Assembly (NCBI GenBank): GCA_965203905.1 | Contig: CBDBDQ010000005.1 | Coordinates: 4,416,001-4,480,000, forward strand | Reading direction: 5' to 3' | Origin: Spirochaetia bacterium | GTDB taxonomy: Bacteria; Spirochaetota; Spirochaetia; SZUA-6; Bin103 | DNA length: 64,000 nucleotides | Shown: positions 1 to 64,000 of the stretch, one piece after another | Layout of the letters: each line of letters begins with the position of its first letter | How positions within the stretch are numbered: position 1 is the stretch's first letter | Notes under the pieces: generated by a model | What the model saw: only the letters and a program-made list of their open reading frames with translations | Told to the model about the DNA's origin: nothing | The model's database searches: none | Made by a program: the position numbers and the translations under genes

Positions 1-92
1 GTATCGAAGCGGATGCGTGGCCGTCTGAACGTCTGGCCGATCTCAACGTGTGCGGTTGGCTCGAAACTTGGTGATCCTAAGTAGTTGGCGTA

Positions 93-950
93 ATGTTCCG
101 GGCACGTCTCCTCGCAAAAATTTCTCATAGGTTGCACACTGATGAAGCGAGAGTCACCGTTTGTCTTGATGGACATGATGTAATCGTAAGTTCCGACCGC
201 GGCGGGCCAATTTCAAGGTCAGACTGGATCATCTTTGAGGCATGTGGGTTTTCCGATGAGGCGAGCGCATTGGAGTTTGGAGAGAAGCTTCGGACAGCGG
301 TGGAAATCGCAGGTATAGTGACGTCGCCGGCAGCCGATACTGGCACGGACACCGAGCTGGTCGACTGGGGAGATCACATGAAGGACCATCTGCCGGAAGG
401 ATACCACCATAAAAGTGAGGTCCACGGGTTACGGGTCTACTCGGATGACGAAAGATCTCTGTTTGCCTCTCTCAATGTTACTTTGGACGTAGTATCCAGT
501 CCCGCCCACTATTTCAGCCCGATGGAGGAGCTGCTGCCGCAGTCATTAGATGCGATTGATGCAAGCCTCCGGTTCGCGATACGGTCAATCAACTCCGCAA
601 AAATGACTATCGAGCCTCTGGCCAGAATCGTGGTAGCATTTGCGACCATCGAGAGGTTAGCTTCAAAGACGGACAATCGCATAGCGTATCCGCGTAAAAT
701 CGTCAGAGAATTGCTGGATGACATTGGACTGACTGAATTGAAAGAAGAATGGAGCAGCATCTATGGCCTGCGCAACAAACTGTTCCATGGAGAGTCATTG
801 AGCACGGACGTCGTTAGAAAGTTGGCTAACAGATCAATTACGTTCGTCAGCAAGTTGGTGTTGACTATGGTGTCTCGAGAAGGCATTCGTATACCCGAAA
901 TAGCAGATGTCAACGTGTGGCACAATAAAAGGGATCCGAGTGAGGATTAG
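93..950 (+). CDS. Hypothetical protein with probable C-terminal HEPN (Apea-like) domain
   Basis: 285-aa ORF; C-terminal LRNKLFHG fits the HEPN R-x4-H motif; overlaps a TA pair downstream. Confidence 0.55.
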   Translation: MFRARLLAKISHRLHTDEARVTVCLDGHDVIVSSDRGGPISRSDWIIFEACGFSDEASALEFGEKLRTAVEIAGIVTSPAADTGTDTELVDWGDHMKDHLPEGYHHKSEVHGLRVYSDDERSLFASLNVTLDVVSSPAHYFSPMEELLPQSLDAIDASLRFAIRSINSAKMTIEPLARIVVAFATIERLASKTDNRIAYPRKIVRELLDDIGLTELKEEWSSIYGLRNKLFHGESLSTDVVRKLANRSITFVSKLVLTMVSREGIRIPEIADVNVWHNKRDPSED

Positions 951-1227
951 GACCGATATTGTGGTTTGGTACGACCACGAAACTGGCCAGTGGGTATCTG
1001 GTTGTCCATTGTTGGATCTCTACTCTCAGGGAGATTCCAGAGAACAAGCCATCAGGAACATCCGGGAGGCAGCATACCTCTTCCTAACGACCTGCTGTGA
1101 GCTCGGTACCCTAACCCAGGTTCTCCAGGACTGCGGCGTGCAGTCTGATCCAAACGTCATCCCCATTTCAGTGTCTCCAGATACAGAATATCAGAAGGGT
1201 GCCGAAACTTCCGCTTCCCAGTTCTAA
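940..1227 (+). CDS. hicB: HicB-family antitoxin
   Basis: WVSGCPLLDLYSQGDSREQAIRNIREA is a HicB N-terminal signature; GTG at 940 chosen as start (overlaps upstream gene end). Confidence 0.75.
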   Translation: MRIRTDIVVWYDHETGQWVSGCPLLDLYSQGDSREQAIRNIREAAYLFLTTCCELGTLTQVLQDCGVQSDPNVIPISVSPDTEYQKGAETSASQF

Positions 1228-1432
1228 CCAGTTCAGGAGACTGATGGAGCTGGATGGTTGGTTGTTCAGACACATCAAAGGTTCCCACTTGATCATGACT
1301 AAGCAGGGAGCGATTCGCCCGGTCGTGTTCCCTGCCGATCGCAAGGAACTGTCGAGACACGTCCTCATGAGTAACCTCCGGACGGCAGGTATTTCTCACA
1401 GTAGATACCTTGAACTCATCAAAACCTCGTAG
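1199..1432 (+). CDS. hicA: HicA-family mRNA interferase toxin
   Basis: 77 aa, MPKLP...GWLFRHIKGSHLIMTK with the conserved GSH histidine; overlaps hicB. Confidence 0.8.
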   Translation: MPKLPLPSSNQFRRLMELDGWLFRHIKGSHLIMTKQGAIRPVVFPADRKELSRHVLMSNLRTAGISHSRYLELIKTS

Positions 1433-1470
1433 CTGTCACACTCGGCTGTTTCTCGCAACGCGAGCGCTAC

Positions 1471-2409
1471 TTACCGGGTTCCGGTGCGCAGGGCGTAGCG
1501 GCGTTCGGCGTAGGCGGCGTCCTCCACCCACAGGCGTCGTGCCGAGGCCTGCATCCGGCGCCGTACCAGGGTCGCGGCGCGCCGTGCCAGCCGGAACCCG
1601 AGGCGGTCGGAGAATGCCAGCGTCGCTTCGGTGATGGCGCAGATTCCGGGACGTACCCTGGTGGCGTGGGTTTCCACCACCGAGCCGGTGCCCTCGCCGT
1701 CGACGATTGTCATCACGATGGTGCGCGGGTCGGGACAGTGGAAGCGGGCATCCACCTCCACGCCCATGCGCCGGGTGGCACGGAACAACACCCGCACCGT
1801 GATGCTGTCCTCCTGCTGCTCGATGACCCGAAGCTGGCCGAACGAGTGCGGATGATAGTGGATGCCGTGCCACGGATCGAGGCGGTTGGCGAGCACGTCC
1901 TCCGGTTCGCAGTGCGCTTGCATGCGGATCACCGCGTCGAGGTAGTCCCCGGGGCGGGCGCACAGGTGGGGTCGCGGCGAAGCTGGTTCGGCGCCGTCGA
2001 GGCGCACCCAGAGCAGCACCCCGTCGTCGTGGCTGGGCAGCGGCTTCCAGCCGCCGTGGCCGCCCGGGCCAAGCACCAGCCCGTGCCACGGACACACCAG
2101 GCAGCCGTCCCGCAGCGCGCCGTCGGCCAGCGACGCGCCGAGGTGGGGGCAGGCGTTGGGCGCCACCAGGAGACCCTCCGCGCCGCGCCACACCACCAGC
2201 TCGCGGCCGTCGACCCAATAGCGAAGCGGCCGCTCGCGGATGGCGCGCACGGCGTCGATCACGTGCCAGCCGCCGGAGGGAAGCTGCAGTGCGCGCTGCA
2301 GCGCCCCTCTGATCCAGCGCGGGTCGGACTGCTGCCAGTCCGGCATCGGGCGCGGATCGGCCGGCGGCTGGCGCCCCGTCGGCGGCCGGCCAAAGCGGAA
2401 TCCCTTCAT
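1471..2409 (-). CDS. crtV: Rieske [2Fe-2S] / DUF5914 protein (CrtV-like) of aromatic carotenoid clusters
   Basis: CPHLG...CPWHG Rieske ligands, NRLDPWHG and LWVEDAAYAERRY motifs; ATG at 2409 overlaps upstream stop (ATGA). Confidence 0.75.
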   Translation of the reverse strand: MKGFRFGRPPTGRQPPADPRPMPDWQQSDPRWIRGALQRALQLPSGGWHVIDAVRAIRERPLRYWVDGRELVVWRGAEGLLVAPNACPHLGASLADGALRDGCLVCPWHGLVLGPGGHGGWKPLPSHDDGVLLWVRLDGAEPASPRPHLCARPGDYLDAVIRMQAHCEPEDVLANRLDPWHGIHYHPHSFGQLRVIEQQEDSITVRVLFRATRRMGVEVDARFHCPDPRTIVMTIVDGEGTGSVVETHATRVRPGICAITEATLAFSDRLGFRLARRAATLVRRRMQASARRLWVEDAAYAERRYALRTGTR

Positions 2410-4577
2410 GCGGCCAGCACCGGGAGCACTCCGCGCCGGCGCACGGAGGCCACCGGTTCGGGCGGCAGCCCCCAGCGTGCCAGAATCGCGTTGGCAGCGG
2501 TAAGCCCCGCCGTGGCGGCTCGCTCCATCAGGGCGGCGGGTTGCGCCAGGCGCACGAAGTCGCCGGCCAGGTACACCCCCGGGTAGGGGGTGGCGACGCC
2601 CGGACGCGAGGCATGGGAGCCGGGGGCGAACGCCGGGCAATCGCGGCGCAGGAGGAACACGTCGTCGAGCACCTGCGCCGCGCGGGTCTCCGGGTAGAGC
2701 TGGTGCAGGCCGCGCAGCATCGTGCCCTTGAGTTGCTCTTCGGCCGCGGTCTCGGGCACCGCATAGGCGTGCAACTCCACCACGGAACCACCGTGCGCCT
2801 GGGCCCAGGTTCGGCTTTCGTCCTCGAACAGGTGATACAACGAGATGTTGTCCAGCAGGGGGAACCCGGCGGTACCCGCGAACGGCGCGCGGCCCGGCGC
2901 CGTGGGGCGGTCCAGCCACAGGCGCCACACCGCGAACGGCAGCGTCACCCCCAGGCTGCCGACCTGGGCCGGCCACGAGCCGCCGCCGAAGGGCGACGCG
3001 CGCAGCAGGCGCTGCAGCCCGGGCACGTCCAGTGCCAGTACCAGGGCGTCTCCCACTGCCGGGGCGCCCGCATCGGCCACTACCGCCCAAGACCCTTCCG
3101 TACGCCGGACCGCGCGTGCCGCCGTGCCGGTGCGCACGCGCGCCTGGAGCGTGGCCAGGTAGCGCTGCAGGGGTTGCCAGATCGCCGACGAGAAGGGCGC
3201 CCGCGCCACGTCGAAGATGAGCCCCTCCGGATTCCCCATGAAGTAGAAGTGGAACATCATGAGGAGCTCCGCGGCGGACATCTCCGGTTCGGGGTTGAAG
3301 AAGGAGTGTGCAAACACGTCGAACAGCATGCGCCGCGCCGGGGCCGGAAAGCGCAGCGAATCAAGGTAGGCGGTCGCGGAGCGGTGATCGTGCCGGCGAT
3401 AGGTGTGGAACTGGTCGAAGGCCAGCATCGACAGTGCCGCCCGCAGGCCTGCCCCGCGCAGCGCGGGCAGGGTGAGCTCGGGTGTGCGGCGGGTGAGGGC
3501 GATGAAGTTCCACGGCGCACGGTGCGGGAGGCCGGCAAACGACTGGTGAGCGCCGTCGGGTCCCAGGATGGGGTAGTCGTGCAGCGGAACCAGGAGCTCG
3601 AGGCCGGGCGAAATGCGGCGCAACAGGCTGCGCAGGTTGTAGTACTGGCGGAAGAAGGCGTGAAATCCGCGCTCCATCTGCACGGTCTCGCCGGTGGCCA
3701 ACTCCAGCGGGAAGGCGCCGGCGCGACCGCCGAGGCCGGGTTCCCGCTCCAGGAGTGTAGTGGCGATGCCGCGTTCCGCCAGCACCACGGCGGCCGCCAC
3801 CCCCGCGATGCCGCCGCCCACCACCACCGCCGTGCGAGGAGCGGCCGGTTTGTCTGCGCGACCGGCCTGGCGTTGCGGCCCCGGACGCTGCGCCAGGAAG
3901 GAGTGCACGATGCCGCGCTGCCAGCCGCCCATCGGCATGGTACGCACCGCGGAGAAGCCGGCGATTCGCAGGCGGCGCTCGAAGGCGGCGACGCTGTCGA
4001 AGGCCAGGACACTGCGGCGCAGGTAGGTGAACAGGCTGGCGTCACCGGCCACGACGCGCGCCAGAGGGGTCACGATCAGGGTGGTGACCAGCCGCCACAC
4101 CAGGCTGCTCCAGTGCGAGCCCGCCACCGAGTATTCGTGGAAGCAGACGCGCGCCCCCGGAGCCAGCAGCTTCCGCAGCGCGGTCAGACAGGCGTCCCGT
4201 GCGACCACGTTGCGGATGCCGTAGGCCATCAGGATGCCGTCGAACTCGCCGTCCACCCCCGCGCCGCGTGGGTCGGTGGCGTCGCCGTGGAGGAACGTGA
4301 CGTCGGCCAGCTCGGGGCGCGTGCGTGCCACCTGCAGCATGTCCGCTGCCACGTCGAGTCCCACCAGGGTGGCGTGCGGATAGACGGCGCGCAGCGCCAG
4401 CGTGGACTGACCGGTGCCGCAGCACAGATCGAGGATGCGCGCATCCGGCGCCAGTTGCAGGCGCCGGGCGCTCAGCGTCAGGTGCCTGCGGTACCCCGGA
4501 TTGAGCGCCACCATCAAATCGTAAGCACCGGCGACCCGGTTGAAACCGGTCGCCAGCGTCTCCCGGCTGCGCTTCAT
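2406..4577 (-). CDS. crtU: Fusion of a class I SAM methyltransferase (CrtT-like) and an FAD-dependent isorenieratene synthase (CrtU-like)
   Basis: N-half LDLCCGTG, AYGIRNV, HEYSV, GWQRGIVH; C-half VVGGGIAG, ERGFHAFFRQYYNLR, LMERAATAG; one uninterrupted frame; ATG at 4577 overlaps crtB stop. Confidence 0.8.
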   Translation of the reverse strand: MKRSRETLATGFNRVAGAYDLMVALNPGYRRHLTLSARRLQLAPDARILDLCCGTGQSTLALRAVYPHATLVGLDVAADMLQVARTRPELADVTFLHGDATDPRGAGVDGEFDGILMAYGIRNVVARDACLTALRKLLAPGARVCFHEYSVAGSHWSSLVWRLVTTLIVTPLARVVAGDASLFTYLRRSVLAFDSVAAFERRLRIAGFSAVRTMPMGGWQRGIVHSFLAQRPGPQRQAGRADKPAAPRTAVVVGGGIAGVAAAVVLAERGIATTLLEREPGLGGRAGAFPLELATGETVQMERGFHAFFRQYYNLRSLLRRISPGLELLVPLHDYPILGPDGAHQSFAGLPHRAPWNFIALTRRTPELTLPALRGAGLRAALSMLAFDQFHTYRRHDHRSATAYLDSLRFPAPARRMLFDVFAHSFFNPEPEMSAAELLMMFHFYFMGNPEGLIFDVARAPFSSAIWQPLQRYLATLQARVRTGTAARAVRRTEGSWAVVADAGAPAVGDALVLALDVPGLQRLLRASPFGGGSWPAQVGSLGVTLPFAVWRLWLDRPTAPGRAPFAGTAGFPLLDNISLYHLFEDESRTWAQAHGGSVVELHAYAVPETAAEEQLKGTMLRGLHQLYPETRAAQVLDDVFLLRRDCPAFAPGSHASRPGVATPYPGVYLAGDFVRLAQPAALMERAATAGLTAANAILARWGLPPEPVASVRRRGVLPVLAA

Positions 4578-5542
4578 CCCAGCTCCAGCTCGGCAAACCG
4601 CAGCACGCGGCGAGGGGCCCGGAAGCGGCCACGACCGGCACGCGAGCGGGCCGGCATCTCGGCGGCGGCAGCCCAGGCGGCGCCGGCGGTGGCCCGCAGT
4701 TTGCCGGCGAGGGGCACTACCGCCCGGCCGGAGGTAACGTCGCAACCGGCGGCCCGAATGCGGCCACCGATGGCGGCGTAGATGCTGCGCGCGGCGCGGA
4801 TCGACAAGGCGGCACGCCACGGCAGCGCCAGGAATCCCTCTTCCGCCGAGCCGTAGAAACGCGCCGCCAGATCCAGCGTCCGCGCCACTACGGCGCGCAA
4901 CGGATCGCGCGCGGCGACCGGGAACGGACCTCCCAGCAGTGCCGGCAGGTGCGCGAGGCGGGCCGGCTCCAGGAAGGTCCTCGGCAGGTAGAGCCGTCCC
5001 AGCTCCCAATCCTCGACCACGTCGCGGCAGATGTTGGTGAGCTGCATCGCCATGCCAAGACGCGCCGCCGCCGGCATGGCGGTGTCGTCACGCAGGCCCA
5101 TCACGTGCGACATCATCAGGCCGACGGTTCCGGCGACCCGGTAGCAGTAGTGCAGGAGCGTAGGCAGATTGTCGTAGGTGGGACGCTCCAGATCCATCCG
5201 CATCCCCGCCAGCATCTCGCGCGGGTAGTGTGAGGGCATGCCGGTGGCGCGGGCGACGGCGCCGAAGGCGTCGAGCGCGCGGTCGCCGGTCGGCGTGCCG
5301 GCCGCCAGCAGGTCGAGCTCGCGCTCCAGCGCCGCCAGGGCGCCCGCGCGCGCCGCCGGTGCGGCACCGTCGACCGCGTCGTCCGCCCGCCGGCACCAGG
5401 CGTACACCACCAGCGCCCCGCTGCGGGCGCCCCGCGGCAGCAGGCGCGCGGCCAGCGCGAAGCTCTTCGAGCCCGCCGCAATCCGCCGCCGGCAGTCCGC
5501 CTCCACCTCGGGTGCGACGGCCAGTTGAGGGGCGCGGTTCAT
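4574..5542 (-). CDS. crtB: Phytoene synthase
   Basis: GSKSFALAA, CRRADDAVD, YCYRVAGTVG, QLTNICRDVVED, GRLYLP; ATG at 5542 overlaps crtI stop. Confidence 0.93.
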   Translation of the reverse strand: MNRAPQLAVAPEVEADCRRRIAAGSKSFALAARLLPRGARSGALVVYAWCRRADDAVDGAAPAARAGALAALERELDLLAAGTPTGDRALDAFGAVARATGMPSHYPREMLAGMRMDLERPTYDNLPTLLHYCYRVAGTVGLMMSHVMGLRDDTAMPAAARLGMAMQLTNICRDVVEDWELGRLYLPRTFLEPARLAHLPALLGGPFPVAARDPLRAVVARTLDLAARFYGSAEEGFLALPWRAALSIRAARSIYAAIGGRIRAAGCDVTSGRAVVPLAGKLRATAGAAWAAAAEMPARSRAGRGRFRAPRRVLRFAELELG

Positions 5543-7095
5543 GGTGCCAGGTCGGCAAGCACCAGGTCGGCTGTCGCCCGTGCCGAGTTGAGCACGCCGG
5601 GAATGCCGGCGCCGGGATGGGTGCCGGCGCCCACCAGGTAGAGATTCGGAATCCGCGGATCGCGGTTGTGCATCCGAAACCACGCGCTCTGGGTGAGCGT
5701 GGGCGCCAGGGAGAACGCGCTTCCGCGGTAGGCGTTGAGGTCGCGGCGGAAATCGAGCGGCGTCATCCAGTGGCGCAGCACGACGTGGGCGCGCAGATCG
5801 GGCAGCACGCGCTCCAGTGCCGCCAGGACGCGCTCGGCGTAGGCGCCGGCAATTTCTTCCCACGGCAGCTCGGCGTTGCCCAGGTGGGGGACCGGCGCCA
5901 GCACGTAGAAGGCACCGCAGCCGGACGGCGCCAGCCCGGGGTCGGTCACGTGCGGGGCATGCAGGTAGAGGGAGAAGTCCTCCGGCAGTCCGTCGCCATG
6001 GAAGATGTCGGCCAGCAGCTCGCGATAGCGCGGTCCGAACAGCACGGTGTGATGCGCCACCCGGTCGCGGTAGTCACGGTCGGTGCCGAAGTACAGCACG
6101 AACAGGGACATCGACCAGGTGGAGCGCTCCAGCCGGCGGCGCCGCCGGTCGGCCGCGGCGGTACCCCGATAGAGCGCGGCGTAGGTGTGATGTACGTCGG
6201 CATTCGAGACCACCGCGTCGAAGCGCTCGCGGCGCTCGGCGCCCTCGCTCGCGAAGGTTACCAGGTGGGCCGCGCCGCCGCGGCTGCCGCTGACTTCGAT
6301 CCGGTGCACCGGGCTCTGCAGCAGCAGCCGGCCGCCGAGGGAGGTGAACAGGGTGGCCAGGGCACCCACCAGGGCGCCGACGCCGCCGCGCGGGAAGAAC
6401 ACTCCCCAGCGCCGTTCCAGGAAGTGGATAAGCGTGTAGATGGCGCTGGTCTCGAACGGATTGCCACCTACCAGGAGGGAGTGGAAACTGAGCGCCTGGC
6501 GCACCCGCTCGTCGCGAATGAAGTGCGCCACGGCGTGATACACCGAGCGGTCGGCGCGCAGCGCGGCGAGTTTGGGCGCCACCCGTACCATGTCCCAGAA
6601 GCGCAGGAACGGTGTCGCCGCGAGCTCTTCGTAGCCGGCCTTGAACACCGCGCCCGCGTAATCGTGAAAACGGCGGTAGCCGGCTGCGTCCGCCGGGTTC
6701 CGGCGCGCGATCTCCGCCTCCAGCGCCGCCCCGTCCGAGCAGTAGTCGAGGAAATCGCCGTCCGGCCACAGCAGCCGGTAGAGTGGGTCGACGGCGATCA
6801 GCTCCACGTGGTCCGCCAGATTGCTGCCGGCGAGGTGGAACAGATCCTCCAGCAGGGTGGGATCGGTAATCACCGTCGGACCCATGTCGAATCTGAACCC
6901 GTCCCGTTGCCACACGTAGGCGCGCCCGCCGGGACGCTCGCGGGCCTCCAGCAGGGTGGTCTCGACTCCCGCCGCCTGCAGGCGGATGGCGGTGGCGAGT
7001 CCACCGAAGCCGCTGCCCACCACGGCGACTCGCAACGGTCCCTGCGGCAGCGGGCGTGAGGTTCCGCGCCGCGCGACGGCCGGTGTCACGGTCAC
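5539..7095 (-). CDS. crtI: Phytoene desaturase
   Basis: VVGSGFGG, FDMGPTVITDP, SFHSLLVGGNPF, YLVGAGTHPGAGIPGV; GTG at 7095 overlaps crtY stop. Confidence 0.93.
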   Translation of the reverse strand: MTVTPAVARRGTSRPLPQGPLRVAVVGSGFGGLATAIRLQAAGVETTLLEARERPGGRAYVWQRDGFRFDMGPTVITDPTLLEDLFHLAGSNLADHVELIAVDPLYRLLWPDGDFLDYCSDGAALEAEIARRNPADAAGYRRFHDYAGAVFKAGYEELAATPFLRFWDMVRVAPKLAALRADRSVYHAVAHFIRDERVRQALSFHSLLVGGNPFETSAIYTLIHFLERRWGVFFPRGGVGALVGALATLFTSLGGRLLLQSPVHRIEVSGSRGGAAHLVTFASEGAERRERFDAVVSNADVHHTYAALYRGTAAADRRRRRLERSTWSMSLFVLYFGTDRDYRDRVAHHTVLFGPRYRELLADIFHGDGLPEDFSLYLHAPHVTDPGLAPSGCGAFYVLAPVPHLGNAELPWEEIAGAYAERVLAALERVLPDLRAHVVLRHWMTPLDFRRDLNAYRGSAFSLAPTLTQSAWFRMHNRDPRIPNLYLVGAGTHPGAGIPGVLNSARATADLVLADLAP

Positions 7096-8357
7096 CGCGA
7101 CCTCTGCGCGGCCCCGGCGGGACGACCGGCGGCCCCTCCGGCAGCGGTGGCGCCGGCAGCGTGCGCCGGGCTGGAGCCAGCGGCACCAGCCGCTTGCGGA
7201 GTCCGCCGCGATCGGTGCCAGGTCCGCCATTGGCGCAGCGACAGGCCCCGCGGGGGGCGCCCGCCGAGGATGCGGATCTTGTCTCGCCGGTTGAGGCGCA
7301 GGCTGAACAGGCGCCGGATGGTGGGTTCGGGCAGGCGAAAGAAGCGGGCGAAGACGGCGCGCCGCGCGGGCGCCGGGTAACCGCGGAACAGCAGCCGGTT
7401 CAGCAGGCAGCAGAAGCGTGCGCGCCGCTGCAACCGCAGCCGGGCGGCCGTGGCGGCCGCCGCCAGCGCCGCGGGCGGGGTGGCGGCCACCAGCTCCGCC
7501 AGTTCCGCGGCCTGCGGCAGCGAGTAGCCGGTGCCGGGGTGGAACCAGCCGCCGCCGTAGCCCCCTTGCACTACGCCGCGGTCGGCCGCCGGAGGCGGCG
7601 GCATCCGCAACGGCATCGGCAGCACGCCCCGCTCGCTGCGGTCGACCGTCTCCGGCTGCCAGCCGTGGTGCCGCAGCCAGGCCGCGATGCCCTCCCGCCG
7701 CTGCTCCACGTCGAGCTCGGGGCCATCGGAGAAGGTAGTATCTTCCAGCAGCGCGCGCCGCGCGTCCAGGGGCAGCACGTACATGAACCGAAACCCGTCG
7801 TGCTGATCGACGGTGGCGTCCATCACGATGGGTCGGGTGAGCCCGTGCGGCGCGCGCAACGTAACCTCCTGGCCGTAGAACTTCTGGTAGCCGCATTCCG
7901 GGTCGGGAGTTCGCGCACCGCGGGCATCGATCACCATGCGCGCTTCCAGCCGGCGGCCGTCGCCCAGGTGCAGGGTGGTCGACTCCAGGTGCCGGACCGG
8001 CGCCCGTTCCCAGAGCAGGGCGCCGCGGGCGCTCAGCATGGTGCGTACCGCATTGCGCAGGCGCGGGCTCGAAATCATGAAGTAGGGCGTGGCCAGTACC
8101 CTTCGATAGCCGGGGAAGCGCACCTCGTAGCTGCTCCAGCTATGGACAACGAACGCACCGACCCAGCGCTGCATCGCGGGCGACAGATCGCCGCCGTAGT
8201 AGCACCAGGTGTGGTTGCCGCCTACCGTCTCCTGCTCCACCAGCGCCAGGCGCCGCCAGGCCTCCGCGCCCGGTGCGGCCCGATGTCCGTGCAGCGCTGC
8301 CACGATGAGCGCGTTCTGCAACCCGCCGCCGCACAGGGCGAGGTCGACCGTTGCCAT
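7092..8357 (-). CDS. crtY: Lycopene beta-cyclase (proteobacterial CrtY type)
   Basis: CGGGLQN, GGNHTW, YEVRFP, YQKFYG, PIVMDATVDQ, FHPGTGYSLP; ATG at 8357. Confidence 0.88.
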   Translation of the reverse strand: MATVDLALCGGGLQNALIVAALHGHRAAPGAEAWRRLALVEQETVGGNHTWCYYGGDLSPAMQRWVGAFVVHSWSSYEVRFPGYRRVLATPYFMISSPRLRNAVRTMLSARGALLWERAPVRHLESTTLHLGDGRRLEARMVIDARGARTPDPECGYQKFYGQEVTLRAPHGLTRPIVMDATVDQHDGFRFMYVLPLDARRALLEDTTFSDGPELDVEQRREGIAAWLRHHGWQPETVDRSERGVLPMPLRMPPPPAADRGVVQGGYGGGWFHPGTGYSLPQAAELAELVAATPPAALAAAATAARLRLQRRARFCCLLNRLLFRGYPAPARRAVFARFFRLPEPTIRRLFSLRLNRRDKIRILGGRPPRGLSLRQWRTWHRSRRTPQAAGAAGSSPAHAAGATAAGGAAGRPAGAAQRSR

Positions 8358-8380
8358 GGCCGGCAGCCGCCTGGCGTGCT

Positions 8381-9559
8381 TCAGGGACGGCGCGCCAGCA
8401 TGGCGCCGATCATCCGCCGCAGCGACTCCCGGTGCACCGGCTCCACCGGCAACGCCGCAATACGCTCCATCGCCGCGGCCGAAGAACGCTGCAGGTGACG
8501 TCCGATGAGCCCGCGAATGCCCGCGCGGTCGACCGCCGCGCGCACCCGGTGCAGGTCGGCCGGCTGCAGTTCGCCGTTGCCGAACAGCGGCTTGAGCTGT
8601 GCCCACTCGGGTGCGGGAAGCAGGCGGTCGAGCAGAGCGTAGAACAGCGTATGCCGGCCCTCCCGCACGTCCGTCCCTACCGGCTTGCCCAGCGCTTCCG
8701 CGTCTCCGAACAGGTCGAGCTCGTCGTCAATCACCTGGAACATCTCACCCATCGCCTGGCCGATGGCCGCCAGTTCAGCCACCGTGTCCCGCTGCAGCCG
8801 GCCCAGCAGGCCGCCGACGGTGAGCGGCAATGCGCAGGAGTACCCGGCCGTCTTCTGAGCGTATACGTCGAGAATGGCGGCGTCGCTGCCGTTGTGATGT
8901 AGCGCCAGGCGCATCTCGTGCAACTCGCCGAGTCCCGCGGCGCCCACCGTCCGGGTGACCGCGGTGAGGACGCGGCGCTTGATACGCTCCTCGACATCCA
9001 GTTGGGCGAGCATCTCGAAGGCAAAGAAGAAGCCGATGTCGCCGGCGCAGAGGGCCATGCTGCGACCGATGTGGGCGGCCTCCGCGGCACCGCGGGCAGC
9101 CGCGAGCTGCGCGTAGCGGACGTGCCAGGAGGGCTGACCGCGGCGCTCGTCGCTGCGGTCGATGATGTCGTCATGAATCAGCATGGCCGAGTGCAGCAGT
9201 TCCAGGGCTGACGCGCAGCGCAGTACGTCGTCGGTCAGTTGTCGGCTGCCGCTCATGCGATAGGCGAGCACCACCAGCATGGCGCGCATCATCTTTCCGC
9301 GGCCGACGTACTGCGCGTAGCGGCCAGCCACGTCACCGGTCCCGTCGGAGCGCTGTTTGGCCTCCAGAAACCGGTGCAGGTAGGCTTCCACCGCGGCGCG
9401 GTCGTGGCGCGCAAAGAGAACCTGAGTGGCGGGCCGGCCGACGGTCGCTGGCAACCCGGTCACCTCCTGCCGCCCCGAAACCGCCGCCTCGCGGCGCCGC
9501 TTTCGGCCCAGCCCAGCCTCACGTACGGAGTCCTGTCGGATCTGCCGTGGGCGCGCCAC
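8381..9559 (-). CDS. crtE: Polyprenyl (geranylgeranyl) diphosphate synthase
   Basis: GKMMR, LIHDDIIDRSDERRG (FARM), KTAGYS, FQVIDDELD (SARM); start uncertain. Confidence 0.88.
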   Translation of the reverse strand: MARPRQIRQDSVREAGLGRKRRREAAVSGRQEVTGLPATVGRPATQVLFARHDRAAVEAYLHRFLEAKQRSDGTGDVAGRYAQYVGRGKMMRAMLVVLAYRMSGSRQLTDDVLRCASALELLHSAMLIHDDIIDRSDERRGQPSWHVRYAQLAAARGAAEAAHIGRSMALCAGDIGFFFAFEMLAQLDVEERIKRRVLTAVTRTVGAAGLGELHEMRLALHHNGSDAAILDVYAQKTAGYSCALPLTVGGLLGRLQRDTVAELAAIGQAMGEMFQVIDDELDLFGDAEALGKPVGTDVREGRHTLFYALLDRLLPAPEWAQLKPLFGNGELQPADLHRVRAAVDRAGIRGLIGRHLQRSSAAAMERIAALPVEPVHRESLRRMIGAMLARRP

Positions 9560-9571
9560 TCCGCCAGCCTC

Positions 9572-10846
9572 CTACCGATGCAGGGCATACACTCGGTAGC
9601 CATCCTCGCGGATCCGTTCCAGGTAGAAGGAATCGCGCGGAATCCCGCCCATCGCATCCCGACTCGGGGCCGTGTATCCGGAACCGTCGAGGCCGCCGGT
9701 CACCCAGCGGTCGTAGTCGTCGGAGCGGGCGTCCTGGGCGTGGTTGAGCGTGGAGTCCATGTCCCAGCGGCGAATGACCTCGGGCGCCCGGTGTGCCACC
9801 CGTCCGCCCAAGGCCACCGCCGTGTTGCCGGATCCGTAAGACAGCAGCAGCAGGCGTTCTCCCACCATGCGCTCGCCGCGCCGTTGGCAGCGCCGATTGA
9901 GCAGCGAGGCGAGCCCGAGGAACACGGACCCCGAATAGAGGTTGCCGACGATTGCGGCCGGAGCGATCGAGGCGTCGAAGTCGCGCTGTGCCAGGTAGTC
10001 CTGCAGATCGGATCCCGAGAGTCCCAGGTACTTGGTAACCAGCGAGCTCATCATCTCCAGCGGAAGCTGGTGGTAGGGGGCATGGAAGGCGAACAGGTCG
10101 GTCTGTTGCAGAGCCTCCGCCGGCGTCTGATGGGTGCGCCGGCAGTGGTCGAGAAACGCATCCTCGATGGTCTCCTTGTAGCAATGCACCGAGAACGCCC
10201 CTCGCACCCGCGGCGTCTCGGCCCCGATCGGCCGGAAGAAGTCGTCGACATCACGCGAGGCGTAACCCGCACCGGCCAGCTCCAGCTCCACCAGGCCACA
10301 GCCGCGTTCGGCGATCATCGCCACCGCGCCGGCGCCCTGCGTGATCTCGGCGCTGGTACCCGCGTCGTAGCGCGCCACGTCGGTGCAGATCACCAGGCCG
10401 CGTTCGTCGCTGCCGTGGCTGAGGGAAAGCAGGGCGTTGACGCCCAGCAGCGAGTAGGTGCCGCCGGCGCAGGCGTGCTGCGTCTGGAACGTCGCGATGG
10501 CGTCGGGAATCGGGAACCCCGCGGCCCGCAGCATACCGCCGACGTGGGCGGCGATCGGCTTGGCCATGTCGGTGGCGGACTCGGTGCCCACGGCGATGTA
10601 ACGCAGGCTGGCGATGGCGCTGTGATTCATGCGTGAGAGAAGCTGCATCGCCGCCTGCGCCGCCATGGTGACCGCATCCTCCCAAAAGTGGGGAAAGCGT
10701 ACCGAGATCTGCCCGGTCTTGTGGATGGCGCGGTCCAGTATCCGCTTGATGGTGGGGTTGGAGAGGGAGTAGCGCTCCAACAGACGGCTCAGCCGCATCA
10801 GCAGCTTGGGGATGTAGACTGCCATGTCGCCGATTCCAGTATTCAT
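9572..10846 (-). CDS. mvaS: Hydroxymethylglutaryl-CoA synthase
   Basis: EDAVTMAA, VGTESATD, HACAGGT, EITQGAGAVAM, FHAPY, GNLYSGS, SYGSG; ATG at 10846 overlaps regulator stop. Confidence 0.88.
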   Translation of the reverse strand: MNTGIGDMAVYIPKLLMRLSRLLERYSLSNPTIKRILDRAIHKTGQISVRFPHFWEDAVTMAAQAAMQLLSRMNHSAIASLRYIAVGTESATDMAKPIAAHVGGMLRAAGFPIPDAIATFQTQHACAGGTYSLLGVNALLSLSHGSDERGLVICTDVARYDAGTSAEITQGAGAVAMIAERGCGLVELELAGAGYASRDVDDFFRPIGAETPRVRGAFSVHCYKETIEDAFLDHCRRTHQTPAEALQQTDLFAFHAPYHQLPLEMMSSLVTKYLGLSGSDLQDYLAQRDFDASIAPAAIVGNLYSGSVFLGLASLLNRRCQRRGERMVGERLLLLSYGSGNTAVALGGRVAHRAPEVIRRWDMDSTLNHAQDARSDDYDRWVTGGLDGSGYTAPSRDAMGGIPRDSFYLERIREDGYRVYALHR

Positions 10847-11796
10847 GCTCGCTTCCTCCATGCCGGCTCCGCCGCGGGAACGCTGGCCGTGAGCCGCATG
10901 CGCAGCGTAGCGCGGGTCCCGCCCAGGTCTGCAACCACCGCGCCCCGTCCCTCGATGGCGCGGCGTGCGGCATGCGCGCCCGCGCCGCCGCAGAGCACGA
11001 TCGCGCCCGCCGGCACCGAGCCTACCACGACTTCCAGCGCTTGCAGACGGGTCTGCGGCACCGGGCTCTGGGTGAAGCCGATCAGCACCGCGCCGGCGCG
11101 GTGCGCGGCCAGCGTCGCTACCACGCACCGTGCGGGCGTATCGGTACCGAGGTATATCACCCGCCAGCCCTCCGCCGCGGCGACCACCGCCGCCGCCAGG
11201 GTGCCCAGCTCGTGCAGTTCTCCGCACAAGGTACCGGCAACCGCGACCGGCGCTTCGCGCGCCGGCCGTTGCTGCGCCAGGGCCGCACCGAGGAAGGTCC
11301 GAAAGGCGGCGCTGGCCAGGTGTTCGTGATGGGGCTCCAGGTCGCCGTCGGCCCAGCGGCGTCCAATCCGCTGCATGACCGGTGCGATGAGCGATTCGGC
11401 TACCGCGACGTGGCCGAAACTGGCAGCCGTACGGGTCAGTGTGTCGCTGAGCAGCCAGGGATCCAGGCGCTCGACGGCCTGCTCGCAGGCGCCTGCCTGG
11501 GTCTCGAGGTACGCCGGCGCGGAGCCGTTCCCGGCCTGCTGCAGCAGGCTGATGATCTGGGAATCGGTGAGCGGTGCCAGCTCCGCAATGGAACTGCCGC
11601 CACGCTGGGCGGCACGCAGCAGTTGCAGCCGGCGTACGTCGCGCTCGGAATACCGCCGGTGCCTGCCGCGGGAGCGTTCCGGCGCCACGACCTGGTAACG
11701 GCGCTCCCATACCCGCAGCGTATGTTCGCTGAGACCGGTGCGGCGCACGACCGTGCCGATCGAGTAGTAGCGTGGTGCGGCGTTCGACTCTGCCAC
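10843..11796 (-). CDS. carH: MerR-family B12-binding light-sensing repressor (CarH/LitR family)
   Basis: MerR HTH (TLRVWERRY...RRYS), RRWADG..EH helix-bundle motif, GELHELG and YLG cobalamin-binding motifs; heads the crt operon; GTG at 11796 chosen, ORF open to 11835. Confidence 0.85.
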   Translation of the reverse strand: MAESNAAPRYYSIGTVVRRTGLSEHTLRVWERRYQVVAPERSRGRHRRYSERDVRRLQLLRAAQRGGSSIAELAPLTDSQIISLLQQAGNGSAPAYLETQAGACEQAVERLDPWLLSDTLTRTAASFGHVAVAESLIAPVMQRIGRRWADGDLEPHHEHLASAAFRTFLGAALAQQRPAREAPVAVAGTLCGELHELGTLAAAVVAAAEGWRVIYLGTDTPARCVVATLAAHRAGAVLIGFTQSPVPQTRLQALEVVVGSVPAGAIVLCGGAGAHAARRAIEGRGAVVADLGGTRATLRMRLTASVPAAEPAWRKRA

Positions 11797-11818
11797 GGTA
11801 CGGAAAAAACTCGCGCAA

Positions 11819-11867
11819 TGTAGAGATTTCGTCAAGGTTTCACGTACAATGAATTTGTCAGTGTTTA
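11819..11867. promoter_or_regulatory. Divergent promoter region with candidate CarH operator half-sites
   Basis: AT-rich intergenic; TGTAGA (11819) and CGTCAA (11830) lie 11 bp apart, i.e. TCTACA and TTGACG on the minus strand (TnnACA-like); TACAAT at 11845-11850 on plus; TGTTTA at 11862. Confidence 0.4.
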
Positions 11868-11890
11868 GGTCTGGCAGACGGGAGAACGGG

Positions 11891-12790
11891 ATGAAAATAG
11901 TGCTTACCGGTGGAACCGGCCTGATCGGAACGCACCTGATAAAGAGCCTCGCTGCGCAGGGTCACCAACTGACGCTGCTGACCCGCGATCCGGCGCGGGC
12001 CCCGGCGGGTGTGCCGGCGGCAGCCTGGCAGCCGCTGGAGGAGGCGGCGCCGGCGCAGGCTCTGAACGGCGCCGATGCCGTGATCCACCTGGCGGGCGAA
12101 CCGATCGCCGCCGGCCGCTGGACGGCGGCGCGGCGCGAACGGATCGAAGCGAGTCGCTGGACCGGTACCGCCAACCTGGTGCAGGGCCTGGTCGCTGCCG
12201 AGCGGCGGCCGCGGGTACTGCTCGCCGGGTCGGCCGTGGGCTACTACGGGGACCGCGGCGAGGAGCTGCTGGAGGAGAAGGCCACCCCGGGAGCCGGCTA
12301 TCTGGCCGCGGTCACCGAGCGCTGGGAGCGGGAGGCGGCCGCCGCGGACCAACTGAGAGTCCGCGTGGTGTATCTGCGTACTGGTGTGGTGCTGGCGCGC
12401 GAGGGCGGCGCGCTGCCGCGCATGGCGGCACCGTTTCGCGCCGGGGCGGGCGGGCGCCTGGGCAATGGCCGGCAGTGGATGCCGTGGGTGCACATCGATG
12501 ACGTGGTCGGCCTGATCGAGCTGGCCCTCCGTAACGAGGAGCTGCACGGTCCGCTCAACCTGGTCGCGCCAGGCGCCGCGACCAACGCCGAACTCACCCG
12601 CGCTCTGGGGCAGGCGTTGCGGCGCCCGGCCTTCATGATCGTGCCGGCCCTCGCCCTGAAGCTGATGTTCGGCGGCATGAGCGAGACATTGCTCGCTTCC
12701 CAGCGCGTGGTCCCCGCGGCGGCCGGGCGGGCCGGCTACCGGTTTCGTTATCCGAATCTCGAGGCAGCGCTTGCCGACCTGCTGAGGTAG
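11891..12790 (+). CDS. TIGR01777 / YfcH-family NAD-dependent epimerase-oxidoreductase
   Basis: MKIVLTGGTGLIG, HLAGEPI, SAVGYYG, GRQWMPWVHIDD, LLASQRVVP; GGAGA RBS. Confidence 0.88.
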   Translation: MKIVLTGGTGLIGTHLIKSLAAQGHQLTLLTRDPARAPAGVPAAAWQPLEEAAPAQALNGADAVIHLAGEPIAAGRWTAARRERIEASRWTGTANLVQGLVAAERRPRVLLAGSAVGYYGDRGEELLEEKATPGAGYLAAVTERWEREAAAADQLRVRVVYLRTGVVLAREGGALPRMAAPFRAGAGGRLGNGRQWMPWVHIDDVVGLIELALRNEELHGPLNLVAPGAATNAELTRALGQALRRPAFMIVPALALKLMFGGMSETLLASQRVVPAAAGRAGYRFRYPNLEAALADLLR

Positions 12791-12796
12791 CTCGGC

Positions 12797-13588
12797 TCAG
12801 AAGGAACTCAGCCAGCCGCCGTCCACGTACAGGATCTGGCCGGTGACGTAGTCGGCGGCGGGCGAGGCGAGGAACACCGCCGCGGTACCGATGTCGGACG
12901 GTGCGCCCCACGCCGCCAGCGGCGTGCGGCCGCGCACCCAGGCGTCGAAGTCGGCATCCTCCCAGAGAGGCCTGGTCAGGTCGGTCTTGATGTAGCCGGG
13001 GCCGATCGCGTTCACGTTGATCCGATACCTGGCCCAGTCCACCGCCAGCGACTTGGTCAGCTGGCGGATCGCGCCCTTGGTCGCGGCATACGGTGCGTTG
13101 TCCTCGCGCACCTGCTCGCTCATCAGCGAGGCGATGTTGATGATCTTGGCGCGTTGCTCCGGCGCGTCCTCCCGTGCCGAGCGCGCGATCTGGTCGCGGC
13201 CGAATTCCTGGCACAGCCGGAACACGGAGTTCAGATTGAGGTCCAGCACGAACTTCCAGTCTGCCGGAGAGATCCGCTCGGCCGGCGCGCGCCGAGTGCT
13301 CCCGGCGTTGTTCACCAGGATGTCCAGGGGCCCGTCGGCGCGTACCCGCCGGTACAGCTCGTCGATGCGGTCGACGTCGGTCAGGTCGTAGGGATACGCG
13401 ACCGCCCGCCCACCGCGGGCAACGACCTGGTCGCAAGCCGCCTGCAGCGCCTCCGGGTCACGGCTCACCAGGGCCAGAGCGGCGCCGGCGTCGGCCATGG
13501 CCAGGGCCACTCCCAGGCCGATACCACGGCTGCCGCCGCTCACCAGCGCGCGCCGGCCGGCGAGCGAAAACGGATCGGATGTTGCCAT
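12797..13588 (-). CDS. SDR oxidoreductase (gluconate 5-dehydrogenase/KduD-like)
   Basis: SGGSRGIG, NNAG, YAATK, NAIGPGY, VDGGW. Confidence 0.88.
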   Translation of the reverse strand: MATSDPFSLAGRRALVSGGSRGIGLGVALAMADAGAALALVSRDPEALQAACDQVVARGGRAVAYPYDLTDVDRIDELYRRVRADGPLDILVNNAGSTRRAPAERISPADWKFVLDLNLNSVFRLCQEFGRDQIARSAREDAPEQRAKIINIASLMSEQVREDNAPYAATKGAIRQLTKSLAVDWARYRINVNAIGPGYIKTDLTRPLWEDADFDAWVRGRTPLAAWGAPSDIGTAAVFLASPAADYVTGQILYVDGGWLSSF

Positions 13589-13680
13589 GGGCCGGATGCT
13601 ACTACGGGCGTCCGCCGGCGAACAGGCCGACGCCCTTTTCGTGTGTAGCTCCATGTGGCTACATGATGGACGGCGTCCAC

Positions 13681-13848
13681 TTACGAGGTGGGACCGACTG
13701 GAACTCCGCCGGCAAAGCCGTCCGGCCCCTTGGCGATGACCCGGTCCAGGTCGGTGCTGAGCTCGGCAAGCTGGTCGTCGTCCAGAATGCGCCCCGCGTT
13801 CAGGAATCCGTCGTCGTGGAACTGCTGCACCTGTTTCTGCGTCAGCAT
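13681..13848 (-). pseudogene. 5' remnant of a phytanoyl-CoA dioxygenase (PhyH) family gene
   Basis: MLTQKQVQQFHDDGFL... typical PhyH N-terminus, coupled to the upstream gene, stops after 55 aa. Confidence 0.6.
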
Positions 13849-15899
13849 CGTTCGTCCTCCTGCAAGTCGAGCCAGCGTACCTCCTCCGCGGTCAGCGCCA
13901 CATCCAGGGCGCGCAGGCAGTCGCGCGTTTCCGCGGGCAGGCGCGTGCCGATGATCGGAAACACCGGGAACGATTGCTGCAGCACCCAGGCCAGCGCGAT
14001 GTTGATCGGGCTCACCCCATGCCGGCGTGCCAACTCGAACGCGCGTTCGCGCCGGGTGAAGTTCTCGGGGCTGTGGTAGCAGCGCGGCAGGTCGCGGTCG
14101 CGCGGTTGCTCGGCCTCGTTCTCGATGAAGAATCCGGACGCCTGGCTCGACCAGGGCACCAGCACCGTCTGGGTGGCTTCGAACCAGCGCCGGAACTCCG
14201 GATCGGAGGCGCTCTGCCAATGCGGGTAGCTGCCGTCGATGGTCCACCAGGCGTCGATGATGCGCGCCAGGCTGAACTGGTTGCTGACCACGGAGAAGTA
14301 GTTGCGCCCGTTACGGTCGGCGTACTCCCTGGCCTCCCGCAGCCGCGGCAACGACCAGTTGGAGACGCCGAAGATGGTCATCCGCCCGGCCGCCTGGTGC
14401 TCGCCCAGCACGTCGACGATCTCGCCGGCCGGCACCTCCGGGTTGTCGCGGTGCATCAGCCACACGTCGGCGTGGTCGATGCCGAGGCCCTCCAGGCCCG
14501 CCAGCAGCTCCCGAGTGATACCCTCCGGGGTGCCGTTGGGGGGATTGCCGCCCTTCTCGAACACCACCACCTCGTCGCGCACGCCGCGGCCGCGGATCCA
14601 GGCGCCCAGGTTGCGCTCGCAGGCGCCGTCGCGGTAGGCGTGCGAGGTGTCGAAGCAGTTGCCGCCCAGTTCGAAGTACTGGTCGAACAGTACCTCCGTG
14701 TAGGGGATGGTGACGTTGCGATCGGCGCCCTGCACCAGGCGGGCAACCGGCTTGTCCAGTCCCGGGATGGTGCCGTACTGCATAGCCGTTCCGGCTGCGC
14801 CGCCGCGCCGGAGCAGCGGACGGCCCGCGAGCGTGCCGGGGTGGAAGCGCCGCTCCTGCTCGTAGATCAGCCCCGCCTCCTCGCGCCAGCGGTCGAGCAG
14901 CTTCATGTTGCCGATGGTGTCGAGCCAGCTCATCGCCGGCGCCTGCCGCGCCTCCAGGTGCGCGGCCACGGTGTCCGCCTCGTAGGTGAACAGGTCGCGG
15001 TCGACCGCGACGGAGATCGTCTCGGGCTCGGCGGCGCCGGGACGGGTGAGAAGGATCCGGCCCGGCGAAAACCTGGTGTCGGCCGGCAGTGGCTCGGCGG
15101 CGTGGCGGCACGGCGAGCACGGCGTCCACGGCTCCGGCACTTCCAGGATGCCCTCGCTGCCGTACACCGCGAGCTGGCTCGGCACCCGGCAGTCCACGCC
15201 GCAAACCAACTCGGCGACGACGCCGTTGTCGAACTGCAGGGTGGCCGCGGCGTAGTGGTCCACCCCGGTCGGCCCCAGCCGGGCGCAGCCCTTAACCAGG
15301 TGCGGCTCCAGGAACGGCTCGCCGGCGGCCGCGCCCGCGATCAGCCGCGCCGCGGAGGCGGTGTAGCAGCCGATGTCCAGAATGCCGCCGCCGCCGAGCG
15401 CGTTGCCGAAGGTACGCGATTCGGCGGAGAAGCTGCCCTGGTAGCTGAATACCGTCCGGATCATGCGCACCTCGCCGATGGCGCCCGCGCGCACCAGCTC
15501 GGCCAGCCGCTGCGTCTGCGGGTGGCAGCGGTACATGAACGCCTCCATCAGGAACACGTCGTGCGCCGCCGCGGCGTCGATCATCGCCGCCGCCTCCAGG
15601 TGGTTCATGCCGATCGGCTTCTCCACCAGCAGGTGCTTGCCCGCCTCCGCAGCCTTGATCGCCCACTCGGCGTGTGCCGGGTGGATGGTGCTGACGTAGA
15701 CCGCGTCGACTTCGTCATCGGCGAGCAACTCCTCGTAGTTGTCGAACCGCTTGGGAATCGCAAACAGGTCGGCCAGCGTGTCCGCCCGCTCCCGGCTGCG
15801 GCTCGCCACCGCCGCGATCCGCCCGCTGCCCGAGAACCGCACGCCGTTGCAGAACACCCGCGCGATGGTGCCCGCTCCGATCACTCCCCAGTTCAGCAT
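13842..15899 (-). CDS. Gfo/Idh/MocA oxidoreductase fused to aldo/keto reductase
   Basis: WGVIGAGTIA, LLVEKP, GGGILDIGCY; C-half FDTSHAY, MHRDN, FGVSNW, PIIG. Confidence 0.88.
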   Translation of the reverse strand: MLNWGVIGAGTIARVFCNGVRFSGSGRIAAVASRSRERADTLADLFAIPKRFDNYEELLADDEVDAVYVSTIHPAHAEWAIKAAEAGKHLLVEKPIGMNHLEAAAMIDAAAAHDVFLMEAFMYRCHPQTQRLAELVRAGAIGEVRMIRTVFSYQGSFSAESRTFGNALGGGGILDIGCYTASAARLIAGAAAGEPFLEPHLVKGCARLGPTGVDHYAAATLQFDNGVVAELVCGVDCRVPSQLAVYGSEGILEVPEPWTPCSPCRHAAEPLPADTRFSPGRILLTRPGAAEPETISVAVDRDLFTYEADTVAAHLEARQAPAMSWLDTIGNMKLLDRWREEAGLIYEQERRFHPGTLAGRPLLRRGGAAGTAMQYGTIPGLDKPVARLVQGADRNVTIPYTEVLFDQYFELGGNCFDTSHAYRDGACERNLGAWIRGRGVRDEVVVFEKGGNPPNGTPEGITRELLAGLEGLGIDHADVWLMHRDNPEVPAGEIVDVLGEHQAAGRMTIFGVSNWSLPRLREAREYADRNGRNYFSVVSNQFSLARIIDAWWTIDGSYPHWQSASDPEFRRWFEATQTVLVPWSSQASGFFIENEAEQPRDRDLPRCYHSPENFTRRERAFELARRHGVSPINIALAWVLQQSFPVFPIIGTRLPAETRDCLRALDVALTAEEVRWLDLQEDERC

Positions 15900-16006
15900 G
15901 CGCCCTCCTTCTGCGGCAGCTATGCGGCCGCCGGAATTGTCAGTTACCGGGTCAGAAGCATATCATGACCTCTTCGAGAACCCGGAGTCGGAGGAGGGAA
16001 TAAAGA

Positions 16007-18448
16007 TTGTCGAGCGTGAGGGTTGCCTACAATGAGAAAGAGGCGCCGCTGGAGGTGCTGTTGAGGACGATCGACCGCCCCGGAGACTTCTGTACGCAGG
16101 ATCGGATGCTGGTGCCGATGCCGCGCGTCGAGGTGGAAGGGGCGCGCTCTCTCTCCTTCCCGATCACCGAGGAGCAGGCGCATGCGCTCGTCGCGGTGGC
16201 GGAACCGGCGCCCTATGGCAGGGGCGAACAGACCCTCGTAGACCGTTCCGTGCGCGCCTGCCGGCAGATCGATGCGGCGCGGGTGCGAATTACCGGCAGG
16301 GCGTGGCGCGACACCCTGGCGCAGGTCGTCGCACGGGCCGCAACGGGACTCGGCTGTCCGCCCGAACAGACCTCCGCGTGCCTGTACAAGCTGCTGGTGT
16401 ACGAGAAGGGCGGCTTCTTCGCCCCGCACCGGGATACCGAGAAGGTCGACGGCATGGTTGCTACGCTGGTGCTGTCGCTCCCGGTGGCGGGCGCCGGCGG
16501 GGAGCTGGTCATCCGCCACCGGGAGCATGAAAAGGTCGTCGACCTGCGCACCGACGAAGCCTCTGAACTCGCGTTCGCCGCGTTCTATGCGGACTGCGTG
16601 CACGAAATCCGTCCGGTGACGGACGGCTACCGAATCGTCCTCGTCTATCACTTGGTAGTGCGCGGTGCCGCTGCCGCGGTGCTCAAGGCCGCGCCCTACT
16701 ATCGCTCGCAGGAAGAGCAGATCGCGGCCCGATTCAGAAACTGGGAAGCGACTTCGACGGCGGGTGACAAGTTGGTCTGGCTCCTGGAGCACGAATACAG
16801 CGAGGCGGGTCTGTCGTTCGACGTGCTGAAGAACGCCGACGCGGTGTTGGGCCGGGTCCTCGCGCGGGCGGCGGAGCAGGCGAAACAAGTGCTGTACGCG
16901 GCCATCCTCGGAATCTCCGAGTGGGGGACCCTGCCCGAGTTGGCCGAGTCACTGGACTGGGACGAACCCTCCGACGACTGGGAGTCCATGGAACTGGTCC
17001 ACTCTACCCGATCACTGGTCGGACTGGTTGCACCGGACGGCTCGCGTCCCGACTACGGCGAGCTGCCGCTGTTGCCGGGAGAACTGCTCCCCGCCGGGGC
17101 GCTGGACGGCGTGGCGCCGGATCAGGAGGACACCCGCTTTACGGGCAACGCAGGCGTAGAGATGAGCCGCAGCTATCGTCGCGCGGCGCTGGTGCTGTGG
17201 CCCCGGGAGAGGACCGTGGGGACCCTCGCCCGCGGCGACATCGAAGGTGCCCTGGCGTGGTTCGCGGATGACCTGGCGCGATCGCAACGCGACATCCGGT
17301 CGCAACCGCGCTTGTCCGGTCTCGCCGCTCAGCTTATCGCCGCCTGGCCCGAGCCGGACCCCGCTCGATTCCATAGCCGGCATCGCTCGGATTGGTCACA
17401 GCCGGCCTACGGTGAGGCGCTTCGCCTCCTGCACCGGCTGGGGGACGAGGCCACCATCCGGCGCTTTCTGTGCGAAGTTGCCACGCAACACTATAGCGGG
17501 GCGGAAAACGTCGAGTTGCTGAGGACGGCGACGGAGGTAGCTCCCGCTGTCCTGCACACCTGGCTGCCGCAGTTCACGGCGGCTAATTTCTCGCACGCCC
17601 CGGGGGACGTCCTCGACTTGCTTTGGCGTCTGCACCGGCAGGAAGATTCAGGTCCCGACCTGATCCGGCGCTTGGCGCTGGTCGAGGCGGTGCGAGCGGT
17701 CTGCCTTCTGTTGCCCGTTGTGGTGGAGGGCGCAGCCACCGCGCAGCCGGCCGCGGCCCGCTTCCGGCCGGCACGGCGGTGGAACTCCGGCCGGCCGCTG
17801 ACGGCACGGGCGATCCGCTCTCTGTTCGCACTGATCTGGCACTGCGCGCAGCCGGCGGCGGCCGCGGAAGCTGCCGCGCTCCTGGTGCAGCGTCCGGAAG
17901 CGGCTCCCCCGGATCGGGCCCTGCCGCTGGCACTTGCGGAGCTGGCGAAACTGGATGGCATGGCCGGCGATGCGACCGAGTCTGCCGGGTTCGCGGCGCT
18001 CTGGCGGCACGCGGCGGCTTTTCTGCTGGCGCGCAGCCCGGCGCCCCCCGAGGAGCCGCGCGACTGGGTGATCGAGTCCGTTGTCGGGTGCGACTGCCCG
18101 AACTGCGATCGGCTGCGAGCCTTCTGCGCGGACGCGGTAGCCACGACCTTACGGTTCTCGATGCGTCAGGACATGCGCCTGCACATCGAGTCGGTGATCA
18201 CCTTTGGGCGACTCGACATCGACTGCCGGACCGAGCGCGAAGGCAGATCGGATATCCTGATCTGCACCAAGACGCGCGCCTCCTACGAACGACGATGTGC
18301 GCAGTACGCCCAGGATGTCACGCACATGCGGCTGCTGGTTGCCGCGGCCCCCGGCAGCGGCGCTGCGGTGGCCGACGATCTGGGGCAATTGCACGCGGCG
18401 CTTGCGCGCGCCGGACGAGCGGTCAGCCCTTCAGAGAGCCGATCATGA
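16007..18448 (+). CDS. Large 2OG-Fe(II) oxygenase-domain protein
   Basis: APYGRGEQT, LYKLLVY, HRD (HxD), GGELVI, ADCVHEIRPVTDGYRIVLVY; GGAGGAGG upstream of TTG. Confidence 0.8.
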   Translation: MSSVRVAYNEKEAPLEVLLRTIDRPGDFCTQDRMLVPMPRVEVEGARSLSFPITEEQAHALVAVAEPAPYGRGEQTLVDRSVRACRQIDAARVRITGRAWRDTLAQVVARAATGLGCPPEQTSACLYKLLVYEKGGFFAPHRDTEKVDGMVATLVLSLPVAGAGGELVIRHREHEKVVDLRTDEASELAFAAFYADCVHEIRPVTDGYRIVLVYHLVVRGAAAAVLKAAPYYRSQEEQIAARFRNWEATSTAGDKLVWLLEHEYSEAGLSFDVLKNADAVLGRVLARAAEQAKQVLYAAILGISEWGTLPELAESLDWDEPSDDWESMELVHSTRSLVGLVAPDGSRPDYGELPLLPGELLPAGALDGVAPDQEDTRFTGNAGVEMSRSYRRAALVLWPRERTVGTLARGDIEGALAWFADDLARSQRDIRSQPRLSGLAAQLIAAWPEPDPARFHSRHRSDWSQPAYGEALRLLHRLGDEATIRRFLCEVATQHYSGAENVELLRTATEVAPAVLHTWLPQFTAANFSHAPGDVLDLLWRLHRQEDSGPDLIRRLALVEAVRAVCLLLPVVVEGAATAQPAAARFRPARRWNSGRPLTARAIRSLFALIWHCAQPAAAAEAAALLVQRPEAAPPDRALPLALAELAKLDGMAGDATESAGFAALWRHAAAFLLARSPAPPEEPRDWVIESVVGCDCPNCDRLRAFCADAVATTLRFSMRQDMRLHIESVITFGRLDIDCRTEREGRSDILICTKTRASYERRCAQYAQDVTHMRLLVAAAPGSGAAVADDLGQLHAALARAGRAVSPSESRS

Positions 18449-19313
18449 TGCCCTGCACGAAGTACTTCTGCAGGAACGGGTACACGATCAGCAGCGGCAG
18501 GCTGGCGACCACGATGCTGCCGTACTTGATCAGCTCGGCGGCATGCTGCCGCTCTTTGAGGTCCGCGATATCGGTCACCGTCTCGGGGTCGTCGAGGATC
18601 AGGATCGAGCGCAGCACGAGCTGCAGCGGATACTTCTGCTGGTCGTCGAGGAAAATCAGCGCGTTGAAGAATTCGTTCCAGTGCCCCACGCCGTAGTAGA
18701 TCGCCAGCACCGCGATTACCGGGCGCGACAGCGGCAGCACGATGCGCACGAAGAACGGGATGTGGTTGCAGCCGTCGATCGCCGCCGCCTCGTACAGCTC
18801 GTCGGCAATGGTGGTCTGGAAGAAGGTGCGGGTGACGATGATGTGCCACACCATGGCCGCACCCATGATCACCATGATCGCCCGCGTGTCGAGCAGCCCG
18901 AGCGATCGCACCAGCAGGTACTTGGGGATGAGGCCGCCCTCGAAGTAGAGGGTGGCGAGCAGGAAGATCATCAGCACGTAGCGGCCCGAGAAGCGCCGCG
19001 ACGACAGCGGGTAGGCGACCGTCACCGTCATCGTGATGTTGAGCAGCGTGCCGAGCACGGCGTAGAAGATGGTGTTGGCGTAGCCGCGCCAGATGCTGGC
19101 CGTGTTGAAGATGCGCTCGTAGCCGGCGAAGGTCAGGCCGCGCGGCCAGAGCCACACGTTGCCGGCGTAGATGGCAGCGGGGTCGGAGACCGATGCGATC
19201 AGCACGAAGTAGAGCGGGTAGGCCACCAGCAACAGGGCCAGCGTCACGCACCCGTTGACGATGGCGAGGTTGATCCGGTCCTCGCGGGATGGCTTCATTG
19301 CGTGCGCCGGCAT
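18423..19313 (-). CDS. Carbohydrate ABC transporter permease
   Basis: ELYEAAAIDG EAA loop, WNEFF, KYFVQGIMIGSLKG; ATG at 19313. Confidence 0.92.
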   Translation of the reverse strand: MPAHAMKPSREDRINLAIVNGCVTLALLLVAYPLYFVLIASVSDPAAIYAGNVWLWPRGLTFAGYERIFNTASIWRGYANTIFYAVLGTLLNITMTVTVAYPLSSRRFSGRYVLMIFLLATLYFEGGLIPKYLLVRSLGLLDTRAIMVIMGAAMVWHIIVTRTFFQTTIADELYEAAAIDGCNHIPFFVRIVLPLSRPVIAVLAIYYGVGHWNEFFNALIFLDDQQKYPLQLVLRSILILDDPETVTDIADLKERQHAAELIKYGSIVVASLPLLIVYPFLQKYFVQGIMIGSLKG

Positions 19314-19327
19314 CGCGATTCGCCCCG

Positions 19328-20314
19328 CTACCAGAGGGTGTTCTGCCGCAGCGCCCGCGCAATCTGGTTGACGCTGATCAGCAGGACCATGTTGATGACG
19401 GTGTTGAACAGGTTGATCGCCGTCGAATAGTCGTACTGGGCCTTGATCAGCCCCACCTTGTAGATGTAGGTGGCGATGATCTCGGAGGCCTCGGCGTTGA
19501 GCAGGTTCTGCAGCAGATACGCCTTCTGAAAGCCCACGTTCATGATCTGCCCCAGGCTCAGGATCAGCAGGATCACCGCGGTCGGCATCAGCAGCGGCAG
19601 GTCGATGTGGACGATCTTCTGGCGGATGGTGGCGCCGTCGATGCGGGCCGCCTCGTACAGGGTGGGGTCGATCCCGGCGAGCACCGCCAGGTAGATGATG
19701 GCGCCCCAGCCGGCGTGCTGCCACACGCTCGACAGCACGTAGATGGTCTTGAACCAGCGCGCCTCGGCAAGAAAGTTCACCGGCTCGCCGCCGAGCAGCA
19801 CCAGCAGGTGGTTGACCATGCCGCTGACCGGCGACAGCAGCACGTAGAGCATGCCGGCGAGCACCACGATGGAGATGAAGTGGGGGGCGTACACGGCGGT
19901 CTGCACCACCCGCTTGTACGTGGCGGCGCGCATCTCGTTGAGCATCAGGGCCAGGATGATCGGCACCGGGAAGCCGAGCGCCAGCTCGTACAGGCTGATG
20001 CCGAGGGTGTTGGTGATGACGCGCCAGAACAGGAACGAGTTGAAGAACTTCTTGAAGTGGACCAGGCCGGCCCAGGGGCTGCCGGTGATGCCGAGGGTGG
20101 CGACGAAGTCCTTGAACGCCAACTGCACCCCGTACATGGGCACGTAGTGGAACAGGATGAAGTAGGCGACGGCGGGCGCCGCCAGGATCCAGAGCTGGTG
20201 CTCGCGCCGGAGCGTCTTGACGAGTCGGCCGATGCCGGTGGCCGGCCCGAGGCGGATTTCGCCCGGCGGTGTCGCGCCGGCCTGCCGGGTGGCGCCGCTC
20301 AGCGGCCCATCCAG
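19328..20314 (-). CDS. Carbohydrate ABC transporter permease (LplB-like)
   Basis: YVPMYGVQLAFK, PHFIS, LYEAARIDGA, TYIYKVG; start approximate. Confidence 0.9.
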   Translation of the reverse strand: MDGPLSGATRQAGATPPGEIRLGPATGIGRLVKTLRREHQLWILAAPAVAYFILFHYVPMYGVQLAFKDFVATLGITGSPWAGLVHFKKFFNSFLFWRVITNTLGISLYELALGFPVPIILALMLNEMRAATYKRVVQTAVYAPHFISIVVLAGMLYVLLSPVSGMVNHLLVLLGGEPVNFLAEARWFKTIYVLSSVWQHAGWGAIIYLAVLAGIDPTLYEAARIDGATIRQKIVHIDLPLLMPTAVILLILSLGQIMNVGFQKAYLLQNLLNAEASEIIATYIYKVGLIKAQYDYSTAINLFNTVINMVLLISVNQIARALRQNTLW

Positions 20315-21093
20315 CGCAGCTTTCCGGGCTCGAACACGCGCCCCGGCTCGCCGTAGTCGTTGCCGGCCAGGTCCTTGCCGCGCAGCAGGTAGACGGTGTG
20401 CCGGCCGCGCTGCCTGGTGGGGTTGAACTTCACGTCGGTGGTCATGTAGCGCATGGTGTAACCGCAGCGGCGGCGGCGACTGGTGTTGGGGCTGGAGCTG
20501 TGCATCAGCTTGGCGTGATGCACGTGACACTCGCCGGCGCGGATCGCCAGGTCGACCGCCTTGCTTTCGTCGAGCTGGTCGGGGCGGATGCGGGTGCCGA
20601 ACACGTGCTGCGAGTGGTCCACCTCCTCATACTCCGAGAAGCCGTGGTGGTGGGTGCCGGGAATCACCCGCATGCAGCCGTTCTCGGGCAGCGAGTCGTC
20701 GATCGCCAGCCACACCGTGACCACCTTGTGCTCGCTCAGGCTCACGTTCCAGTAGGCGGAGTCCTCGTGCCACGGCACCGCCAGGCCGCGCTGCGGCAGC
20801 TTGCACAGGAAGTGGCTGGCCCACAGTGCGATGTTGGGCCCGATCAGGCGCTCCACGAAGTCGAGCACCTCCTCCGCGGCCAGCCACTCGAACAGCTCGG
20901 GAAAGGCAAAGTGCGGGACGTCCATCCCCTCCGGGCGCGCATCCTCCGGCAACTGCGCCAGCATGCCGTCGAAGAAGCGTTGCAGGCGTCCGAACTTCTC
21001 TGCCGGAAAGAGCTGGTGGTGATAGACCAGGTAGCCCTGCTCGGTGAAGAAACGCAGGTCGGTGTCGGTCAGGTGTACCGGGTGTCGATCCAA
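20299..21093 (-). CDS. Phytanoyl-CoA dioxygenase (PhyH) family protein
   Basis: WHEDSAYW, VWLAID, ENGCMRVIPGTH, HSSSPNTS..RR. Confidence 0.9.
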   Translation of the reverse strand: MDRHPVHLTDTDLRFFTEQGYLVYHHQLFPAEKFGRLQRFFDGMLAQLPEDARPEGMDVPHFAFPELFEWLAAEEVLDFVERLIGPNIALWASHFLCKLPQRGLAVPWHEDSAYWNVSLSEHKVVTVWLAIDDSLPENGCMRVIPGTHHHGFSEYEEVDHSQHVFGTRIRPDQLDESKAVDLAIRAGECHVHHAKLMHSSSPNTSRRRRCGYTMRYMTTDVKFNPTRQRGRHTVYLLRGKDLAGNDYGEPGRVFEPGKLRWMGR

Positions 21094-21151
21094 CTTAGGA
21101 ATGCTCCTTATGTGCTGCTACCACAATTGGTTTCTGAGGTCAACCGGAACC

Positions 21152-21179
21152 GGTACTCGGGGGTACTCGGGGTACTCGG
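21152..21179 (+). repeat. Short tandem repeat, 3 x GGTACTCGG
   Basis: Copies at 21152, 21162 and 21171. Confidence 0.8.
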
Positions 21180-21720
21180 CGTCGGCGACCTGGCCGTCCG
21201 CCATCCCGGTCGTCTCCGGCTCATCGGAGCCCCTCGCCAGTTTCTCGGTGGCGCTCCACGGCCGTCGAACTCACCTTGAACCTAAGCACAGCCTCCCGTC
21301 CGTAAGCTGTTCTCGGGGGCTTGCTCTGCTACTCGGTTTCGCACCCAGGCGACTCAACAAATACGAGCGAAAAGCTTGTGGAAGAAAGAAAGGCGGGCTA
21401 CAGTGTCCAAACGGAGGGAGGGACACCGCAGACAACGGAGCTACGATGGAGCCGGCCACCTCCACGCCGACTTGAGCGTTGGGGCTCAGAGTGGCGCATC
21501 CAGCAACCAGGGCGGGCGCGCCACAGGCCGTTCGACAGTCGCACAGCGAACAGGGTCGAGGTCGGTCAAGACAACCCCTAATGATTCCCGGCGGCTACTG
21601 TAATCTTCTTCGCATTCATGATCTACTTGCTCTTCATGTGGTACGGCGTAGGTAGAGCTTCCCATGCGTCCCAGGCGATGATTCCTTACCCTCTGATCAC
21701 TTCGTAGGCGGTGAACGAAC

Positions 21721-22845
21721 GTGACCGACCAACGTCGCCTCTCCCAGGTGATAAGAAACCTGATCGCCCGGAAGGGCGAAGGAGTCCATTGGGACTTCAA
21801 GCGCAAGCATCAAGAACTTAGCACGGACTTGGTCCACGATGTACTCTGCCTCGCTAACGCCGAACATGTCGGCCCCCGGTTCCTGATATTTGGTGTCGAC
21901 GACGTTGACTATACGCTCCACGATATTCAAGGAAGCAAAGGGCGCAGGACCCAGGCCGACATCGCCGGCCTATTTCGTGACAATGCCGATAAGTTCTTCC
22001 AGTCGAGGTTCCCGTCGTTTCATCTGCGCGACGTACGGATTGATGGGATACTGGTAGACGTGCTGGTCATCGAGGATGAACCAAAGAAGCCTTACCACTT
22101 GATTGCAAACATCGAAAAGGTCCGGGCCCATCACGTTTACACGCGCGTATGCGATACTAACACGCCGGTCAACAGGTCCGCCCAGCCGCATGAGGTCGAA
22201 CGGATGTGGCGCGAGCGGTTCGGGCTCGATGTACCCGCACTCGAGAGAGCCAGACGGTGTCTTGAGGAGTCGGCCGCGTGGACCATACAGGAGGAGAACG
22301 GCTTCGTCTGTTGCCACCATGACGTGTTGCCTGAATTCACGCTAAGGGCGGCGAGTGCGGAGTTCCCATTAGACAGCAGTCAGGAGTGGACGCGTGGTGA
22401 GATCGCGACTGACGCCAACCATGCCAATTGGTACGAACTACGCTGTCATCAGACGGTGTTGCGTCGCATCCATTATGTGAGTTTCGACAAGCGCAAGAAG
22501 AACATTGTGGCCCCCGATTGGGAGCCGATTGGCAAAGGACGGTTCTACTTCTACAGGGCGGGCAGCGTCGAGCACGCAGTCCAGCAGTTCTGGACCGAGC
22601 GCTACGGACGGGATGACTCCGTGGGGCTACAGATTCGAGGAGACAGCGAATCCGCACGCGAGGCAAGACTGAGGTGGCGTCGCGGCCTTAGCATTCCCGT
22701 TGTCGAGTCCTGGGAGCTGGACGGATTCCTGGTCGGTCGAAGATGGCAGTCAACCCGCGGCCCCGACCCATCCACTGATCCGAACGAACAGTACGAGCTA
22801 TTCCTGCGCAATCTTCTCGATTTTGACGACTGTCGGCACGCTTAA
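21721..22845 (+). CDS. Schlafen AlbA_2-domain protein with uncharacterised C-terminal domain
   Basis: EGVHWDFK, DVLCLAN, LIFGVDD, KPY, VYTR..DTNTP. Confidence 0.82.
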   Translation: MTDQRRLSQVIRNLIARKGEGVHWDFKRKHQELSTDLVHDVLCLANAEHVGPRFLIFGVDDVDYTLHDIQGSKGRRTQADIAGLFRDNADKFFQSRFPSFHLRDVRIDGILVDVLVIEDEPKKPYHLIANIEKVRAHHVYTRVCDTNTPVNRSAQPHEVERMWRERFGLDVPALERARRCLEESAAWTIQEENGFVCCHHDVLPEFTLRAASAEFPLDSSQEWTRGEIATDANHANWYELRCHQTVLRRIHYVSFDKRKKNIVAPDWEPIGKGRFYFYRAGSVEHAVQQFWTERYGRDDSVGLQIRGDSESAREARLRWRRGLSIPVVESWELDGFLVGRRWQSTRGPDPSTDPNEQYELFLRNLLDFDDCRHA

Positions 22846-22857
22846 GAGGACTGACTT

Positions 22858-23487
22858 ATGCGGTCGGACAGAGATGCCGCGTGGATCGAGATGGCGGGAA
22901 TCGCCCGCCCGGATGGCGCACTAAGCGACGGGAAATGGGCTACGCTGAGGTACCGAGTCGACGTAGCGAGAGCGCGGCTCGCGTCCGCCGAAATGCGCCC
23001 TAACAGGAGCATGTGCCGTCTTCTCCTAGTGGGTGAAGACCACAGGATCGCTCTACATCCTGGTGTGGACCCACTTGCGCTTTGCCGGGCGTTGTGGCGG
23101 ACTTATGGGCGCGGGCGCCGCGAAGGCGGGTCCACGGTGGCTATGCAGCTAGTACGAGTGCTTACGGATCGCTTCGAGAGGAGTTGGCGGAGGAAGGCTA
23201 ACGAGATGTTCCTCGCGATACACTTGGCGCGCCATGTGCCAATCGACGAGTTGCCGGCGCTCTATCTTTCTGTAGGCTACTACGGGTGGCGTATGAATGG
23301 CTTTGTCCAAGCATGCCGCCGATTGGGTGTCGACCCGGAGATTTGTTCGCTTCAGGAGTCGGCGTCGGTGGTTGCGCGTCTCAAGTATCCGGAACCAAAA
23401 AGCTGTACGGCGTCGAGACGACTCCAGATAGCTCGAAGGTCCGAGTACCTCATGGCACGGTTGGAGCACTATGGCCGAAGGTACTAA
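22858..23487 (+). CDS. Stand-alone GT51 (peptidoglycan transglycosylase-like) domain protein
   Basis: GEDHRIALHPGVD, GGSTVAMQLVR, RKANE, LYL, ARLKYP; AGAGGA RBS; no evident TM anchor. Confidence 0.8.
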   Translation: MRSDRDAAWIEMAGIARPDGALSDGKWATLRYRVDVARARLASAEMRPNRSMCRLLLVGEDHRIALHPGVDPLALCRALWRTYGRGRREGGSTVAMQLVRVLTDRFERSWRRKANEMFLAIHLARHVPIDELPALYLSVGYYGWRMNGFVQACRRLGVDPEICSLQESASVVARLKYPEPKSCTASRRLQIARRSEYLMARLEHYGRRY

Positions 23488-24166
23488 AGCATTCGTTATC
23501 GATCCGCAGTTGGCCAAGCTAATGGGGGCGTATCCTTGCCCGCAGGACCTGCTTTCGGCCGCCGCGGCTGGGCCGCGTGAGAGGGCGATCCTCGCTCGGC
23601 TGTGGATTTCCGAAGGGATTCCGTTTGCGTTCAGTAGATGCCCGGGTGTCTATGAGGAAGTGCGCGATTCACTCGCCAAGAGACTGAGACTGGACGCGAA
23701 GCAAATCAGCATGGTCGGTAGCGGTCGGATCGGGTACTCCTTGGCACCCAAGAAGTGGGGTGAAGAGTACCGGGCAGAGTCGTCCGACCTAGATCTGTTT
23801 GCCGTGTCCGAACGGTTGTTCGAGAGATTGCGGGAGGACTTCGAACGCTGGCGCGACGACTATGCTCGTGGCGACATACAACCTAGTACGGGACAGGAAA
23901 GATTCTACTGGAACGCGAACCGAAGGGAGACGCCAATCTCCATTCAAAGAGGTTTTATCGATTCGATCCGCGTGCCGAATCGACAGCGTTACGCGGTCTT
24001 CTTGGCAATGAACAGCTGCCTCGCAGACGTCCGGCTCAAACTACTCGAGGCGGGCGAAGGTCCGAAGCCACGAAGCAGGTTGACGCTCAGGTGCTACAGG
24101 CACTGGGACTCGTGCGAACTCCAGATGACCATCAGCTTGAAAGCGGTCGTGGATTATCTGACCTAA
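23471..24166 (+). CDS. Pol-beta-superfamily nucleotidyltransferase-like protein
   Basis: VGSGRIGYS...SDLDLFAVS (hGS + DxD); GGAG RBS; overlaps upstream gene by 17 nt. Confidence 0.65.
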   Translation: MAEGTKAFVIDPQLAKLMGAYPCPQDLLSAAAAGPRERAILARLWISEGIPFAFSRCPGVYEEVRDSLAKRLRLDAKQISMVGSGRIGYSLAPKKWGEEYRAESSDLDLFAVSERLFERLREDFERWRDDYARGDIQPSTGQERFYWNANRRETPISIQRGFIDSIRVPNRQRYAVFLAMNSCLADVRLKLLEAGEGPKPRSRLTLRCYRHWDSCELQMTISLKAVVDYLT

Positions 24167-24493
24167 TCAGTTGGTTGGCATCGAGATCCTCGTGATGACC
24201 TGAAGGCGGCGGATAACAATGATGATATGATAATGAGAAGGAAGAGCCACTGGAAGCGATCCAGAATCGGCCAGGCCCTCACTGTCGCTTTGGAAGCGGC
24301 GCTGGAGGCCGGCTCGGTTCTCGCGCCGGTAGCCGGCGGTTGACGGCTTGGGCGACGGTCGGAGTGGGTCATCGCGCCGTTTGCTGGAACGGATCCGGCG
24401 CTCCCCAGATTCGATCACCTCGCTCGCGGACAGCCACTCGAACACATGCTTCTGAATAAATGGAGTCATCGCCTTGCTACGCGTTCTACGGGG

Positions 24494-25345
24494 TCATCCT
24501 GAGCAATTCCGCAGTCTCTTCAGGAGGGCTTGATAGCGATTCGCTGTTCCTGAACTCACAACCGACTCGGCCAACATCATTTCGTGTTCTTCAGATTTGT
24601 ACCGTACGTCGTAATACCCACTCAAACTGGTCCGATAAACCTCCAGATCCCCCGCTGGAGCGATCTCAGTAGCGTCTACGTATAAAATGTACTTGTACTC
24701 TCCACTCGAAAAATAGAATCCATGATTTCCTATTGTACCCTCCATGTTGTAGGTGCCATTGTCGATCACTATATCCGGCTCGCTGTCGTGTAATCTGTGA
24801 ACTTTCCATGAGGCGTAACGGTATCCGTGGTCAACACGGTCTACTCTGATACGATAGGTGCAGGTCTCCCATTCTAGAACGGGAGAGCGGTAGTCTCTTA
24901 GACTCTCGTGCAACTCACGTCTTTCCAGATCGATCAACCGATACCTCTCGCGCTCTTCGAGTTCTGACTCATAGTTTATATTGCGTATTCGACCATCACT
25001 ATCGAACCATACAAGTCCACCGTGCAGTTGAAGCCCGCGCCATCCGATCCGGCCGCATTTGTCGTTGTCTGACGAGACGATGAGCCTCACAAACTCGTCG
25101 TCAAATATCTCTCCATAGCGCTCCATAAACTCGTCACGAGAAATACTTGGAAGCGGATGCCTCCTTCGTAGCGGGAATCTAATTGCTTCCGCTAATCGAT
25201 TCTTGTCTCCATCGCGCACTAACGCAATGAATCGATTGACTATCGATACGTCATCTTCTTCTTGATCCACACAAGAATCTACTTGCGCGGGCACCATCAC
25301 CGTGCCGAGCAAGAGGAGTGGACCGATGAGCACTACGATTCTCAA
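24494..25345 (-). CDS. Hypothetical exported protein (lower GC)
   Basis: TTG at 25345 gives a signal-peptide-like MRIVVLIGPLLLLGTVMVPAQ; protein-like body (IRFPLRR, GWRG, YRYASW). Confidence 0.7.
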   Translation of the reverse strand: MRIVVLIGPLLLLGTVMVPAQVDSCVDQEEDDVSIVNRFIALVRDGDKNRLAEAIRFPLRRRHPLPSISRDEFMERYGEIFDDEFVRLIVSSDNDKCGRIGWRGLQLHGGLVWFDSDGRIRNINYESELEERERYRLIDLERRELHESLRDYRSPVLEWETCTYRIRVDRVDHGYRYASWKVHRLHDSEPDIVIDNGTYNMEGTIGNHGFYFSSGEYKYILYVDATEIAPAGDLEVYRTSLSGYYDVRYKSEEHEMMLAESVVSSGTANRYQALLKRLRNCSG

Positions 25346-25377
25346 CGGTCCGCCGAGCGTCCCACTTTGGTTCGCCT

Positions 25378-26994
25378 TTAATCGCTCAGGTGGCGGTCGT
25401 AGACCTTCTGGTAAATCTCCAGCAACCGCGGCAGGCCCATGCTGTCGAGCCGCTGCAGGTAGCCCTCCCAGTCCTCCTCGATGCCGCCGTCGACGATCCA
25501 CCTGGCGCCCATCTCCTGGGTGAACTGGTTGATCTCCGGCGCCAGGTCGGCGATCTCGTCGTTCTCCTCCTCCAGCATGTAGACCAGCGGGAAACGCACG
25601 TAGCTGGCGATGTAGGGCGCGTACTGCTCGTTGCCGGCGAACTTGTCGAGCTGGTCGGCGGTGGGCTCCATCAGGCGCATCACCTCGACCGGCAACGCAT
25701 AGATGCCCATGCCGCGCGGCACCGACTGGTTCTTCCAGCTGATGCGGCTCTCGAACCCGTCGGGGATCTCGGCGTGCACGTAGGTGCCGTCGCCCTTCTC
25801 GAGGATCTGCTTGCCGATGATCCCGAACCACGACTGCAGCGCCCAGGTCGGGTCGTACTGCAGGTCGGCCCAGCGCACCGCCGCCTGCGGGTACTCGGAG
25901 GCGCTGGTGACCGTGAACGCGTTGAGGAAGTAGCTCGGCGGATCGCCCGGCCAGCGCCGGCCCGCGGGCCCCTCCAGCGGATCCATGGTGACGTAGCCGC
26001 TGTCCACCCCCTCGCCGAACAGGTAGGCCGCGCTCCACGCCGTGAACGAGCCCAGGATCGGCGGGTCGAGCTGGCGCTGCTTGGCGGTCAGCTCGGCGTA
26101 GGAGTGGGAGAACGCCTCGATGTCGATCAGCCCCTCGGAATAGAGGCCGTGGAAGTACTCGATGCCGTCCCGGTAGGCGTCGGTGGCGGCCACGTAGATC
26201 ACCCGCGTCGGGTCGTCGCGGTCGATCGAGATGCCCATCTCCTCGCCGAGGTGGTGCTGGCGGTCGACCCCGAAGCTGCTGAACAGCGGGTACACGCCCA
26301 GCCAGCCGAAGGTACGGAAGGAGAGCGGGATCTCGTCCGCCTCGCCGTTGCCGTTGGGGTCGCCGTGCTTGAAGGCGCGCAGCACCTCGCGGTATTCGTC
26401 GTAGTTCTGCGGCATGTCGAGGCCCAGCTTGTCGAGCCAGTTCTTGTTGATGAAGAAGTGGAGCTGCGGCTCGGCGCCCGACTCCCAGATGCCGGGCATG
26501 GAGTAGATGTGGCCGTCCGGAGCCTGCATCGCAAGCCGCACCTCGGGCCGGTCTTGCAGGATGCGGTTCAGGTTCGGCGCCCACTGTGCGAGGTCGTCCT
26601 CGATCGCCCGGAACACGCCCTGCGGCGCGTGCGTGAGGATGTCCGCCGGGTCCAGCGTCTTGTGCATGAAGAACGCGTCCGGGTAGTCGCCCGAGGCGAA
26701 CAGCAGGTTCTTCTTCTCCTGGTACGCCTCCTCCTGGATCTGGCGCCACTCGACGTGGATGTTGGTCTTCTCCTCCACCATGTCGAAGAACTCCAGTCCC
26801 TCGTGCGGATAGGTCTTGTGGCCGATCACCCCCACCATCTCCAGGGTGATCTTCTCGGTAGTCACCGGGTAGCCGGAGTCGGTGTAGATGTCGGCAGCCG
26901 CCGTCCCCGTCTCCTCGGTGGCGGCGGCGAACGCGCCGCCCGCTCCCAGCGCGAGCAGGACTGCGGTACTCAGCAGCGTGCGAACCTGTTTCAT
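25378..26994 (-). CDS. ABC transporter extracellular solute-binding protein
   Basis: AGGAGGA RBS, signal peptide, EEKTNIHVEW, ASGDYPD, INKNWLDKLGL, DPNGNGEADEIP. Confidence 0.92.
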   Translation of the reverse strand: MKQVRTLLSTAVLLALGAGGAFAAATEETGTAAADIYTDSGYPVTTEKITLEMVGVIGHKTYPHEGLEFFDMVEEKTNIHVEWRQIQEEAYQEKKNLLFASGDYPDAFFMHKTLDPADILTHAPQGVFRAIEDDLAQWAPNLNRILQDRPEVRLAMQAPDGHIYSMPGIWESGAEPQLHFFINKNWLDKLGLDMPQNYDEYREVLRAFKHGDPNGNGEADEIPLSFRTFGWLGVYPLFSSFGVDRQHHLGEEMGISIDRDDPTRVIYVAATDAYRDGIEYFHGLYSEGLIDIEAFSHSYAELTAKQRQLDPPILGSFTAWSAAYLFGEGVDSGYVTMDPLEGPAGRRWPGDPPSYFLNAFTVTSASEYPQAAVRWADLQYDPTWALQSWFGIIGKQILEKGDGTYVHAEIPDGFESRISWKNQSVPRGMGIYALPVEVMRLMEPTADQLDKFAGNEQYAPYIASYVRFPLVYMLEEENDEIADLAPEINQFTQEMGARWIVDGGIEEDWEGYLQRLDSMGLPRLLEIYQKVYDRHLSD

Positions 26995-27005
26995 GGCTTC
27001 TCCTC

Positions 27006-27035
27006 CTTGATCGGACTTGATCGGACTTGATCGGA
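27006..27035 (+). repeat. Perfect tandem repeat, 3 x CTTGATCGGA
   Basis: Copies at 27006, 27016 and 27026, immediately 5' of the SBP RBS. Confidence 0.9.
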
Positions 27036-27073
27036 GCCTGTCGGGTACACCAAACCACGGGCACACCACGCCG

Positions 27074-27700
27074 TCAAGGACGTGCAGTCGGCGTGGTCGG
27101 CGTCAGGACATCCCCCGGATTACGCGGAAACCCGGCGACTCCCCGCGAGCGGTCGAACTGGTAGGTGCGCTCGCCACGCCACTGCCACTTGCGGAACGGC
27201 AGCACCTTGAAGCCGCCGCCGGCCAGCGCTGGCGATGCTCCCGGCCGGCGGCAGGCGGCTAGCGCCTCGGCGCGGAGCGCGGCAGCCGTTTCGCGTTGCC
27301 CGGCGGCGAGGTTGCGCACAGCAGCTCGCGGCCGCCGTTGGCGAAGAACAGGTACTTCCAGCGCGGGTCGCGGACCATCACCTTGAAGGCGTCGGTGCCG
27401 GGCAGCCCGTAGTAGCCAACGAGGACCTCGCGCGGCGCGGCCGCTCCCGCCACCATGCCCAGCACGTCGCGGCCTTCCCGGACTTCCGGGTGCCCGGCGG
27501 CGGTGGTGGCGATGCCGAACAGGTCGGTGAGGCACACCAGCTCGGTACGGCGCCGGTCGCGGGGCAGCCGCGCCGGCCAACTGACCAGGAACGGGATGCG
27601 GGCGCTGGCGTCGAAGAAGCTCTCCTTCTGCCAGGCGTGGTGGTCTCCGAGGTGATCGCCATCGTCGGAGAAGAAGCAAATCAGGGTGTCGTCCGCGTCC
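27074..27700 (-). pseudogene. C-terminal sulfatase remnant, 5'-truncated with frame shift/deletion near 27320
   Basis: DTLICFFSDDGDHLGDHHAWQKESFFDASARIPF and RWKY; no CxPxR N-terminus; tail continues in another frame. Confidence 0.75.
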
Positions 27701-27853
27701 GGTCGCGCCTTATGCCGAATGACGACGATCACTGGTCGACGATACAATCCGTTGGCAACGTCAGAGCCCTCGGCGCATCGGACGCGAGTAGTAGCTGTCG
27801 GCTCAAAACCTGGTGGGAGCCGGTCAGCCGTTGGCATTGGAGGAGATACTTGA

Positions 27854-28441
27854 ATGCAAGAGATCGGGTTTCGCCGAATTGTTGAATCTGGAGTCTTCGT
27901 ATGGCCATGGAAGGAGCCGCAGGGTCTGCTGGTTATGAGCGGGGCAGCAGGTGGTGGTGGTGGCGGTGGCGGAGCATTCTGTCTCGAAGGCCTGAATCTT
28001 TATGGTGCAGGCGGCGGCGGCGGCGGCGGCGGCGGCGAGGAAACCCGCGTGATACACGGGAATGCGCACTATAAGGCGGCGGGTGGGGATGGCGGAGTCG
28101 GTGGTGACGGCGGCGGTCTTCACGAGGGCAAGCCTGTCGAAGGCCAGCATGGAAGAGGGTGCCACTACGGCGATGGCGGCCATGGCGGCTACGGGGCAGT
28201 CGTACCTCCGGTCGACGGCCGCCTTGCGTCAAACGGCGGCAATGGCGGGAAGGGCTTTCCGGGAGAGACTCGGATAGTTGAACTTGCCGATCTGACTTCC
28301 GGTGATCGTTTCGAGATCAAAATCGGTAGAGGTGGCAGTGGCGGTGGTGGCGGCCAGGGGTTCGCGGCAGGCGCTGGCGGTGCCACAGGAGCCGATGGAT
28401 TCGTACTGTTTGTTCCCGTACTTTCAGAAAAGGGGAAATAG
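27854..28441 (+). CDS. Glycine-rich hypothetical protein
   Basis: GGAGGAG RBS; poly-Gly tracts; IKIGRGGSGG and GADGFV motifs resemble Gly-rich tail-fibre-type domains. Confidence 0.65.
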   Translation: MQEIGFRRIVESGVFVWPWKEPQGLLVMSGAAGGGGGGGGAFCLEGLNLYGAGGGGGGGGGEETRVIHGNAHYKAAGGDGGVGGDGGGLHEGKPVEGQHGRGCHYGDGGHGGYGAVVPPVDGRLASNGGNGGKGFPGETRIVELADLTSGDRFEIKIGRGGSGGGGGQGFAAGAGGATGADGFVLFVPVLSEKGK

Positions 28442-29094
28442 TGCTGCCTAGACGGGCCGCCGCCGGACATGCGAGCAGGCTAGACAGTCTGCCGATGGCA
28501 ATGGACTTGAAAGGATTTCGTGTTCAGGGAAACGGATGCCTACGCATCACCGAAGACCGTCACCCTCCAAGAATGACATGGAGTTCCAGTCGGCATGTCG
28601 ACAAAGTCGAAGAGACACTCCAAGCCTTGGTTGCGATGGGTGGAGCACGCAATCTCGGCGATATGCTGAATGTTGATCCTAATGAAGAAGCACACCCTGA
28701 GCGCGCCTACATGTCGCGCCTGAAGTTCCTGCAGGACGAGGCGGCACATGACGGGTACGTACTGAATCCTACTTCCGAAGTCGATTTCTGGCAGTTTGTT
28801 CGGTCCGCGCCCGACATTCGGAAAGGCAACCTGGTATTGATGGACAACGGTAACCTTAGAGCGATTTGGAAGGATGAACAGGGAACGCGCCTAGGCTTGC
28901 AGTTCCTTGGTGAAGGAATGGTGCAGTTCGTGATCTTCAAGCAGCGCAAGCAGGGACAACCGATTTCGAGGGTCAGTGGACGCGATTCTTTGGACGGACT
29001 AAAATGGATGATTGTCACCTATGAGCTCCATTCGTTGCTTTACCCAGGAAGCGCGACAGTGTACCGACAGGAGGCCACATCGTTCGTTACGTAA
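28441..29094 (+). CDS. Hypothetical protein (possible antitoxin-like partner)
   Basis: 217-aa ORF with protein-like C-half (GNLRAIWK, LGLQFLG); start uncertain. Confidence 0.55.
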   Translation: MLPRRAAAGHASRLDSLPMAMDLKGFRVQGNGCLRITEDRHPPRMTWSSSRHVDKVEETLQALVAMGGARNLGDMLNVDPNEEAHPERAYMSRLKFLQDEAAHDGYVLNPTSEVDFWQFVRSAPDIRKGNLVLMDNGNLRAIWKDEQGTRLGLQFLGEGMVQFVIFKQRKQGQPISRVSGRDSLDGLKWMIVTYELHSLLYPGSATVYRQEATSFVT

Positions 29095-29504
29095 AGCCGA
29101 GCATGATCCAAGAAGATGGGGCTGCGGATGGTTCAGACTTTCGTGTGCGCTCCACACGACCAGAAGAAGCAGGATTGTCCGTAAATTGGCTCGAGGTATT
29201 TGGACCGGACAAGGTCCATCAGCTGGACGAAGTGCGCCGTTTGTGCCGTCTACACTTGAGGCCAAACGGACGTTTTGCAGAAATAAATGTTGGCACGGTC
29301 ATACACCACGTAGCCACAGAGTTGGACTCGCTGCGCATCATCCATGATCCACTTGAAGCAACGGATCGTTTCGATGCCGACCCATCGCACGCGGAGATTA
29401 CCGGTCTGCCTCCGGGCGATTCGGATCAGGCTGTTTTGGTCGGCGATCTAATCGCAGAGTGCGTCATCGCGATGCACCCGGCCGGCGTCGGGGATGACGG
29501 CTGA
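29043..29504 (+). CDS. Hypothetical protein with ART/RES-like motifs; 5' end appears damaged
   Basis: Frame is open upstream of ATG 29103 (HIVRYVKPSM); GLSVNWLE and DPSHAEI motifs. Confidence 0.5.
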   Translation, partial: PRKRDSVPTGGHIVRYVKPSMIQEDGAADGSDFRVRSTRPEEAGLSVNWLEVFGPDKVHQLDEVRRLCRLHLRPNGRFAEINVGTVIHHVATELDSLRIIHDPLEATDRFDADPSHAEITGLPPGDSDQAVLVGDLIAECVIAMHPAGVGDDG

Positions 29505-29550
29505 GACCAAGTTCGCATGATGCGAGCATGACGGGCCGCCGTTCAGTCTC

Positions 29551-29791
29551 GGTACCCCGGAGAGGCTCGACTCGTTCACGGCCCACAAGGCGACGGGCAT
29601 AAACCAGACAGGCGAGAAAGTCCTCGCGTATCCAGCCACGGGTAACCCTGGAGCAGGGTATCATGATCATCGCCAGCCGCCAGCATACCCAAGATATGTT
29701 CCTCCGCAAGGCGGCGACCTCGAATGATCGGCTTGCCCCCATAGATCCGTGGATCGACGGAGACTCTCTCCAACAGATCGGTTTCGTTCAC
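29551..29791 (-). pseudogene. Frameshifted DUF433 antitoxin copy
   Basis: Closely similar to 35963-36214 but with a 1-nt insertion near 29630 (cgcgtatccagcc vs cgcgctccaacc); no PIN partner. Confidence 0.8.
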
Positions 29792-30158
29792 GGCAGCCTC
29801 GGTCAGCGATTCTACTGGCGAAGCACGCTTGTCAATGTCGACTCACGAGGCCACCTGCCATGAGCGTGGCACGACCCGATAAAGGCTATGTCCCGCTGCG
29901 CAGACCTGGAGTCGGGCGGACGTGATCCGCGGCGGTCCGTTCGCCACGGTGGCCATCATCGGTGGTCGCGGTCGCGTCGGGCGGAAAGCCGGCGGCCAGT
30001 CGGAGCCAGCGCGTCGCTTCGTCCAGCACTTCCCGCGGGCATCGTGATGACCACCGCAAAGCGCCTCAAGCGTCAGCACGCAGCGATCCGACCAGGGCCG
30101 CGGCCTGCGGGAACGCGCGACAGATGCTCGGCAGCGTGCTATGTTACGCGCTTGCCGC

Positions 30159-30622
30159 ATGATGTATCACCAGACGCTGTTGTTCGAGAACGGGACGGGA
30201 GGCCACCGCGCCTACACCACGCCGACGCTGCTCACCACCGCCAGTGGCGCCATTCTGGCGATCTGCGAAGGCAGGAACAGCGACCCGAAGGTGATGGGGG
30301 GCGACTCCGGCGACATCGACCTGGTGATGCGGCGCAGCCTCGACGGCGGACGGAGCTGGGAGCCGAAGCGGGTGATCGTGCGCATCGGGCCCGACACCGA
30401 CGGCAACGCGGCGCCGGTGCTGGACCGGGAGACCGGTGCCGCTCCTGGAACGCCGGCAGGGTGGTGTACGAGGACCACGCCGCCTACTCCGACCTGTGCG
30501 TGGCGCCCGACATGAGCATCTGCTGCCTGTTCGACCACGGCTGCGGCACCGGCTACGACGGTCTGGCCCTGACGCGCTTCGACCTGGCATGGCTCACGGA
30601 CGGCGAGGATACGCTCGCCTGA
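30159..30622 (+). pseudogene. Exo-alpha-sialidase (GH33) remnant with large internal deletion
   Basis: N-terminus with EGR, DIDLVMRRSLDGGRSW (Asp box) and PVLDRETG joined out of frame near 30437 to the C-terminal AYSDL...RFDLAWL. Confidence 0.8.
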
Positions 30623-30663
30623 GCGGGGCAGGACTGGCAAGGCTCGAGGGACGGAGCTGAGCG

Positions 30664-31020
30664 ATGGTGAGCTACCTGGTGCGGCGGGTCGTCTACATGC
30701 TGCTGCTCCTGGTGGTGCTCTCGTTCGTGTCGTTCGTGCTTATCGAGCTGCCGCCCGGCGACGCGCTGTCCACCATGATCCAGGAGATGTGGGCCAGCGG
30801 GCGCTCGGTATCCGCCGAGGACATTGGCTACCTGGAAGAACTGTACGGTTTGAACCGCCCGTTCCTGCTGCGTTACGGCAAGTGGTTCTTCAACCTGCTG
30901 CAGGGCGACATGGGCCAGTCGCTGATCCACGGCATGCCGGTGAAGCGGCTGATCAGCGAACGCTACTGGCTCACGGTAACGATCAGCTTCGCGTCGCTGC
31001 TGTTCGTGTTCGCGGTGGGA
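30664..31020 (+). pseudogene. 5' fragment of peptide ABC permease (DppB/OppB-like)
   Basis: MVSYLVRR, LPPGD, YGLNRP, GDMGQS; similarity ends near 31020. Confidence 0.78.
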
Positions 31021-31259
31021 TATTCGCGTACATCGAAGTCCTCCTCGAGGTCGATCACCACGGAGAACACGAAGATCAAGCGGTCCTCGCTGCCATAGCG
31101 CAGCTCCCATTCGAGATCATACGCCGGGGAGCTTGGAGACAGACCGGAAACGAAGTCTGATCTGATCTGCTTGGCCGCGCGCACCGCCGCAGTCAATGCC
31201 CCCAGATACTCATCAGCGCTCCATTCATCTGCCGGTGCACCGGTCATCAGGTCGGCCAT
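30963..31259 (-). CDS. Hypothetical protein, probably 3'-truncated at the 31020 junction
   Basis: MADLMTG...LIFVFSVVIDLEEDFD; tail reads into the antisense of the permease fragment. Confidence 0.35.
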   Translation of the reverse strand: MADLMTGAPADEWSADEYLGALTAAVRAAKQIRSDFVSGLSPSSPAYDLEWELRYGSEDRLIFVFSVVIDLEEDFDVREYPTANTNSSDAKLIVTVSQ

Positions 31260-31580
31260 GCTCGTGTGAGTATCGAATGTCCGCATCTGGTTGAGCGCGG
31301 TCTGCCACACGATGATTTCGTCTTCCGGCACATCGCGTACTGCAATTTCTTTCTCCGCCCGGCCCCCGTCGAGGGCGGCAGCATTGCGGCTTACGTCGGC
31401 CAACGCGACCTTGCGGTAGCGGAAGACGTGCTGACCTGGTTCATGCGAAGTTATCGACCGGAGCTGGTAGCCGTCGCCTCCAACAGTGGCTGAACGCCGC
31501 CTCGTAGAGGACTGGATCGGGAAGGTGGGAGTGCCGGGAGTCCCGAACCCAATTTCGCGGACCATCTCGGTGATCGACTC

Positions 31581-33146
31581 TCACGTGGCTCCATTCCCTG
31601 GTCGATGGTGGGAGGGGATCCAGTGGCGGGGCGGTGGCGCGGGCTGCTGGCGGCGGGCGTTGGCGTAGTCACTGGCGCACAGCACCTCCTCGAACAACAT
31701 CGCTTCCAGCTCGCGCCGAGTGCTGGCGTAGTCGGCGTCGGCGTAGCGGTTGTGCGTTTCGGCGCGATCTTCGATGCGGTCGTACAGTTCGCCGTGCGCG
31801 CCCCCGGCGTACTTGGTCAGGCGCCAGCGCTCGGTGGTGAGCGTGCGCATGCGCGCCGGCATCATGTCATCGTCGTTCTCGGTCAGCGCGGCCGTGCGCC
31901 GGTAGGGACCGGTGCCGCGCAGCGCCGGTGCGAACGAGATGCCCTGTACTCCCTCCGGTTCCGGCACGCCGGCGAGGTCCCACAGGGTGGCGGCGATGTC
32001 GAGCGTGGAGGCGGGCTGCTCGATGGTCTGTCCCGCCTGGATGCCCGGGCCCTGCACCAGCAGGGGTACGCGCAGGGCGGAGGCGAAGTGCATGCCCTTG
32101 CCGACGAAGCCGTGGTCGCCGAGGTACTCCCCGTGATCGGCGACGAACACCACGACGGTGGACTCGGCCATGCCGGTGGCCGCGAGATGGTCGAGGATGC
32201 GCCCGACGTGGTGGTCGAGGCAGGCGGTCATGCCGTAGTAGGAGGCGCGCACCGCACGCCAGGTCGCCTCGCTCACCCGCGAGTAGTCCAGCGGCGGGGT
32301 ACCGATGATGCGGTCGATGCCCGGCCCCTCCGGTGGTACCTCCCACTCGCCGACGTCCAGCGCTTCGCCGCGGAAGATCGAGTCGTACCACGACGGCATG
32401 TGGCGCCCGCCGTGGGGTAGGGGCGCCGGCACCGCTACGGGGTCGTACGCCGATGCCCACGGTTCGGGAACCGTGAACGGGTGGTGCGGGTCGGGAAAGC
32501 TGACGTGGGCGAACAGCGGCCGCCCGTCATCGCGCACGGAGTCGAGCAACTCGATGGTGCGGTCCGCCAGGTAGTGCGAGGAGTGCAGCTCGGGGGGCAG
32601 CCGGAAGCGATGCGGTCCAAGCACCGGCGTAAGTTGATGTTCCCCCTCCCGGGGCTGCGCCCGTGCGTCATCCAGGTCGACGCCCCTGGCCGCGGCATGA
32701 GCCTCGTAGTCGGGGCCGAAGCAGCCGTCGCCGTGGCCGTTGACCAGGTCCACCTCCGCGAATCCGAAGTAGCCGTCGCTTCCCTCCCGCGCCATGGCCG
32801 CGCGCAGCACCTCCGGCTCGGCACGCTGCGGCACCAGGTGGATCTTGCCGACCGACGCGCACCGGTAGCCGGCGCGCTGCAGGCCGTGGCCGAGGAAGCG
32901 CGGATCGTCCGGCGCGTGGCAGCCCACCATGCGCGTCTTCAGCACCGACGGAAACGCCCCGGTCAGTATCGACGCGCGACTCGGCGTACAGGTCGGCTGG
33001 GTCACCACGCAATCGGCGAACCGCGCCCCTGCGGCCGCCATGCGGTCGAGGTTGGGCGTACGGCACACGGGATTGCCGTACGCCGACAGGGTATCGGCGC
33101 GCAACTCATCGGCCACGATCAGCAGGATGTTCGGTTGCATCGGCAT
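31581..33146 (-). CDS. Formylglycine-dependent sulfatase
   Basis: PNILLIVADELR, CTPSRASILTG, GKIH, DPHHP, ADHGEYLGDHG. Confidence 0.93.
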   Translation of the reverse strand: MPMQPNILLIVADELRADTLSAYGNPVCRTPNLDRMAAAGARFADCVVTQPTCTPSRASILTGAFPSVLKTRMVGCHAPDDPRFLGHGLQRAGYRCASVGKIHLVPQRAEPEVLRAAMAREGSDGYFGFAEVDLVNGHGDGCFGPDYEAHAAARGVDLDDARAQPREGEHQLTPVLGPHRFRLPPELHSSHYLADRTIELLDSVRDDGRPLFAHVSFPDPHHPFTVPEPWASAYDPVAVPAPLPHGGRHMPSWYDSIFRGEALDVGEWEVPPEGPGIDRIIGTPPLDYSRVSEATWRAVRASYYGMTACLDHHVGRILDHLAATGMAESTVVVFVADHGEYLGDHGFVGKGMHFASALRVPLLVQGPGIQAGQTIEQPASTLDIAATLWDLAGVPEPEGVQGISFAPALRGTGPYRRTAALTENDDDMMPARMRTLTTERWRLTKYAGGAHGELYDRIEDRAETHNRYADADYASTRRELEAMLFEEVLCASDYANARRQQPAPPPRHWIPSHHRPGNGAT

Positions 33147-33164
33147 GGGCTGCCGCTGCCATCA

Positions 33165-33275
33165 TCATCTTCGCGCCGCCGGCTGTCCACTCCGACCGCA
33201 CTTGCCGAGCGTCGCGATGGTGTCCCAGCGCTGTCGGTCGGTCATGACGAACAGCACGTTCGGCTTCTCCCGCAT
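33165..33275 (-). pseudogene. 36-codon sulfatase remnant (N-terminus only)
   Basis: Hand translation MREKPNVLFVMTDRQRWDTIATLG... then stop; GGAGG upstream. Confidence 0.7.
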
Positions 33276-33284
33276 GACCCGAGG

Positions 33285-34217
33285 CTACCTCCGGGCGGCG
33301 TGTTCAAAGACCGGTGAGTTCGCTGCGAAGAACGCCGCGTGGACGATGGCGCCGTCGAGGGTCAGGGCCTGACCGACCAGCCGCCTGTCGGCCACGCGGT
33401 ACTCGACGCCGAGTCCCACCCCCGGGGCTTGCCGACCCGGAGCCGACGCGAATCGTTGCGTGAGATCCAGCACCCGCGTGGCGGATGGGCGGCCCTTGGC
33501 GACGGGTGATTCGAGCAGGTACGAACGGATCAGCGCGGGCCAGTGAACGGCGAGCAGGTCCGGGGCGCCGAACAGGTCCATGGCCTGCACCCAGCTCCCG
33601 TGGGTGACGACGATGCCGCACTGGCCGGGCAGCGGCCCGCAGGCTGCGAGCTTCTCGACCACGGCGGTACGGGGAGGCTCGCGCCGGTGAGCCTGGCGGC
33701 GCACTTCGGCCGCTGACGCCGTGGGTGATTCCACCTGGGCACGGTCCAGCATCCGGTCGACCGCGTCCCACACCGCCGACTGGTCTCCTTCGCGGGAGCC
33801 CCTGCGCCCTATCGATTCGCTCACTCCGGCGTGCTGCGTGGCGCGTACCGTGGCGGCCGCGAACGCGTCGTCGCGGCGGTACCCCTGGCGCTCACCCCAG
33901 CGGCCCTGCTCCAGGCAGGACACCGGGATCTCCAGCTCGGATTCGGGCGGCACCAGAACGGTCGCGTTCAGGGCGCGGTTCTGCTTGCCGCCGAGGAAGT
34001 GTTCGCCCTCGACGACAAGCACCGGACGGTCGCCGGGGTTGCGCACGCGCAGGGCGTGGACAGATGCCTCGTCGAGCTCGTCGACGACAAGGCCCGCACC
34101 CTCGCCGGTGGCGATCGGCGGCAGGTCGTTGGCCGCCAGGTAGACGGGAAAGAAGGACACGCCCAAGCGGGTGATCGCTGAACCGACGGCGACGCGGTCG
34201 AGTTTCGGGATTGTCAT
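33285..34217 (-). CDS. ARPP-1 / DUF6569-like protein
   Basis: GEHFLGGKQNRALN, IPVSCLEQGRW, QSAVW, DLF, LIRSY; GGAGG RBS before ATG 34217. Confidence 0.72.
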   Translation of the reverse strand: MTIPKLDRVAVGSAITRLGVSFFPVYLAANDLPPIATGEGAGLVVDELDEASVHALRVRNPGDRPVLVVEGEHFLGGKQNRALNATVLVPPESELEIPVSCLEQGRWGERQGYRRDDAFAAATVRATQHAGVSESIGRRGSREGDQSAVWDAVDRMLDRAQVESPTASAAEVRRQAHRREPPRTAVVEKLAACGPLPGQCGIVVTHGSWVQAMDLFGAPDLLAVHWPALIRSYLLESPVAKGRPSATRVLDLTQRFASAPGRQAPGVGLGVEYRVADRRLVGQALTLDGAIVHAAFFAANSPVFEHAARR

Positions 34218-34234
34218 GGCACCTCCGTTACCGC

Positions 34235-34255
34235 TTATTGTCGATTGAACAATAA
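34235..34255. promoter_or_regulatory. NrtR operator 1
   Basis: TTATTGTCGATTGAACAATAA: 21-bp palindrome TTATTGT-N7-ACAATAA. Confidence 0.8.
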
Positions 34256-34270
34256 TACAGCCTGGGCTTG

Positions 34271-34291
34271 TGATTGTCAACTCGACAATAT
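34271..34291. promoter_or_regulatory. NrtR operator 2, within the predicted nrtR promoter
   Basis: TGATTGTCAACTCGACAATAT (ATTGTC-N5-GACAAT) between TTGTGA (34268-34273) and TATAGT (34291-34296), 17-bp spacer. Confidence 0.75.
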
Positions 34292-34302
34292 ATAGTTCCT
34301 TC

Positions 34303-35127
34303 GTGGGCCCGAGCGCGTCATCGGACTACGATCCTCGTGGTTTCCCTCCGTTTGCCGTCACCGTGGACGTGGCGGTGTTTACCATCAGGGACGATGCACT
34401 ACAGTTGTTGCTGGTCCGACGGGCGGAAGAACCGCACCGAGGAGACCTTGCTCTCCCGGGTGGGTTCGTGAAGCCGGACGAGGACCTGGATGATGCAGCG
34501 GCCCGGGAGTTGGCCGAGGAGACCGGTCTCCGGGACGAGTCCCGCCACCTGGAGCAACTCGGAAGCTACGGCGCACCGGATCGCGACCCCCGCATGCGGG
34601 TGGTCACCGTCGCCTACTGGGCGATCTGCGCCGATCTGCCAGCGCCGCAAGCCGGAGGTGACGCCGCGTCCGCGATCCTGGTGCCGGTGAAGGAGATCGA
34701 GTCGCGCGGTGTCCGCTTGGCATTCGACCACGAACGAATAGTCAGGGACGCCGTCGAGCGGACGCGGTCCAAGCTGGAGTACACGGCCCTGGCGGCGAAG
34801 TTCTGCCCGCCGAAATTCACGATCGCCGAGTTGCGCCGGGTCTACGAGGCGGTGTGGAACACACACCTCGACCCGGGCAACTTCCAGCGTAACGTCCAGG
34901 AGAGCGGCGCTTTCAAGAAACAGGGCATGCCGGAACCCTCCTTCCGGACCCGCCGTGGACGACGTGCGGCACTCTGGTCCGTCCGCGGGCCAATCTCAGA
35001 TGGCGACCGGTCCGCTGTCCCGTTGCACAGAGCACTCGCCAGACGACGGCATCCGGCTGTACCGCCGGACGACCCGTCCGAAAGCCACGGCGGCCAGCCC
35101 CCGGCGAAGGACGAGGAGACCCTATAG
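34303..35127 (+). CDS. nrtR: NrtR-family Nudix/wHTH transcriptional regulator
   Basis: VTVDVAVF, LPGGF..DEDLDDAAARELAEETG, RDPRMRVV, LAFDH, FTIAELRRVYE, NFQR; GTG 34303 chosen as start. Confidence 0.88.
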   Translation: MGPSASSDYDPRGFPPFAVTVDVAVFTIRDDALQLLLVRRAEEPHRGDLALPGGFVKPDEDLDDAAARELAEETGLRDESRHLEQLGSYGAPDRDPRMRVVTVAYWAICADLPAPQAGGDAASAILVPVKEIESRGVRLAFDHERIVRDAVERTRSKLEYTALAAKFCPPKFTIAELRRVYEAVWNTHLDPGNFQRNVQESGAFKKQGMPEPSFRTRRGRRAALWSVRGPISDGDRSAVPLHRALARRRHPAVPPDDPSESHGGQPPAKDEETL

Positions 35128-35621
35128 GCTGAACCGACGGCGCAGGTCATTCCTGTCTACCGAGTCCACCGGTGCACCGGCCGAGCGCGGGCCTTGCTGA
35201 CGTTCTCGCGTAGTCCGGCCGAGCTGTTTGCCCTCTACTCGCCGGCCGAGTTTTTTCTCGAGCGGAGTCGTAGGCTGCGCAGACCTTGCGCGTAAGCGCG
35301 GTCAATTCATCTCGATGCTGCTTCCATGCATCTATCGTTGGTAGCGAGAACTTGAACTCATCGCTGATCGACCCGATGTGCGGTGCGTTCGAGGCGTACT
35401 TTGTCTCGAATATGAAGCCTGATTCTTGAGTTCTTCAAACGCGCTGGTTGACGCGAGATGAACGGCTATCGGATGGTAGCCTACCTTGATGCCGTCCGTG
35501 CTTTCGATGGATTGACCACGCGAGCGCACAATGGATTGGCACCGTCGGCTGGTCCTGGGTGGCGCCGGCCGCGCCGGTCACGTCGCCTCCTGCGGACCGC
35601 TCAATCGGGGCTTTCCATGGA

Positions 35622-35966
35622 TTACTCGCGAATCCTGAGCCGTCCCGGTTCCATGGTAACGATCGCTCCCGTTACGAGGTCGTCGCCATGAACGTCGAGT
35701 GCCTGCTGACATGTGGCTGCATGCTTTCGTGCCGGAAACCCGACTATCCGCAGTATCCCGCCGTGCGGCCGTTCGTGGACGATAGCCAGCTCACCGAAGT
35801 CTTTGTCCAATGTTGCCAGGACACGTTGCTCACGATGGGCGATGGCGAGAATCTCATCATCTCCAGGATCCTGTTGCCAGTCACCCGCCCACACGACATC
35901 GTGCCCTCCTGCCCTCAGCTCAGGTACGGCACCGCCCCAGATGCAGGTATCCAGGAGCAGCTTCAT
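35622..35966 (-). CDS. DUF5615 PIN-like toxin
   Basis: MKLLLDTC, GHDV, DDEIL, TLDKDFGEL; ATGA overlap with DUF433 gene. Confidence 0.85.
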   Translation of the reverse strand: MKLLLDTCIWGGAVPELRAGGHDVVWAGDWQQDPGDDEILAIAHREQRVLATLDKDFGELAIVHERPHGGILRIVGFPARKHAATCQQALDVHGDDLVTGAIVTMEPGRLRIRE

Positions 35967-36214
35967 CCATCTCCCGGTACCAGGAGAGGCTCGACTCGTT
36001 CGCGGCCCACGAGGCGACGGGCATAAACCAGACAGGCGAGAATGTCCTCGCGCTCCAACCACGGGTAACCCTGGAGCAGGGTTTCGTGATCATCACCGGC
36101 TGCCAGCATACCCAGGACATGTTCGACCGCTAAGCGGCGACCTCGAATGATCGGTTTGCCCCCATAGATCCGTGGATCGACGGAGATTCTTTCCAGGAGG
36201 TCGGCTTCGTTCAC
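35963..36214 (-). CDS. DUF433 antitoxin
   Basis: RISVDPRIYGGKPIIRGRR, YPWLEREDILACLVYA. Confidence 0.88.
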   Translation of the reverse strand: MNEADLLERISVDPRIYGGKPIIRGRRLAVEHVLGMLAAGDDHETLLQGYPWLEREDILACLVYARRLVGRERVEPLLVPGDG

Positions 36215-36456
36215 GGCAGTCTCGAACCACGATTCTTGACAGGTGCAGCGCAATTGTCAACGGTCCTTACGCGAGCACGATCCGGTTACGTCGAGACGGC
36301 GCTGGGCTGAGCATCCGCGACGTGGTTGCCGGCGTGCCGGCTGGCGCGGCAGTTCCCGGAGGTGGAATTCAAGGGTGTGGCGCTGGTGTTCCGCGGCTGG
36401 GACCTGGTGCACAGTGAAGAGGTGGCGGCCGTCGACGCTGCCGGTGCGTAGGCTGG

Positions 36457-37752
36457 CTATGGCCTGGCGCCAGGGGCAGCAGGGTCGCCGGCGAGCTTGT
36501 AGAGCGCGAAGTTGGACCAGCCCGGGCCGTGCTCGTCCGAGTCGGCAAACACCGCGAAGCCGCCGTCGCGCGTCGGCAGCACGAACTCGGCGGCGTTGTT
36601 GGCGTGCGGCGAGCCGTAGCTCTCCTGCCACTGCACCGTTCCGGCCTCCGTCACTCGCACCACGTAGGCGCGCCAGGTGTTGAGCGGATCGTCGGGACGT
36701 GCCTCGTTGCCCGGCTCGACGCCGCTGCCGCAGGCGGTGATGAAGCCTCCGCCGGGCACCGCCCGCACCCCGTAGCACTCCTCGAACATCCGCTCCGGCG
36801 CGCCGCCGTTGGGCTCGCCGAACGACAGGTTCCAGAGTTCCCTGCCGGCCGCATCGACACGCACCAGCCAGCCGTCCCAGCAGCCGTCGGGGCAGGTCGC
36901 CAGGTGCCCGGCGAGGATGAAGCCGCCGTCCGGGGCGGCGTCGAAGTCGTAGGGATGCGAGGTGCCGGTGCCGTAGGTGATCGGCGCGGCGGTGTGGCCG
37001 TCCCGGTCGCTGAAGGCGAGGCAGAACACGGTCTGCTCGGCGCGCCCGCGGCAGGCGCCGAACACGGCGTAGCCGGGCGCGCCGGTCCTCGGCAGCACGC
37101 GGAGGGGCTGGAACAGGGTGGCGGCAGTGGTGCGCTCCCAGATCGGGTCCAGGTCGGCGTCCAGCTTCATGATGAAGCCGCTGCCGGTGTCGACCAGGAA
37201 GGAGGTGAGCTCGTCCTGCGCGGCGCCGCGGTAGCCGACCGCCACGATGGTGCCGTCGGCGTTCAGCGTGATGCCCTCGATGGCGTCGCGCCCCGCCGCC
37301 GGGTAGGTGCGCTGCGCCGCCACCTCGCCGTTGCCGGTGACCCGCAGCAGCACCCGATCCTCCTGCACCGCGCCCGTACCGGCATCCCAGGAGCCGGCGG
37401 CCAGGAAACTGCCGGCCGCTTCCTGCAGCACGGAGTTGCCGAGGTTGAAGCGGCCCTCCCCGTACGACCGCGCGAACCGCAACGCACCGCGTTCGTCCGT
37501 GCGCACCACGAAGATGCGACTGCCGGCATGGCCGGCGGTCTCCCCGACGATCACGTAGCCGCCGTCGCGCGCCTGGATCGCCGCGTGCGGGTGCTCCTCG
37601 GTCTCCGCTCCGCCGTAGCCGTGCACCCACTGCACCCGCGGGCCGCCGCCGGGGGAGGCGACGCCCTGGTTCGCTGCCAGGAGCACCGTCAGTCCGAGCG
37701 CGGCGAGACGCGCAGCGTTGCGCATGACGGCCCTGACGTTAACGCACTTCAA
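36457..37752 (-). CDS. Secreted beta-propeller-like repeat protein
   Basis: Signal peptide; repeated DGGY/F, D..G...W...YG units. Confidence 0.7.
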   Translation of the reverse strand: MKCVNVRAVMRNAARLAALGLTVLLAANQGVASPGGGPRVQWVHGYGGAETEEHPHAAIQARDGGYVIVGETAGHAGSRIFVVRTDERGALRFARSYGEGRFNLGNSVLQEAAGSFLAAGSWDAGTGAVQEDRVLLRVTGNGEVAAQRTYPAAGRDAIEGITLNADGTIVAVGYRGAAQDELTSFLVDTGSGFIMKLDADLDPIWERTTAATLFQPLRVLPRTGAPGYAVFGACRGRAEQTVFCLAFSDRDGHTAAPITYGTGTSHPYDFDAAPDGGFILAGHLATCPDGCWDGWLVRVDAAGRELWNLSFGEPNGGAPERMFEECYGVRAVPGGGFITACGSGVEPGNEARPDDPLNTWRAYVVRVTEAGTVQWQESYGSPHANNAAEFVLPTRDGGFAVFADSDEHGPGWSNFALYKLAGDPAAPGARP

Positions 37753-37790
37753 TCAGGCTTGGCGACCTGCGATTGCACCTGCCGTAAAGG

Positions 37791-38714
37791 TCAGGACGCC
37801 GCCGCCGACCGCAGCGGGACATAAAGGTCGGTCAACAGATCCTCGGATGCGGTGTCAGACGGCATGTTGCGATAGACTTCCATGCACGGCCTGTCGCTCA
37901 GCTCCTCGCCGCTCTGTGGAAGCCACAATCCGAACAGGCGCCGATACGCCTCGGGAATGCCGTCGTAGGGGCCACGATGCGTATACACGGCGTAGCGGCC
38001 GGCTTCGAGCTTGTCGAGCGAGATGCCGGGCGGCGGAGATGCGTCGGTACGCAATTCGACGCACGCATCGGAGCGCAGGCTCTCCGTCGCCACGGCGTCC
38101 GGGTCGTCGTAGGAGAGACTCAGGACACGGCCGGGTCGCGCACCGATGCTCGCCGCCCACTGGAACAGCCGCTCGAAGCAGCCTCCCACCTCGTTGTACG
38201 GACCGACATGACGGATGCAGGCCACGTCGATGTCGTCAAGGTTCTCGATACGAACTTCCATGTTGGTGCCTCCACTTGGGGGATCGAATTCCACGCGCTC
38301 CTCACCCGGGTAGTATCTGACCCTCGCGACCGGACTGCTGAACGATGGCGATGGCCAGGCCTTGCGGTAGCGGCTGGGACTCATCCCGCAGCCGCGGCTG
38401 AACGCTCGCGAGAACGCTTCTTCCGAGCTGTAGCCGGCATCGAGGGCCACCTCGATCACATCGACCGACTCGTGGCGCAGCCGGTGGCCGGCACGCTCGA
38501 GGCGCAATCTCCGTACCAACGCGGTGATCGATTCGCCGGTCATGGCGCGGAACATGCGCTGGCAGTGAAAGCGCGAGAACGCCGCCTGGGCCGCTACTTC
38601 CTCAATCGAGCAGGGGCGGTCCAGACGCGGCACTATGAAGTCGAGAGCGCGGACGAGCCTGCGCGAGTAGTCCTGGGCGGTAGCGGAACGCACGGGAGCA
38701 CTATTGCACGACAC
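37791..38714 (-). CDS. AraC-family regulator with GyrI-like effector domain
   Basis: FSRFHCQRMF, GYSSEEAFSRAF, SPSRYR; HVGPY, YDDP, WLPQSG. Confidence 0.9.
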   Translation of the reverse strand: MSCNSAPVRSATAQDYSRRLVRALDFIVPRLDRPCSIEEVAAQAAFSRFHCQRMFRAMTGESITALVRRLRLERAGHRLRHESVDVIEVALDAGYSSEEAFSRAFSRGCGMSPSRYRKAWPSPSFSSPVARVRYYPGEERVEFDPPSGGTNMEVRIENLDDIDVACIRHVGPYNEVGGCFERLFQWAASIGARPGRVLSLSYDDPDAVATESLRSDACVELRTDASPPPGISLDKLEAGRYAVYTHRGPYDGIPEAYRRLFGLWLPQSGEELSDRPCMEVYRNMPSDTASEDLLTDLYVPLRSAAAS

Positions 38715-38856
38715 CGGCGTTCGTACCTGATCGTACGTGCGCGTTTCGAAAGGGAAAGGAGGCGCAGCCGGGGAGCAGCCCGGAGTGAGGCGTTTGTAGC
38801 TCTATGTAGCTACATCGGGCGCAGTATTTCCAGTCCCCGCCGCGCGGGGGTGGAGG

Positions 38857-41800
38857 TCAGCCGTGCTGCAGGATCTCTTCGATGGCCAGCAGGTTGTCGC
38901 CCAGCTCGGTGTTGGCCTGCTCCAGCTTGTCGCGGCTGGAGACGACGCACACGGCGCTGCGCGGGAAGCCCGCGGCGAGGGTCTGCTCCAGGGCCCGCTG
39001 CACCTCGGCGGCGGTGGTGGCCCTGAGCCGTTCGTGGCGCGCCTCGCGCATCTCGGGGGTGATGCCGGCCAGGTGGCGTTGCAGCGCGAGGCCGGTGGCG
39101 GGACGCGGCCGCAACGGGGTGAAGCCGCGCTTGGCCACGGCGATGATGGCGCGTCCGATGTCGGTCTCGCTCCAGCTCGCCTTGGCCACGAAGTCGCGGC
39201 TGCGGCCGAACACGTCCAGGGTGCGGGTGATGTGGGGGTCGCGGTAGGAACCCAGCCCCAGCGAGCCACCGAGCGCGTCGTAGCGGAACCAGGCGCCGTA
39301 GGCGTTGCCCTTGAAGCGGATCTCCGGAAGGATCCAGTCCAGGTTGACGATGTGCGCGCCCACTTCCAGCGCCACCGCCTCCGGCTGCGAGAAGTGCGGC
39401 GCGGGCATCACCTGGGCGCAGTAGGCCACGTGCATCTGGGCCGCGAGCCCTTCCCGCGGCGGGGTGGCGTAGGGCATAAAGCCGAGCTCGGCGTCGGTGA
39501 CCGGCTCGTCCCGCAGGCGACTGCCCCAGCTCGCCAGCGCCGCGTTGACGCAAGTGGCGCCGTGCTCGGTGCCGGTGTGGCTCACCGTCAGCCGTCCGCG
39601 CGCCAGCAGGAAGTCGCGGATCCGCTCGATGCGGTCCATCAGCGCCGTGTGCTCCGCGTCGAACGAGCCGGTCAGCCGCTCGCAGAGCGCCAACTGCGGG
39701 AGCCCGTTCGCGATCTCCGCCAGGTGTCCCTCCAGGTCGAGGCCGCGCCCGGCGTGCAGGCTCGCGGTACGGGCACCGTTGCGCACGAGTCCGGTGCGAT
39801 AGCGCATGCGGGATTGCACCAGCACTTCCTGCAGCCGCGCACGGTCGCGCGGGTCGACGGAGAACACCACGCTGTCGAGGATCGCCAGTGCCTCCTCGAT
39901 CTGGTCATCGAGCGCCTTCAGACTGAAGCGTACTCCGCGCAGGGTGCGGGCGGCCTCCACACTGTGAGCTCCCAGTGACAGCGAAGCGCCGATCCCGCCG
40001 GTGGCCGCCGCCTTGCGCCGCGCCACCTCCTCGTAGCCGGCGCCCTCGGTGCCGAGCTTGGCGGTGGCGTCCAGGTAGCGCGGCAGGTAGGGCCACAGTT
40101 CCGCGGGCAGGCCCGTGAGGTCGAAGTCCAGCACCAGGTAATTGACGCCATTGGAGAACACGTCGTTGCGCAGCAGCGTAATCCCCGCCACGTCGCTTAC
40201 CGTGGTGGCGACGTGCTGCAGCGCCGCCGGCAGATCGTCCACGCTGAGTTGCGGCAGGCTGGCGAGCTGCGCCGCGGTGTTGGGCGTGCTGTTGAGCTGC
40301 TCCAACTCCGCGGCGTCGGCCGCCGTCTGGGCAATCTGCGCCTCGGTCATGCCGCCCTCGATCTGCCGCACGCGCTCCGTCAGCCGTTGGTCGAGACGCG
40401 GCTGCATGGTGCGGTCGGGGCCCATCACCAGGTTCAGGCGATGCGGGTTTTCCACCAGCCGCTCGCGCAGCAGGCGGGCAAACAGGTCCGGCTCCGTTTC
40501 CCAACGCTCGCGGCAGGTGGCAAGATGGGTGCCGAGACGCAGGAAGCTCAGCGCATCCTCGCCGTAGATCCAGCTTCCCACGACCCGGAACAGGGTGTGC
40601 AACGGGAACATGGGTTGCACTTCGAGGTATTCGAAGGTGGCCTGGCGGAACGCGGTCTCCACCATCTCGGCGCTGATGCCGCCGTCGGCGATGTCCTGCA
40701 GCGTGGTGTCGACCAGCTCGCGGAAGCGGCCCGCCCGGTCGCCCTCGCTGCCGCGGATGCCGATCACGAAGGTGGCCTCGCGCCCCACCGAGGAACTTCC
40801 GGAGTAGGTGAGATCGGCCCCCAACTTCGACTGTACCACCGCCTTGCGCAGCGGTGCCGCCTCGTTGCCCGCAAGGATCAGCGACAGGATGCGCATCAGG
40901 ACGGCGTCGACCGGATCGAGCGCGTCGCCGGTCAGCCAGGCGTTCACCAGGAAGGTCCGCTCCGCGTCCGGCTCGCCGCTGCCGATGGGGTAGCTCTCGT
41001 GCAGCACGCGCGGCTCGCTCCAGCGGTGCTGGCGCGTAGGGGCGAAGCGGGTGCTGCCGGCCGCTTCCGGCCAGGTGACCGGGCGCCGGCTGAAGCCGCT
41101 CAGCCGCTCGCCCAGGAAACGGCAGTAGTCGGCGGTGGCGATATCGCCGTAGGCGAAGAAGTAGGCGTTGCTCGGGTGGTAGTAGGTGGCGTGGTAGCGG
41201 CGAAAGAACTCGTAGGTAAGGTCGGGGATCGCCTCCGGCGTGCCGCCGCTTTCGTGGGAGTAGATGGTGTCGGGCAGCAGGCTGTGGTTGAGCAGCCGTC
41301 CGAGACGCGCTTCCGGGTCGGAGAAGGCGCCCTTCATCTCGTTGTACACGATGCCGCTGATCGCGAGCCGGGTGGCGCCGTTGCTGCCGCCGTTCGCGCC
41401 CTGCGGCGGAGCAAGGTGATGGCCCTCGCGACGGAAGGTCTGCTCGGTCAGCAGCGGATGGAAGGTGGCGTCGAAATACACCTCGGCCAGGTTGAACAGG
41501 TCCTTGGGCACGTTGCTGGCCACCGGGTAGTAGGTGCTGTCCTCACCGGTCATGGCGTTGATGAAGGTCGCCATGCTCATCTTGATCATCTCGAAGAACG
41601 GCTCGCGGACCGGAAAGCGCCGCGAGCCGGCCAGCACGCAGTGCTCCAGTATGTGCGACACGCCGGTGTCGTCGGGCGGCGGGGTCGGAAAGCTCACCGA
41701 GAACAGGTTCTCCGGGTCGGCGGTGTGCAGGTGCAGCAGCCGCGCGCCGCTGGCCGGGTGCTGCAGCAGGTAGGCGACGGAGCGCACCTCCGGGACCGGC

Positions 41801-41871
41801 GTGGCGCTCTGCAGGCGAAACCCGTGCAGCTCGGTGCCGGGATCATGAGTGACGGATGGTGTCTGTGACAT
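38857..41871 (-). CDS. M16C metallopeptidase (presequence protease-like)
   Basis: HILEH zinc motif, FINAMT, GIVYNEMKG, IRFKGNAYG, SYRDP. Confidence 0.92.
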   Translation of the reverse strand: MSQTPSVTHDPGTELHGFRLQSATPVPEVRSVAYLLQHPASGARLLHLHTADPENLFSVSFPTPPPDDTGVSHILEHCVLAGSRRFPVREPFFEMIKMSMATFINAMTGEDSTYYPVASNVPKDLFNLAEVYFDATFHPLLTEQTFRREGHHLAPPQGANGGSNGATRLAISGIVYNEMKGAFSDPEARLGRLLNHSLLPDTIYSHESGGTPEAIPDLTYEFFRRYHATYYHPSNAYFFAYGDIATADYCRFLGERLSGFSRRPVTWPEAAGSTRFAPTRQHRWSEPRVLHESYPIGSGEPDAERTFLVNAWLTGDALDPVDAVLMRILSLILAGNEAAPLRKAVVQSKLGADLTYSGSSSVGREATFVIGIRGSEGDRAGRFRELVDTTLQDIADGGISAEMVETAFRQATFEYLEVQPMFPLHTLFRVVGSWIYGEDALSFLRLGTHLATCRERWETEPDLFARLLRERLVENPHRLNLVMGPDRTMQPRLDQRLTERVRQIEGGMTEAQIAQTAADAAELEQLNSTPNTAAQLASLPQLSVDDLPAALQHVATTVSDVAGITLLRNDVFSNGVNYLVLDFDLTGLPAELWPYLPRYLDATAKLGTEGAGYEEVARRKAAATGGIGASLSLGAHSVEAARTLRGVRFSLKALDDQIEEALAILDSVVFSVDPRDRARLQEVLVQSRMRYRTGLVRNGARTASLHAGRGLDLEGHLAEIANGLPQLALCERLTGSFDAEHTALMDRIERIRDFLLARGRLTVSHTGTEHGATCVNAALASWGSRLRDEPVTDAELGFMPYATPPREGLAAQMHVAYCAQVMPAPHFSQPEAVALEVGAHIVNLDWILPEIRFKGNAYGAWFRYDALGGSLGLGSYRDPHITRTLDVFGRSRDFVAKASWSETDIGRAIIAVAKRGFTPLRPRPATGLALQRHLAGITPEMREARHERLRATTAAEVQRALEQTLAAGFPRSAVCVVSSRDKLEQANTELGDNLLAIEEILQHG

Positions 41872-41997
41872 GAGGATACCGGCTACGGTATTGCCTTACC
41901 CGGCGTCTTGCAACAGGCCGGTCCAGGCGTGCCGGACTGGCGCGGCGGCGCGGGTGACCCTGTCGTCGGTACTCAAGCTGCGTTGTAAGTATTCGGT

Positions 41998-42894
41998 CTA
42001 CAGGTTGGGGGGCGGATCAAGAGGAGCGCACAGTCGACGGCGGAAGTCGCGCCTGAGCGGGTAGAGCCAGATGTCTTTGGTGGGCAGCGTGTGCATTCGA
42101 CGTACGTCGAGTTTGCCGCGTCCTTGGGTTTGTCCGACGTGGGTCCAGTTGGCGGCGCGGTAGCTGGTACCGGCGAAGCGGTCGGACTGCACGAAGGTCT
42201 CCAGCAGCAGCGGTCGGTACCCATAACGCGCCTGCCAGTCGGCGGGCAGCCGGCGGCTGATGCGCGCCAGCACGGTGGAAGCGAGATTGCACACCTGCAC
42301 CCAAGGCAGGATCAAGAAGCGGGCGTTGTTCACCACCAGGTGCAGCCGCGCTTCGCGCTGGGCAACGCTCCAGCCGATGAAGCGGTCGCGAGGAGCCGCC
42401 TTCCAGGCGCTGGCGCCAAAGCCGACCACCGCCAGCACCTGCCGCTGGCAGGTGACCAAGTAGCGCTGCTGCGCACCCGGTAGCGGCGTATAGCCAAGGT
42501 AGTGGTAGCGGTCCACGTACTCGCGCCATAGGAGCGCTTCGCGCTGATCGGCCAGCGGTCGTACCTGCAGCGCGGGCAGCTCATCGACGCGGGCGCTGAT
42601 CGGCAGCTCCGGTTCCGCCTGCGCGGTACGACGGCGGCGCAGCGTGCCGTTGTAGTGACGCCGCCGCGGCGCCGGCAGCCGGATGAGCCCGTCGCGGTGC
42701 ATGCGCAGCATCGCGACGCGACAGCTCATGTCCTTCAGTTGTCCGTTGGCACGCCGCCAGTGCAGCCGTTCGCACACCACCTTCGAGAGGGCGAACCGAT
42801 GGCGGGTAGGGTCCTCAGCGATGAGCGCGCGGATCAACTGCAGCTCCTGCTCGCTGAAGGGCCGGCCGCAGTAGCGCACCGCCTCAGGCGGCAC
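41998..42894 (-). CDS. DUF4338 / Druantia DruA-like protein
   Basis: RYCGRPF, YHYLG, RDRFIGW, VVNNARFLILPW, NLAS, LLETFV, GTSYRAANW, GQTQGRG; stop lies in the TIR. Confidence 0.85.
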   Translation of the reverse strand: MPPEAVRYCGRPFSEQELQLIRALIAEDPTRHRFALSKVVCERLHWRRANGQLKDMSCRVAMLRMHRDGLIRLPAPRRRHYNGTLRRRRTAQAEPELPISARVDELPALQVRPLADQREALLWREYVDRYHYLGYTPLPGAQQRYLVTCQRQVLAVVGFGASAWKAAPRDRFIGWSVAQREARLHLVVNNARFLILPWVQVCNLASTVLARISRRLPADWQARYGYRPLLLETFVQSDRFAGTSYRAANWTHVGQTQGRGKLDVRRMHTLPTKDIWLYPLRRDFRRRLCAPLDPPPNL

Positions 42895-44509
42895 GGTCGT
42901 CGACCAGCTTGGCGGGTGAGCCGCGGGGCAGCAAGCGCGCCTCGGGACGGTGCCAGGGCAGGAACCGCTCGTAGTCTTCAGGCACGCGAGCGCCGGCGAC
43001 CGCACAGGCGCTCAGGTACTCGGTCAGCCAAGTACGCGGGTTGATCTGCCATCGTTCGAGGGTGTGGAACAGGCTGAACAGCGCCGCGCTCAACTCACCG
43101 CTCCACTGCGCCCCCGAGCCGTAGTAGTTCTTGCGCCCCACCACCGGGCCGCGCAGCGCACGCTCGGCTTGATTATTGTCCAGCGGCAAGTCGGGATCCT
43201 CGACGAACCGCGTCAGCCCCTGCCAGTGGTTGCGCATGCTGCGCAGCACCTTCGCACACGCTGCCGCCAGCTTCGGCTGCTGCGCCAGTTCGCGCTCTCG
43301 TCGCTCTTCCATCGCCTGCACCACCGCCCGCAACGCCGCATCGGCCGCCGCGTACTGCGCGGGCTCACCACGCACCTCAAGACGCTCGTCGTTCAGGCGA
43401 TACAGCGTAGCGATGTCAGCCAGCCACTGCTCGGCCCACTCCTGCTGATCGTCCCGCTCATGGGCTACCGTGATGAAGTCGCGGCGCATGTGCACCCAGC
43501 AGAACGACAACTCCAGCTCGGTATCCTTGGCCAGCCGCTTGTACGAGGAGAAGCGGTCGACGCTCACCACGCCCCCCGTCACGGTCGCAAAATGCTGCTT
43601 CGGCACCCGCGCCGAACGGGTTGGATCGAGCGTGAATACCACCACCTCGGCACTCCAGAACAGCCACAGACACCAGCGCTGGCAGGTGTCCTCGCTGGCC
43701 GCCTCGAACACCTGCCAGCTGGTCTCGTCAGCATGCCAGTGCTCGCTCGTGCGGCTGCGTTCGATCAGCGCCTCGCGCAGTGGCGCGAACAACGGCGCCA
43801 GACGCCGCAGACCGTCGGTGACGGTGCCTTGGGCAAGATCCAGCCCATGCGTGCGTAGATCCGCGAGCAACCGATGCGTGGGCCGGTACAGCAGATACTT
43901 GTCGAGCAGCACCGTCACCCAGATCGAGATCCCCAGGATGCCGTTCGGGATCAGCCGTGGCGGCGCTGGCGCCGTGAGCACCGCCGCGGCCGCCGTGCAC
44001 TGGCAGCTGCGGCGGTAGCGCCGCCGCTTGATCACCCGCCGGTAGGCGCGCACCTCGACTTCCAACTGCTCGGAATCCTCGCTGCCGTGCGAATGATACT
44101 CAGCGCCGCAGGCCGCGCAGCGGCGCCGGTCCGGGGCAACGTCGTGTGCTTCAACCTGTACCGGCAGGTGTGCGTGCCGGCGCCGACCATGGCTTGGCGC
44201 CCCGGGTTGCTGACCGCGGCGCCGCGGTGGCGCGGCGGTTGCCTCAGGAGCGCCGCCACTCCTGGTTCGCTTCTCGCTGCCGCGGCGCCGTGCCCAGCGT
44301 TCCCGCAGGCGCTGGCGCAGTTCCTTGAGCTTGGCCCGTGCCGCTTGCAGTTTCTGTTTCAGCCGTTGCTCGCGCGCTACCGCCTTGCCGTGCATCCTGC
44401 GGTAATAGCGCGCCTGTCGTCGCAGCTCTACTACCTCGCACCGCAACTCGTCCATCTGGCTCTGGCACGCCGCCGTGCAGCCACTCGTTTTCCGCCAGAA
44501 CCCTCCCAC
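42884..44509 (-). CDS. tnpC: IS66-family DDE transposase
   Basis: Coiled coil, CAACG zinc finger, HADETSW, SVDRFSSY, CWVHMRRDF, DNNQAERALR. Confidence 0.92.
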   Translation of the reverse strand: MGGFWRKTSGCTAACQSQMDELRCEVVELRRQARYYRRMHGKAVAREQRLKQKLQAARAKLKELRQRLRERWARRRGSEKRTRSGGAPEATAAPPRRRGQQPGAPSHGRRRHAHLPVQVEAHDVAPDRRRCAACGAEYHSHGSEDSEQLEVEVRAYRRVIKRRRYRRSCQCTAAAAVLTAPAPPRLIPNGILGISIWVTVLLDKYLLYRPTHRLLADLRTHGLDLAQGTVTDGLRRLAPLFAPLREALIERSRTSEHWHADETSWQVFEAASEDTCQRWCLWLFWSAEVVVFTLDPTRSARVPKQHFATVTGGVVSVDRFSSYKRLAKDTELELSFCWVHMRRDFITVAHERDDQQEWAEQWLADIATLYRLNDERLEVRGEPAQYAAADAALRAVVQAMEERRERELAQQPKLAAACAKVLRSMRNHWQGLTRFVEDPDLPLDNNQAERALRGPVVGRKNYYGSGAQWSGELSAALFSLFHTLERWQINPRTWLTEYLSACAVAGARVPEDYERFLPWHRPEARLLPRGSPAKLVDDRAA

Positions 44510-44571
44510 ACCTCATTCGTAGCACACCGGTCCGGATGTGTCCAGCGGTCCCACACCGGTAGACCGAATGT

Positions 44572-45192
44572 TTACGCTGCGTTGATTGTATTTCCAAGCG
44601 TCCTGAAGAGTCGCGCGAACGCCGGACACCGCTGCCCAACTCTCTGTGGATCGACTCTCCGCAAGATCTCGCTGGCATGACGGATCTTGTGATACTCGCC
44701 TTTCTGCGTCCGATAAGTAGCATGTTCCAAGGCGCGGATGATGTCTTCTCTGGGGACGCTCTCGAGATTGGCCGTGTTGGGCAACGCATTGGCAAGGAAA
44801 CGCTGCCGGTAGAATGCGGCCAGGGCATCCGGATCCGCGACGATCCAGGTCTCCATGGCCTGGACCATGAGGTGGACCATGTCGTCGGTGGCGAACCTCA
44901 GGTCCCAGCAGTCGCGCGTTTGCAGGTGTACGCGTGGCGAGTTGCTGATCACCACCGTTTCCGCATCGACGAGTAGCACGACGATTCCCCCCATCTGGCC
45001 GTTGCTAACCGCAGTGCGAAATCTGTCGTACGTCTGCTGCCGGCCACCGCAAGGAACCAACCTCCGGTGCCATGATTTCGTTCTCGCCAGTTGCTTGATC
45101 GGGCCGAGAAGTGCATCCATACCCAGGCGCAAAGCTGATTTGGTGTTCTTGCCGTCACCTCCGCCTTCGAGATAGATGGTGACGCTGCTCAC
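44572..45192 (-). CDS. DUF4276-family protein (TOPRIM-like)
   Basis: IYLEGGG, LLVDAE, MVQAMETWIVAD, YHKIRH, RCPAF; GTGA overlap with ATPase. Confidence 0.78.
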   Translation of the reverse strand: MSSVTIYLEGGGDGKNTKSALRLGMDALLGPIKQLARTKSWHRRLVPCGGRQQTYDRFRTAVSNGQMGGIVVLLVDAETVVISNSPRVHLQTRDCWDLRFATDDMVHLMVQAMETWIVADPDALAAFYRQRFLANALPNTANLESVPREDIIRALEHATYRTQKGEYHKIRHASEILRRVDPQRVGQRCPAFARLFRTLGNTINAA

Positions 45193-46379
45193 GGATTGGC
45201 CCCGAGTTGGCCCATGCGCCACAGGTCGCCGAGGCGATAGTCGTCCAGCCACCCGCCGAGACTCTCGCGGTCGAGGCGGCGTAGTACGGTACCGTCGCCT
45301 GGGCGCTCACAGGTGATCACCGCTTCCGGCTGATTCGTCAGTTCCGAGACCAGCGCATCCGAGTGCGTGGTGACGATGAGCTGCATGCGCTCGGACGCCT
45401 CGACCAGAAGATCCGTGAGTAGCGCCACGGCATCGGGGTGCAGCCCGAGTTCCGGCTCCTCGATGCATACCAGCGGCGGAGGTGATGGCGACATCAGCGT
45501 AGCGAGAATGGCGATGAAACGAATCGTGCCATCCGACAGGCGCGTTGCCGGTATCGGTGCCCGGAATCCCGTTTCGTGCAGATAGAACTGAACGGTGCCT
45601 CCGGAGACGCGGGTCGACATCCGTTCGTAGCGGGGAAAGAACCGGGTTAACAGGTCGTCGAATCTGCGACCGTCCCGGTGCTCGATTTGATTCAGCACCA
45701 GCGCAAGATTGCGGGCATCGGGAAGCAGCCGGTCCTCGGGGAGATCGGCCGGCTGCGGCTGTCGCAATGTCGTGTAGCGGCCGAAGGTCCACTCACGGAA
45801 TGTCTGTATGGCGCCGAAGTGCTTGCCAACCCAGGTAAGTTCCGGATACAGGTCGGGGTCCTGGCGCTGCGCCAGGACCGACTCGTCCGGCACTAGTGTC
45901 TCCCGCTGAAGGTGACGGCGCACGGGACGTTCTTTCCCCGAGGGATCTCGTACATTTATTGCGGGAGCTCCACTCCGGAAGCGATAGTAGAAATAGACAT
46001 CGTACTCTCCCGGTTGAGCCTCGGTCTCCTCGATGGCTTCATCCAGCACTTCGACCCGTTGGCCAACGGTGGTGAACTCGAGACGGTATCTAATTTGCCG
46101 GTGGGTCGGGGTCCCGGCATGCAATACGACATCGATCGTGGCAGTTCGATGTTGCCGATCGCCGCCCTTCCAAAGCCACTCTTCGGCACCACCCCCATCA
46201 CGAATCGCGGCCGCGAAGCCCGTGGGCGTTGCGTGGAGCAGTTCCACCGCTTCGATCAGGTTGGACTTGCCTGACCCGTTGGGCCCGATCAGGACATTCA
46301 GAGGTTCAAGCTCGAACGCCTCGGACCCTGGAGGGAAAGACAAGAATGCGTCGAGCCGGAACTGCTTGATAGTCTTCAT
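45189..46379 (-). CDS. ABC-type AAA ATPase (AAA_21/AAA_15)
   Basis: GPNGSGKS, LSDGT, CIEEPELGLHP, TTHS. Confidence 0.88.
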   Translation of the reverse strand: MKTIKQFRLDAFLSFPPGSEAFELEPLNVLIGPNGSGKSNLIEAVELLHATPTGFAAAIRDGGGAEEWLWKGGDRQHRTATIDVVLHAGTPTHRQIRYRLEFTTVGQRVEVLDEAIEETEAQPGEYDVYFYYRFRSGAPAINVRDPSGKERPVRRHLQRETLVPDESVLAQRQDPDLYPELTWVGKHFGAIQTFREWTFGRYTTLRQPQPADLPEDRLLPDARNLALVLNQIEHRDGRRFDDLLTRFFPRYERMSTRVSGGTVQFYLHETGFRAPIPATRLSDGTIRFIAILATLMSPSPPPLVCIEEPELGLHPDAVALLTDLLVEASERMQLIVTTHSDALVSELTNQPEAVITCERPGDGTVLRRLDRESLGGWLDDYRLGDLWRMGQLGANP

Positions 46380-46397
46380 AGTGTGTCTAACCCGCTG

Positions 46398-47111
46398 TCA
46401 GCCGGTGCTGTCGATGGCCACGATGCAGGGGAGATGGCGCAGGGCACCGGCGGCATCGAGGCCGTAGCCGGCCACCCACACCTCGGGAATCTCGAATCCG
46501 ACCAGGTCGGGGGCCGCCTTGGCGCGCTGGGCCAGGGTGTGGGGCGGGGGAGCGCTGAGCTGCTTGTCGAGCAGCACGCATACCTGCACGCTGCGCACCC
46601 CCCAGCGCGCCATGCGGTCACGCAGGGCCGCCAGGGTGAAGCCGTGGTCCAGAATGTCGTCCACCAGCAGCATGGCCCGTCCCACCACGTCCGCCGGCTG
46701 CAGATCGATGTGCACCCGGCGTTGCGCGCCGTCGGCGCCCAGGGAGCCGCCGTAGGTGCTGGTCTTGGCGAACTCGTAGCGCACGTCGAGGGTGCTGACC
46801 GCGGCCAGGGCACGGCCCAGGTCGGCGGCAAACATGAAGGCGCCGGTGAGCACGGGGGTTATGACCAACTCACTGCCGCGCGGGTGGTGGGCGGCCAGCT
46901 CCAGCGCCAGCTCGGTGACCCGCCGCTGCAGCACCTGCTCGGGGATCAGCACCCGCGGCGGCCGCGCCTGCAGCGCCGGCGGCAGCTCGATGCCATGCTG
47001 GTCCGGGCTGCATGCCGCCGGATCGACTCCCTCGGCCGGGACCACCACGGGTACCGCGGCTCCGGGCACAGCCGCGCTGCCGGTGCCGGGAACCCCGCGT
47101 CCGGCGCTCAA
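46398..47111 (-). CDS. hpt: Hypoxanthine phosphoribosyltransferase
   Basis: VLTGAFMFAADL, LLVDDILDHGFTL, VLLDK, WVAGYGLD; start uncertain. Confidence 0.88.
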   Translation of the reverse strand: MSAGRGVPGTGSAAVPGAAVPVVVPAEGVDPAACSPDQHGIELPPALQARPPRVLIPEQVLQRRVTELALELAAHHPRGSELVITPVLTGAFMFAADLGRALAAVSTLDVRYEFAKTSTYGGSLGADGAQRRVHIDLQPADVVGRAMLLVDDILDHGFTLAALRDRMARWGVRSVQVCVLLDKQLSAPPPHTLAQRAKAAPDLVGFEIPEVWVAGYGLDAAGALRHLPCIVAIDSTG

Positions 47112-47112
47112 G

Positions 47113-48204
47113 TTATCCCTCCTGCCGCACGCGGGCGGCCACCTCGTCGCCGAAGGCCGCGGTCGACAGCGGTGAGGAGCCGTTCTTCGGCGCCAGGTCG
47201 GCGGTCATCCGGCCACCCTCCAGCGCACTCCACAGTGCGTTCCATACCGCCGCCGCCTCGTCCTGCAGATCAAAGCTCTTTTCCAGCATCAACGCGGCGC
47301 TGCCGATCAGCGAAAATGGATTCGCCACGCCGCGTCCCGCGATGTCCGGCGCGGAACCGTGCACGGCCTCGTAGTAGCTCTGCTCCGGTCCGACGCTGGC
47401 GCTGCACATCAGCCCGAGCGAACCCACGATACCGCCCGCCTGGTCGCTGAGGATGTCGCCCTGCATGTTCTCCAGCAGCATCACGCCGTTGAACTGCGCC
47501 GGATCGGCGGCCAGCTGAAAGGCGGCGTTGTCCACCAGGATGAACGAGTAATCGACATCGGAATGGCGCTCGGCCACCTGTTCCACGACCTCTTCCCACA
47601 GCCGCGAGGTGGCCAGGATGTTGGCCTTGTGCACCACCGTGAGATGACAGGAGCGGGTGCGGGCCTCGCGGAACGAGACCTCTGCGACCTGTTCGACCTG
47701 CTCCCGGGAGTAGCGGCAGTCGTCGCTTGCGTAGCGGCCTGCCGTGTGCTCGCGCTCCACCTTTTCGCCGAAGTAGATGCCGCCCACCAGTTCCCGGATC
47801 ATGAGGATGTCGACGCCGTCTCCGATCACTTCCGGACGCAACGGCGACAGCCCGGCGAGCCGGCCCGGCAGCACTACCGGCCGGTAGTTGGCGAAGGTGT
47901 TGTAGCGCTGCCGCAGTTCGAGGATGGCGAGCTCGGGACGCTGGTCCACCGGGATGGCGCGCATCTCTTCCAGCGCCACGCCGGCGGGCCCTTTCAGAAT
48001 CGCATCTGCGCTGTCGCAGACCGCCTTGGACTCCGCGGGGAAGGCGGCCCCGCAGGAAAAATAAGCCCCGGCACCGAACGGAGTGCTCCGATACGTGAAG
48101 CGATGACCGTAGCGCTCGGCCACGGCGTCCAGCACCTTCAACGTTTCGGCAACGATTTCGGGGCCGATGCCGTCGCCTTCGAGGACGGCGATTGAAGCGT
48201 TCAT
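47113..48204 (-). CDS. leuB: 3-isopropylmalate dehydrogenase
   Basis: GDGIGPEI, RELVGGIYFG, KANIL, NMQGDILSD, HGSAPDIAG. Confidence 0.9.
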   Translation of the reverse strand: MNASIAVLEGDGIGPEIVAETLKVLDAVAERYGHRFTYRSTPFGAGAYFSCGAAFPAESKAVCDSADAILKGPAGVALEEMRAIPVDQRPELAILELRQRYNTFANYRPVVLPGRLAGLSPLRPEVIGDGVDILMIRELVGGIYFGEKVEREHTAGRYASDDCRYSREQVEQVAEVSFREARTRSCHLTVVHKANILATSRLWEEVVEQVAERHSDVDYSFILVDNAAFQLAADPAQFNGVMLLENMQGDILSDQAGGIVGSLGLMCSASVGPEQSYYEAVHGSAPDIAGRGVANPFSLIGSAALMLEKSFDLQDEAAAVWNALWSALEGGRMTADLAPKNGSSPLSTAAFGDEVAARVRQEG

Positions 48205-48255
48205 GTGTCCCGAACCCTATCATCTACCGGCGGGCGTCGGGTACTGTCTCCGCCG

Positions 48256-49044
48256 ATGACGGGGCAGGACGCGGCGGGCGCCGCCGACGGCCAGCATTGG
48301 AACCCCGACCGGTACCGCCGCTGCGCCTCCTTCGTGCCGGAACTGGGCCGTGACCTGGTGGACCTGCTCGATCCGCGGCCGGGAGAGCGGGTGCTCGATC
48401 TCGGCTGCGGCGACGGGACGCTGACCGCGCGCCTCGCCGAGCGCGGCTGCACGGTGGTCGGGTTGGACCGTAGTGCGGCGTTCGTGGCGGCAGCGCGGCG
48501 TCGCGGGCTGGAGGTGGTCGCGGGGGACGCGCGCCGCCTGCACCTCACGGCGCTGCCGGCGGAGGAATTCGACGCCGTGTTTTCCAACGCCGTGCTGCAC
48601 TGGATCAGGCAGCCGGTGGCGGTAATCCGAGGCGTGCACCGACTGCTGCGGCGCGGCGGCCGCTACGTGGCCGAGTTCGGGGGTGCCGGCAACATCGCCA
48701 CCGTGCGCCGCGCCCTGCATCGCGCACTCCGGCGGCACGGGATCGATCCGGCGCCGCGCGACCCGTGGTACTTCCCCACCGCCGAGGCGTATCGTGGCCT
48801 GCTCGAAACGCGCGGTTTCGCGGTCCCCGAGATGAGGCTGTTCGCGCGTCCGACTCCGGTGCCGGGCAGCCTCAAGGAGTGGTTGCAGACCCTGGCCACG
48901 CCGCTTCTCGCCGGCCTCGAGCGCGACACCCGGCGGCAGGTGGAAGCCGAGGTGGAGTCGGCCACGGCCCCGCAGCTGCGGGATGCCGACGGGTCCTGGA
49001 CCGTGGACTACGTGCGCCTGCGCTTCCGCGCCGTCAAACGGTAA
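48256..49044 (+). CDS. Class I SAM-dependent methyltransferase
   Basis: VLDLGCGDG, FDAVFSNAVLHW, DYVRLRF. Confidence 0.88.
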   Translation: MTGQDAAGAADGQHWNPDRYRRCASFVPELGRDLVDLLDPRPGERVLDLGCGDGTLTARLAERGCTVVGLDRSAAFVAAARRRGLEVVAGDARRLHLTALPAEEFDAVFSNAVLHWIRQPVAVIRGVHRLLRRGGRYVAEFGGAGNIATVRRALHRALRRHGIDPAPRDPWYFPTAEAYRGLLETRGFAVPEMRLFARPTPVPGSLKEWLQTLATPLLAGLERDTRRQVEAEVESATAPQLRDADGSWTVDYVRLRFRAVKR

Positions 49045-49095
49045 CGGTCAGGCGCCGGCGCCTTGCCGGGGCCGGAGTCGCCGCGCGGTGCTGCG

Positions 49096-49620
49096 CTATG
49101 GCGGGGTGGTGCGGGGCCGGCTCAGCGTGGTCCACTGCGGGGAGCGCATGCGTGCCAGTTCCACGATCTGGCCGCTGTGGTAGGAGGCGTGATTGACCGC
49201 CCGCAGCAACGCCTGCAGCACGGTATGGGGCTCGCCGCGGATGGTGACTTCACGGTTCAGGTCGCCGGGGGTGAGGCCGGCGAGGCTCGACTCGAGGCAC
49301 TCCCAGCCGCTGCGCCACTTGGCGAACACCGCATCCTTGTCGGCCACGTCGTTGCGGAACTCGGAATCGCGGTCCCGGTCCGGCTTCTCGCCGTCGGTGG
49401 TGAGAAAGTCGGTGAACCGGGAGCGCAGGTTGCCTCCCACGTGCTTCATCAGCATGGCCACGCTGTTGGAACGCTCGTCCGGCAGCCACCCCAGGTCGGC
49501 GGCGGGCATCTGTGCGACCGCGCGCTCGGCCAGGCGCCGGGCGAGGGCGAACTCGGCGCCGAGAAAGCGCAGGACGTCGGCCCCGGTGCGGGTCGCATGG
49601 CGGGCAGCGTCATCGTTCAT
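49096..49620 (-). CDS. DinB-superfamily protein (DUF1572-like)
   Basis: SNSVAMLMKHVGGNLRSRFTDFLTTDGEK, RDRDSEF, HASYHSGQI. Confidence 0.85.
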   Translation of the reverse strand: MNDDAARHATRTGADVLRFLGAEFALARRLAERAVAQMPAADLGWLPDERSNSVAMLMKHVGGNLRSRFTDFLTTDGEKPDRDRDSEFRNDVADKDAVFAKWRSGWECLESSLAGLTPGDLNREVTIRGEPHTVLQALLRAVNHASYHSGQIVELARMRSPQWTTLSRPRTTPP

Positions 49621-49699
49621 GGCGCAACTTTACTCGTACCACCCCCGTACGCCAACCGCGCGTGACCACAACCGCGGATGGCGGTATTAGAATAGGGAC

Positions 49700-50833
49700 A
49701 TGCGTTCAAGACTGCTGCGATCGGCCGCTCCGCTGGTGCTCGCGCTCCTCCTCGCGGGCCACGGCGCGGCCGCCCAGAGCCGTACCCATGCCTCGAACGA
49801 GCACCGTTTCCAGGTCGTTCCCGTGGTGACCGGGCTGGAGCATCCGTGGGCGCTGGCCTTCCTCCCCGGCGGTGACCTGCTGGTCACCGAACGGCGCGGA
49901 CGGCTGCTGCGCATTGGCGCGGACGGCCAGCGTCACCGCATCGAGGGGCTGCCACGCATCGCCGCGGTGGGCCAGGGCGGCCTGCTGGACCTGGTGCTGG
50001 ACCCCGGCTTCGCGGACAACCGGCTGCTTTACTTCTCCTACTCCGAGCAGTTCGGCGGCGGCCAGCGCACCGCGGTCGCGCGCGCCGAGCTGGCCGGCGA
50101 CCGCCTGGTCGCGCTGCGTCGCATCTTCGCCATGAACCGCGCCTCCAGTGGCGGGCGCCACTTCGGGGCGCGGCTGGCGTTCCTGCCCGACGGCGACCTG
50201 CTGGTGACCGTGGGCGACCGCGGGCAACGGCACCGCGCCCAGGACCCGTCCGACCACGCCGGATCGGTGCTGCGGATGCGCCCGGACGGCAGCCCGTCAC
50301 CGCGTGTCGCGGCGCTCGCCATCCCCGGGGCCGCGCCGGAGGTATTCACCTTCGGCCACCGCAACGCCCAGGGGCTGGCGATCCATCCCACCAGCGGCGA
50401 CATCTGGATCCACGAGCACGGCCCGCGCGGCGGCGACGAGATCAACATCCTGCGCGGCGGCGCCAACTACGGCTGGCCGGTGGTAACCCATGGCCGCGAA
50501 TACTCGGGCCCCAGCATCGGGGTGGGCAGCGAGGCGCCGGGAATGGAGCCGCCGCTGCTGCACTGGACCCCCTCCATCGCGCCGTCCGGAATGGCGTTCT
50601 ACACCGGCACCGGATTTCCGCGCTGGCGCAACGACCTGTTCGTGGGCGCGCTCGCCGGCAGGCACCTGCGTCGCATCGTGGTGCGCGACGGGGCCGTCGT
50701 GGAGCAGGAGGTGTTGCTGCAGGGGAACCTGGGGCGCATCCGGGACGTGCGCCAGGGACCGGAGGGGCGCCTGTGGGTGCTCACGGACGAGCGCCGCGGG
50801 GGGCTCTATCGCCTCGAGCCGGCGGCGCCGTAG
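49700..50833 (+). CDS. PQQ-dependent sugar dehydrogenase (YliI/Asd-like)
   Basis: GLEHPW, GQGGLLD, GHRNAQG, EHGPRGGDEIN, NYGWP, RIRDV. Confidence 0.92.
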   Translation: MRSRLLRSAAPLVLALLLAGHGAAAQSRTHASNEHRFQVVPVVTGLEHPWALAFLPGGDLLVTERRGRLLRIGADGQRHRIEGLPRIAAVGQGGLLDLVLDPGFADNRLLYFSYSEQFGGGQRTAVARAELAGDRLVALRRIFAMNRASSGGRHFGARLAFLPDGDLLVTVGDRGQRHRAQDPSDHAGSVLRMRPDGSPSPRVAALAIPGAAPEVFTFGHRNAQGLAIHPTSGDIWIHEHGPRGGDEINILRGGANYGWPVVTHGREYSGPSIGVGSEAPGMEPPLLHWTPSIAPSGMAFYTGTGFPRWRNDLFVGALAGRHLRRIVVRDGAVVEQEVLLQGNLGRIRDVRQGPEGRLWVLTDERRGGLYRLEPAAP

Positions 50834-50855
50834 CGCGCCCCGCTTACCCGTACGG

Positions 50856-51062
50856 CTACAGGCGCGCCACCACCACCGCCAGCGCGATCACGATGGCCAG
50901 CTCCGCCAGCAGCACCACGGCCAACAGGAGCCCCTGGCTTACCCGCAGTCCCTGGCCTGAGCGAACCATCTTGAGCAGCGGCGGGCCGAGCGCCGTGGTC
51001 ATGGCGCCGAGCAACACTGCCGACGCCATCACGATGATGAACACGATCACGTTGACGGCCAT
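50856..51062 (-). CDS. Small two-helix membrane protein
   Basis: 68 aa with two hydrophobic stretches. Confidence 0.5.
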   Translation of the reverse strand: MAVNVIVFIIVMASAVLLGAMTTALGPPLLKMVRSGQGLRVSQGLLLAVVLLAELAIVIALAVVVARL

Positions 51063-51110
51063 TCAAGAAACATACCGGGTGGCGGGCGGCGACTCAACAA
51101 CCGCGCCGCC

Positions 51111-52646
51111 TCAGTAGGCGCGGGCGAACACCACCTGGGCGGCGTCGGCGGCGCCGGTGAAGGCGCAGGTCGAGTTGCCGCCGGCCGCGACCGTACCCTC
51201 GCCGTTTACCCCCAAGATGCAGCGGGGACTCACCTTGAGCCGTTTCAGCAGGGTCTGAAACGACTCCTCCTGCTCGGCACCCTCAGCCATCGCGGCGATG
51301 GCGAAGCCGGCGGATGCTTCGTCGGTGAAGTACTCCTCCAGCTCGGCGGCGCCGGCCACGGCAACGGTGTGGGCCTCCTGGAAGCTGCGCGCGCGCCGCA
51401 GCAGGGCGTCCTGGATCTCGCCGAGCAGCGCGGGGGCCTCGGCCACGAAACGGTCGAGCGGCACCGGGTGCCGTTCGCGCGGCGGGCGGTCGCGGCGTGC
51501 GACCGACACGGCGCCGGCCTCCAGGTCGCGGGGACCCACCTCGAGGCGCAACGGCACCCCGCGCTTCACGTGGTGCCAGTTCTTCTCGCCGCCACGCAGG
51601 TCACGGTCGTCGATGGCGGCCCGCAGCGGCTCGCCGCCGAAGCGCGCCGCGCTCAACTGCTGCTGCAGTTGCCGGCAGCAGGCCAGCACCGCGGAACGCT
51701 GCGCTTCGTCCTTGTAGATCGGCAGGATCACCGCCTGCTGCGGGGCCAGGCGCGGCGGCAGCACCACCCCGTCGTCGTCGCCGTGGGTCATGATCAGGCC
51801 CCCCACCAGGCGCGTGGAGACACCCCAGGAGGTGGTCCAGGCGTACGCCATGGCGCCGTCACGGTCGGCGAAGCTGATGGAGCAGGCCTTGGCGAAGTTC
51901 TGACCCAGAAAGTGGGAGGTCCCCGCCTGCAGCGCCTTGCGGTCCTGCATCATCGCTTCGATGGTGTAGGTGTTGACGGCGCCGGGAAAGCGCTCGGCGG
52001 CGCTCTTTTCGCCGCGGATCACCGGCATCGCCATGTAGTTCTCCGCGAAGTCGGCGTATACCCCGAGCATGCGCAGGGTCTCCTCCTGCGCCTCCGCGGC
52101 CGTGGCATGCACGGTGTGTCCCTCCTGCCAGAGGAACTCGGCGGTGCGCAGGAACAGGCGCGGGCGCAACTCCCAGCGCACCACGTTGGCCCACTGATTG
52201 ATCAGGATCGGCAGGTCGCGGTAGGACTGCACCCACTTGGAGTACATCTCGCCGATGATGGTCTCACTGGTCGGCCGCACCACGTAGGGCTCGTCGAGCT
52301 CGCCGGCCGGCACCAGGCCGCCGTCCTTGCCCGGCTCCAGGCGATGGTGGGTCACCACCGCGCACTCCTTGGCGAACCCCTCGACGTGTTCCGCTTCCCG
52401 TTCCAGGTAGCGCAACGGGATGAACAGGGGAAAGTAGGCGTTGGAGTGCCCGGTGGCCTTGAACATGCCGTCGAGCACGCGCTGCATGTTCTCCCATACC
52501 GCGTAGCCCCACGGCTTGATCACCATGCAGCCGCGCACCGGCGACAACTCCGCCAGGTCCGCGGCGCGCACCACCTGCTGGTACCACTCGGGATAGTTCT
52601 CGGCACGGGTCGGGGAAATGGCGGTTCGCGCTCGTCCTGCTGCCAT
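51111..52646 (-). CDS. proS: Proline--tRNA ligase (archaeal/eukaryote-like type)
   Basis: EGFAKECAVVTH, RPTSET, QWANVVRWE, EFLWQEGHT, QAGTSH, C-terminal FARAY. Confidence 0.96.
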   Translation of the reverse strand: MAAGRARTAISPTRAENYPEWYQQVVRAADLAELSPVRGCMVIKPWGYAVWENMQRVLDGMFKATGHSNAYFPLFIPLRYLEREAEHVEGFAKECAVVTHHRLEPGKDGGLVPAGELDEPYVVRPTSETIIGEMYSKWVQSYRDLPILINQWANVVRWELRPRLFLRTAEFLWQEGHTVHATAAEAQEETLRMLGVYADFAENYMAMPVIRGEKSAAERFPGAVNTYTIEAMMQDRKALQAGTSHFLGQNFAKACSISFADRDGAMAYAWTTSWGVSTRLVGGLIMTHGDDDGVVLPPRLAPQQAVILPIYKDEAQRSAVLACCRQLQQQLSAARFGGEPLRAAIDDRDLRGGEKNWHHVKRGVPLRLEVGPRDLEAGAVSVARRDRPPRERHPVPLDRFVAEAPALLGEIQDALLRRARSFQEAHTVAVAGAAELEEYFTDEASAGFAIAAMAEGAEQEESFQTLLKRLKVSPRCILGVNGEGTVAAGGNSTCAFTGAADAAQVVFARAY

Positions 52647-52730
52647 GGCTGGCGCTACGGTACCGGCTTTGGCGCCCAAAGAACAAGCTGACCGCCGCCG
52701 CTCACCTTCGCCACGCCCTGGCGGATCAGG

Positions 52731-54659
52731 TCACTCCAGCCACACGTGGACGGTACGCTCGGGTGTGAGCGGCGATCCGGGCGCAGGGTCCTGGCGGATG
52801 ACGTAGCCGGAACCGTGCAGCGCCAGCCGCAGGTCGGGCGCGGCCAACAGCGGCAGCAGGCGTCGTTTCGGCAAGCCGACCAGGTTGGGCAACTCGGCGC
52901 CGAGCGTCAGATGGGGCGTCGCCGAGACCGTGATGTGAGCGGGGTGGAGCAGCGGTTCCTCGTCTTGGTGCGGCAGCCGGTAGTAGGAGGCGAGGAAGGT
53001 GGCCACCTCGTGCAGCGCCGGAGCGGCGATCAGGCCTCCGTAGCGCTGGTCGCCCTTCGGGTGCTGAATCACGACGTAGGCGATGAATCGGGGAGCGTCG
53101 GCCGGCAGCACACCCAGGATCGATGCGATCAGGTGCTCGTTCGAGTAGACTCCCTCGTTCTGGTCGAACACCTGCGCGGTGCCGGTCTTCACGGCGATCC
53201 GGTAGCCCTTCAGGCGCGCCAGTCGCCCGGTACCCTCTTCGGCCACCGTTTCCATCATCCCCAGGACCGAGGCCGCAGTCTCGGGCGCCAGCACGGTACG
53301 TATCGGTTCGGGGGCGAACGATTTGACCACCGTCCCGTCGGCCGCGACGATCTTGTGCACCAACTGCGGACGCAGCAGCGTGCCGCCGGTGGTCAGGGTG
53401 GTGGCCGCCTGCACGATCTGCAGCGGTGTCACCGAGATCTCCTGGCCGATCGCCACGGTGGGCTTGGTGCGCCCGGACCACTCGGCGACGGGGCGCAGCA
53501 GTCCGGGGCTTTCGCCCAGGAGCGGCACTCCGGTGGGCTCGCCGAAGCCAAACGTGCGCAGCATGCGGTAGAAGCTGTGTGCATCGATCCGGTCCGAAGC
53601 GTGCGCGATGCCGGCATTGCTGGAGTAGCGGAGAATCTGCTCCGGGTCCAGGTCCCCGTACACGCCCAGGTCGGCAATGCGAATGACGCCGCCGTTGGGC
53701 AGGGTGCGGCGGTAGTAGCCGGGACTGGGAAAGCTCATCGACGTCGTGACGGCCCCCGTCTGCAGCAACGCTCCCATGGTGAACACCTTGAATACCGAGC
53801 CCGGCTCGTAGGAATCGGTGGCGATTGCGTTGCGCCAGCGTTCGCTGGGGAAGGCGGTGTAGTCGTTGGGATCGAATCCCGGTTGCGCGGCGTAGCTGAG
53901 GACTTCGCCGCTGGCGGCGTCTGCCACGATGATGAACACCGCGTCCGCGTCATGCTCGCCGAGGGTGGCGCCGGCGATTTCCTCCATCGCGTGCTGGACC
54001 TCAACGTCAATCGTCAGGAACACCCTGTTGCCGAACACGCCGGTGCCGTCGGCCGTGATCGTGTCCGGTGCCAATACGTAGTTGAAGGTGTTCTCGATGC
54101 CTTCCAGCCCGACGTTGTCGACCCCGACGAACCCCAGCAGATGGGCCGCCAGTGTCCCCTCCGGATAGGAACGGGTCTGCTCCGGCCGCAGGTCAATGCC
54201 CTGCAGCTCGCCGCTTTCCATGGCTGCGCGGATACGGGCCGACTGTTCAGGGGTGATGTGACGCCGAATAAAGGCGAATCCGGTACCGCGCAACCGTTCC
54301 AGCACCTCTTCGGCCGCCGTATCGAGGATCTCTGCCAGCAGCTCGGCCGAGTCCTCGGGGGAGGTGACGGCGGGCACCCAGGCGGTGACCGAGTCGCGTT
54401 CGATGGTGAGCGCGAGCACCCGCCCGTTGCGGTCCAGGATCGGACCGCGCTCCACTTCGGGGAGGCGTACCGCCGGCCCTTCCGCTGGGAAGTCGAGGCC
54501 CGTCATGACGGTCGCATAGCGGTAGATGAGAGCCAGGAAGCAGAGGCCGAGAAACGAGACGAATATGAAGAGCCGTCGCGCCGTCGGATCGCGGCGCGGT
54601 CTCTCCGGCGGATCGAGCGGAGGCGTGTCATGCAGATGGTCGCCGGTGTCGGCACGCAC
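52731..54659 (-). CDS. ftsI: Class B penicillin-binding protein (FtsI-like)
   Basis: RGPILDRNG, EPGSVFK, YSSN, KTGTAQ; PASTA-like tail; start uncertain. Confidence 0.85.
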   Translation of the reverse strand: MRADTGDHLHDTPPLDPPERPRRDPTARRLFIFVSFLGLCFLALIYRYATVMTGLDFPAEGPAVRLPEVERGPILDRNGRVLALTIERDSVTAWVPAVTSPEDSAELLAEILDTAAEEVLERLRGTGFAFIRRHITPEQSARIRAAMESGELQGIDLRPEQTRSYPEGTLAAHLLGFVGVDNVGLEGIENTFNYVLAPDTITADGTGVFGNRVFLTIDVEVQHAMEEIAGATLGEHDADAVFIIVADAASGEVLSYAAQPGFDPNDYTAFPSERWRNAIATDSYEPGSVFKVFTMGALLQTGAVTTSMSFPSPGYYRRTLPNGGVIRIADLGVYGDLDPEQILRYSSNAGIAHASDRIDAHSFYRMLRTFGFGEPTGVPLLGESPGLLRPVAEWSGRTKPTVAIGQEISVTPLQIVQAATTLTTGGTLLRPQLVHKIVAADGTVVKSFAPEPIRTVLAPETAASVLGMMETVAEEGTGRLARLKGYRIAVKTGTAQVFDQNEGVYSNEHLIASILGVLPADAPRFIAYVVIQHPKGDQRYGGLIAAPALHEVATFLASYYRLPHQDEEPLLHPAHITVSATPHLTLGAELPNLVGLPKRRLLPLLAAPDLRLALHGSGYVIRQDPAPGSPLTPERTVHVWLE

Positions 54660-54857
54660 ATTGGACTTATCGGCTGCGTCGCGTGCATGGCCAACATGGC
54701 CGCCGCAAAAGCGTCGTCGCCCGCGTTTCCGCCGCGCCGGTCGCACGGCTGGCGCGTGCACCCGGCTGGCGCCGCCACTTCCCATCGGTCTGCAACGAGA
54801 CTACCCTAAGGGTGTGCTGAGGATTAGTACGCAGGGTCACTCCGTGGCGCGGAGATC

Positions 54858-56297
54858 ATGAATACCGCTGCACTTGGTTCGCCTGCCGGACATCGCGCTG
54901 CCCTGGTTGCGGGTGTGCTGCTGGCCCTGGTCACGGTTGTCGGATCCGGACAGTCCACGGCGGGCGACGCTCCGAGTCTGGAGCAACTGGTGCGGGCAGC
55001 CATGGCCCGCGACCCGGCGCTGGCGCAACGGCAGTTGGAGGTCCGCAATCGGCAGCTCGGCGTCACCCGTCGCGCCGCGGGCAAGGGTTTCGGGCTGGCG
55101 CTGAGCTTGTCGGATCCGGAAGGGCCGACGGGACTGTTGGGCTTCACGCTGGCGGACATCGGCGGTGGCAACGAATTCGACGTTCGCTACGGCATCAACA
55201 CCAGCCTGACAGCGAGTCTGCCGTATCCGCTTGGCACCATCTCCACCACCGCCTCCATCCGCGGACCGGTAGAGGAGTCCGCCGACGAGAGTCCCTGGGA
55301 CGTGACGCCGGTGGCTGCACTCGGGCTCTCCACTCGTGTCGAGCAGCCGCTGGGCTCGTTGCTGGGGCTCGATGCCAGGGACGCGGACGACCTGGAAGCG
55401 GCCCACGCGGTAGTGCAGGCGGAACGCGGCGTGCGCGCGCGGGTACGGGCCATTTCCCGCGACGTACTACAGCGCATGATCGCGATCCTGCGGCACCGGA
55501 TCGCCGAGCGGCGTGCCGCGCATACCGTGGCGGAACTGGAGGAAGAAGTGGTGCGCCGGCGGGACGTGTTCCAGGACAACGAGCAGAGCCACCGCTTCCA
55601 GACGCTGCTGTTCAACGTCGAGCGGGAACGGCGCGGCCTGCAGACCACGCAGCTTCTGCTGCAACAGGATCGCGACGCCTTCGAGGAGTTGACGGGGAGC
55701 GGCGACTTCGGCCGCCTCGACGAGGTGCCCCTGTCGCTGCCTCCGCCAGAGCAGGCGGAGCGCGCTCCGGAGGTGGTGGACGCCACCGTCGACCTGCGTG
55801 CCAGCGAGCACCGCATCCGGGAGGATGCCAACAGCAACTGGCCGGAGGTAGCCTTCGATGCCAGCTACGATTGGCGCGAGAACAGGCTGTCCGCCGGGGT
55901 CGGCTTCAACCTGGTCCTGCCGCTGCTGGACGGCGGCCTGCAGCGGATCAGGGACGAGGAGTTGAACAACGCCCGCAGAGCCGCCGAGCTGGCCGGCACG
56001 GTCGCCCGGCGCGGTTTTGCGGATGCCCTGGTCGATGCCGAACGCCGCATCCGCGACCTGGACCACCGCACCTGGGAGCATCGCGAGCGCATCCGTCTGG
56101 CGGCGTTGAGGGTGGCGGAGACGCGAGCGGCGCTGGAGGCGGGCGTCGTGGTCCCGTCGGACCTGCGGCAGGCGGAACTGGAGCAGGAGCTGCTGGCTCT
56201 GGACGCCGAGGTCCTGCGCGCGGAGCGCTGGCTGCTGAAGCTCGATCTGGATGCCCTCACCGACGCCGATCCGCTGAACTTCGCGGCCGCCCGGTAG
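54858..56297 (+). CDS. TolC-family outer membrane protein
   Basis: Signal peptide, helical repeats, LPLLDGG motif. Confidence 0.7.
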   Translation: MNTAALGSPAGHRAALVAGVLLALVTVVGSGQSTAGDAPSLEQLVRAAMARDPALAQRQLEVRNRQLGVTRRAAGKGFGLALSLSDPEGPTGLLGFTLADIGGGNEFDVRYGINTSLTASLPYPLGTISTTASIRGPVEESADESPWDVTPVAALGLSTRVEQPLGSLLGLDARDADDLEAAHAVVQAERGVRARVRAISRDVLQRMIAILRHRIAERRAAHTVAELEEEVVRRRDVFQDNEQSHRFQTLLFNVERERRGLQTTQLLLQQDRDAFEELTGSGDFGRLDEVPLSLPPPEQAERAPEVVDATVDLRASEHRIREDANSNWPEVAFDASYDWRENRLSAGVGFNLVLPLLDGGLQRIRDEELNNARRAAELAGTVARRGFADALVDAERRIRDLDHRTWEHRERIRLAALRVAETRAALEAGVVVPSDLRQAELEQELLALDAEVLRAERWLLKLDLDALTDADPLNFAAAR

Positions 56298-56370
56298 GGT
56301 AGCCCCTCAGGACGGTTGCGGGCGTACGCGGTGGCCGCCGTCGCGAAATTGAGGTATTCTGGTCATTGCT

Positions 56371-56610
56371 ATGACGGTAGTGCTGGCGGTCGGCATCATG
56401 GTGCTGTTGGCGGTGTTCCTCGGACTGCGCGTGCTGTTCGGGAAGGACGAAGAGGTGCGCAAGCCGGGTTGCTCCAACGCCAACGCGTTCATGGATCAGC
56501 AGGAGGCGTGTCCCGTGTGCGGGGTTGCGCCCGGGCAGACCTGTGCCAACGAGGCCACGCAGACGACTGCCGTGGCCGATCCTCCGCCAGGCAGGCCCCC
56601 GGTCAGGTAA
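56371..56610 (+). CDS. Small Cys-rich membrane-anchored protein
   Basis: N-terminal TM helix, KPGC...CPVCG...TC. Confidence 0.55.
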   Translation: MTVVLAVGIMVLLAVFLGLRVLFGKDEEVRKPGCSNANAFMDQQEACPVCGVAPGQTCANEATQTTAVADPPPGRPPVR

Positions 56611-57001
56611 TCGCGACGTTCACCTTGCGCTCGGGGCGCTGGTGGAGGTGAGGGTGTCCCGGCATTCCCACTCCGATCCGTATCGACGGGCCGTCACCCT
56701 TGGGAAAGATATGATGGAAAGTGAGCGCGGGAACGAAGATGAAGTCGCCGGCGCGCGCGTGGACGGTCTCTTCCCGGCCTTCGATCACCCAGTCGATCTC
56801 GCCTTCCATCACCACCCACCATTCGTCGTAGTCGTGCACGTGGCGGTCGTTGATGGTGCCCGGCGGCTGGCAGATCGCGGTGGCGACCACGTGGTCCAGC
56901 AGCACCACCTGCCGGGCCCACGGCGGCTCCCCCATCTCCCGCTTGATCTGCTGCAGGTTGATGCAGCTGCGGGTTGTGCCCAAAATCGGATCGTGCAACA
57001 T
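56603..57001 (-). CDS. Cupin-domain protein
   Basis: HVHDYDEWWVVMEG and GDFIFVPALTFH. Confidence 0.85.
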   Translation of the reverse strand: MLHDPILGTTRSCINLQQIKREMGEPPWARQVVLLDHVVATAICQPPGTINDRHVHDYDEWWVVMEGEIDWVIEGREETVHARAGDFIFVPALTFHHIFPKGDGPSIRIGVGMPGHPHLHQRPERKVNVAIT

Positions 57002-57108
57002 GTTCGCAGGGTAGTGCGGCGCGCTGCGTCCGTCGAGCCCTCGGCCGCGTTGCGCCGAACGTGCGGCGGCTGGCCACGTTTAGTCCAAGCTACACAGGAG
57101 ACCCTGCA

Positions 57109-58035
57109 ATGAAGGCGCTGGTAACCGACGAGTGGGCATTGCGTTACGTGAATGAGCTGAAGGCGGAGTTCGCCGCGGTCGAGTTCGTTCGGGAGGCGTC
57201 GGCGGACGTCGAAGTGGTGATCGGCCGCGTCGACCATGCGGTGCTGGAGCGGACGCCGCAGGTCAAGTGGATCCAGGCCCTCAGCGCGGGAGTGGAGTGG
57301 CTGCGCGAGGTTCCGGCGCTGGCCACCTCCGACATCGTGGTCACCAACGCCCGTGGCGCCCATGCCGCCACCATTGCCGAGCACGCGCTCGGCATGCTCG
57401 TGTTTCTCGCGCGGCACTTCGATGCCCTCTACCGAGCCCAGCAGGAGCGGGTCTGGGTGTCGCCGGCGCCCGCCGGCACCGTGGGGCTTTCCGGGCTGAC
57501 CATGGGCGTGATCGGATTAGGCCACATCGGCCGGGCGATCGCGGTGCGGGCCCACGGGTTCGAGATGAAGGTTATCGCCGTGGACGTCCACGAGCTGCCG
57601 AAGCCGGACTGCGTGGCGGAGTTGCGCCTGCTCGACGGCCTGGACGACCTGCTGCGCCGGGCCGACGTGGTGGCGGTGGCAACGCCCATCACCGACCGGA
57701 CCCGGGGCATGTTGGGAGCGCGGGAGCTGGCGCTGCTGAAGCCGAGCGCCTATCTCCTGGTGATGTCGCGCGGCGGCATCGTGGACGAGCCGACCGTCGC
57801 GCGCATGCTGCGGGAGGGCACGCTGGCCGGGGCGGGGCTGGATGTCACCGCGGTGGAGCCGCTGCCCGCCGACAGCGAGCTGTGGGATGCCCCGAACAGC
57901 ATCATCACGCCGCACAGCTCGCCGGTCTCCGAACAGACCCACGCCTCGGTCACGGCCGTTCTGCGGCGCAATCTGAACCACTACCTGGCGGGGGAGCCGC
58001 TGGAGAACGTGGTCGACACGAAGCTGGGCTACTGA
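57109..58035 (+). CDS. D-2-hydroxyacid dehydrogenase
   Basis: AGGAGA RBS; GLGHIG, MSRGGIVDE, LDVT, ITPH. Confidence 0.9.
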   Translation: MKALVTDEWALRYVNELKAEFAAVEFVREASADVEVVIGRVDHAVLERTPQVKWIQALSAGVEWLREVPALATSDIVVTNARGAHAATIAEHALGMLVFLARHFDALYRAQQERVWVSPAPAGTVGLSGLTMGVIGLGHIGRAIAVRAHGFEMKVIAVDVHELPKPDCVAELRLLDGLDDLLRRADVVAVATPITDRTRGMLGARELALLKPSAYLLVMSRGGIVDEPTVARMLREGTLAGAGLDVTAVEPLPADSELWDAPNSIITPHSSPVSEQTHASVTAVLRRNLNHYLAGEPLENVVDTKLGY

Positions 58036-58071
58036 CGCCGGGCAACGCGGAAACTGACGCCCGGCGCCCCC

Positions 58072-58845
58072 TCACACCGCCGCGATGTAGCCGCCGTCCA
58101 CCAACAGGCTGGAGCCGGTGATCCACTCGCCGTCTTCCGACGCCAGGAACACCACGGCGCGGCCGATGTCGCGCGGCGTGCCGAAGCGGGGCAGGGCGGT
58201 ACGCTGGCGTGCCTCCTCCACCTGCTGCGGGGTCATGTAGTCCTGGATCGCGGTCTCGATGTAGCCGGGGCAGATGGCGTTGCAGGTGATGCCGTGGGCG
58301 CCCAGTTCCCATGCCGTGTCCCGCGCCAGGTTCACCAGGGCCGCCTTGCTGGCGGCATAGGGCGCACCGCCGCCGCCCCCGTACGCGTGCACCGAGGCGA
58401 TGTGGATGATGCGCCCCGCGGCGGAGCGCTTGAGGTGCGGCACGGCCAGCTTGGTGGCCACGAAGGCGGAACGCAGGTTCACCGCCATGATGCGGTCGAA
58501 CTGTTCCAGCGAGAGCTGCTGCGAGTCCGCCAGCGTCGTGATGCCCGCATTGTTGACCACGATGTCCAGGCCTCCGAGCTCGCCCACGGTGCGCTCCACC
58601 AGCGTCTCCATCTGCGCTGCGTCGCCGACGTCGGTGGACACGAACAGCGCGCGCCCTCCCAGCTCGGCGATCGCCGCCGCGGTCGGCGGTCGCGGCTCGG
58701 TCTCGTGGTAGATGCCGATCTTGGGATCCTCACGGATGTCGGCCACCGCCACGGCGGCGCCTTCGCGTGCCAGCTCCAGGGCGATTCCGCGGCCGATGCC
58801 GGAGCTGGCGCCGGTGACAATGGCCACTCGGTTCTGCAGAAGCAT
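58072..58845 (-). CDS. SDR oxidoreductase
   Basis: TGASSGIG, NNAG, YAASK, CPG, VDGG. Confidence 0.9.
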   Translation of the reverse strand: MLLQNRVAIVTGASSGIGRGIALELAREGAAVAVADIREDPKIGIYHETEPRPPTAAAIAELGGRALFVSTDVGDAAQMETLVERTVGELGGLDIVVNNAGITTLADSQQLSLEQFDRIMAVNLRSAFVATKLAVPHLKRSAAGRIIHIASVHAYGGGGGAPYAASKAALVNLARDTAWELGAHGITCNAICPGYIETAIQDYMTPQQVEEARQRTALPRFGTPRDIGRAVVFLASEDGEWITGSSLLVDGGYIAAV

Positions 58846-58861
58846 GCGCGTATTGTACCGG

Positions 58862-60373
58862 TTACAGCCCAGGCACGATTTCCGACTCCTTGAGCACCAC
58901 GTCGTGGGCGCCACCTTCCCGCAGGCTGGTGGCGGAGACCACCGTAAGCCGTGCTTCCCGGTGCAGCGCCGCGATGTCGGTGACCCCGCAGTTGCACATG
59001 GTGCTCTTGATCTTGCCCAGCGTCTGGTTGAGGTTGTCGCGCAGCTCGCCGGCGTAGGGCACGTAGCCGTCCACACCTTCCTCGAAGGCGAGCCCACCCG
59101 CCTGCGGGTGGCCGTTGTAGCGCTGCCAGTTGCGGGCCCTGATGGTGCCCTCGCCCCAGTACTCCTTGACGAAGTTGGTGCCCATGCGGAGACGCGGCGC
59201 GGGACTCTCGTCGAAGCGCGCGAAGTAGCGGCCCATCATCACGCAGTCCGCCCCCATCGCCAGTGCCAGGGTGATGTGGTAGTCGTGGAAGATGCCGCCG
59301 TCGGCGCAGATCGGGACGTACTCGCCGGTCTCCTGCAACAGCCGGTCGCGGGCCGCCGCGACGTCCAGCACCGCGCTGGCTTGGCCGCGGCCCATTCCTT
59401 TCTGCTCCCGCGTGATGCAGATCGAGCCGGGGCCCACGCCCACCTTGACGAAGTCGGCGCCCGCCGCGGCGAGGTAGCGGAATCCCTCGCCGTCCACCAC
59501 GTTGCCGGCGCCGACGCACACGCTGTCCCCGTAGCGTTCCTTCACCCACGCCAGGCAGTCGTGCTGGAACTCGGAATAGCCGTCCGAGGAATCGATGCAC
59601 AGCACGTCGACCCCCGCGTCGATCAGGCTGGGCACGCGCTCGGCGTAGTCGTGGGTGTTGATTCCGGCACCCACCATGAGCCGTTTCTCGTGGTCGATCA
59701 GCTCGTCCGGATTCTCCTTGTGCTCGTCGTAGTCCTTGCGGAACACCAGGTAGCGCAGCCGGTGCTCGTGGTCGATGATCGGCAGGCAGTTGAGGCGGTG
59801 CTCCCAGATCAGGTTGTTGGCCTCGGTCAGGGTGATGCCGTCGCGGCCGTACACGAGCTCCCGGAACGGCGTCATCAGGTCTTCCACCGGCTGCTCCAGG
59901 GCGACGTGGCCGAGGCGGTAGTCGCGGCCGGTGAGGATGCCCAGCAGGCGGCCGTTGGCGCTGCCGCTGTCGGTCACCGCCATGGTGGTGTGTCCGGTGG
60001 TGCGGCTGAGCTCCAGCACGTCACGCAGCGTCGCCCGTGGCGAGACGTTGGTGTCGCTTACCACGAATCCGGCCTTGAACTTCTTCACCCGGCGCACCAT
60101 TTCCGCCTGCTGCGCTATCGGCTGCGAGGTGAAGATGAACGCCAGGCCGCCCGAGCGTGCCAGCGCCACCGCCATCGCGTCGTCGGACACCGACTGCATC
60201 ATCGCCGAGATGAGCGGCACGTTCAGGGTGAGCTGCGCGGCGTCGGGTGGCCGGTGGCGGGTCAGCGGCGCGCGCAGACTGACGTTGGCGGGAATGCACT
60301 CGCGCCGCGTCAGGTTGGGAAGCAGCAGGTACTCGCTGAACGTGCGCGAGATTCCGGGTACTACGGTGGCCAT
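58862..60373 (-). CDS. guaB: IMP dehydrogenase
   Basis: [11 protein letters not shown] pair, [23 protein letters not shown]. Confidence 0.95.
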
Positions 60374-60496
60374 GCGGGTCTCCTCTCGTAGATGGGATGG
60401 GGTAGCGACGCACCACCACGTGGCGCGGTAACGGTCGGACGGATCGGTTGGGGGCGCGAGCGCGTGACGACGCGCCTCGGACGAGGCGGCCGGCAG

Positions 60497-61561
60497 TCAG
60501 CCTGAGACGGTCTGGCCCTGTGGCGCACGCAGCGCGCCGGTGAGCATGCGCTCGGTCGTGTCCCAGCTGATGCACTCGTCGGTAATGGAGATACCGTAGC
60601 GAAGCTCGCCGGGATCGTCGGGGATACTCTGCCGGCCCTCGAACAGGTTGCTCTCCAGCATGGCGCCGACGATCGGGCAGGCGGGGGACTGCGCCCGCTG
60701 TTCCAGCACGCTGTTCCAGGCGGTCTCCTGGTTCTGATGTTTCTTGCCGGAATTGTCGTGGCTGCAATCCACCATCAGCACCGGCGCCAGTCCGGAATGG
60801 TCCAGGCGGTCGACTGCCGCGCGTACGCTGGCCGCGTCGTAGTTGGTGCCGGTGCGGCCGCCGCGCAGGATCACGTGGCCGGTCCGGTTGCCGCGGGTGC
60901 TCACGACGCCGATGCGACCGTCCTGGTCGAGGCCCAGGAAGCGGTGTGGATCACGCGCCGAGACGATGGCGTCGATGGCCACCTGCAGGTTGCCGTCGGT
61001 GGAGTTCTTGAAGCCCACCGGCATCGACAGCCCGCTGGCCATCTCGCGATGGGTCTGCGACTCCGTGGTGCGCGCCCCGACCGCGGCCCATGCCACCAGG
61101 TCCGCGGTGTACTGGGGCACGATGGGGTCGAGCACCTCGGTGGCGGTGGGCAGCCCCAGCTCGTTGATCGCCAGCAGGATACGGCGGGCCATGCGCAACC
61201 CTTCGGGAATGTCAGAGGAGTAGTCGAGATGGGGGTCGATGATCATCCCCCGCCAGCCCACCGTGGTGCGCGGCTTTTCGAAGTACACGCGCATGATCAC
61301 GACGATCTCGTGCTGCACGCGGGTGGCCAGCTCGGCCAGGCGGCCGGCGTACTCCAGCGCCGCCCGCTCGTCGTGGATGGAGCAGGGACCGACGATCACC
61401 AGCAGGCGCGGGTCGCGCCGTGAGAGAATCTTCACCACCGTCTCCCGCGCCCGCACCACGGTCTCGTTGGCCGCCGGCCGCATTGGCAGTTCCTGCTTCA
61501 GCGCCCGCGGCGAGATGAGGGGGTCGATGGCGTGAACGTTGAGATCGAAAGTACGCTGCAT
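60497..61561 (-). CDS. aroF: Class I DAHP synthase (AroF/G/H type)
   Basis: GPCSIHD, RVYFEKPRTTVGW, GARTTESQTHRE, DCSHDNS, SITDEC. Confidence 0.93.
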   Translation of the reverse strand: MQRTFDLNVHAIDPLISPRALKQELPMRPAANETVVRARETVVKILSRRDPRLLVIVGPCSIHDERAALEYAGRLAELATRVQHEIVVIMRVYFEKPRTTVGWRGMIIDPHLDYSSDIPEGLRMARRILLAINELGLPTATEVLDPIVPQYTADLVAWAAVGARTTESQTHREMASGLSMPVGFKNSTDGNLQVAIDAIVSARDPHRFLGLDQDGRIGVVSTRGNRTGHVILRGGRTGTNYDAASVRAAVDRLDHSGLAPVLMVDCSHDNSGKKHQNQETAWNSVLEQRAQSPACPIVGAMLESNLFEGRQSIPDDPGELRYGISITDECISWDTTERMLTGALRAPQGQTVSG

Positions 61562-61834
61562 CCCTGGAGTAAAACGGCGGCCCGGCGGTGGCGCCGGCTA
61601 CGGTAGTCTACGGCACGCGGCAGCTCCGCATCAACCTGCGAATCCGGCGAATCCGCGGGCGCCAGACTCGGAGCGAGGCTCCTTGACGCCTCCTGACGCG
61701 CAACGGCGCGCCTTCCGAGGGCGCCGGGGAGCACCACCGTGCCCTTGCGCGTCGCCTCGGCGCAGCGGTCGAGAGCTCCTGTTGCAGCCGGGCGGCGAAC
61801 GCCGGCCTGGTCTCGCGGTTTCTCCTGAGTCGGT

Positions 61835-62044
61835 TCAGAGAGAGTGAGAGCGTGCCGGTAGCCGAACCGGGTGGCTCTCAGTCAGAGTGCCGGCACCACT
61901 GCGTCGGGCCAGGTAGGTCGAATCCGTCTCCGCCGTGACCTGGTAGGCAGCGGCGGACCGGTTCCCCTTTCGCTGAATCCGCTCGAACGACCAGACTACC
62001 GTAATGCCGGCGACCGCCAGCAACACTATCGCGCTCATCATCAT
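61835..62044 (-). CDS. Small protein with N-terminal TM helix
   Basis: GGAGG RBS before ATG 62044; hydrophobic N-terminus. Confidence 0.45.
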   Translation of the reverse strand: MMMSAIVLLAVAGITVVWSFERIQRKGNRSAAAYQVTAETDSTYLARRSGAGTLTESHPVRLPARSHSL

Positions 62045-62371
62045 CTGTGGTGCCTCCATTCGGGCGCGGTGCCATCACCACAAGAGGCTCACGACGGCAC
62101 TGATGCCCACGCCCATGAAAGCGAGCCCCCGATGGGCGATGTTCAGCCACCCCCCGCGGCTCGCAGCGGGTCGCCTGTCACCGCTCCCCACTTACGACCG
62201 TTTTCGGCGGATGCCCGGGTCTACTTGACTTGGGGCCCGAGGCCTGAGATTCGTGGAACCGTCAGATTCGATCGCAACTTCGTGAACTGCCCGAACCGAA
62301 TCGCGAATCTGCGTGCCGCACGTGAAGCCATCTGTACTGACGAAATGAACGGGGACCCTCCACCGGCAGCG

Positions 62372-62406
62372 GCTTCAATGAGGCCGCCGGAATTCATCGG
62401 CGAAAC
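62372..62406 (-). CRISPR. Detached degenerate terminal repeat
   Basis: GCTTCAATGAGGCCGCCGGAATTCATCGGCGAAAC: one substitution and one deletion versus the consensus. Confidence 0.88.
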
Positions 62407-62538
62407 CTCCTCCTGGCATAGTCGCGAGCCATCGGCAAGATGTTAGAGCGCTCGTTCTTCAGCACCGCTCCGAGCGCCATCCTATCGTCCCAGGTTATTC
62501 CTCTCATGCTCCTCGGGCGGCTCCTCCGCCCTCCTGTC

Positions 62539-62835
62539 CTACTGCCGCGGTGGCTGACTACGTCTTCGTGTTGACTCCCTACGCGCTGCCGTCCGCTCAC
62601 GCTTGCGCTGCTCCTTCGAAGACTCATCGCCCTCAGCAGGCAGCATCCCAAGCTCCACCAACTCGGTCCTGTCACCATTGGCATAGAATATAGCCCACGC
62701 CCTCTCAAGGCGTAAGGCTCTCTCAATCTGATCCGGCTCCGTAGGGTAGATGATCTCACCCTGCGGATTCCGCGCGATCAGAACTCCAATCGGATCTGTG
62801 AACCGACCTACCGCACTCTCATCAGTGTCTGACAC
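62539..62835 (-). CDS. 98-aa hypothetical protein between two CRISPR repeats
   Basis: AGGAGGA 5 nt before GTG at 62835; MSDTDESAVGRFTDPIG...basic C-terminal tail. Confidence 0.6.
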   Translation of the reverse strand: MSDTDESAVGRFTDPIGVLIARNPQGEIIYPTEPDQIERALRLERAWAIFYANGDRTELVELGMLPAEGDESSKEQRKRERTAARRESTRRRSQPPRQ

Positions 62836-62890
62836 AAATGTCCTCCTATGCCAGTGGAATCGCCCGCCGGTCAACGGGTCTGATCCACCC

Positions 62891-64000
62891 GCGTCAATGA
62901 GGCCGCCGGAATTCACCGGCGGAAACACGCGATTCCGAACAGCGTACCGGACGTGATGGGACCGGGCTTGCTTCAATGAGGCCGCCGGAATTCACCGGCG
63001 GAAACGCGCCCTGCCTGACGCCATCGACCCCGCCTGGCGACTGCTGCTTCAATGAGGCCGCCGGAATTCACCGGCGGAAACCTCCCATGCCAACAGGACA
63101 TCGCGCCCGGTAGCAGCCCGGCTTCAATGAGGCCGCCGGAATTCACCGGCGGAAACGCGAGCAGCACCTACCGGAAGGAGCACAAGCTGCTGGCGCTTCA
63201 ATGAGGCCGCCGGAATTCACCGGCGGAAACATGCAGGCACAGGCCGAACTGCAGGAGCAGGGCTTGTGGGCTTCAATGAGGCCGCCGGAATTCACCGGCG
63301 GAAACGCCATGGGAAATTGGGTCTCATCCAGCTGCCGTGACTCGCTTCAATGAGGCCGCCGGAATTCACCGGCGGAAACCACCCGCGCCGCCACCCCGGC
63401 GAACGTGCCGGGGCTGAGCTTCAATGAGGCCGCCGGAATTCACCGGCGGAAACGCGCAGGTACCAGAGCTGCTGGCACCCGACCCAATCAGGCTTCAATG
63501 AGGCCGCCGGAATTCACCGGCGGAAACACCATCATCAAGCGCGTGACCCTCAGCGAGTCGCTCATGCTTCAATGAGGCCGCCGGAATTCACCGGCGGAAA
63601 CGCGGATGGCGTGCTGGCAAGCGCAGCGCTCCAGCCCGAGCTTCAATGAGGCCGCCGGAATTCACCGGCGGAAACCGAGCACGAACTCGCGGATCTCGGC
63701 ATCGGTCCAGGCGACGCTTCAATGAGGCCGCCGGAATTCACCGGCGGAAACCGGCAGGGCCGTTCGTCTGCGCACCAGTGCCATAGACTTCGCTTCAATG
63801 AGGCCGCCGGAATTCACCGGCGGAAACTCCATTGCTCCGTCGCGTTCTGTTCTCAGATTTTGGTGCTTCAATGAGGCCGCCGGAATTCACCGGCGGAAAC
63901 CGGCAGGGCCGTTCGTCTGCGCACCAGTGCCATAGACTTCGCTTCAATGAGGCCGCCGGAATTCACCGGCGGAAACGCGCGTGCCACCACGCCCAGCGGC
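62891..64000 (-). CRISPR. CRISPR array, probably type I-G (I-U); continues beyond the window
   Basis: 15 repeats of 36 bp GCTTCAATGAGGCCGCCGGAATTCACCGGCGGAAAC (starts 62891, 62970, 63046 ... 63941; first has one mismatch), 14 complete spacers of 37-43 nt; minus strand reads GTTTCCGCCGGTGAATTCCGGCGGCCTCATTGAAGC with a CCGCCGG hairpin and ATTGAAGC end. Confidence 0.97.

Follow-up and report, generated by a model that had tools for sequence, protein, structure and literature searches.

Three tightly packed genes that interrupt a transporter operon raise the question of whether they make up one conflict system or separate units that share a locus. The genes are co-oriented in the window, the 64,000-nucleotide stretch of a Spirochaetia bacterium genome that was analysed here. 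Gene 1 (g1; 21721–22845, plus strand, 374 amino acids from a GTG start) is separated from gene 2 (g2; 22858–23487, plus strand, 209 amino acids) by a gap of 12 nucleotides, and gene 3 (g3; 23471–24166, plus strand, 231 amino acids) overlaps g2 by 17 nucleotides, an arrangement on which the ORF coordinates and the preliminary description of the locus agree. A ribosome-binding site for g2, GAGGA at 22846..22850 on the plus strand, lies within the g1–g2 gap 7 nucleotides before the g2 ATG, and GGAG precedes the ATG of g3, as read from the sequence. The preliminary description proposed a single sensor/signal/effector operon. Based on the comparisons described below, the trio very probably represents two separate units, g1 and the g2–g3 pair, which arrived together in one islet.

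A low-GC islet in an ABC-transporter operon

The three genes lie in a horizontally acquired islet of about 4.3 kb (21094..25377; edges approximate), which is inserted between the PhyH-like and solute-binding protein genes of a minus-strand ABC-transporter operon. The lower GC content noticed at the outset is evident across 21.0–24.5 kb, with values of 0.54–0.62 (0.58–0.61 for the g1, g2, and g3 ORFs) compared to 0.65–0.72 in the flanks. Minus-strand genes on both sides encode ABC permeases, a PhyH-like dioxygenase, and a solute-binding protein (SBP). The host gene on the left flank is that of the PhyH-like dioxygenase (20299..21093, minus strand; Pfam PhyH, E 4e-28), and the one on the right encodes the extracellular SBP (25378..27069, minus strand; Pfam SBP_bac_1). 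In the window these two genes are about 4.28 kb apart. Five genomes of the same genus were compared, all of which contain a PhyH orthologue (83–92% identity). SBP orthologues (89–93% identity) sit directly beside it in two of them, with a spacing of 52 nucleotides in G007 and 4 nucleotides in G009; the remaining three contain only SBP paralogues (32–34%). With minus-strand genes on both sides and the SBP and PhyH genes adjacent in two relatives, the cluster does interrupt an opposite-strand operon, as had been claimed.

Neither g1 nor g2 was found in the 60 relatives searched. One contig from sequencing run X5 jumps from position 21051 to 25379, a joint that constitutes a weak hint because its shorter side spans only 27 nucleotides. 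No convincing direct or inverted repeats flank the islet edges, domain searches identified no integrase or transposase inside the islet, and no tRNA was found in the whole window. Scans for promoters (two, against 1.7 expected from shuffles) and terminators (two, against 3.5 expected) performed no better than chance. The islet also holds ORF4 (24497..25270, minus strand, 258 amino acids), which has a very low GC content of 0.48–0.55. ORF4 gave no match in Pfam, PADLOC, PHROG, or NCBIfam and only hypothetical clusters in the Atlas, and tblastn did not place it beside the pair at any of the 79 g2 loci.

The GT51 protein and its nucleotidyltransferase-like partner

g2 matches the Pfam Transgly profile (PF00912) over residues 51–201 with a score of 90.8 bits (curated cut-off 27; E 8.8e-26), spanning 152 of the 178 profile positions, and a PDB profile search returned the GT domain of PBP1a (2oqo, E 1.9e-19). 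The GT51 motifs reported initially are fully kept: E60, D61, H67, and G69 of motif 1 (EDHR..H.G), G90, S92, T93, and Q97 of motif 2 (GGST..MQ), and R112, K113, and E116 of motif 3 (RK..E) are invariant in 53 sequences, with a mean column identity across phyla of 53–57%. The catalytic glutamates of GT51 enzymes sit in motifs ED..H.G and RK..E. With MtgA and the GT domain of class A PBPs (such as 2oqo and 3vmq), g2 shares ED..H.G, G.ST..Q, and RK..E, but it differs from these proteins in having neither an N-terminal anchor nor a transpeptidase domain. Motif 2 reads GGSTVAMQ in g2, compared to the usual ..TQQ of GT51 enzymes. As a separate observation, the genome also encodes a PBP-type ORF of 855 amino acids.

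The proposed absence of a membrane anchor and of a transpeptidase domain was upheld. Profile searches revealed no transpeptidase domain in g2, and the window protein contains no hydrophobic segment that satisfies the criterion for a TM-like segment (19 residues with a Kyte–Doolittle value of at least 1.6). By this criterion, 115 of 120 g2 homologues likewise have no TM-like segment, and they carry no signal peptide or anchor. In the other five, 3–8 Arg/Lys residues follow the segment directly and none precede it. According to the positive-inside rule, Arg/Lys residues flanking a TM segment mark the cytoplasmic side, and the GT51 domain of these five proteins is therefore predicted to be cytoplasmic. 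The fusion of GT51 to an NTP-using domain, described below, also points to the cytoplasmic side. From these sequence features we infer a cytoplasmic location for g2. To our knowledge, there is no precedent for a GT51 fold acting in that compartment. Compared to ordinary GT51 proteins, g2 is accessory and horizontally moved, coupled or fused to a nucleotidyltransferase-like protein, and predicted to be cytoplasmic.

The g3 protein belongs to no described family, and no Pfam, NCBIfam, or PADLOC family matched it at E≤1. Its assignment as a nucleotidyltransferase by an hGS...DxD motif stands as far as the motif is concerned, with G83, S84, S105, D106, and D108 invariant in 55 sequences. A further aspartate, D164, is at least 90% conserved and lies on strand 162–164 of the AF2 model (pLDDT 96.5). 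Both the hG[GS]...[DE]h[DE]h motif and, on a subsequent strand, a third carboxylate are present, and this core (GS at 83–84, DLD at 106–108, and D164) follows a conserved helical N-terminal part. The fold, in contrast, agrees only weakly. The best fold rows are minimal nucleotidyltransferases (1no5, Z 5.3; 1wot, Z 4.6; 8xeh, Z 4.5; rmsd 3.5–3.9 over 87–93 aligned residues), the highest Z falling below the fold tool's caution line of about 8. Comparison with the CdnE fold reached a Z of only 3.6. Foldseek retrieved nothing at E≤1e-3 from the PDB, where only faint TUTase and mtPAP rows appeared, and no match among the viral models of BFVD. An hhalign comparison with 11 PF01909 proteins gave a probability of 52.9% over 28 columns, which cover the GS..SDxD stretch. 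In the Atlas, the search recovered hypothetical clusters only; PF01909 is annotated for 11% of the members of one of them, ranked 20th, which is no more than a lead. Taken together, g3 is minimal nucleotidyltransferase-like at the level of its motif and, weakly, of its fold.

Recurrence of the pair and its genomic surroundings

The predicted recurrence of a GT51–nucleotidyltransferase pair was borne out by neighbourhood analysis. Among species-representative genomes, tblastn confirmed 129 stretches. By record names, the family is spread over Pseudomonadota, Acidobacteriota, Nitrospirota, Campylobacterota, Gemmatimonadota, Latescibacterota, Poribacteria, Bacteroidota/Chlorobi lineages, and Desulfobacterota. 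The gene immediately downstream of g2 is a g3 relative at 68 of the 79 genome loci according to tblastn and at 69 according to the HMM; of the 10 loci without g3, three are truncated by the end of the contig and one encodes a 791-residue PBP. Clean, intact pairs account for 59 of the 79 loci, and the overlap between the genes is mostly 4, 14, or 23 nucleotides. The genes are also adjacent at both viral-contig loci and on one plasmid. Moreover, 5 of the best 150 g3 representatives are fusions with an N-terminal Transgly and a C-terminal g3 domain. No third gene is conserved next to these two; the largest cluster of neighbouring genes is present at 5 of 69 loci. The g2–g3 pair is a self-contained, translationally coupled two-gene module that occurs across many bacterial phyla and is sometimes fused.

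The family is not small: the g3 profile recovers 1379 representative clusters at E≤1e-3, or 298 when the threshold is tightened to E≤1e-30. Its distribution is patchy and rare, at a GC content below that of the hosts, and 2 of 400 genomes of the phylum gave a match to the g3 profile, partial in both. Complex prediction for g2 and g3 with two alignments (A4 and A2) yielded a score of 0.00 twice, which argues neither for nor against binding. A second GT51-like subfamily adjoins a single-pass membrane protein rather than a nucleotidyltransferase (L074, L078).

The defence context suggested by the preliminary description holds for the g2–g3 pair. A PADLOC match at E≤1e-20 lies within three ORFs of the pair at 17 of 24 scanned loci, which we chose from the 69 for long flanks and mostly lower GC; 5 of the 24 are without a nearby defence match. 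Near the pairs, 35 of 140 ORFs match defence families compared to 3 of 42 in the rest of this window, a scan that used crude ORF calling and a single window as control. Two pairs (L028, L037) are located inside type I restriction–modification (R-M) operons, and elsewhere the pair adjoins PARIS AriAB, MzaCDE, Dsr1, IetA, HEC-01/06, and R-M II. On plasmid pM830MA it is found among TIR, PLD, DUF4365, DUF4917, and HNH+AAA genes. The pair thus resides mostly inside defence islands, and it probably functions as a conflict or defence module. PADLOC-DB 2.0 contains no HMM that matches g2 or g3 at E≤1, and the parts of the literature covered by our searches contained no report of a GT51/Transgly protein with a nucleotidyltransferase in phage defence; supplementary tables of defence-system catalogues could list the pair. 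The combination is, as first stated, absent from the named systems in these sources, and the pair is undescribed as a module.

Possible roles of the pair

Overall, the observations are best explained by two units, of which the pair is a conflict module with g3 controlling g2, a reading that we hold to be somewhat better than even. The pair would be an abortive-infection or toxin–antitoxin-like module. g2, a GT51 protein with its catalytic glutamates kept, would work at the cytoplasmic face of the membrane on the undecaprenyl-pyrophosphate-linked wall precursor, lipid II, and use it up before flipping. With lipid II consumed, the lipid carrier would be tied up and wall synthesis would stop. g3, as a small Pol-beta-type nucleotidyltransferase, would switch g2 by nucleotidylylation after infection. 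In a close alternative, g3 would neutralise g2, as in HEPN–MNT pairs. What g2 acts on, which partner controls the other, and whether phage are affected at all are what we infer from the combined data. At five loci (L012, L019, L021, L033, and L061), g2 has intact motifs and g3 is truncated or absent, which argues against a lethal g2 toxin that is held in check only by g3.

HEPN–MNT pairs are common in defence islands, and the MNT protein controls its HEPN partner by AMPylation. These type VII toxin–antitoxin systems (1no5, 8xeh, 5yep) are likewise small modules of two overlapping genes, in which one partner has the Pol-beta hG[GS]...DxD core, a motif that g3 shares; MNT proteins are also what g3 resembles most closely in fold, at weak scores (Z ≤5.3). 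In the g2–g3 pair, the partner is a GT51 protein instead of a HEPN protein with Rx4-6H, and it survives without g3 at the five loci above. The nucleotidyltransferase gene is upstream in HEPN–MNT systems and downstream here. At twice the size of MNT proteins, g3 carries long helical inserts and a conserved N-terminal helical region of about 75 residues, and has no PF01909 match. AbiE/MenAT and CBASS similarly employ a Pol-beta-type nucleotidyltransferase in bacterial conflict, a class that g3 resembles only weakly. The pair matches none of their models in PADLOC and has no AbiEi-like or MenA-like partner.

More specific versions of the effector role are less probable. That g2 is a lipid-II-directed cytoplasmic effector is a tentative proposal, and it is rather unlikely that the GT51 fold has been co-opted for immunity in the cytoplasm as an effector such that the pair acts on inner-leaflet lipid II after infection. 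Two routes can be envisaged for the latter. g2 could polymerise lipid II in the wrong compartment; alternatively, g3 would act on a sugar hydroxyl in the manner of aminoglycoside-type enzymes, and the pair would cap lipid II to yield a dead-end precursor. By either route, the undecaprenyl carrier would be sequestered and wall synthesis shut down, resulting in abortive infection. If this were the case, the subfamily at L074 and L078 would mean that the GT51 domain can be swapped between partners as an effector module. More generally, should the pair prove to be a defence system, it would represent a new effector chemistry, in which a cell-wall polymerase fold acts on lipid-linked precursors from the cytoplasm, and it would offer a tractable two-gene model for how wall-precursor supply aborts infection. 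A computational study has proposed that Lipocone (Min-Wnt) immune effectors target lipid II prior to its flipping (PMC12419801). The proposed logic is the same, in that infection would be aborted by depleting lipid-linked wall precursors on the cytoplasmic side; fold and chemistry are unrelated, phosphoester cleavage being envisaged there as opposed to glycosyl transfer here.

A quite unlikely alternative reverses the roles, with g3 as a nucleotidyltransferase toxin similar to MenT or AbiEii and the upstream g2 as its antitoxin or regulator. Such toxins nucleotidylylate tRNA or bind GTP. The gene order would fit, given that in most toxin–antitoxin pairs the antitoxin gene comes first and the toxin gene second, and the catalytic residues of g3 are invariant. 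Furthermore, g3 is lost or broken next to an intact g2 at eight loci (L005, L012, L015, L019, L021, L033, L035, and L061), three of which are frameshift-like, two-segment cases. Because the loci were found via g2, however, loci with only g3 are invisible and this asymmetry is biased; two loci (L071, L072) show the converse, a broken g2 with an intact g3, and several of the two-segment genes may reflect assembly indels. With the g2-based sampling and these possible indels in mind, the asymmetry was rejected as a decisive toxin test. The strong constraint on all GT51 catalytic motifs in g2 would be unexpected for a mere binder, and g3 matches neither the PADLOC AbiE models nor Pfam families of nucleotidyltransferase toxins.

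It is less probable still that the pair has no role in conflict and instead serves the cell envelope as an accessory that makes or modifies a glycan or a lipid-linked sugar, with the GT51 protein peripheral on the membrane and the nucleotidyltransferase acting on a sugar hydroxyl in the way known from aminoglycoside nucleotidyltransferases. In favour of this, the GT51 fold is biosynthetic and its motifs are intact, the islet sits in a region of sugar and sulfatase catabolism, and the five scanned loci without a nearby defence match would be accommodated. RefSeq calls the plasmid copy a "biosynthetic peptidoglycan transglycosylase"; with g3 bearing no family name and g2 labelled as an ordinary biosynthetic enzyme, automatic annotation is probably misleading for g2. 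An envelope role is at odds with the R-M operon and defence-island locations, the patchy, rare occurrence across phyla at a GC content below that of the hosts, and the lack of a signal peptide or anchor in nearly all homologues. Nor do genes for envelope biosynthesis, or any conserved third gene, adjoin the pair.

Gene 1 and its relation to the pair

g1 is an AlbA_2/Schlafen-fold protein of the candidate single-gene family PDC-S50 in PADLOC, whose HMM it matches with an E of 2.4e-66; it also matches phrog_29016 (E 4.5e-43). The AlbA_2 core with its E...DFK motif was correctly recognized. E20, D25, F26, and K27 are invariant across 36 aligned family members, 32 of which match PF04326 (best 3.5e-11); the window's own g1 gives no match to this profile at E≤0.01. 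In the AF2 model (pLDDT 82.7), the fold occupies residues ~1–145 and resembles 2kyy (Z 9.6 over 125 amino acids, rmsd 3.2), 3lmm (Z 7.7), and SLFN11, SLFN12, and SLFN5 (Z 6.3–6.8), with a Foldseek match to SLFN13 (E 2.5e-4). A beta-rich C-terminal part follows, and fold searches with its ~200 residues gave no clear match, in line with the unrecognised C-terminal domain noted earlier. Like the eukaryotic Schlafen/SAMD9 AlbA_2 RNases, g1 has the AlbA_2 fold and an invariant E..DFK; unlike long Schlafens, it carries no helicase domain. Most likely, g1 is a stand-alone, nuclease-type candidate defence protein that acts as a single gene.

Co-occurrence elsewhere had been set as a refutation test for the three-gene operon; it was found for the GT51 and nucleotidyltransferase-like genes and not for gene 1. 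Relatives of g1 occur at none of the 79 g2 loci, and neither g2 nor g3 occurs at any of the 17 g1 loci from the metagenome scan, several of which are short. A near-identical contig from an independent study (X3 record 21) spans the g1–g2 junction. There are also indications of joint travel on a smaller scale. Run X5 contains ~90–94% identical pieces of both g1 and g2, and in four cases the longest contigs of close g1 and g2 relatives are identical in size (31167, 38967, 16758, and 281500), so the trio may travel together in the nearest relatives. Despite these coincidences, the tight co-oriented packing, and the absence of a called terminator between the genes, a single system with g1 as sensor or nuclease, g3 as a signal-making nucleotidyltransferase, and g2 as effector is very unlikely, given the mutual absence from each other's loci, the single-gene status of PDC-S50, the separate ribosome-binding site of g2, the lack of an evident cyclic-nucleotide receptor or sensor domain in its 209 residues, and the unconvincing CD-NTase similarity of g3; the proposed signalling role likewise finds no CBASS-like feature at this locus. 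PDC-S50, itself only a candidate family, is mentioned in passing in the literature, and the islet adds one more genomic context for it.

Recurrence of the g2–g3 Gene Pair

The low-GC islet (about 4.3 kb, approximately 21094–25377) contains three plus-strand ORFs whose layout agrees in full with the preliminary description: g1 (Schlafen-like; 21721–22845, 374 aa with a GTG start), g2 (GT51; 22858–23487, 209 aa), and g3 (nucleotidyltransferase-like; 23471–24166, 231 aa), with a 12-nt gap between g1 and g2 and a 17-nt overlap between g2 and g3. As read from the sequence, GAGGA lies 7 nt upstream of the g2 ATG and GGAG lies upstream of the g3 ATG.

A locus scan restricted to one genome per species yielded 79 g2 loci in many phyla. 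A g3 relative immediately follows g2 in 68 of the 79 loci by tblastn and in 69 by HMM search, which establishes the recurrence of the GT51–nucleotidyltransferase-like pair that neighborhood analysis had been proposed to examine. Clean, intact pairs are found at 59 loci, the usual overlap being 4, 14, or 23 nt, and the two genes are also adjacent in both viral-contig loci (2/2) and on an Aliarcobacter plasmid. With the g3 profile, 1379 representative clusters are retrieved at E≤1e-3, of which 298 reach E≤1e-30. Among the best 150 representatives are five fusions in which an N-terminal Transgly domain precedes a C-terminal g3. These natural fusions (P0321, 634 aa; P0256; P0312; P0341; P0363) have short hydrophobic or amphipathic stretches at their N-termini, and P0321 carries about 180 extra C-terminal residues without a Pfam family. 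Judged by record titles, many pair hosts among the loci (L001–L079) are metagenome-assembled lineages of kinds often described from marine sediments and sponges, among them Poribacteria, Latescibacterota, Binatia, Bryobacterales, and Gemmatimonadota.

The 10 loci lacking the pair fall into several kinds: the locus ends at a contig edge (L036, L057, L076), the g2-like gene is a 791-aa PBP (L079), g2 is broken with an IS21 helper gene adjoining (L004), close g2 relatives occur without g3 (L019, L061), or distant g2-like genes have a different partner (L074, L075, L078). L004 (5974–8673), from an alphaproteobacterial MAG, holds the closest species-representative g2 relative (77% identity), which is split over two frames and followed by an IS21 IstB-like ORF, g3 being gone. 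The distant GT51-like subfamily (L074, 5284–6495; L078, 5375–6510; L075, 1953–3559) is 33–37% identical to g2 with intact motifs; its members lack g3, have an N-terminal hydrophobic segment, and lie downstream of a single-pass membrane protein. Between L074 and L078 the membrane partners share 38% identity (E 2e-41), and neither belongs to a Pfam family. The subfamily suggests that the GT51-like module can exchange its partner.

The sensor/signal/effector operon of three genes put forward in the preliminary description is unsupported, with g1 relatives at 0/79 g2 loci and g2 or g3 at 0/17 g1 loci (several of the 17 short). No third gene recurs beside the pair, the largest neighbor cluster, methyltransferases, covering 5 of 69 loci. 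Four close g2 and four close g1 relatives have longest contigs of identical size, and sequencing run X5 contains pieces about 90–94% identical to both genes; the trio may therefore have been kept together in the nearest relatives.

Properties of the Three Proteins

The g2 protein matches Pfam Transgly with 90.8 bits, residues 51–201 aligning to profile positions 25–176 of 178, and the family profile matches the PBP1a GT domain 2oqo (E 1.9e-19). In NCBIfam, only N-terminal segments of PBP models are matched, with scores far under the cut-offs. The 429 homologs at E≤1e-3 (114–366 aa) are strongly conserved; across 53 sequences, E60, D61, R63, H67, and G69 of the first motif, G90, S92, T93, and Q97, and R112, K113, and E116 are invariant, as is an R-L-K-Y-P stretch typical of the family. 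A hydrophobic 19-residue segment is absent from g2 of the window and from 115 of 120 listed homologs. The other five of the 120 listed have an N-terminal hydrophobic segment with no Arg/Lys before it and three to eight just after it; since the Arg/Lys-rich flank of a membrane segment faces the cytoplasm (the positive-inside rule), the GT51 domain is predicted to be cytoplasmic in these proteins. A GT51 domain also occurs elsewhere in the genome, in an 855-aa ORF that is presumably the regular PBP. By sequence definition, g2 is a GT51 protein, but it departs from the usual GT51 topology.

For g3, only part of the proposed nucleotidyltransferase assignment stands. The motif is present: G83, S84, S105, D106, and D108 are invariant, D164, which falls on a later strand, is at least 90% conserved, and hhalign against 11 PF01909 proteins from related genomes aligned exactly the GS...SDxD stretch (probability 53%). 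Profile searches of Pfam, NCBIfam, and PADLOC assigned g3 to no family, and there was only a faint match to phrog_32008. A structure model from a 55-sequence alignment (pLDDT 96.5, pTM 0.90) had no Foldseek match at E≤1e-3 in PDB or BFVD. In an all-against-all aligner, minimal nucleotidyltransferases rank first, all with Z below the tool's caution line: 1no5_B (Z 5.3, rmsd 3.6, 93 residues), 1wot (Z 4.6), HEPN-MNT 8xeh_E (Z 4.5), 5yep (Z 3.9), and 1ylq (Z 3.8). The N-terminal helical part is also conserved (W45, G49, P51, F54, P58, R65). As modeled, g3 is likely a Pol-beta-type nucleotidyltransferase core with this helical N-terminal part and long helical inserts.

The AlbA_2 call for g1 proved right. 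The window protein itself matches no Pfam family at E≤1; PF04326 (SLFN_AlbA_2) is matched by 32 of 36 aligned relatives (best 3.5e-11), and E20, D25, F26, and K27 are invariant. Residues ~1–145 of the AlphaFold model (pLDDT 82.7) match structures of AlbA_2 and Schlafen proteins, namely 2kyy (Z 9.6), DIP2311 (3lmm; Z 7.7), SLFN5/11/12 (Z 6.3–6.8), SAMD9 (Z 6.0), and SLFN13 (Foldseek E 2.5e-4); for the beta-rich part 172–264 and the C-terminal helices, the structure searches gave no clear fold match. With a match to PADLOC candidate family PDC-S50 (E 2.4e-66, residues 6–296) and another to phrog_29016, g1 is classified by sequence as a new member of this known candidate defense family.

Defense Context and a Model for the Pair

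Three ORFs on each side of the pair were scanned with PADLOC at 24 of 69 pair loci (140 ORFs). These loci were hand-picked because their flanks were long and their ORFs easier to call, and L073 was left out on grounds of size. Matches at E≤1e-20 occur at 17 of these 24 loci, weak matches only at 2, and none at 5. In these hand-picked loci 35 of 140 ORFs match, compared with 3 of 42 among the other ORFs of this window, a crude control in which two of the three belong to a separate HEC-01 pair; the comparison favors the suggested defense-island enrichment. At two loci (L028, L037) the pair is embedded in a type I R-M operon. Elsewhere its neighbors include AriA/AriB, MzaCDE, Dsr1, IetA, HEC-01A, HEC-06, type II and IIG R-M, and the candidate families PDC-S05/S20/S37/S45/S69; those annotated on plasmid pM830MA are DUF4365, PLD-like, TIR, DUF4917, HNH plus AAA ATPase, and IS21. 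In other genomes of the phylum the g3 profile hits 2 of 400, both partially, and the pair is rare and patchy in distribution. Neither g2 nor g3 matches PADLOC 2.0 models, and no description of a GT51–nucleotidyltransferase pair was found in the literature searched.

Established, then, is a coupled, sometimes fused GT51–nucleotidyltransferase-like pair that has intact catalytic motifs in both proteins, lacks an export signal, and inhabits defense islands. In a simple model, the GT51 enzyme would be the damaging part, acting on the cytoplasmic side of the membrane, the site of lipid II synthesis. There it would use up the lipid-linked precursor, by polymerization or in some other way, before the precursor is flipped; the undecaprenyl carrier would be sequestered and wall growth would stop. 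The controlling partner would be g3. Activation on infection is tentatively preferred as the form of this control: at five loci g2 is motif-intact while g3 is truncated or absent, a mild indication that g2 has little toxicity of its own, as expected under activation. Alternatively, g3 could neutralize g2 by AMPylation, as in HEPN-MNT systems, where the partner is neutralized in this way; the same five loci make this the less favored form. For immune effectors of an unrelated fold, attack on lipid II before flipping has been proposed (PMC12419801).

Judged from sequence, the pair would constitute a small, toxin–antitoxin-like two-gene module of defense islands, with an effector fold apparently new in that role, and is worth experimental work. 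Taken as a whole, a two-unit defense islet, with g1 and the g2–g3 pair as separate units, is the best reading, one that we consider slightly more likely than not.

The Islet as an Insertion and Other Features of the Window

The islet is flanked by minus-strand genes for a PhyH-like dioxygenase (20299–21093), a solute-binding protein (SBP; 25378–27069), and two ABC permeases. GC content is 0.54–0.62 at 21.0–24.5 kb and 0.48–0.55 at 24.5–25.3 kb, compared with 0.65–0.72 in the flanks; the lower GC and opposite strand first ascribed to the three genes are thus borne out. Five same-genus genomes were compared at the site. The SBP–PhyH spacing is 52 nt in G007 and 4 nt in G009, as against ~4.28 kb in the window, with orthologs 89–93% (SBP) and 83–92% (PhyH) identical; the remaining three of the five have only SBP paralogs (32–34% identity). 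By this sequence comparison, the islet is identified as an insertion between the SBP and PhyH genes. In run X5, a single contig connects 21051 directly with 25379; with just 27 nt on the shorter side, and with an 85–95% identical relative present in the run, this joint is a weak hint of an islet-free site. Run X3, from a different study and labeled sponge metagenome, contains near-identical islet pieces, one spanning the g1–g2 junction. Neither g1 nor g2 was found among 60 relatives at the genus, family, and order levels, and no flanking repeats, tRNA, or integrase were found at the islet. A fourth ORF in the islet (24497–25270, minus strand, 258 aa) is lower in GC than the rest of the region. 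Searches of four libraries assign it to no family, and an Atlas search gives only hypothetical clusters; it was not found beside the pair in other loci.

A second low-GC stretch (27262–29500; 0.53–0.57 at 28.25–29.5 kb) looks like a further insertion into the catabolic cluster. It includes a Gly-rich ORF (27854–28438) and ORFs of 217 and 133 aa without a family, adjoined by a sulfatase truncated to its C-terminal part (27262–27837). At 44575–46379 (minus strand; GC 0.60–0.62, below its neighbors) lies a separate two-gene candidate defense system, with matches to PADLOC HEC-01A (45192–46379, minus strand; E 7e-158) and HEC-01B (44575–45252, minus strand; E 6.6e-65). An 813-aa plus-strand ORF (16007–18448) has a single recognized domain, a short 2OG-Fe(II) oxygenase at residues 128–213, and about 600 residues without a family. 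An ARPP-1 domain protein (33288–34280, minus strand; PF20208, E 5.6e-64) and an adjacent, divergently oriented NUDIX plus NrtR winged-helix protein (34270–35124, plus strand) may form an ADP-ribose or NAD-related module.

Follow-up and report, generated by a model that had tools for sequence, protein, structure and literature searches.

A 484-bp segment carrying one complete small gene (ORF1) occupies the last spacer position in a type I-G CRISPR array of this spirochaete. In our view the segment is most likely there as a harmless passenger, comparable to the IS elements in related arrays, and we put the probability that it is a passenger insertion in the oldest spacer slot, possibly read through, at roughly 60%. 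The original prediction had proposed a gene whose expression is coupled to crRNA processing, with neutral insertion as the alternative; the alternative is the better supported of the two, given the foreign composition of the segment and its absence from related arrays.

In the sequence of events that we propose, a horizontally acquired DNA fragment with one complete, promoterless small gene would have inserted into, or replaced, the oldest I-G spacer, which adjoins the degenerate terminal repeat on one side and the remaining array on the other, by a route other than normal Cas1-Cas2 spacer acquisition. Insertion at the trailer end would be cost-free to the cell since the array makes least use of its terminal unit, whose last repeat was already defective, and the segment would therefore persist as a passenger, just as IS elements have done in sister-species arrays.

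The array and its oversized terminal spacer

The CRISPR system adjoining the segment is type I-G, as had been predicted: the adjacent cas genes encode Cas3g, Cas8g/Csx17, Csb1/Cas7g, Csb2, Cas4g/Cas1g, and Cas2 (NCBIfam and Pfam, above curated cut-offs). The array comprises 88 repeats (85 exact), all within G000:C5:4478372-4485338 and none elsewhere in the genome. It continues past the window—the whole 64,000-nt stretch of DNA that was analyzed—to its far end, beyond which a leader of ~200 bp, cas2, cas4/cas1, and other I-G genes follow on the minus strand. The features at the trailer end, in window coordinates, are:

62372-62406, minus strand: terminal (trailer-most) degenerate repeat, 35 nt, with one substitution and a 1-nt deletion; stem weakened
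62407-62890, minus strand: non-spacer segment (“giant spacer”), 484 bp, of foreign composition and single-copy
62394-62507, minus strand: 37-aa ORF, ending within the terminal repeat, without support as a gene
62413-62421, no strand: left arm of an inverted repeat (CTGGCATAG), 9 bp, perfect, 6 nt from the terminal repeat
62515-62531, minus strand: GC hairpin (GGGCGG-loop-CCGCCC), 8 nt past the ORF1 stop, without a U-run and not called by the terminator scan
62539-62835, minus strand: ORF1, a GTG-initiated frame of 98 codons and a stop, whose product has an acidic core (~69 aa, pI 4.25) and a basic tail of 29 aa
62841-62847, minus strand: Shine-Dalgarno sequence AGGAGGA, 5 nt ahead of the ORF1 GTG
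62846-62854, no strand: right arm of the inverted repeat (CTATGCCAG), 9 bp, perfect, 36 nt from the penultimate repeat
62891-62926, minus strand: penultimate repeat, 36 nt, hairpin intact, a single T>G substitution altering the 8-nt handle (AUUGACGC)
62927-64000, minus strand: the array's continuation up to the window's end, 14 canonical repeats

The two degenerate trailer-most repeats, 484 bp apart, are thus present as predicted; both match the array consensus and sit in line with the array, in which all other spacers are 32–47 nt long (mostly 38–39). The substitution in the terminal repeat is C>T (CAC>CAT on the plus strand), and the mutations in the two repeats differ, none being common to both. 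The distance from the segment to the leader is 6.9 kb, or 86 units, and no tRNA or tmRNA gene occurs in positions 58000-64000.

Transcription of the array on the minus strand is supported by the position of the leader and cas genes, the repeat fold, the Csb2 geometry, and the strand of the Rfam matches in the array, which are weak and to CRISPR-DR16 only. Specifically, the minus-strand repeat RNA folds into a stem of 7 bp, after which come CCUC and AUUGAAGC; this is the geometry reported for Csb2 substrates (a 7-bp stem, cleavage 4 nt 3′ of it, and an 8-nt handle) and so supports transcription in this direction.

The structure itself withstood comparison with independent contigs, misassembly having been named as a concern at the outset. 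Among short-read contigs of public runs, one from X1 (maybe the genome's source sample) matches 62100-62926 with 0 differences, running from the flank through the terminal repeat and the segment into the penultimate repeat. Another, from a second sample (X2), matches the flank-to-segment junction (62193-62624) equally without a difference.

The segment has a GC content of 0.595 vs. 0.663 for the genome, and the GC3 of ORF1 is 0.61 vs. 0.93 in one neighboring host gene. It is found only at its own locus, the remaining matches in the genome being 16–47 nt long at E ≥ 0.04. With its flank (repeat excluded), it has no DNA match in any of the 10 same-genus genomes. Arrays built on this repeat are present in five of these genomes, and the segment is in none of the five arrays. 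Composition, copy number, and absence from same-genus genomes together make the segment look recent and foreign.

DNA insertions into same-repeat arrays of the genus recur. IS elements with a transposase fill oversized spacers in two of the five arrays, one of them terminal: a 1441-bp terminal “spacer” in G407, in which a multi-copy IS encoding a Mutator-family transposase takes up positions 30–1424, and a 1414-bp internal “spacer” in G409 with a DUF4372+DDE_Tnp_1 transposase. The ordinary state is seen in G406, in which a degenerate terminal repeat stands beside a normal spacer. No spacer is common to two arrays in the 15 pairs of six arrays. The gene neighboring our array on its trailer side, which we take by eye, without a family search, to encode a DAHP synthase, was found in G409 only, where 7.5 kb of other genes precede the first repeat.

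In these IS-interrupted arrays, as here, foreign DNA stands between two repeats in place of a spacer, the array is otherwise intact, and the trailer end appears tolerant; an IS6110 copy likewise occurs in the DR locus of Mycobacterium tuberculosis. The present segment differs in being single-copy and in its cargo of one small non-transposase gene, with no transposase (Pfam, NCBIfam, PHROG) and no target-site duplication (by sequence reading). This lack of a transposase, second copy, or target-site duplication counts against the passenger reading. Nor does the insert resemble an acquired spacer: at 484 bp, it falls outside the 32–47-nt range, and there is no repeat duplication with common mutations. 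The different, unshared mutations of the flanking repeats argue against repeat duplication by Cas1-Cas2 integration.

ORF1 and its relatives

The predicted 98-aa ORF with a strong AGGAGGA ribosome-binding site on the array strand was confirmed (62835-62539, minus) and has homologs. Two relatives (E = 2e-25 and 8e-25; 74 and 73% identity) begin MSDIDENAVGRF, and ORF1 begins MSDTDESAVGRF; ORF1 and its relatives of up to 74% identity start at the same residue. Because close relatives align from the same start residue, ORF1 is a real gene, more than a chance reading frame. A 151-nt contig from the metagenome of another study (X3) is ~97% identical to part of the segment, with one synonymous change in ORF1 and another to a residue present in the closest homologs, so that the gene has outlasted some divergence. 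(X2 and X3 cover parts of the segment, and stretches without cover were left out of the interpretation.) Such persistence is a point against a mere passenger, as is an intact ORF1 on the transcribed strand of the array with a near-ideal ribosome-binding site. The 37-aa ORF also raised as a possibility exists and ends in the last repeat as described; as a gene, it finds no family match, and a 45-aa reading of the same frame has no longer relative.

An exhaustive protein search returned 16 cluster representatives at E ≤ 1e-3, with the family core consensus (alignment A1) RF.DP...G.I..P....RAL..E.AW......GD...L.ELG..P. The family to which the ORF1 product belongs is rare and unnamed, and its proteins are small and acidic, sharing a core of ~60 aa. 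The close relatives P0002, P0003, and P0019 are encoded on contigs of 6.4–54.7 kb, and P0005, P0017, and P0025 on contigs of 684 kb, 1.37 Mb, and 6.3 Mb, respectively. ORF1 stands alone (unfused), and its basic 29-aa tail is unique within the alignment. One further candidate, the 486-aa protein P0006, matched via a short repeated motif only—perhaps akin to RPEL repeats—and was left out of A1.

AF2 models ORF1 as a beta-hairpin with two helices, one long and one short (pLDDT 69.6 on average; core 85–88). No credible family was found in Pfam, NCBIfam, PHROGs, or the PADLOC defense-system models, and no credible structural match in the PDB (best sequence-profile E = 0.84; best Foldseek E = 2.1); the ESM Atlas gave no usable match. 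The protein is acidic and soluble-looking. Our guess is that the domain may be a partner-binding or regulatory, possibly inhibitory, module.

Relatives of ORF1 are scarce. Protein homologs are absent from the 10 same-genus genomes and from 400 sampled genomes each of the class and the phylum, and occur in two of 91 other genomes of the order (G418 and G420). In G418, from a sister genus, the ORF1-family domain is a C-terminal fusion to an endonuclease/exonuclease/phosphatase (EEP, Exo_endo_phos) protein; our genome has no EEP homolog and the segment no partner gene. Other fused or longer forms were not found when the A1 profile was run against proteins of 239–2000 aa, which is weak evidence. 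No locus encoding ORF1 relatives emerged from scans of genome, viral, and metagenome contigs, and tblastn with the protein matched none of 50,697 phage or 72,556 plasmid records. For an anti-CRISPR, antitoxin, or immunity protein, one would look for a mobile-element setting and a partner gene (aca, a toxin, or a nuclease); of such signs, ORF1 shows small size, acidity, and the EEP fusion in G418, but neither a partner gene in the segment nor a phage or plasmid match.

The original prediction also asked whether homologs are repeat-flanked, and took homologs confined to non-CRISPR contexts, together with absence of the segment from related arrays, as grounds for giving up a CRISPR-linked function. 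As far as testable, this is what we found: neither of the two contexts seen is a CRISPR locus, and the segment is in 0/5 related arrays. A link between the ORF1 protein and CRISPR function is not indicated. The 14 other A1 relatives are metagenome-derived and lie outside this comparison of contexts; a CRISPR-repeat association is possible among them, which bears against the passenger reading.

Possible processing of the segment and alternative origins

The geometry of the flanking repeats would let Csb2 excise a translatable RNA. The penultimate repeat has a predicted hairpin energy of −14.8 kcal/mol with a full 7-bp stem, the same as canonical repeats. As this upstream hairpin is full and Csb2 cuts 4 nt 3′ of the stem, the predicted RNA runs from 62898 to 62380, i.e., 519 nt, in agreement with the ~520 nt originally estimated. 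Processing at both repeats, part of the same proposal, is favored by the predicted fold at the upstream repeat only: the terminal hairpin is weakened (−9.2 kcal/mol, z −0.6, vs. −14.8 for canonical repeats). No sigma-70-like promoter site was found in 61500-63200, and the one terminator-like site in that interval lies inside ORF1 and is at chance level. As no promoter of its own was found, any ORF1 expression must stem from read-through. With ORF1 on the transcribed strand behind a strong ribosome-binding site, read-through pre-crRNA could be processed and translated, Csb2 cutting it to the ~519-nt RNA before translation.

A rival account is a co-opted gene: Csb2 cleavage at the flanking repeats would release a discrete mRNA, and the protein, made only upon transcription and processing of the array, would regulate or inhibit the I-G system or act in it as an addiction-type factor. 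The shared strand, strong ribosome-binding site, and intact reading frame fit this account, as do the full upstream hairpin with its Csb2 cleavage geometry, expression by read-through only, the occurrence of the segment in two samples and of a variant in another study, and, perhaps, a family that is small and acidic, as many inhibitor proteins are. However, orientation on the same strand has even odds by chance, the terminal hairpin is weakened, and the segment is remote from the leader (6.9 kb, 86 units). It is also foreign in composition and missing from all five related arrays and all 10 congeners, while the homolog contexts seen are non-CRISPR and ORF1 matches no PADLOC defense-system model. 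We therefore consider co-option unlikely, and a selected, processing-coupled gene of any kind improbable. More specifically, the array may serve as an expression platform, with Csb2 cutting a 519-nt mRNA that bears the crRNA 5′ handle and ORF1 protein being made in step with array transcription and processing, to act on the I-G machinery or an invader or to make array loss costly; this version we likewise hold to be unlikely.

CreTA had been named as a known CRISPR-linked toxin module, and no CreTA-like targeting was seen. The 36 nt after the penultimate handle gave chance-level matches of 12–16 nt, with none in the cas locus, seed-anchored or otherwise, among the best 30 listed (blastn-short against the genome; queries of 36 nt at the penultimate and 40 nt at the terminal repeat, all 30 listed matches being from the 36-nt query).

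The perfect 9-bp inverted repeat near both ends of the segment is a further point against the passenger reading, and could mean either a mobile cassette or an RNA stem. As a cassette, the segment would be a small non-autonomous element of 442 bp (62413-62854) with 9-bp terminal inverted repeats and ORF1 as cargo, moved into a 42-nt terminal spacer by transposition or recombination: the leftover flanks (6 + 36 = 42 nt) fall inside the 32–47-nt spacer range, and a 9-bp pair within 50 nt of both ends is rare in shuffles (88/20000), though the test was chosen post hoc, after the inverted repeat was seen. Set against this are the single copy in the genome, the absent target-site duplication, and the lack of any related locus in viral, genome, or metagenome scans or of a match in phage or plasmid collections. 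We judge such a cassette to have a small chance of being right.

Recombination with a repeat-bearing phage or plasmid has poorer prospects still. Here a solitary repeat or mini-array next to a gene would have recombined through repeat homology, leaving the gene between hybrid repeats; mobile elements bearing isolated repeats or mini-arrays are described in 10.1101/2023.03.03.530964, as is the tendency of repeats to recombine, and our two flanking repeats are indeed mutated differently. Yet the repeat core is in 0 viral contigs, viral contig scans hold no relative, and the phage and plasmid records show no tblastn match to ORF1, making this origin very unlikely. An assembly artefact or decayed array units—prompted by an assembly of five contigs with 7.9% contamination and by 520 bp equaling seven repeat-spacer periods arithmetically—is largely refuted by the X1 and X2 contigs, by the real homologs of ORF1, and by the lack of degenerate repeats inside the segment (at ≤8 mismatches in 30).

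Relation to known systems and implications

Beyond IS-interrupted arrays, three known systems share some features with this locus. CreTA and crRNA-like mini-arrays also place degenerate repeats around non-canonical content, with cargo tied, as an idea, to Cascade and crRNA processing; in 10.1101/2023.03.03.530964, the mini-array inserts are of spacer size and in part complementary to a promoter, and the RNA toxin CreT is located between cas genes, in contrast to a 484-bp protein-coding segment at the trailer of an array. Type I toxin-antitoxin modules of Clostridium difficile are likewise small genes physically linked to arrays; they reportedly lie beside the arrays, and their toxins are small and hydrophobic and paired with antisense RNAs (PMC5961336), whereas ORF1 lies between repeats and is acidic and soluble-looking. 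Phrase searches of main texts returned no report of a non-transposase protein gene between two array repeats, which does not imply that there is none.

Integron gene cassettes are also promoterless single-ORF units with their own ribosome-binding site, expressible only by upstream read-through. No attC site (by eye only) or integrase was recognized in the segment, and we do not class it as a member.

If only a passenger, the segment would be a clean example of an array's trailer end as a safe landing site for non-IS foreign DNA, and it warns that oversized “spacers” may hide genes from array-calling software. It also brings to light a rare new protein family, whose members are small and acidic and whose ~60-aa core is in one case fused C-terminally to an EEP-family enzyme. 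Were the RNA truly excised by Csb2 and translated, it would be a natural mRNA matured by a CRISPR endoribonuclease, which would be of interest to CRISPR biology and to synthetic multiplexed expression.

The type I-G array and its terminal interval

The array at the right end of the window carries a 36-nt repeat (+ strand, GCTTCAATGAGGCCGCCGGAATTCACCGGCGGAAAC), and a whole-genome search of the host genome (G000) placed 88 repeats in a single array (G000:C5:4478372-4485338, from window position 62372 onward), 85 of them without a mismatch, two with a single mismatch and the first one degenerate.

Features of the array and its surroundings
62372-62406: terminal repeat, one substitution and a 1-nt deletion
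62407-62890: 484-bp segment
62835-62539, minus strand: ORF1, 98 aa
62891-62926: penultimate repeat, one substitution, within the handle
Directly beyond the far array end: leader, ~200 bp
Past the leader, minus strand: cas2, then a cas4/cas1 fusion, above curated type I-G cut-offs
After cas4/cas1, minus strand: a pair of non-cas genes (AAA-ATPase_like, LCM methyltransferase)
After these two genes, minus strand: Csb2, Csb1/Cas7g, Cas8g1/Csx17 and Cas3g, in that order, above curated type I-G cut-offs

As the leader and the I-G cas genes lie on the minus strand beyond the far end, the array is transcribed from the minus strand and 62372 is its trailer end; weak matches to Rfam CRISPR-DR16 also fall on that strand. 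The minus-strand repeat forms a 7-bp stem, after which come CCUC and AUUGAAGC, in agreement with the reported geometry of Csb2 substrates—36-nt repeats with a 7-bp stem, cleaved 4 nt beyond its 3' side to leave an 8-nt 5' handle, with Csb2 remaining bound to the 3' hairpin (10.1101/2022.08.08.503147). Within the I-G operon, the interval between csb2 and cas4/cas1 (locus L009, 2951-5273, right of the window) holds the predicted AAA-ATPase (PF09820) and the LCM-type methyltransferase (PF04072). Elsewhere in the array, an exact 112-nt duplicate (63716-63827 and 63865-63976) represents doubled repeat-spacer units, and across the whole array 10 spacer pairs have an 18-mer in common; this suggests internal recombination or duplication.

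The original prediction of an oversized spacer between two degenerate repeats holds: the terminal and penultimate repeats are 484 bp apart, versus 32–47 nt for the other spacers. Contigs from public runs match the assembled structure. Specifically, a single contig of run X1 spans 62100-62926 with zero differences (past 62926 it jumps to the leader, as expected because identical repeats collapse in assembly), and another sample from that study yielded a contig that spans 62193-62624, also with zero differences. X1 may be the sample behind the G000 genome, and hence its support is not fully independent.

ORF1 and a new small-protein family

ORF1 was recovered as predicted (GTG start, AGGAGGA 5 nt upstream) and is, on sequence evidence, a real gene. 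A metagenome search, proposed at the outset, matched two 84-aa proteins (E 2e-25 and 8e-25; 74% and 73% identity), both starting at the residue equivalent to the ORF1 start. When 1.84 billion cluster representatives were searched exhaustively, 16 proteins matched at E<=1e-3. Our family alignment (17 rows) took in 14 of these 16, the window protein and P0002 from an earlier search, with P0003 found by both searches; it excluded P0006 (a repeat protein of 486 aa whose match is confined to a short motif) and P0025 (a cluster member of 160 aa that was used at a later step). The aligned family has a core of ~60 aa in which G, W, D, L and G are invariant, and its members are acidic (pI 4–6), unnamed, 60–136 aa long and rare (clusters of 1–5 sequences, on contigs of 1.3 kb to 6.3 Mb). 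Among the aligned rows, a basic 29-aa tail is unique to the window member. Of two longer relatives (P0004, 136 aa; P0025, 160 aa), one has a tandem double domain and another an unrelated ~90-aa N-terminal extension. The AF2 model of ORF1 predicts a beta-hairpin and two helices, the first of 20 residues and the second short (core pLDDT 85–88, whole-model mean 69.6). The protein matches none of the curated families, defence models, solved structures and Atlas clusters; this is a new small-protein family.

The second, 37-aa ORF that had been proposed is present in the sequence, but its status as a gene is unsupported, with no family match and, for a 45-aa read of its frame, no longer relative. 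In the terminal repeat, the C>T change also creates an ATG 8 nt after GGAGGAGG, overlapping the 37-aa ORF stop (ATGA) and opening a 58-aa frame into the trailer (62221-62397, minus strand); we take this frame as chance because the contigs matching the flank in X3, a metagenome run from another study, diverge at 62316, inside it.

Whether homologs are repeat-flanked had been set as a test, and the two contexts examined, both from genomes of the same order, are non-CRISPR loci. In G418 (L029, 6091-6987), the domain makes up the last 60 residues of a protein of 298 aa that has an Exo_endo_phos domain at residues 6-226; the gene has no repeat array nearby and sits between genes that were read by eye as acyl-CoA synthetase/acyltransferase and methyltransferase (Ogt-like). 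In G420 (L030, 5697-7120), a rearranged fragment of the domain is attached to an N-terminal part that resembles EEP, and an intact EEP gene lies next to it. The EEP enzyme is without a homolog in G000. As this small acidic domain is found on its own as well as attached to an enzyme of the nuclease/phosphatase fold, it may be a binding or regulatory module.

Origin of the segment

On composition and distribution, we take the segment to be foreign and lineage-specific. Its GC is 0.595 versus 0.663 for the genome, GC3 is 0.61 in ORF1 versus 0.93 in one neighbouring host gene, and G000 holds one copy. Retention in related arrays had been set as a test; the segment had no match in any of the 10 same-genus genomes, including the five with arrays of the G000 repeat or a 3-mismatch variant (G401, G404, G406, G407, G409). 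DNA matches in these 10 were to the repeat only, and none encodes an ORF1 homolog. The family profile matched 2/91 other genomes of the order (G418 and G420), 0/400 sampled class genomes and 0/400 sampled phylum genomes. A phage search had also been proposed; by tblastn, the ORF1 protein matched nothing in phage or plasmid collections. The 810-bp trailer flank (61563-62371), between a gene read by eye as a DAHP synthase and the terminal repeat, contains no convincing gene, is likewise unmatched in the 10 genomes and may itself be acquired DNA. In X3, a 151-nt contig ~97% identical to 62727-62878 carries one synonymous change, one change to a residue seen in the closest homologs and a 1-nt deletion between RBS and start codon—a variant that hints at persistence of the segment.

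Spacer slots are interrupted in 2/5 related arrays, one of them (G407) in the same slot as in the window. There, a terminal repeat, also degenerate, lies 1441 bp from its array; interval positions 30-1424 belong to a multi-copy IS whose transposase is of the Mutator family, and the remaining 46 nt amount to one spacer plus a duplication. In G409 (L051, 1623-3036), an internal 1414-bp "spacer" contains an IS whose transposase is DUF4372+DDE_Tnp_1. The uninterrupted form is seen in G406, with a normal-sized spacer beside a degenerate terminal repeat. No two of the six arrays have a spacer in common (0/15 pairs), and the ancestral terminal spacer is therefore beyond reconstruction. Trailer-side synteny with the window was found for G409 only, with 7.5 kb of other genes there. 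In G407 (L031, 8321-9797), the terminal repeat keeps an 8-bp stem via compensatory changes, has the CAC>CAT change in common with that of the window and is followed by a RAMP-family gene.

As to the route of entry, a mobile cassette is a possibility: the arms of a perfect 9-bp inverted repeat lie 6 nt from one flanking repeat and 36 nt from the other, only 88/20000 shuffles produced comparable arms no more than 50 nt from each end (a test chosen post hoc), and the 42 nt outside it are spacer-sized. However, a target-site duplication and a second copy in G000 are both missing, and we hold it at that strength for this reason. Normal spacer acquisition is unlikely, given the >10x spacer size, the trailer position and flanking repeats without any common mutation. 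Recombination with a phage-borne repeat has no support, the repeat core occurring in no viral contig searched.

Possible processing-coupled expression and the overall reading

The original prediction also tied ORF1 expression to crRNA maturation. Csb2 cuts at the penultimate and terminal repeats would free an RNA with ends at 62898 and 62380, comprising an 8-nt handle, a 55-nt leader, the RBS and ORF1; at 519 nt the geometry fits the ~520 nt foreseen, and the penultimate hairpin is intact. But the terminal hairpin is weak (-9.2 versus -14.8 kcal/mol), and the distance of the unit from the leader (6.9 kb) and the failure to find a promoter-like site near the segment also count against this mechanism. 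Unlike the CreTA and crRNA-like mini-arrays (10.1101/2023.03.03.530964), the segment yielded no comparable guide role: for sequence adjacent to the penultimate-repeat handle, the best 30 genome matches listed are at chance level, and none of them falls in the cas locus. A processing-coupled function of ORF1 under selection seems improbable to us.

We favour, at a probability of about 0.6, a recent passenger insertion into the array slot where it costs least, one that may be read through and translated. The segment would then represent a variant of the known interrupted-array phenomenon, plus a new small-protein family.
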